Source of the DNA: Vezdaea acicularis
Taxonomy: Eukaryota
Length of the DNA: 25,434 nucleotides
Assembly (NCBI GenBank): GCA_026025075.1
Contig: JAPEUI010000075.1
Coordinates: 62,001 to 87,434 of the forward strand
Reading direction: 5' to 3'
The notes under the pieces are model-generated. The model saw nothing but the letters and a program-made list of their open reading frames with translations, made no database searches and had not been told where the DNA came from. Numbering within the stretch: position 1 is the stretch's first letter; the number at the start of each line of letters is the position of its first letter. Of this stretch, positions 1 through 25,434 are shown piece after piece. Both the position numbers and the translations under genes were made by a program.

Positions 1-473
1 TAGCTAACTGAATCCCTTGGATAGTTGAGGAATTTTTTCGCTTATTTTAAAACCGTCCAAAGACTTTACAATATAGAATTGTCACCATCTCTAATTTAAC
101 GCCAAAAATCGAATCTCTCAAGCCTGTCAAGCCTGTCTCGTAGTGTAGAGTCACGACTTTTTGACAAAACACCAAAATAAGGAGCTGCAGAACCACATGA
201 TGTGGGCAAGGGTGACAACAAAGCCTGCTATTGTCGCTGTAACTTTGTAACATGCCTTGTTGCGATTATAACCTAAAGCCCGCTTCCAAAGCATTTCGCA
301 ATGTGTCTCGCCAGGGTCACTTTGTGGCCTTCAAAATTCAGCATCCTGCACCCAGTATGTAGTCAGGATTTGGCTGAGTTCAGACCTAGTGTTGGGGCTA
401 AATTTAGGCCTTGACGCTTACCCAATACGATATGAGTTTCAATAGTGCTACGATAGACTCAACCATAATGTGA

Positions 474-527
474 AATCAAATCTAGAGTCAAACTTCAAGT
501 CAAACCTGGAATCAAACCTATAATCAA
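474..527 (+). repeat. Degenerate 12-bp tandem repeat (~4.5 units)
   Basis: AATCAAATCTAG AGTCAAACTTCA AGTCAAACCTGG AATCAAACCTAT AATCAA. Confidence 0.45.
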
Positions 528-953
528 TGTCGGGGGCCGAAGTCAGCCCAGTACTAAAACTGAGGTGGGAATATCGAATGACTTGCACTACAGAATCAAT
601 ATCTCCTTTTGAACTACGCCCAGAGAAATATCATCATTGCATTAAGATGAGGTTAGACACTTTCCAATCGTATTTAAGTATTGATGGTTTAGGAGAGGCT
701 CTCTAAACCATCTTTCTCACAACTTCCCGTGTTCGCCCCGCTTTAATCTGGAGTAATGATGTGGGGTATTAAGAACTGATTTGCAGGGAAGTGTGCTGAT
801 CCATAATCTATGTGACTAGATAAATCCTAGATAATCTTTCGAATGAAAAGCCCGGTTTGCTCGACAGAAGAGTGGTCACGCCTATTATTGGTGCAAATAT
901 CTTCACCCAGAGTTCCACTCACCCCAAAAAGAGAACGCCTTTGATAAGTCATC

Positions 954-3900
954 CTAGACCCCAGGAACATTGAAGTCCGGGAACTGCGGCCAATTGCCCA
1001 ACTCTGCCGGATCTCCTCCAATACGAACCCATGTAGACAAAGAGGGAGTCGGGCCATCAAGGATGAACAGCTGGTGCCACCCAGGGGGGGAGGTGTGCGC
1101 ATTTGGCGGTGCCGTGATAGTACACGTATTACCATTGCAAGAGAAAGCCGGAAATATAGTCCTTTGACCCATGCTATTGCCATGGGTGCTCGCCACCGCA
1201 CCCATCAAAGAGACCCTCAAATTCGCTGTGGAACCTTGCGTGACGACAATTTGATAGGACTGGCCATAGGCCCAATCCTTGTTCTGAATGGTATATGCTG
1301 GTCTTGGTAAGCCGGACAATAAATATGGTGGCCTGAATACTTCAACACGATATTCTTGTGGGAATCGGGTATCTTCGGGATCGGAGCCTGATACTAGGAC
1401 CCGCCCATCTTGGAGAAGTATCGCTTCGGAGTGGTACAATCGAGCGACCGTCGTGTTTGCCATAACACTCATACGTGAGCCCACTGGTTGGCTAGGGTCA
1501 TACAAGACTGCGTTGAGGTTGGGTTGTGTAGCAAGACCGAAGCCAGCACGGCCCTGCTGTCCGCCGTTGAGGATGAGATATGTTCCGTCAGGGAGAGCGG
1601 CGATACACGAGATAACGCGCTTTGAAGGCTATGAGGAAAAGAGGAATCAGCTTGTGTCAGCGAAATAGACTATTCACAATGATACATTGACTCTGATCTG
1701 ACTTACCATACGCTCAATTGTCCACTTCGGATTGCCCACCTCGGGTTGAATTGATACGCAGTTGTCGAGAGCAATCTCTGGCCCCGGAATCGACCCACCG
1801 CAGATCATCACTGTCAGTGGATCGGAATAGGGTGCATGCTGAGGCATCAGCACTGTCGTGCCTTCAAATGGATATGTGCGTCCGCCCAGAAAATCATTGA
1901 CAGCACCAGGGATATTCGGCAAGGTTTTTGCCGTTGCGAAGGTGGATTCATCCAGAACTCTGGCCTCGTTATAGTATGCGATGAACACACCACCCGAGGG
2001 AAGTACTGCCAGGAAGGGGTAAAGGTTGTAGGGATCGGTGCGGTCGAGAAAATCGCAGTATACAACGGAACCGCCCACTGGCTTTGGAAGGACTTCGAGC
2101 GATGGCACGGGTGCTCCGTTTGAGCCCTCTTCTCCCCCAACGACAAGAATAGATCCGTTAGTCAAGGTCATGGCACTCGGATACCACCTTCCAGCTTGTA
2201 ATTTGACCTCATCATAGTTTTCCTGCCAGTCATTCACTCCAGGGACTCCAGGCGATCCGTCGGGCCAATACAAGCGCACTCCGTAGGTTGCGCCGTTAGC
2301 CCACCCACCGATATTGATCTGCCTACCAACCTTGTCAGGTAGGGTCAAACCTGCGGAGCAAAATATATCAGTCTTGACATGCATTGGTCTCCAAGCTGCG
2401 GTAAAGTTGTTGATTTCGGAGAGGTCTAGCTCATAAGCACCTGTTGTGTTGGGCGCGCCAGTGCCGTACTTCTCCAAGAAGGTGACCTTGCCATTGACGC
2501 CAGCGTTCGTGATGAGTGGTATGACAACACCGCCAATCAAGAATACATATTCGCCTGCCGCGTTGCCGGTGGGAAACTTCCAAGTATACAGGGGTGTGCC
2601 AGTCCATTGATAATAGGAGATCCTATCGCCTCCACCACAGACAACTGTGGGGTCGCCGGAGCAGACCGAGTTGCAGTCAGACTCTGGTTGAATAGTTGCA
2701 CCTGCTGCTGCAATATTGGCAACATCTCCGCAATCTATTTGGACATCAGTCAGGAAGAGGAGATATTGGAGTCTCCAAGGGATTGCGCACAGCATTCGTT
2801 ACTATATTCCATGCCACCAGCATTATATCCGTATTGAGAACATAAGCTAAGACAATTTGTTGCAGTATTATTGTTTGGGAAGATAATCTGGTATGGGAAT
2901 GTCCTCATCTCGGCATTGTCCCTATCAAAGATGAGCATTTGAGAACATGATAGGATACGAGAACAAAGTGAGCTTGACTTACAGAAGGCACCCTTTATAG
3001 GTCCACGAGCCAGGCAGCCCTGAAGTTTGAGCAGCAGGCGCTTGATACGTTTGCACTGTCCCTTTTGAGTATAGGCTGACCCTGTTTGGCCCGCCGCATT
3101 CCTCCCCCGAGTTGCCGCTACAGGCCATGTTGCAATCCGTGTCTGCCGGCGCGAGAGTCCCTCCATTCTTGACGTATTTGTCGCAGAAGCATTGAGTGCT
3201 GTACTCCATTCCCGCGACCGTATAGCCAGCTCCTATACAGGCTTGAATACATGACTCAACAGTAAGCGCCGAATTGTCCGGCTGCTGATTGCTGAGAATG
3301 CGTCCTTGCGCATTGTCGATATAGCATCCGGCATAACTCCAGCCCGAAGGGAGTCCGGTAGGAGTGTTTGATGGTTTTGCTGAGGACTTAGTGGTCATAG
3401 AAGGACTAGAGGAGGAGCTAGCACTAGCGCTAGGGTTGGCGCCACCAAAGCTGTAAACGTCTAGGCGGTTGGATCCACCACAGTACTCTGATGAGTTTCC
3501 ATTGCATGGCATACTGCATCCTGCCAGTCCATCAGATGCGGGGGCACCACCATTAGAGAGCACGTTGCCGCAATCTACGACCAAAGAATGAATAAGTCAA
3601 TGATTTGGAAATTCTAAGAAGGGTACAGAGATGTAGAAGTGCCGAATTGAAATAACGTACAACACTCCCCGGAGTATTCAACGCCAGCGAGAACATATCC
3701 TGAAGCGTGGCAAGCCGACGTGCAGATTGCAACGGTCAAGGCGCCCTGACCACCCGCTGTATTCGCGGTGTTCGTAAGGGTTCGGCCTCCTGTCGAGTCA
3801 CTGTACCAGGTTATAATTAGCATACGCGATGACCTAGCTTCGAGCTCAAACCAGAGGAAAAGTCAGAGTCTATAGGCTGGTCGTGATGATTGCGAACTCG

Positions 3901-4839
3901 TCAATGACTTTGTGTGAAGCTACGAAAGGAGAATAGACTTAAGCTCACCGAGGGCCTTGAATATCCCAAGGATGTAAGTTCTTTCGAAGCCGCCAAACTT
4001 GAGATACCAGCCAAAGAAATTGTACGAAACCCAATCTCTGGGATATATCGGATTGTGAATAGAAGGAACCACTTACGTGTAGCAGCCAAGGAAGCTCCAA
4101 GAATTTGGCCCAGGATTCGTAGATGGAGGCGTTTGGCCACTGTAGAACAGATTCAACCTATTGGACCCCCCGCAGGGTTCATTGCCGTTTCCAGAGCAAG
4201 CCATGTTGCAGTCTCCTGCAGCAGCAGTATTTCCCGTGCTTGCGATGACATCGCTACAATCTGTGGAAGGTAATTCTAGTATTAGTATGAAAAAACCCAA
4301 TCATAGACTTGATTTAGATCAAATATAGACATCTATGGATTTGAGTGGATGTAGTACGTAATGAAATTGAGGAGGACCAGCATATGTCATAAGGAGCAGA
4401 GGCCAACCTACAGCATTCAGTCGAAAACTCGGTCCCCGCGTAAATGTAATTCTTCGAGCTGCAAAAGGTAATACAAGCCTCGTCCGTCATTGCATTGTTG
4501 CTACCGTACGTCGCACTTGAGAGAGTGCGAGCATTTATACTGTCACTATGACCGAAGAAAGCGCAAGGTCAGTCTGCATACCGGGAGCGGGCGAATACAG
4601 CAGCATGTACTTTACTTACGTGTAACAGCCTTTGGACGTCCAGCCTCCAGGAAGGTTCGCAGGTACGGCGAGATCGCGTTTGTGGAGGAGTTCGTGGGGG
4701 ACTGAGTGCGCCGCTGATAAGGCGAGCTGTCCCAAAGTCTGGTCTTAGTAGAGTTCCAAGTAGAAAGAGACATCATCAGACGCACAGAGGAGAGTAAGAG
4801 TAAGGATGCGAAAATCGACGGACGGATCGTCGACATCAT
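954..4839 (-). CDS. Secreted WSC-domain copper radical oxidase (CAZy AA5_1, glyoxal oxidase-like); 4 WSC domains + catalytic domain; 9 exons, ~1018 aa
   Basis: Hand-spliced exons: 4839-4786, 4738-4620, 4545-4412, 4260-4077, 3800-3661, 3574-2983, 2921-2791, 2734-1707, 1628-954 (3057 nt, in frame, all GT..AG). The N-terminus [27 protein letters not shown] is signal-peptide-like and is followed by a KR (Kex2-like) site. Four WSC repeats are present (W..xGC..D...R.L...C...C...Y..AG.EY..EC.C...C...CxG...CGG..R). Radical-copper motifs are intact: DIFCSAG (Cys of the Tyr-Cys cofactor), GRWYPS (Tyr), ARLYHSEA (Tyr+His), [10 protein letters not shown] (His). The C-terminal Ig-like segment reads [16 protein letters not shown]. 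Confidence 0.95.
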
Positions 4840-6316
4840 CGTCGACGATTAGAGAAAGGGCAAACGAATGACAAGTACCAAGTTCAGGTGGAGAAAGCAA
4901 TATACTCCGGCAGACGAATGATGGTCAAGATCGGCCGCGCCATGGAGCCCTTCTTAAGTGTCCATCAGGGAGCCACCGCCGTCTGGGCCACATCGATAGC
5001 CAAAGTCAATAAGGGACAGTACGCGTACTCCGAGGTCGAATATCGCGTTCTCCAGCCCAAGGAAGGTCGGAGGAAAGCTAAGGCGAGGTTGCTCGCTACA
5101 AGTGACCACGGTACTGCTCTCCATGCTGCTCTTCATGCTGCCCTCCGCTTCTTCTGTTTCTCTCTTGGGACTGGGTCTGTCCAAAGCGGTCGAGAAGCCG
5201 TCAGCGGCTGATCCGGGTGGCTTGAAGCTTTCCAAGCTTCGTCACGGCAGAGCTCACGCGACGAGAAACGATGGAATAAGCGTGACCTCTTTTTCGATTA
5301 GGAACCAGAGAATTGCATATGCTAGTGGTCAGGAGGAGCTAGCCAGAGGTGCCAAAGCAAACCGAGCAGACCGAGCGGACCGAGAAGAGCGAGCAGGTCA
5401 AGCAAGCCAAGAAAGCTTTACGCGACGGATATGGTATTCGGTTGCGTGCCCCTCACGGTCCATCTCGACGCCGCAGCCTCAATCGAAGCGAACACGGGCG
5501 ATGGCTCTTAGGGCCCATGCCCCGCCCGTCCCGCATGGGCCAAGCGAGCGACTAAGGTCTTGTGTTGGAAATCCAAGGGAGCTGAACTCTTCAGGGGCTA
5601 GGTTTACCACCTCGTTCTGCGGTACCCCACGGGATCACGAGCCGGTGGCGTCCGTTTGCTTCAGGGTCCTACCAGTCCGTCCGTGGTTGGGGTACGGCGC
5701 GCTAGTGAGCCACTCATGTCGCAGCTCTCAAGAGCATTGCGATTTGGCGAAAAAGGAGGATCTGGACCTCTCGCCAACTACGCCTGAGCACTATCGACGA
5801 CTGAAGTCATCGTCACAACTCCCTCAGCCTGGGCTCCGGACGCAATACATATCGATCTCGGCCCCATTCGTTACCTATTTTGCGAACTCCTTTCAGCATC
5901 AAAATGGCTATTCTCGCGACTGCATTGACGCTCGTTATCTTGCATATAGATATGGATTACAGGCTCAATCGGGCCCTGTCCATTACCTGCATCTACGCCC
6001 TGCTCGACGATGCATTATTGAAACAGGCGACATGGCCAGCAGACATGGCCTGCGGTCGGTGCATGCCTCGTGCTGCGCAATGCAGTCCCTGCTGCTACCT
6101 GAGGAGCTCGGCGATGGACGGAACTCTGTCTGACCCTTGGCTCGGCATCAGAGCTATCAGATGATCTCCACTATTTGACGCTCGCGGCTTGGGGGATTGA
6201 AGAAGTCATCCGTGGCCATCCTGAACTTGTCCTTCAGCTTCATGACAGAGGAACCTGGCAAGTGTACGGACCACCGAGCAATCAGCCCGTCCGTATCAAT
6301 CACGAGGTCCCTCAAA
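4840..6316. promoter_or_regulatory. Divergent (head-to-head) intergenic/promoter region between the AA5_1 oxidase and GH16 genes
   Basis: About 1.5 kb between the two start codons, which face opposite ways. Inferred from gene orientation only; no specific transcription-factor site identified. Confidence 0.45.
5362..5415 (+). repeat. Degenerate 9-bp tandem repeat (6 units)
   Basis: CCGAGCAGA CCGAGCGGA CCGAGAAGA GCGAGCAGG TCAAGCAAG CCAAGAAAG. Confidence 0.5.
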
Positions 6317-7910
6317 ATGTCTGGCCAAAACTCTGTCCGTTCAATCCACTCAGCCCAGACGCCCTCCACGCCTCCCACAAACCCATTCGCAACTCCGATT
6401 CACGGTACTCGTTCTCCCGCAGAAGAGGAGCGGAAGCGATACTCGTACTTCCCAACTGCAATCCCCGGTAGGCATTCAGCGCGGAGATCGAAGAGAACCC
6501 ATAATGACGTGACTTCTAGGGCCTTCAATCCCTCGCAAACGCAAGTTCAAGAGCGCCCGACTCAGGGGAGAGTATGATAGATCATTTCCTTTAAACTCGT
6601 TGCGCTTACGCACGAACAGGTACGAAAAATCATGGACGGAGGAAGTCGACCCTCGTAGGAAATGGGAAAAGATAATCTTCTGGTCGTGCATTGCCCTTGG
6701 GTTTGTCATTGGTGCTGGCATATGCTACATGTCACTCTTGACTGTGACCAATCATGAGGTGAGCATCATAACCATCGCCTTGAGCACTGACTGCTCATCT
6801 GTCAATAGTATTGCCTTCTTCTAGAAGATGATTTCAAGACCATCGACCCAAGCATATGGAGCTACGAGATTCAACGTGGGGGTTTCGGCACTGGTTCCTT
6901 CGACTGGACAACTAAGGATCCCAAAAACTCTTATACCGATGCAGCTGGTCTCCATATTGTTCCGACACTCACCACGGAGTCAACAGATATCACCCCCGAA
7001 CTGCTACTTGATGGCCACGTCCTTAACCTTACTACCGATGGGACCTGCACGTCCTCCGATGTTACGATGTGCTCTATCCGTAGCAACAAGACTGCGGGAA
7101 CCATCATCAATCCTGTCCGTAGCGCGCGCCTCACGACTAAAGGCAAGAAGTCTATCACATACGGGAAGGTTGAGGTCATTGCCAAGATGCCGCAGGGTTC
7201 GTGGCTCTGGCCAGCTATCTGGATGATGCCCGAGAAAAACACCTACGGAGACTGGCCAGCCAGCGGCGAGATTGATATCGCGGAGAGTAGAGGCAACTTT
7301 GGCGATGACTACCCTGATGGTAGGGATAGTTTGACCAGTGCGCTACATTGGGGACCTGTTCCAGAGTCGGATGCATTCTTCAAAACTAGTGGGAAGCACA
7401 ACGTACGAAGAACAGACTACTCTGCGATATACCATACCTATGGGCTGGAGTGGAGTGAAAATTATCTCTTCACCTATATCGACAGTAGACTTTTGGTAAA
7501 ATTCTCTCTCGCTCCTTAGAATGATTTCCTGACCTTTTCAACAGCAAGTTTTTTTCATTAAATTCAATTCTAAATACAAGACCATGTGGGATCGCGGTGG
7601 CTTTGGCAAATCCATTCTCAACCACTCTGCCCTCTTTGACCCTTGGTCACAAACCGGCAGACCTAACACTCCCTTCGACGAACCTTTCTACCTCATTCTC
7701 AATGTAGCCGTCGGCTCCACCAACGGCTTCTTCAAGGATGGTGTTGCCAACAAGCCGTGGGGAGATGCGAGCATCAATGCTCCCTTGGAATTTTGGAGTG
7801 CCAAGGATCAATGGTATCCGACTTGGGGCAAGGGCGACGCAAGAGGCCTTACCGTTAAGAGCGTCAAGATGTGGACAGAAGGGGCCTGTGGTAGCAAACC
7901 GAAGCTATAG
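6317..7910 (+). CDS. Membrane-anchored glycoside hydrolase family 16 protein (laminarinase / beta-1,3-glucan-binding-protein-like); 5 exons, ~464 aa
   Basis: Exons: 6317-6467, 6520-6571, 6620-6758, 6809-7495, 7545-7910 (1395 nt, in frame). A Ser/Pro/Thr-rich N-terminal tail and basic KRKFKSARLRGEYEKSW segment precede one TM helix (IIFWSCIALGFVIGAGICYMSLL). The GH16 domain follows with PVRSARLTT, YGKVEVIAKMPQGSWLWPAIWMMP, the catalytic WPASGEIDIAE (ExDxxE), and PFDEPFYLILNVAVG. The start codon is the least certain part. Confidence 0.92.
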
Positions 7911-9587
7911 GGTTACATGGTATCGCTGGAGAATACTACGAATGGTCAAAATGAAGCAGGGAATGCTTCGATCGCCTGCATCTTTGCCTCTAATGCGCTG
8001 TGATAATAAAGTTTTGGGCTTTAAGGACTGCTTTCAACTTCCCCTTCATGCTTTGCCGCATTTAGTTTAGAATTGATTGGGTATTTACTGGGTGTCTTTT
8101 ATAGAATGGATTGATAGAATATTGGTTCCTGGAACACATCTCTTCGCCCCAGCTTGTGTTAACAAAATTTTCTGATGTCTTGAACGGGAAGAAAACATGC
8201 CTTGTGGGAAGTGTGAGATCAAGGGCGTGCCGAAGGATCTCATTCCTTGACGACTTGAGGTTCTTGGCGGTCTCCCCATAAGGCATATTCCGGAACAGCC
8301 CCCAATGGCGTCAGGAATACAGCTGATAGGGGGAACGACAGCCCGCTTGACCCGTCACATTTCCTTTGTCCCAACTCTTACTCCAGTGGAGGCTACAATC
8401 GGAGGAACGCGGCACGCGGCACGCGCACGCCATTTCTCGTGTCGTGCACGTTCGTGGCAAAGCACGCAGTTCGTTGTATGTTGGACCGGCGATAAAGAGT
8501 AGTTGGGCGATGCCAGCGATAATCTTCAAGTAGCAAGATCCTTGTCGTGGTGTATCGACCAGGATCCCAAGGTGACGGCGCTTGTCGGTAGTTTCCACCC
8601 TCCTCGCTTCGGTTGCTGCAAGCGAGGGTTAGGGTTCTCGCGTATTCCCACGGTTCAATAGCGCCCCTTACCGTTCATGCCAGCTTCCAATAGCCTCGTG
8701 CTGGCTCAGGCGCGCTATACCCTATTACGATCTCACCACAGCACGGCGTGCAGCTCAATAAAAGCAGCTCGGACACCCTAGGCAGTATCGTCTACTGGAG
8801 CGCCTATTCCGTTCGGCCCGACGTCCTAACATGATTGGACATTGCCAGCTCGTGGCTCCTGTCAGGGCAAGGAAGGTATGCAGACGTCCCAAGGATAATG
8901 TGACTTCGAGCAAAACGGTCTTTGGTATTCCCAGAATTACGTACGGCTCCACCAGCAAGGCGTGAAGCTTCCAAGAAATAGATGGCTTTTCAAACTACCT
9001 GACTCTCACCACACTTGCGGTTCATTTCTTCGGGCCTATTTACTATCAATACCATGTTCTAATGCGTGGCGTATTTCCGCAGCTGTTGCTCGCTGCAAGA
9101 TTGCAAACTTTCCATATGTATGATCGGCCAGCTTTGTATCAAAGCAAGGTCAAGCAATATCCGTGGCCAACTTGGGGCAGGTGAAATGTTGACAGAGAGC
9201 AGCGCCGCCTGCATCAATCTTGAAACACTGCAGGCCTTTGCAATACGCTCGCATCTCAGGCCACTATGCCGCAGAGCTTCGAGACCAAGTCCGCCATGAA
9301 TGCATGCATAACAAATGATAGCGCGCGTGCATTGTCTGTCATGAGGGAGGCCATCAACGTGTTATGATCAGCTTGGTAGCTGCTCAATACGATAGCCTCG
9401 GCTGAATAGCGTCGAAATCGGGCGGTAGGACAGTGCTTGATCTGGGCCTGTTCGAGCAGTTCCGTTATTGAGCTGCATGGCCAATATGGTGCCTAACAGC
9501 AGATGGGTGGCTATCCTGGAGCCTTCATCTTGAAGAAGATAGAAAACCTCGCCGAAGGATATTCTCTCTCATCACTACTCTTCTTCA

Positions 9588-12500
9588 ATGGCTTCTTCAG
9601 GAATTGAACTTGACTCAGCACCCACCGCTGCAAAAGATGGCAATGGCTCTAGAGTACGCTTCTCACGCCCCGCGTCAACAATTCATGATAGCACGAACTC
9701 TAGCATCATCTCGGCTGGCGCAAGTGGCCAAGATCGCCACGATGTTGTACGTCTTCTAGAATGCTCGACCCATCATATATATTACCACATTCTTACTAAA
9801 GGGATTTCCAGATGGTCAAATACCTCTATCGGAGATGCCTCCAGTCAAAGTGGTTGGAATTGAGCGAAGAAGATTATGGCAATTCCAACGGCGAGACATC
9901 GAGGCTTGGAGTGATGCTCAAGCGTCCAGATGGCATCTACACCGCGGAGCCAATGTTTATGAATCACGATGTTGTCAGCGCTGTGGAGAGACTTGGCGTC
10001 TCCGTCGCTTTCACAATGTCGTCCGAGATCATGCATGCTCTGCTCCAACAAATCACCCCCTTTCAGACCGAGCTTTCCATGGGACCTGGTGGCTTTATTC
10101 TTCATATTGTCAACTCGGTGAAAGACGTTGGCTTGGAAAAGTCTGCGGTTACGAAAGACGCGTACGTCTGCTTGTGCCGTGCTGAAAAGTTCGTCCTTGT
10201 TTGGGGCAATTCTGTTCAGGGTATCCTTACCCATGGAACGGATGTGGAGACAAAGCTCCTCGGTTTGGTTCGCATAATTGAAGCACCTTACCCCTAAAGG
10301 TCTAATGGCTGATTGGCTCATAGGTCTGGGGAGCACATATCGCCAATCCAAATCCTGGTATGACGCTTTCATATCCGCCTCTGAACTCTCCGCAAGATAA
10401 TAGGCGGTCATACTTTCCGACTGGCGACTCGGGCTGGACCACACCTGGAGATCCTTCTATGAACGAGAAGATTGGTGTGGTGCAGACCGCTATCGAACGC
10501 GAGGAGCAGGGCGATAAAATCTTCGATCCGGAGAAAGAAGGCCATGAGCCACCCAAGAGACCTTTCCTCATCACCCACGCCTTAATCATCGGCCTTGCGA
10601 TGGTCTTGGTCGTGGTCGTAGAGATGGCTTGTCTTGCAAAAGTGAGAAATACAGTCACCTTCGTGAATAAAAGACTTCCTAACACTTCTTCTTAGCTCTT
10701 GACCGAGGTCCGCTTGGATGGAAAAGTAATGCGCTTTGTTCTTGTGGGTACCTCGCAAATCCTCCCTTATGAGCAGCAAATGGTTCAGAAGCAACAGGAG
10801 TGCTGACTGAAATGAAACCCAGCTCGCGACTATTCCAATATTCGGCACATTCTCGCTGGTAAGCTGCATCGAACAGGCTCTTCTTCCCTCGAACATATTG
10901 AGCTCCCTAGCTGTATTATAGGCTAGAGCTAACATGCGATTATTGAATTTAGTTCTTTATGATTGTCTTGTCTGGCTCGATCTTCCAGCTCTTTGGACCC
11001 TTGTCAGGAGTGGAGGGAAATAGCTTGTACTATTCAGGTGTGTACTCACTGAGGTCAGGATGTGTCCTGCAGTATCGTTTCTCATCAAGAAAATAGGCAA
11101 AGCGCCAAAAGTAGGGAGATATCCTGACCTTGAGCTTCCCCACGTAACTATCCAGATGCCGGTTTACAAAGAAGGGTTGAAAGGGTATGATGAATCGGTC
11201 TTATAGACAAGCCTTCTCGAGCTGAATGACACAGGGTGATCATTCCTACGGTGACTACTCTACTTGCAGCTGTGAAGCATTACGAGGCCCAAGGTGGTAC
11301 AGCTTCGATTTATGTAAATGATGACGGTATGCAGCTAGTAAAGCCAGATCTTGCTGAGTATGATCTGCCTCACCTTATGTCTTGGCGCTCCCTAACTATC
11401 TCCCTTTAGAGCGCGTAAAGCTTTCTACGATCTCAACGGTATAGGGTGGTGCGCTAGACCCCCTCACTGCACCGAAGAAGGTGAAAATTATTTCCTTCGG
11501 AAGGGTCAGTTCAAGAAGGCATCGAACATGAATTATTGTCTCGACTTCTCGATTCGTGTCGAAGATGAAACGTTGAGATTGATTGAAGAGACTTGCCGCG
11601 AACGTGGCTGTACGCAAGACGACCTTACAATAGAAGACGAGGATGAGCTATATGAGAAAGCTCGCGACAACATGGTAGAAAAAGATAGTGGCAGGACATG
11701 GGCTGCGGGCAATGTCCGGTTAGGAGAGGTTATCTTGATCATCGACTCTGATACCCGTGTAGTAAGTCGAGAGCTTTAATGAGAGTAACCTAATATGCTG
11801 ACAAATTTCCTCTAGCCGGAAGATTGTCTTCTTTTTGGAGCTCTTGAGATGCATGAAAGCCCAGAAGTCGCCCTCCTTCAACACGCTTCTGGAATTCTCC
11901 AGGTCGTAAACAACGTTTTCGAAAATGGTATCACATATTTTACAAACCTTATCTATACCTCAATTCAATTTGCCGTAGGAAATGGCGACTGCGCTCCTTT
12001 TGTGGGGCACAATACGTTTATCCGGTGGAAAGCCATCCAGAGCATTTCTTGGGAAGAAGATAACATGACCAAGTTCTGGTCGGACAGCCACGTATCTGAA
12101 GATTTTGACGTAAGCTTACGCTTGCAAATGAATGGCTTCGTTGTACGTCTTGCGACCTACCACGATGGCGGCTTCAAAGAGGGCGTATCTCTCACAGTCT
12201 ATGACGAACTGGCGCGTTGGGAAAAATACGCTTATGGTTGCAACGAGCTGGTCTTCCATCCTTTGATCAAATGGCCTACAAGAGGACCATTCACGCGGCT
12301 CTTCCTCCGCTTTCTTCGAAGCAACATCAAAGTGACATCTAAAGTCACCATCTTCGCCTATATTGGTACATATTACGCCATTGCATCTGCCATCCCGCTC
12401 ACACTCGCGAACTACTTGATCGTCGGGTGCTTTGCAGATGACGTGGACCAGTACTACATCACCTCTTGGAAGATCTTTGTAGGTATGGCTGTTGTTTTCA

Positions 12501-12966
12501 ATATTCTTTCGCCTCTCGCCTATGCCATGTTGCGACATCGTCTTGGGCAGAAAACATTCTTTTGGTCACTCGTCGAGACAATCAAGTGGACACCCATGTT
12601 CCTACTATTCTTTGGCGGTATTTCCTATCATTTACTCAAGTCTATCCTTTGCCACTTCTTCAGCATCAAGATGGAATGGACAACCACTGCGAAAGAATTG
12701 GAAGAGTCCGGCTTTCGAGTTGGCTTGGATCGGATCGTGCGAGACTTCAAATATATGTATCTTTTCATTCTCCCGATCGCAGGTGGGATGATCTACATGG
12801 CACTATATGCGCCAAGGGGTTGGATGATCAAGGATTTTGCAGCCATCGTGCCAATTGCCAACCAGGTTGGCTGTCATGCCCTTCTGCCAGTAAGTTTTCC
12901 CGACTCCCTTCGATGAAATTAAAGTTTACTAATATCAATGTCCAGTTTATGTTGGGGCTATTCTAG
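9588..12966 (+). CDS. Multi-pass processive glycosyltransferase family 2 (cellulose-synthase-like fold, Glyco_trans_2_3-type); 11 exons, ~919 aa
   Basis: Exons: 9588-9746, 9812-10267, 10324-10641, 10696-10743, 10823-10858, 10953-11037, 11097-11184, 11235-11357, 11410-11761, 11816-12889, 12946-12966 (2760 nt, in frame). Two N-terminal TM segments are followed by LPHVTIQMPVYKE, VNDDG (first D), FKKASNMN (equivalent to CesA KAGNLN), IIDSDTRVP (DxD), APFVGHN, HVSEDFD (TED-type catalytic base) and DELARWEKYAYG (QxxRW position). Several C-terminal hydrophobic helices follow. Confidence 0.93.
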
Positions 12967-15266
12967 AAAGATCTGTTCGATTTGTACCGGAAGATATCAA
13001 ACCATTTTTTCCTAGTCGTTTTCGTGGGGTTCACTTCTTTGGTAATTCTTTAATATCATAGACTTAGTTGTCGAGCATTAGTTGCGCATATTTGGACATT
13101 ATCTTTTCTCTAACCACATCATCGATAACCTGATGTTGCCCTCATACTTGCGAGAGTGCTTTGTAACTATACGTAGCAACTCTTTTGATCCATCCTACTA
13201 CACTGCTAGCGTTCGTTTTTGAAAGTGAGTCATTAAGTTTGTCAATGGGAGGTATTTTATGATTGCAGAAGAGTTCTGCAAGAGAATAAGTGGCTCTAGC
13301 TCTCATCTTTTCGCAAAGCAGCAATTGGGCTATGACACGATGGTCACAGGAGTCCGCCCTCATCAACGCCATCTATTACTAGTCATCCTGCGCATTTACC
13401 TTGCTATGATTTCGAAGAGAACTAGCACCACACCCTTTCAAGCGTTTTAGGTCACCCGATGTAGCGCGGACCGCTCCCACATGCCTCATGCCATGAGTCC
13501 AGCTCCTGACCCGAGCAGCTACCACATCATACGCCTATGTCAATTAGTAGCTGCATGACGGAGAGCATTTCATTCGTTTGGATCTTTTGCTTTGATTTTT
13601 CACCTAAAGTTTGCCTGCCCTCCAGATATTGCTGCCATACTGGCTTATATCCGCGCTGAGCAGCGTACCGTTACGAAGGACGCCCTCTAGCCGCTTGTTC
13701 GCTTTGCTTCTGTGGGTTGTATTACTAAGGCTTCGCTTTGATAGAAAGCTGCCTGCTGAAGTGTCTTTGATCTTTCCTATCCGTTCTATCAGGATTCGCC
13801 CCATCTTTGGAGTAGTGCTGGTACGATATCCTTATTCTGTTTGTTGTCGCTCGATGTAGTCGCATCAAGCTGGAGAGCTTGCTGTAAATGACGCGAAGAC
13901 ACTTGTCTAGTAACATTTTTATACCGTTGTTTCGTGCTATGAAGAGGGCCCGGGGGGGGGACCTGTCATGATATGAGGAAGTACAAGACATGCTAAGGTT
14001 TATGTTTATGGGGGTTGGTTGTCTAAGAAACTACCCCACTGCTGTCTAGTTTGACTTTGCCGCTCGATGAAGTGCTTTCATCACCCTCTAGTTAGACTTG
14101 CCCGCAGTCTCCAGATCTGGTGCTGACATCCTCTGGGTACGCACTGTATGGTCTCCAGCCCAACTGAAGGTCATCAAGATGTATGAAGTCTCAGCGTGCA
14201 TTATCAAACTCATTTTTGAAAGACTTTTTCAGCGGGCGGCTGAAAGTTTGCATGCCCCTCAAGGGTTTGAAGTTGCAATGACTGACTAGATTAACCCTGA
14301 GAATTATGCTCCCCCAACGCACTTTCAAGAGAGATTTGAAGCATCAAACATGCTTCTATGAGATGAATTTCATGAAGTGAATTGCTAGTATATTGGACTT
14401 GCTATGTTGCTACCATTGACGTTGGACGCATGCAGCGTTAATTTTCATGAAGGTTGGGTAAACTTTCTCCCACACACATTAGTAACGCTATGTATGTGTT
14501 GGGTGAGGCATGAGGCACCCATTGTAGGTAGTCTGCTTTCTCTCAGATCACCTTGCTCAAGTTACCTACAGAAGGGATTCCCAAGGCTACCGTTAGTTAT
14601 AAACAGAAAGTGGCTCCGCATTGGCTCGACCATCATGTGCCATGATTGTTTCTGTATGTCTGACCTTTCTCATTTCGTGATGGCTAGCGTGCCAGACGCT
14701 GTCCCGTGGCCCACACTACCATGTTACCTTCCACCTTAGTTCAGCCTTGGCGGATGATCTTTACCATGCATAATTGCAATTTCCAGTTCTAATCTGGGCC
14801 TTTACTGTAGAGGATCCCCAGAATACAGACATCTTTGGGGAGTCAATATAATCTAAGATGCTTCAAGGCTATACACGATACCTGTTCTGTGGGGTCCAAG
14901 GGCGCCTAATCGGCTTCAATCTGCGATAGGTCAAAGCTTTAGGCTGATGTGTCTGTTGTTACATTTCCCATATCCAGGGTTGAGCTATTTTGTTACTTAT
15001 GGGTGAGGTATTTATGATGTACATGTCGAATGTACCCTTCCTATGCTGGGAATTCTCATACAGCCAAGCAAGAGCAGGGGCCAGCACTTGAACCGGCATA
15101 GCTATTTGAAATTGCGTTACGTATATACAGAGCGACTTGAGGTTTCCTTTTTCTTGTTATACTTAGCTGTCAGGATTTATAATTCCCATCAAATTCCCGC
15201 CCCGAATACACAAAAGAAACATTGGTTCTCCTTCCACGTTCTCTGGCTTACTTCTAATATTTCCCA

Positions 15267-15917
15267 ATGAGGGCACTTCCGACATATGTGCTCGTCTTTT
15301 CTCTCGCCTCGCTCCTCTTCGGCGGGGCCATAGCAAAAATTGTTCCGGTCTGCACAGGAGAAGCTTCTGACTTTACATCCTCGCCACTCAATGCGGAACT
15401 TTGGAAACACGATTCTCTTCAGTCGGTCTGTACCGGTAGCAGTTTCTCTCGAAGAGTGAATCTTGGCTGCGTATGCCATCCTGTTTGGAAGAATGTCTTC
15501 TGCCCTGATGTTCGCATCAGAAAGCTTAGTCCTGATAAGAGTCAAATTCTTGGCGTAGAAAGATTCTACGAAGCTTGTGTCACTCAATGTACCTGCAAGT
15601 CGCTCAGACAAAGGATGAAGGATCAATTCGAGAAAGTTTATAGCATGGGAAGAAAAAAGGGAGTAAAGTTACTCCCACCAGGCCTACGAAGTTGCATAGG
15701 TGATCCTGCTGTAGCTGGCAATGGAAGAGACCCTAGATTACTTCCTGAGGGGCGCACTTCGACCCGCTATTGTCCGGAAGACCAAAGCGAAAACCCGCAA
15801 GCAGAGCTCCCAATAGAGCTGAATCGTAGAGTGCGTGTCGGACCTATGGACAGTATTGGTACGCAGTTCCGAAACGTCTGGGGCGACACTTCAGAGATTG
15901 TGCCAGATAACCCTTGA
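15267..15917 (+). CDS. Putative small secreted cysteine-rich protein (orphan), 216 aa
   Basis: ATG-started ORF with a clear signal peptide (MRALPTYVLVFSLASLLFGGAIA|K). Eight Cys cluster in the first ~90 mature residues (PVC..QSVC..LGCVC..VFC..EAC..QCTC), followed by a Pro/Arg/Gly-rich tail. No family recognised; hidden introns cannot be excluded. Confidence 0.6.
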   Translation: MRALPTYVLVFSLASLLFGGAIAKIVPVCTGEASDFTSSPLNAELWKHDSLQSVCTGSSFSRRVNLGCVCHPVWKNVFCPDVRIRKLSPDKSQILGVERFYEACVTQCTCKSLRQRMKDQFEKVYSMGRKKGVKLLPPGLRSCIGDPAVAGNGRDPRLLPEGRTSTRYCPEDQSENPQAELPIELNRRVRVGPMDSIGTQFRNVWGDTSEIVPDNP

Positions 15918-17307
15918 TCTGCTTTTAAGCTGCTCTAGTAGGTAATCTAGCATGCTCCAGACCACTAACTTTGAACTCCTTCCGATATCATACAGCCATT
16001 TGTTAAACCAAATTGACTAACGTTTGATTCAGATACGTCGTTCGCAAACGTACGATCAGGCGTCCAAGATGATAGCTTTGATGATAACAAACAGCTCTTG
16101 AATACCAGTTGTCACGTTCATGCCGCTAGCCACCAAAATTCCTGCGCTAATTCCTCGTCGACGAAAAATATTGTCGACTACGCATCGCTTCCTAAAATAA
16201 TCAGCGCTTGTTCCCGCTCTCCGTAGGGCAATGTTCATTGTCGTGATAGGAGCTCTGGTATGTCGAGTATTCCGCAAGATCTCCCCGGCGCGTAGCCATG
16301 GTAAATGTCTCGCCAATAGTTATACGTAAGGGTCAATACCAGCGAATCTATGGTCTCGGCGGCTATGTTTGCTATTCCACCGCTTTTAGTCACAACTCTA
16401 TCAGAGGTTTTCTGCAGTTCTCCCTGAGGTTTTGTGACCGATCTGAATACCCTTGTTATGCTGCATAACGGCGGACTCCTCTGGAATACATCCGCTTGGA
16501 CCTTCTCTAGTAATGCCTCTTTTCACAAACTTAGTACGGCTTCACCAAGTCTCCCCAATATCTAAAATGCAAGGAAGGTGTGGAGCAATCGAGCTTAAAG
16601 CCAACACATATCTTGGTTAGTCGGAAAAAGGCTCTTTAGGAATTTAGATAAACCAGCCCATCTCAAACGCACAGCCGCCTTGTCAATAACAAATGTTCCA
16701 AGGGCTTGGAAGCCAAGCATAAGAAACAACAAATATGAGGCTGATACTTTGACAGAAGACCAACCCCCTACTCGTTAACGTGATGATCTTTAAGCCCCCT
16801 TGTGGCTCTTATAGATTACTTACATGATAAGTTAAAGTCATCAGTTCACATTGGTCTTGCTATTCAAGTAATAAATACGCTATCCCAACTCTCCTGTCTA
16901 TCTGTTCCCTTCCTGGTGTCCGGGATCATAGTACAAGCTTCTTTAGGTCTTGTGCGTATGTTTCAAGTTTTGTTTGGCGAGCATGGGACGTATCTTCATC
17001 AATTGCAAATCTAACTTCATACTTGTCACCGAGGATGCCGTCTCTGTCTTGGGAACTTGGAACGACTGTCAAAGACTGGTCTCTCCGTTCCAATCCAAGA
17101 TGATTATGTGCATGTTTGCGTTGATAAACTAGGGTTCTGTGTTAATGACTCAAGCCCCTAACGCTTGGATTATCTCAAAACGATTCAATATCAAAATAGT
17201 TCAACTGGCTGACACAGGTTACCCCTGGGTACGACCCTAAAACACATACCATCATATCTTTGATCAACGTAGATAGGAGTTCTATACTAGTAGTGGAACT
17301 GCTTAAT

Positions 17308-18980
17308 TCACCGATGATTACAGTAAGCTCTAACAATGTTAATTACAGTACCCCTCGTGGACTTCTTGTCGAAAACCTGAGCATGATCTAATTCCTGGAA
17401 CCAAACAACATCTAATCCTTGACCTTTCCAAATGGCTTCTTTCCATCCACGTGACTTCCTGCTTATGTGATCTAAGCCAGTCAAGTACGCTCCAACAGCA
17501 TCCGTGTCAACGATTAAATCTTTTCCACCTAGTATCACAGTAGCTTGTCTTCCTTGGAGGTCTTCCTTCCATAGGATGTTTTCACTCCAAAAAAATCGCC
17601 GTGAGAGTGTGTGGGCAACGCCCATATCTTTGGAAGCAAAGTAATAAAGTTGATGTTCATTTGCGTGAACGGGTTTGCGGTAGGTCTAAGATCAACCGAG
17701 TCAGCTTAATTTCTTTAGCAGAATATTGAAGACATATACAAAGTTATACGCAACATCCGGAAGATGGAGCAAGAAACAGATCGGGTCGATGAACAGTATT
17801 GGCCCAATACTCATAGCAATTTGAGGAGCATGGATTAGATGTGCAGCAACCACACTTCCGTAACTTTAAGAAACTCTGTGGTCAGCTGATATAGGGCATA
17901 TTATGAGCGGCAAGCTTGAGTGAATACGCACGAATGTGATACGAGCACAAACTTCGTCCAACCATGCGTCTGTAGAATGGTCCAGATTTCCTGGCACATC
18001 TCTTGTTTTCCCAGGGCCACACCTCCAAGTCTGAAACTAACAGGCATAATTTCTATCGCAATAATCCCTAAATCTCCGTTTGGATCAGCGGTCGTGTTCA
18101 GTTCGGATAGAAGGTTGACGTATGGGTAAAGGCCAATGCCGATTCCATGAATAAAAAGAATCGGAAGTCGAGACTTGGAAGTATGCCGGCGATGCCAATA
18201 AGTGATGGTCTTTGCTGAAGAAACCTGAGAGCTTAAAAAACTCAGTGGACGGAAAGGGAAAACAGATAAAGAGTGAAAGTAGTCGTTGCGATAGAGTTCG
18301 AAGGAGTTGTAAAACAGCCACCCAGTCGCTATGGCATCTACGACGGAGACACACTGGACCAATCACGTCAGTACCAATTCTTCATGGAGGGTGCGAAGAG
18401 AGTTCTGAGGCTTTGGAAATCTTACTAGATACCACGTCAAGCTCCGATGTAACACGTCAACTTTGTCAAGTGATAGCCTTATGCACTTAGCAGACCCTCG
18501 CCCAGGTTCCAACTCCCGGCCTAGCAAATCTTCCATTGACTGGACGTATACATCTAACTCCTCATCGTCGGCTGGATCGGGCTCTCCAGAATTTAGAAAT
18601 GCCCATCGGAAGAACTCTTTGACATTATCGCGCTTAATTTCGGACCTAGAGGCATCCATGAACCATTTTGATAAATATCTCTCAGGGTCTCCAAGCAAAT
18701 TATTATGGCAGCGTTGAAATAGCTCGTTTCGACTCTCGCGAGACACAAGTGGTGGATGAATCGCTACATTTTGGAGATGGTGCTTGTATGGGATGTAAAC
18801 AAGCAGGTAAAAGATTGCTTCAGCGAAAGTCCATAGTTGGAGTACCTTCGGTGCAGGGAAAACCTCGAATGGGGTTAGAAGACTAACGAGGCAGTAAAGG
18901 ACGCTGACGGGGGCTATCCAGTGCAGAAAGAAGATACAGGTTCGAATGAATATGTAACTCCAGGTCGACGTTCCGATCAT
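17308..18980 (-). CDS. Alpha/beta-hydrolase fold protein with N-terminal membrane segment; 4 exons, ~492 aa
   Basis: Exons: 18980-18426, 18353-17932, 17863-17740, 17685-17308 (1479 nt, in frame). Motifs: PILFIHGIGIG (oxyanion loop), VSHSYGS spanning an intron (nucleophile elbow), LFIDPICF, LGGKDLIV (Asp), ELDHAQ (His). The N-terminus is hydrophobic. Confidence 0.88.
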
Positions 18981-19540
18981 GCTGAGAACGCTGCAATAGA
19001 CGGTGTGGATGCAATTTCCAGATACTCACCTGGCATCTTTTCTCTCGCACGAAATCTAGAACGCAAGCAAAGTTATTTTGCTACAGCGGCAAGCAAGTTT
19101 CCCAACAGATTTTTAGCAGGCTACTCTTGACCTAGGCAGCCATTTTGATCTGTCATGTGAAAGTAGCATAATCTCAAGCCAATCTAGTGAGCTTTGCTCA
19201 GAAGAGCAGGCAACACGCTGTTTTCGGTGCAATATGGTCGCAACCGTAGCTTACAAACTTTGCCATGTCGCAGGGAATAGGTGTCTTCCTACAGTAGTAT
19301 ATTGGGAAGCTATGTTCCATGCGCCTCTCCGCAATCTTGTCTACAGGAAGTAAACGCAGCCCAAAACTATTGCTGCATTTTCTCGGCCGTAAGTTAAATT
19401 AGCGAAGCTTTCTCGTTCGATAAAGCTGTTACGTGCAACTACGCCCACCTCTCTCTGCACACCGAGCACTAGCTCTGTATTGTTTGACAGTCAACAAGAA
19501 CGATTCTTGCGTTCCTGCGGATAAGCAGATAGAAGGAATC

Positions 19541-22175
19541 ATGGATGCTCTTACCAAGGCGGTTCATACTACACCAATCATTGACCATCATGCGCATAAT
19601 CTTCTGCTACCGAGCCAAGAAGCTAACCACTCGTTCCTGTCTATCACTAGCGAGGCCACAGGAACGGCCCTTGAACATGCCACCTCCACGCTTGCGCATA
19701 CTCGTGCCATCAAACAGCTCTCAGAGATACTCGGCTGCGAGTCCGAGCTGGAAACGGTGCAGAGTCTGGTCCAAAAGAAGAGGAAGGCTCCGAACTACAC
19801 GTGGGCGCGAAAATGCTTTGAAGGTATCGAATGCGCTCTCATTGACGATGGTCTGGACGGAGAAGAGGTATACCCTTATCATTGGCATGACAGCCTCACC
19901 AAGTCAAAATGTAAGAGGATCATCAGGATCGAGACACTGGCAGAAGATATATTGAGGAGACATATTGCAATCAACCGAAGCCCGGAGAAGGAAGCTGATA
20001 TTAGCATCTCTGAGTTTCAACGTCTTGTCGAGGATGAATTCTCTGCAGCGATTCAAAGGGCATCTGAAGACCCAGAAGTTGCTGGTTTCAAATCAGTGAT
20101 ATGCTATCGCACTGGCCTCGCAATTCCGCACCTTAATGATATCAACGCGAGCGAAGCATTGCAATCGCTCCGCGAAGCTGGGTTAGAGAGCTTCACTCGA
20201 CTTAAGAACGAATCTTTAAACCCTTACTTTGTTCATTTGACTGCTAAGTCTATTGAACGCTTCGCCTCCAAATCACAGTATTCGAAGCCCCTGCAATTCC
20301 ATACTGGTCTTGGAGATAACGACTTGAGCCTGAAGCTTGCGTCTCCCTCACACCTTCAAATTTTTGCTGAGACCTATCCCACTGTTCCTATCGTTCTTCT
20401 TCATGCTGGATACCCTTTTACAAAAGAAGCTGGATATCTTGCCAATGTGTATGCTAACGTATATCTGGATGTTGGTGAAATCTTCCCTGCCATCAGCCAT
20501 GACGGACAGGACAAAGTAATACGAGAGGCGTTAGAGCTCTGCCCCACAACAAAATTAATGTGGAGCTCTGACGGCCACCGCTTTCCAGAGACGTTCCTCC
20601 TCGCTGTAATCCAGATTCGAGAAGTAATGGTCAAAGTAAGTGTCAGTTTTGCTTCATTGCTGAATGCCTCTAAACGTTGCTGCCGTCTAGGTTTTGCAAG
20701 ATTACGTATACTCTCAAAAGCTAGAGACTTCGCAAGCAATCACAATTGTTGAGGACATTTTCTTCAACACAGCAAATCGTCTCTATAGGCTTGACCTCGC
20801 CTTTACACCTGTAGCTCTAGGGACGGGGCCAAGAGCAAAAACCCTTGAATCAACTTCTGAGCGGGCAGGAGCGGAAAACCATGCGATATTCATGAGCTTC
20901 CTAGAGAAGAATCAGTTCACCAAATACGTCCGCCTTCAATGGCTGGATTACACAGCATCTTTGCGCGTACGAATCCTACCTGTCAGGCACGCTATCAACA
21001 TGTTCCGAGATCACAAATCTATCGGGATAACGAAGGCTGTGTTTGGGCTTTTGCAGAATGACGCGATATGTCGAGGTTTCAGCCCAATTGGGGAGTATCA
21101 ACTTCATCCATGCTTTGATAGCCTTAGAAAAGGTGCATACGCAACAATGCAGTGTGAATTCCGCGAGGATAATGGAAAGGAGGTGGCAATTTGCCCCAGA
21201 ACAGTCTTAAGGAAGGTTGTTGAAAAAGCAGATGCTCAAGGGCGAACGTTCCTTGTGGGTTTTGAGCTTGAAGTTATATTTATGAAGTGGACCGTCATTG
21301 AGGGCGAGTTCGTGTATGGTCATGCACCAGTTGACCAGGGGCACGCCTGGTCGTCTGCGCGTGCCTTACAGGATCAAAGTATCTTGGACACTTTAGAAGA
21401 GGTATTGGAAGCCTTGGAGAAGTCCGATATCGATGTACTGCAGTTTCACCCCGAGAGCGCTCCGGGCCAGTACGAATTTGTTGTTGGCCCACTGCCGCCG
21501 CTTCAAGCTGTCGATACGCTGTTGGTAGCGAGGGATATAATCTGCACAGTCGCCATGAAAAACTCTCTCAAAGCTACATTCACCCCAAAGCCCAACCCGC
21601 AGCATGCTGGAACTGGGGCTCATATCCACCTCTCAATGTCGCCGGCTCAAAAGTACGAATCCTTTTACGCAGGAGTTTTGAAGCACTTAGAGGCGATCAC
21701 AGCGTTTACATACTCCAACATAACGAGTTTTGAGAGATTAGGAGATAGTGTCTGGTCAGGTGGTACTTGGATTGCGTGGGGTACTCAGAATAGGGAAACG
21801 CCGTTAAGGAAAGTCGAAGGTTCGCATTGGGAAGTCAAATGCGTGGACGGTTTGGCCAACAACTATCTTGCACTCGCCGCAATTATTGGGGCAGGGTTTC
21901 AAGGAATCCTGGACGAAGAAGATCTGCCCATGCAAGATTGCCTGACCGACCCTGCTCTACTATCAAGCGAGGAACGAAAGGCGTTAGGCATCCATCGCAA
22001 ATTCCCCACAAGCATCAAAGAGGCCTTAAAATATTTACGTGAAGATAGTCAGCTCCGAGAGATCATTGGCGACGCAGTTGCTGATACGTATTTGGTCGTT
22101 AAAGAGGCTGAAAATGAGATGCTCGAGGATATGACTCCAGAGAAGAGAAAGAGCTGGTTAATTGAAAGATATTGA
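19541..22175 (+). CDS. fluG: FluG-like bifunctional protein: N-terminal amidohydrolase (nodulin-6-like) + C-terminal glutamine synthetase I-like gamma-glutamyl ligase; 2 exons, ~859 aa
   Basis: Exons: 19541-20635 and 20691-22175 (intron GTAAGT..CTAG). Amidohydrolase motifs: PIIDHHAH, LIDDGL, GFKSVICYRTGL, PLQFHTGLGD, VLLHAGYPF, NVYLDVG, LMWSSDGH. GS motifs: VGFELE, FHPESAPGQYE, AGTGAHIHLS, AWGTQNRETPLR, HWEVKCVDGLAN. The size and two-domain architecture match Aspergillus FluG. Confidence 0.9.
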
Positions 22176-22670
22176 CTGGCTAGATTGTCTTTCACTTAGC
22201 ATCCTCTGAAATTGGGCCAACCCGGCTCTTTACAACCTGTGTGCGCCGTTCGCTATTAGGAATGACTCTAACTGCACCCCTCAACTGGAATGCTTAATCT
22301 GCGCTGGCATTACCTTTACTCTGAGCCTTACTAGAATCCAAGCCCCGCTCTAGTCCAAGCTAACCTTGACTTAATTCCCGTACATTGCCTGGGTGGAAGT
22401 GGGTGGAAGTTAGGTATGACCAGCGTAGCTCATTGGTAACCCTTAGCTGATGCAAGGACTTATAAGGCCAGACTTAATTGAATGGCCGTCAAGGCCTCAT
22501 GCAAGGATTCAGTTGAGTCTGGTTAGACCAATTGACCTATAACCTTGAATTACGTCAATGCTTTGAAAAGTACCCCTATTTGGGTATTGCGAGACTATAT
22601 ATGCACTCTGGTGATGACAAATGGGTAGTTTAGCACAGAAACTCCTCAGGTTCTTTGGTGTTAAAGAAAT

Positions 22671-23071
22671 CAACAAATGACTCCGGTGCCACGATTTCGC
22701 GAGATAATGACTGAGATGCCCCAAAAAATCAAGGTTAATGACTGAGCTGCCTCTTTTGCCCATTCTGCTGGATAAATTGAAGTGTAGCATCTACAAATAT
22801 CGCAGTGCATACGTACATCATAGAAGAAACTCTGCTCCCATTTGATTCCGCACAGGCGCTACGTCAGGCAGTAGATAGGGGTTCATTAGTCTATCTAGAG
22901 GTTATACATGTATCACGCAATCAAGCTCATCATATACCCACAAACCTGCCTTATGATCAGCCTCATCGATGCAAGGCGGTGTGGGCAATTTTGGTGGGGA
23001 ATATGGGCGGTGAAAACTTGGGGCATTTCAGTCATTATCTCGCAATTTTATGGCACCCGAGTCATTTGTTG
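22671..23071. mobile_element. Non-autonomous DNA transposon (MITE), probably Mutator/MULE superfamily; 401 bp
   Basis: Terminal inverted repeats at 22671-22724 (CAACAAATGACTCCGGTGCCACGATTTCGCGAGATAATGACTGAGATGCCCCAA) and 23018-23071 match at 47/54 positions by my manual alignment. A perfect 9-bp direct repeat TAAAGAAAT immediately flanks both ends (22662-22670 and 23072-23080), i.e. a target-site duplication. There is no transposase ORF inside. Confidence 0.85.
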
Positions 23072-23600
23072 TAAAGAAATAGATCGCTAGTGTGGGCCTA
23101 AGTTGCTTACGGGAGCACTTCCCGTGTACTATATAATGACGTCTTAGAAGGGGAGCTATACAAGACTCGTACTTAGGTTATTTCTGACTGTGGGCGTTCA
23201 AAGTTGTAGCCATCTGAAAAGGGGATTCCATATTACAATGTTGTTTATGGTGAAGCGAGCATGCCGTCATTTTCCAGCACTCACATCGTTCCAAATCCTC
23301 CCCCTCGTTAACAGACCCCTTCCGCAGACGTTGGACAAATATCTCTTATTCTGAACGTGGAAACAAGATATCAATTGACAGTATAGAGCAGATGCTTAGA
23401 AGTGGAAATCGCGATAGGTTTGCTCTTCAACATGGCTCGCCACCAAGACCGGCAGAATTTTCAGTAAGGAACCATGGCGTCATGACTACGACAGGTGCGC
23501 ATGTACTACCGCTTTATGACCTCGCTGCCTGTAGCTTGTTCTAGCCAGATTATGCTGGCTTTCTCTTACAATTCTGCAAATTTCTTGAAGCGTCAATTCT

Positions 23601-24348
23601 ATGGCCTTGAGGTTACTTGTGCCATCTCGAGCCTGCCGAATATCTAGTGTCCTCCCGAAGTATCGTTATTATAGCAAACAAACAAGTATGAGCAACGACG
23701 AATGGAAGGAACGAGCTCCATATCGGATTCACGAAGATAATCAGAAATTCAACGCTCGATATGAGGGGGGCTGTCATTGTGGACAGGTTCAATACCAATT
23801 GAGTAGAGAGAGACCTTTAGACGCTAAATACTGCCACTGTACCACTTGTCAGGTCATACATGGTACGTTTCTGTATGATTCACTAATAAGGTGGCTAGCT
23901 AACCAAATTCTAGGCGCGCCTTTCCAATGGGCAGCCATCTTTCACAAGGAGGACATTAATTTTACTAGAGGTCATCATGGCCTGGTCTGGTATGATACTG
24001 GTGAAAAGACTACGAGACACAAGTTGCCATGCAAAGTCAGCTGTGGGTACTGCCGAACACCTATCATGGATGAAGGAAGGAACATGATATTACTATTCCC
24101 TACATTGATCCATTTCAAGGGTGATGTGGACAAGCAGAATTTCGCACCAACGTAAGCCCGTCACTGAGTATCAACGATTCGTGAACTAATTCTAGTATCT
24201 CTGTAGTTGTCATATGTTTTATGGACAGCGAGTGGTAGACATTCCAGATGGAAAGCCAAAGTGGACCGGACTGAACAATGACAGCGAACTTATCGAGGAT
24301 AATGAACCAGACTTAAAGAAGCGCAAGCATGAACAGGAAACCGTATGA
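23601..24348 (+). CDS. GFA / CENP-V family (Mss4-like) zinc-binding protein, glutathione-dependent formaldehyde-activating enzyme-like; 3 exons, ~213 aa
   Basis: Exons: 23601-23862, 23914-24151, 24207-24348 (642 nt, in frame). Family motifs: YEGGCHCGQVQY, YCHCTTCQVIHGAPF, CGYCRTP and PTCHMFY. An alternative start is Met at 23688 (MSNDEW). Confidence 0.88.
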
Positions 24349-25310
24349 GAGTAGCTTCTCACTTCCGCAATTGACAATACGAAATTCTTCTGGACCTGGT
24401 ATCTTGAGATACAAGACCAATGTGCGGCTTCTGCTCTATGTGCTATAAATATGGCTTCTTTATTTTGGCCACTGACATAGAATCAATGAGCATTTATAAG
24501 GTCTGGAAACCTAAAGCTTGGGTCAGATGCCTATAGTTGCGCTTAAATTTGTGAGATCCTCGAAGTATGGCTTAAAAGCTTCGATGCTTGAAGATGTTGC
24601 GGGACCATGGTTAAGCTCACAATCCGCATCTCACCTAGCCATTGCCACTGTTTCTTTGCGTTTTCCGGTTGTTCTCATCTTCTCTTATTCTCAGCTATAG
24701 AATCCAAACCTAAAAGCCTATTTGAGTATCTTTCGACTGCTTTGGCCAACGTGAGAAGGAGCGTTATTATAAAGAAGTATATAGAAGACCTTTTGCCTAC
24801 AACCAGAGCTGTGACAAAGTATCGGTTGTCAGTATTCCTTTGGTGACATTGAGACGTACTTGAAGTTAGATGTATGGAGGTTGTCGCGAAAGTCCTGACG
24901 TGGGTGGTGAACGTGATTGTAGGCGGTGAGGCGGAGATGAGGACCAGGGTGTTGCTGCATGTATTTGCAGGTGTGAACTGTCTAATTGATGGGAATGATG
25001 AATGGAAGTGAGTAAGTGAACGAGATGGGCTCGGGTCGTCGCTTTCGCCATTACTGCGCCGCGTACTTTTACCTACTCGCTGTTTAGGGTCAGGGTCAGG
25101 GCGAGACGACAAGACTCCCTTATAAGACGCAAAATTCGACGAATATTTACGTAAGCAATAAGCGAAGGGAGGAGCTACTTGCTGGATAGAACTGGCAATA
25201 AGATCCAAAGTTGAGCCTAAACGCTTGAAAAAGTTCATTTGCGCGTAGTCCAGGCATTGGTGACTGCATCAGTGCCCACGTTGGCGTTAAATTCGCGGGC
25301 CGAAGCATCT

Positions 25311-25434
25311 TTAGGGTTAGGGTTAGGGTTAGGGTTAGGGTTAGGGTTAGGGTTAGGGTTAGGGTTAGGGTTAGGGTTAGGGTTAGGGTTAGGGTTAGGG
25401 TTAGGGTTAGGGTTAGGGTTAGGGTTAGGGTTAG
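25311..25434 (+). repeat. Telomeric repeat array (TTAGGG)n at the chromosome end
   Basis: Twenty perfect TTAGGG units plus a partial TTAG run to the end of the sequence. The G-rich strand runs 5'->3' toward the end, as expected for a right-hand telomere. Confidence 0.98.

Follow-up and report, generated by a model that had tools for sequence, protein, structure and literature searches.

Several described systems each hold part of what is found at the locus presented here. In Streptomyces, the cslA-glxA-cslZ genes combine a synthase and an oxidase with CslZ, a GH6 endoglucanase. GlxA has been described as one half of a two-component cellulose synthase (cited in the available part of PMC13094651). 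In S. pombe, the partner of the glucan synthase Bgs3 is Ghs2, a transmembrane GH16 for which the accessible portion of the preprint (bioRxiv 10.64898/2026.02.18.706439) proposes an action at the extrusion pore, on the nascent chain. Among fungal GT2s, the mixed-linkage glucan synthase AfTFT1/CelA is conserved across filamentous Ascomycota and makes a wall beta-glucan, and AfTFT1 is reported to share 29.5% identity over 237 residues with HvCSLF6 (PMC4344333; bioRxiv 10.64898/2026.09.17.752320). The gene for ZtGT2 spans just ~2.2 kb, and the paper describing it (PMC5653360) makes no mention of a GH16 or oxidase neighbour (GH16, glyoxal and adjacent: 0 occurrences). No paper was found on the GT2 family that combines DUF7928 with PF13632.

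A member of that family occurs in the window, by which is meant the whole 25,434-nucleotide stretch of Vezdaea acicularis DNA analysed here, next to a GH16 and a copper-radical oxidase. The cluster is real, ancient and apparently undescribed, and the original prediction, which read the three genes as a polysaccharide-synthesis module, is partly supported. We put at roughly 60% the reading that they form an ancient, selectively maintained module of Pezizomycotina for a wall or extracellular-matrix polysaccharide, working by the mechanism proposed below. That the triad has stayed linked in widely separated moulds and lichen fungi suggests the joint making or remodelling of a cell-wall polymer.

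Gene content of the window

Each gene model was assembled manually, guided by splice consensus and homologues, and the introns are as predicted from these.

954-4839, minus strand: secreted copper-radical oxidase, four WSC domains plus AA5_1 (glyoxal/aldehyde-oxidase type); 9 exons, 1014 aa
4839-4786, 4726-4620, 4545-4412, 4260-4077, 3800-3661, 3574-2983, 2921-2791, 2734-1707, 1628-954, minus strand: oxidase exons (gene model)
4840-6316, no strand: divergent oxidase/GH16 intergenic region between the ATGs, 1.48 kb; presumed shared promoter region
6317-7910, plus strand: type II single-pass membrane GH16, laminarinase-like, EIDIAE; 5 exons, 464 aa; PF00722
6317-6467, 6520-6571, 6620-6758, 6809-7495, 7545-7910, plus strand: GH16 exons (gene model)
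7911-9587, no strand: GH16/GT2 intergenic region, 1.68 kb (gene-model coordinates)
9588-12966, plus strand: DUF7928 + GT2 membrane-embedded polysaccharide synthase, multi-pass; 11 exons, 919 aa; PF25550 + PF13632
9588-9746, 9812-10267, 10324-10641, 10696-10743, 10823-10858, 10953-11037, 11097-11184, 11235-11357, 11410-11761, 11816-12889, 12946-12966, plus strand: GT2 exons (gene model)
9812-10267, plus strand: DUF7928 exon, cytosolic N-terminal domain of the GT2 (152 aa, P0372); Pfam 2.9e-27

All three genes within 954-12966 are confirmed at the coordinates originally given, intact and intron-bearing. A tblastx comparison of the window with 80 related loci found no conserved coding sequence between the three genes, with bins over most of both intergenic regions returning matches below 30 bits only (a single match, to L060, in the 5-6 kb bin of the oxidase/GH16 gap; matches to L006 and L020 alone in the 8-9 kb bin of the GH16/GT2 gap).

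The oxidase coding sequence has GT-AG boundaries at every intron and is free of internal stops, and its translation begins with a hydrophobic, signal-like N-terminus followed by four WSC repeats of eight Cys each, in agreement with the secreted, four-WSC AA5_1 enzyme originally proposed. Its exons match WSC, Glyoxal_oxid_N (1.9e-27) and GO-like_E_set (1.6e-24) in Pfam, and the protein is 67-69% identical over almost its full length to the annotated proteins P0253, P0256 and P0257. The two exons of the catalytic module match PDB 9N3U (FgrAldOx) with E-values of 2e-99 and 7e-97 and keep its FCSA, RWYP, LYHSE and THG motifs, and by this alignment all of the copper-ligand and Cys-Tyr residues, whose roles are set out in the accessible part of PMC13094651, are retained. 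Among solved structures from outside the fungi, GlxA (4UNM, 5LQI; E ~1e-20) is closest to the C-terminal half, with galactose oxidase a weaker match (E ~1e-10).

The GH16, head-to-head with the oxidase, is identical at every residue to database protein P0133. Its single hydrophobic segment, at aa 84-111, follows a basic tail, and its EIDIAE motif fits ExDxxE, bearing out the single-TM topology and intact motif first described. Its closest relatives in the PDB are 5nbo, 7kr6 and 3iln (E-values between 7e-22 and 4e-18), and the enzyme is, as far as sequence similarity assigns it, of the laminarinase/mixed-linkage-glucanase type. Residues E264, D266 and E269 (P0149 numbering) are invariant across 58 homologues, and ExDxxE is present in 26 of the 28 GH16 pieces, the remaining two being partial.

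The draft GT2 model is 73-77% identical to P0004, P0001 and P0003 and contains DUF7928 and Glyco_trans_2_3 (6.3e-46). The description of this protein as CesA-like stands for its modelled fold but not for its sequence: an AlphaFold model of the homologue P0004 (pLDDT 82.7) is closest to BcsA (Z 20-22.4; Foldseek E 1.4e-12) and CesA8 (Z 18.3), while no PDB chain related by sequence was found, profile search included. The motifs DDG, DSD, SED and ELARW are conserved, with SEDFD in 79/80 and ExxRW in 80/80 of the GT2-anchored loci, and E replaces the Q of the QxxRW motif. Neither donor nor product can be read from homology. The DUF7928 domain itself is modelled (pLDDT 92.2) as a class II aldolase/adducin-head fold (2irp_B: Z 11.7, rmsd 2.7 Å, 137 aligned residues).

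Linkage and co-diversification across Pezizomycotina

Metagenome loci anchored on the GT2 (n = 80) were dereplicated to 65 lineages, and linkage was counted wherever 6 kb or more of upstream sequence was available (6 lineages in clade A, to which the window GT2 belongs, and, in two more distant GT2 clades, 4 in clade B and 12 in clade C). Linkage of the orthologues in other fungi, which the original prediction had set in advance as its own test, was found. Every assessable clade-A lineage carries both a GH16 (6/6) and an oxidase (6/6) upstream of the GT2, and linked triads recur in named genomes of the Geoglossomycetes, Dothideomycetes, Leotiomycetes and Eurotiomycetes among the matches listed. 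The GT2-GH16 pair occurs in 2/4 clade-B and 10/12 clade-C lineages (12/16 jointly, with no GH16 within 8-9 kb upstream in the other 4/16), whereas the oxidase was found in the flanks of 0/16 assessable clade-B and -C lineages (0/4 in clade B). Because these pairs lack a linked oxidase, the conserved core is the GT2-GH16 pair, and membership of the oxidase is not universal. Among the assessable lineages, the oxidase is linked in clade A alone.

The survey of locus tags in named public genomes covered the best 120 of 2240, 430 or 1015 matches, in which cluster representatives may mix strains, and placed the genes at consecutive or near-consecutive tags in at least five Pezizomycotina lineages. 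GT2 and GH16 have adjoining or next-but-one tags in at least eight species (e.g., B0A48_06768/69, CLAIMM_04849/50 and LTR67_010686/87), GT2 and oxidase lie two tags apart in at least four (Glutinoglossum, Recurvomyces, Paraphaeosphaeria and Oculimacula), and GH16 and oxidase are near-adjacent in at least three. In a pezizomycete, the GT2 and oxidase share one 153-kb contig. Public chimeric gene models fuse GH16 with GT2 (P0103) or GH16 with WSC, with or without AA5_1 (P0171 and P0189). Among the matches listed, the best oxidase of Chlorociboria, Mollisia, Acephala and Cudoniella (g2796) is on another contig; these oxidases belong to a distinct, probably paralogous clade.

Nothing beyond the triad is linked. 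In the tblastx comparison with the 80 loci, the stretch of the window from 13 to 25 kb was not found beside any clade-A GT2 locus, and the only matches to it are weak ones, in four loci that belong to other clades or to L009. The flanks show no conservation, and clade-A lineages share just three blocks. Order and orientation vary between lineages while the cluster stays: the GH16 is on the strand opposite the GT2 in the seven clade-A metagenome lineages with upstream flank and on the same strand in the window, and L009 has the order GH16-oxidase-GT2.

For 30 GH16s with a known partner GT2 clade, the partner labels change twice on the GH16 tree, which is the minimum and was equalled in 0/200 shuffles. 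One branch (SH-aLRT 88) sets the clade-A partners apart, and one (SH-aLRT 100) does so for the clade-C partners. The branching of the GH16s follows that of the GT2s, a sequence-based indication that the two diversified together over two or more ancient splits, such that every GT2 paralogue retained a GH16 paralogue of its own. Adjacency by chance or as residual ancestral synteny, free of selection, is a general possibility, but it is already disfavoured and very improbable given the shuffles and the conservation from the pezizomycete-like lineage L001 to the Leotiomyceta amid non-conserved flanks. It is also improbable, if less so, that the genes merely share a chromatin domain or promoter and serve biochemically independent wall functions, the GH16 acting on beta-1,3-glucan made by Fks1 and the GT2 making an unrelated product. 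Divergent promoters are common among co-regulated fungal genes, the GH16 belongs to a generic laminarinase type, and any substrate that it shares with the GT2 is putative, all of which would suit such an arrangement. However, co-diversification speaks against it, as does an orientation that is divergent in some lineages and tandem in others, so that one fixed bidirectional promoter is not what has been conserved.

A proposed wall-polysaccharide module

In the proposed mechanism, the core would be a plasma-membrane GT2, which has a GT-A domain in the cytosol, a transmembrane channel of its own and the N-terminal cytosolic DUF7928, together with the membrane-anchored type II GH16, whose catalytic domain would face outside. 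The GT2 would polymerise a nucleotide-sugar in the cytosol and extrude the chain, and the GH16 at the same membrane may cut or transglycosylate it as it emerges, so adding branches or joining it to wall glucan, in a step resembling that proposed for Bgs3-Ghs2. Our best guess, at about even odds, is that the polymer is a beta-glucan with 1,3 linkages; the original prediction allowed for a 1,3- or mixed-linkage glucan, trimmed or transglycosylated by the GH16 and oxidised for cross-linking, all of them putative steps. The clade of the window would have recruited a third member, the secreted WSC4-AA5_1 oxidase, which the WSC domains may keep in the wall and which could release H2O2 by acting on what the GT2 makes or on an aldehyde arising from that product, a role analogous to that of GlxA beside CslA.

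The oxidase is where this shared pathway, as we infer it, is most readily contested. The pair alone may be functional, with the oxidase adjacent in one clade through regulation or historical accident and performing its own task at the wall (H2O2 supply or aldehyde removal) apart from the GT2 product; this is the most serious alternative, though still an unlikely one. The 16 clade-B and -C flanks indicate that the pair works without a linked oxidase, and the WSC-AA5_1 architecture is found well outside the cluster, e.g. in basidiomycetes. In the parts of the cited papers available, characterised close relatives favour small aldehydes and their one-WSC constructs bound 0/6 polysaccharides (PMC13094651), and the wall and hyphal defects of a WSC-Glox mutant are read by the authors as a matter of carbonyl detoxification by MaGlox (PMC11315307). 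Against this, the oxidase is linked in all six assessable clade-A lineages and in named genomes of at least four classes, and its linkage has outlasted inversion and reordering (L009, the window) while all other neighbours were lost, which is hard to explain without selection on the linkage. The requirement for GlxA beside CslA in Streptomyces provides a precedent for the three-member module, as do the wall and hyphal defects seen in a WSC-Glox mutant (PMC11315307).

Comparison with known systems

The window oxidase resembles the aldehyde oxidases FgrAldOx and CgrAldOx (9N3U; PMC13094651, as far as available) in having WSC repeats followed by AA5_1 with the Cu-ligand and Cys-Tyr motifs, and differs in having four WSC domains to their three. 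The GT2, like AfTFT1/CelA, is a multi-pass fungal GT2 that is not a chitin synthase, and like ZtGT2/FgGT2/CPS1, which is tied to a putative outer-wall polysaccharide needed for hyphal growth, it belongs among the non-chitin fungal GT2s. Its family (DUF7928 + PF13632) is separate from both. The AfTFT1 switch motif is present in 0/372 collected proteins and is absent from the window GT2, no offset recovers the four mutated AfTFT1 residues in five Aspergillus/Penicillium homologues, and the family has no sequence match to 8DQK. In F. graminearum, the gene that represents the family is FGSG_11099, a different one from FgGT2 (FGSG_00702).

The pairing of a membrane glucan synthase with a transmembrane GH16 is shared with Bgs3-Ghs2. 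The fission-yeast partnership is physical and genetic, with no gene cluster reported in the available part of the preprint, while that of the window pair is one of linkage and co-diversification.

The Streptomyces cslA-glxA-cslZ locus is alike in grouping a BcsA-type GT2 with a glyoxal-oxidase-like copper-radical oxidase and a glycoside hydrolase, again in a filamentous organism that grows at its tips. The parts nonetheless differ. The fungal hydrolase is a membrane-anchored GH16, the fungal GT2 carries DUF7928 and has no sequence-detectable relation to BcsA, and GlxA is membrane-anchored where the window oxidase starts with a signal-like segment and carries four WSC domains; identity between GlxA and fungal AA5_1 is just ~16% (PMC13094651, accessible part). 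A pattern scan of prokaryote genomes returned no close homologue, just two matches at 25-32% identity, so the resemblance is one of analogy rather than shared descent of the cluster, in keeping with the original suggestion that the fungal genes are a convergent counterpart of the actinomycete system.

Gene models and domain content of the triad

Open frames, splice consensus and homologues were used to build the gene models manually, with GT-AG introns taken from the DNA only. The window sequence is fungal, its introns are short and of the GT-AG type, and the triad resolves into three genes:

954-4839, minus strand: oxidase gene, 9 exons, 1014 aa (spliced translation and Pfam)
6317-7910, plus strand: GH16 gene, 5 exons, 464 aa (same sequence as database protein P0133, attributed to a MAG of Vezdaea acicularis, leotiomyceta incertae sedis)
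9588-12966, plus strand: GT2 gene, 11 exons, 919 aa (Pfam and homologue comparison)

The original prediction had placed the triad at 954-12966, and these limits are exactly the stop codons of the oxidase and of the GT2. When the window was compared by tblastx with 80 related loci, the bins covering most of both intergenic regions gave only matches below 30 bits.

The spliced translation of the oxidase reads as a hydrophobic, signal-like N-terminus (a putative signal peptide, called by eye), four WSC repeats of eight Cys each and an AA5_1 catalytic module. Pfam searches of the exon translations returned PF07250 (Glyoxal_oxid_N, 1.9e-27) and PF09118 (GO-like_E_set, 1.6e-24), with WSC matches on five exon pieces. 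Both exons of the catalytic module match PDB 9N3U (E values of 2e-99 and 7e-97); for the C-terminal half, Streptomyces GlxA ranks next among solved relatives (~1e-20), with galactose oxidase behind it (~1e-10). The available text of PMC13094651 describes 9N3U as FgrAldOx, a WSC3-AA5_1 aldehyde oxidase of Fusarium graminearum, in which C450, W509-Y510, Y738-H739 and H826 supply the Cys-Tyr cofactor, the second-shell Trp, the axial Tyr and two His ligands. The corresponding FCSA, RWYP, LYHSEA and THG motifs are kept at the expected spacings in HMMER alignments to 9N3U, and the predicted window oxidase thus has every residue required for copper-radical catalysis. The propeller and E-set domains, the cofactor and ligand residues, and the WSC repeats behind a signal-like segment place it in AA5_1 with WSC domains. 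Introns within the WSC repeats (window 2735-4619) recur at two sites, one after the first conserved Cys (GCY|T-D type) and one within an EC|YC motif, each in repeats 1, 2 and 4, while repeat 3 is intron-free; these positions are consistent with duplication of the repeats at the exon level. One intron of the WSC region is unusually long (276 nt, 4076-3801).

The GH16 has a basic N-terminal tail, a single hydrophobic segment (aa 84-111) and a GH16 domain with the motif EIDIAE, and PF00722 was matched at 1.1e-11 and 2.6e-11. In ExDxxE the E, D and E do not vary among 58 homologues, and the motif was found in 26 of 28 GH16 pieces derived from metagenome loci. Among solved relatives the closest are 5nbo (7.4e-22), which we take to be a mixed-linkage glucanase, and 7kr6 (4.6e-21), followed by the laminarinase 3iln (4e-18) and the beta-1,3(4)-glucanase 7wwc (1.5e-17). 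Domain, motif and closest structures together assign the protein to the laminarinase-like (beta-bulge) group of GH16, with specificity read by homology, and its topology predicts an outward-facing, membrane-tethered enzyme whose active site is intact. Kre6 and Skn1, the beta-1,6-glucan synthesis factors, have the same type II membrane topology, and a GH16 of their type was considered. Pfam has a SKN1/KRE6 model; with the exon pieces and with full-length P0133 (E ≤ 0.001-0.01) the search gave PF00722 alone and no match to that model. In the cytosolic stretch before the membrane anchor (window 6520-6758), RKFKSARLxGEYEKPW is nearly invariant across the 58 homologues (alignment A3, of GH16 homologues), which may reflect a conserved contact, cytosolic or juxtamembrane, with the synthase as a possible partner.

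In the GT2, DUF7928 (PF25550) precedes Glyco_trans_2_3 (PF13632), and hydrophobic segments flank the catalytic domain on both sides. Evidence for its fold comes from an AlphaFold model of the homologue P0004, which is 73% identical, made with a 73-sequence alignment (pLDDT 82.7, pTM 0.70). Foldseek placed BcsA first (1.4e-12), then CesA8, hyaluronan synthase, cyclic glucan synthase, CslF6 and Chs1. VIA-align of the model (residues 283-913) with BcsA gave Z scores of 20-22.4 and an rmsd of ~4 Å over 387-473 aligned residues, with Z scores of 18.3 for CesA8 and 16.7 for both HAS and Fks1. The match spans both the GT-A domain and the transmembrane channel of the P0004 model, as in processive synthases of the BcsA/CesA/HAS/Chs type. 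The conserved motifs are DDG, KKASNMN, DSD, SED and ELARW, of which DDG, DSD, SED and RW show little or no variation among the 73 homologues; across the metagenome loci SEDFD occurs in 79 of 80, ExxRW in 80 of 80 and ELARW in 73 of 80. We take DDG, DSD, SED and ELARW to correspond, by their order, to the BcsA motifs D, DxD, (T)ED and QxxRW; under this order-based equivalence an invariant E replaces the Q of canonical QxxRW throughout the family. The modelled fold identifies the predicted protein as a BcsA-type synthase in which the putative catalytic motifs are kept. By sequence, no PDB chain was retrieved at E ≤ 1 either by phmmer with the C-terminal GT2 exon or by hmmsearch with a 24-sequence profile.

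Two known fungal lineages were weighed as possible homes for this synthase, and both were rejected. The AfTFT1/CelA lineage was considered because a mixed-linkage glucan synthase would suit a GH16 of the mixed-linkage type. The AfTFT1 switch motif (residues 548-558), as defined together with the mutated residues in the accessible portion of bioRxiv 10.64898/2026.09.17.752320, occurs in 0 of 372 proteins at up to four substitutions and is absent from the window GT2 even at up to five; for G392, I519, C524 and I551, no offset matches at least three of the four in five Aspergillus and Penicillium homologues. As to the ZtGT2/FgGT2/CPS1 lineage, the F. graminearum member of the present family is FGSG_11099, and FgGT2 is FGSG_00702 according to the available text of PMC5653360.

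A literature search found DUF7928 or PF25550 mentioned nowhere. This domain (window 9812-10267, plus strand, modelled as P0372) forms the cytosolic N-terminus of the GT2, and its model (pLDDT 92.2) adopts a predicted class II aldolase/adducin-head fold: that superfamily fills the top 15 places of a wide PDB search (Z 8.2-11.7), beyond which Z drops to 7.6, 7.2 and then 4.7. The best structural match is 2irp_B (rmsd 2.7 Å, 137 of 152 residues aligned). W14 is the sole invariant residue of the family alignment, in which there is no conserved His triad, and the domain seems likelier to bind a sugar phosphate or to mediate oligomerisation, without catalysis, than to act as an aldolase.

Linkage of the three genes across Pezizomycotina

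JGI metagenome contigs were scanned with a GT2 alignment, yielding 80 loci, each flanked by up to 10 kb per side, which correspond to 65 lineages at 95% nucleotide identity. The loci were searched with the three spliced window models and placed on the GT2 tree alongside named proteins. The window falls in clade A (30 rows, support 96), whose members include Glutinoglossum (Geoglossomycetes), Wilcoxina (Pezizomycetes), Dothideomycetes, Eurotiomycetes and Leotiomycetes, and an Elsinoe group is its sister. Several B groups hold Aspergillus, Penicillium, Fusarium, Talaromyces, Malbranchea and an Alternaria-like locus. Clade C consists of metagenome loci alone, and a long branch (0.41) separates it from every named Pezizomycotina sequence sampled; its loci lie within L021-L080 and include GT2-GH16 pairs such as L025:5885-11095 and L064:4358-11092. 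A Protein Atlas comparison for clade C gave generic bacterial GT2 clusters alone. Recent transfer of the synthase from bacteria was rejected, the search of 185,579 prokaryote genomes with two peptide patterns having returned only two distant GT2 matches of 25-32% identity.

Genes found beside the GT2, by clade, in lineages whose sequence upstream of the GT2 is 6 kb or longer
Clade A: 6 lineages; GH16 in 6; oxidase in 6
Clade B: 4 lineages; GH16 in 2; oxidase in 0
Clade C: 12 lineages; GH16 in 10; oxidase in 0

The GH16 also occurs in a seventh clade-A lineage, where the flank is 4.6 kb long. The original prediction had claimed a side-by-side GT2 synthase, radical copper oxidase and glycoside hydrolase, and had staked the claim on linkage of the orthologues in other fungi; the arrangement is seen in the window models, and the triad lies together in all six assessable clade-A lineages. 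Three shared blocks are found among clade-A lineages and two in clades B and C, with no fourth conserved cluster gene in clade A or in clades B and C. Selection has probably kept this linkage. Gene order varies between loci: in 7/7 clade-A metagenome lineages GH16 and GT2 are divergently oriented and the oxidase lies downstream of the GH16, and in the clade-A locus L009 the order is GH16-oxidase-GT2. The window has an inverted GH16, which therefore faces the oxidase head-to-head and stands in tandem with the GT2. L009 also carries an extra WSC-like fragment (14761-15016) ~3.6 kb downstream of its GT2, where the locus sequence ends.

The remainder of the window, from 13 to 25 kb, shares nothing with the flanks beside clade-A GT2s, its sole matches being weak ones in L009, L045, L064 and L067. 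Three features were recorded there:

19424-22172, plus strand: adjacent or overlapping open frames with Amidohydro_2 (2.4e-10) and Gln-synt_C (1.1e-63)
23589-24152, plus strand: open frame with a GFA (glutathione-dependent formaldehyde-activating) domain (3.9e-13)
25150-25434: simple repeat at the window end, minus-strand translation (LT)n

The first of these pairs the domains found in FluG-type developmental regulators, and this FluG-like gene is conserved beside the cluster in none of the related clade-A loci.

Named genomes were surveyed through the matches listed (120 of 2240, 430 and 1015), in which cluster representatives may be other strains. Among the matches listed, GT2 and GH16 have consecutive tags in Cryoendolithus, Cladophialophora immunda, Exophiala xenobiotica, Cudoniella, Malbranchea, Aspergillus nanangensis, Penicillium hispanicum and Elsinoe fawcettii; GT2 and oxidase lie two tags apart in Glutinoglossum, Recurvomyces, Paraphaeosphaeria and Oculimacula; and GH16 and oxidase have neighbouring tags in Clarireedia and Ciborinia and tags two apart in a Teratosphaeriaceae species. 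The same listed matches place the complete triad of Lojkania on a single 97-kb contig, and the GT2 and oxidase of Wilcoxina on a shared 153-kb contig. Separation was also seen among the matches listed: the best oxidase matches of Chlorociboria, Mollisia, Acephala and Cudoniella (g2796) are on other contigs, GT2 and GH16 are on separate contigs in Thozetella, Polyplosphaeria and Periconia, and one Teratosphaeriaceae GT2 tag is distant from its own GH16 and oxidase tags. In the oxidase tree, the three clearly unlinked oxidases group with sequences from basidiomycetes and sordariomycetes in a distinct, supported clade; the linked oxidases follow a roughly species-like order and are not monophyletic under midpoint rooting.

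Several deposited gene models from other fungi appear to be chimeras of adjacent cluster genes, joining a GH16 N-terminus to the GT2 (P0103, Aspergillus hiratsukae), the GH16 to five WSC domains (P0171, Cudoniella), or the GH16 to five WSC domains and AA5_1 (P0189, Clohesyomyces). The Glutinoglossum GT2 model, P0001, has apparently retained intron sequence.

Parallel descent of GT2 and GH16

The topology of the GH16 tree parallels that of the GT2 tree. In the FastTree reconstruction, all 19 of the GH16s beside, or probably beside, clade-A GT2s form one clade (support 99), and the 10 beside clade-C GT2s form another (support 100). An IQ-TREE rebuild was limited to the 30 GH16 rows with a directly known partner clade; on it the partner labels require two changes, the minimum possible, compared with a mean of 13.3 for shuffled labels; no shuffle out of 200 brought the number down to two. 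The A and C sides have SH-aLRT support of 88 and 100, respectively, and Elsinoe is sister to A in both the GT2 and the GH16 trees. This mirroring implies that the GT2 paralogues have each retained their own GH16 paralogue since ancient duplications. Such co-diversification, as read from the trees, is the strongest argument that the GT2 and GH16 would work together.

Proposed function and comparison with known systems

The triad can be described as a polysaccharide cluster of the known synthase, hydrolase and modifier kind, built around an uncharacterised synthase family. The GT2 would polymerise and extrude a glycan, and the GH16 would process or transglycosylate the product at the membrane surface. 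In clade A the oxidase would work on the GT2 product or on a derived aldehyde, as GlxA does, in some manner, beside CslA in Streptomyces. Because the GH16 is laminarinase-like or mixed-linkage-glucanase-like, the best guess for the polymer, at about even odds, is a beta-glucan with 1,3 linkages. A comparable synthase-GH16 arrangement, Bgs3-Ghs2 of fission yeast, was recently proposed in the accessible part of bioRxiv 10.64898/2026.02.18.706439.

As to the oxidation step, the available text of PMC13094651 reports that FgrAldOx and CgrAldOx prefer D-glyceraldehyde and methylglyoxal and act poorly on carbohydrates, and that one-WSC constructs of these enzymes bound 0 of 6 polysaccharides; both results count against the step, as does the unlinked state of the oxidase in clades B and C. 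A role in the wall fits the Metarhizium WSC4-Glox mutant, which has changed wall content and distorted hyphae (accessible portion of PMC11315307), and other reports, cited in the available part of PMC11611005, of WSC domains that bind chitin or beta-1,3-glucan. A bolder reading, tentatively proposed with a probability of roughly 0.3, is an ancient, hitherto unrecognised Pezizomycotina synthase system in which the DUF7928-GT2 is obligately associated with its own co-evolving membrane GH16, and in which clade A also needs the WSC-tethered oxidase for polymer deposition.

The original prediction had also held that no characterised fungal pathway has this composition, and a literature search, covering titles, abstract openings and selected passages, likewise found no fungal GT2-GH16(-AA5_1) cluster. 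Among the listed papers on GlxA/CslA with WSC, titles and abstract openings describe no fungal counterpart, and a search by the tags FGSG_11096 to FGSG_11101 gave, judged from the listing, nothing relevant on whether the Fusarium AA5_1 adjoins its GT2. An uncharacterised synthase family conserved in filamentous ascomycetes, among them plant pathogens, black yeasts and lichen fungi, points to a wall or matrix polymer lacking an assigned synthase, and the family is a possible antifungal or diagnostic target. The WSC-AA5_1 'glyoxal oxidases', whose mutants have hyphal, wall and virulence defects, gain a concrete and testable physiological context, and should the proposed system be real these long-puzzling enzymes would gain a physiological role in wall morphogenesis. 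The co-diversification of GT2 and GH16 supports, at the genomic level, an emerging view in which dedicated synthase-remodeler pairs take part in building the fungal wall.

The Streptomyces cslA-glxA-cslZ locus, which encodes a synthase, an oxidase and a hydrolase, was offered in the original prediction as a parallel, and the likeness holds in composition and plausibly in logic: the same three enzyme kinds occur together. Common descent with the CslA, GlxA and CslZ families was not found, and the window cluster is not a member of that system. Its hydrolase is a GH16, whereas that of Streptomyces belongs to the CslZ family, and GlxA is distant from the window oxidase, matching only the C-terminal half at ~1e-20. 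If the proposed system is correct, it would be a eukaryotic counterpart, of independent origin, to Streptomyces CslA-GlxA, and the parallel would represent convergent solutions to tip growth in filamentous microbes.
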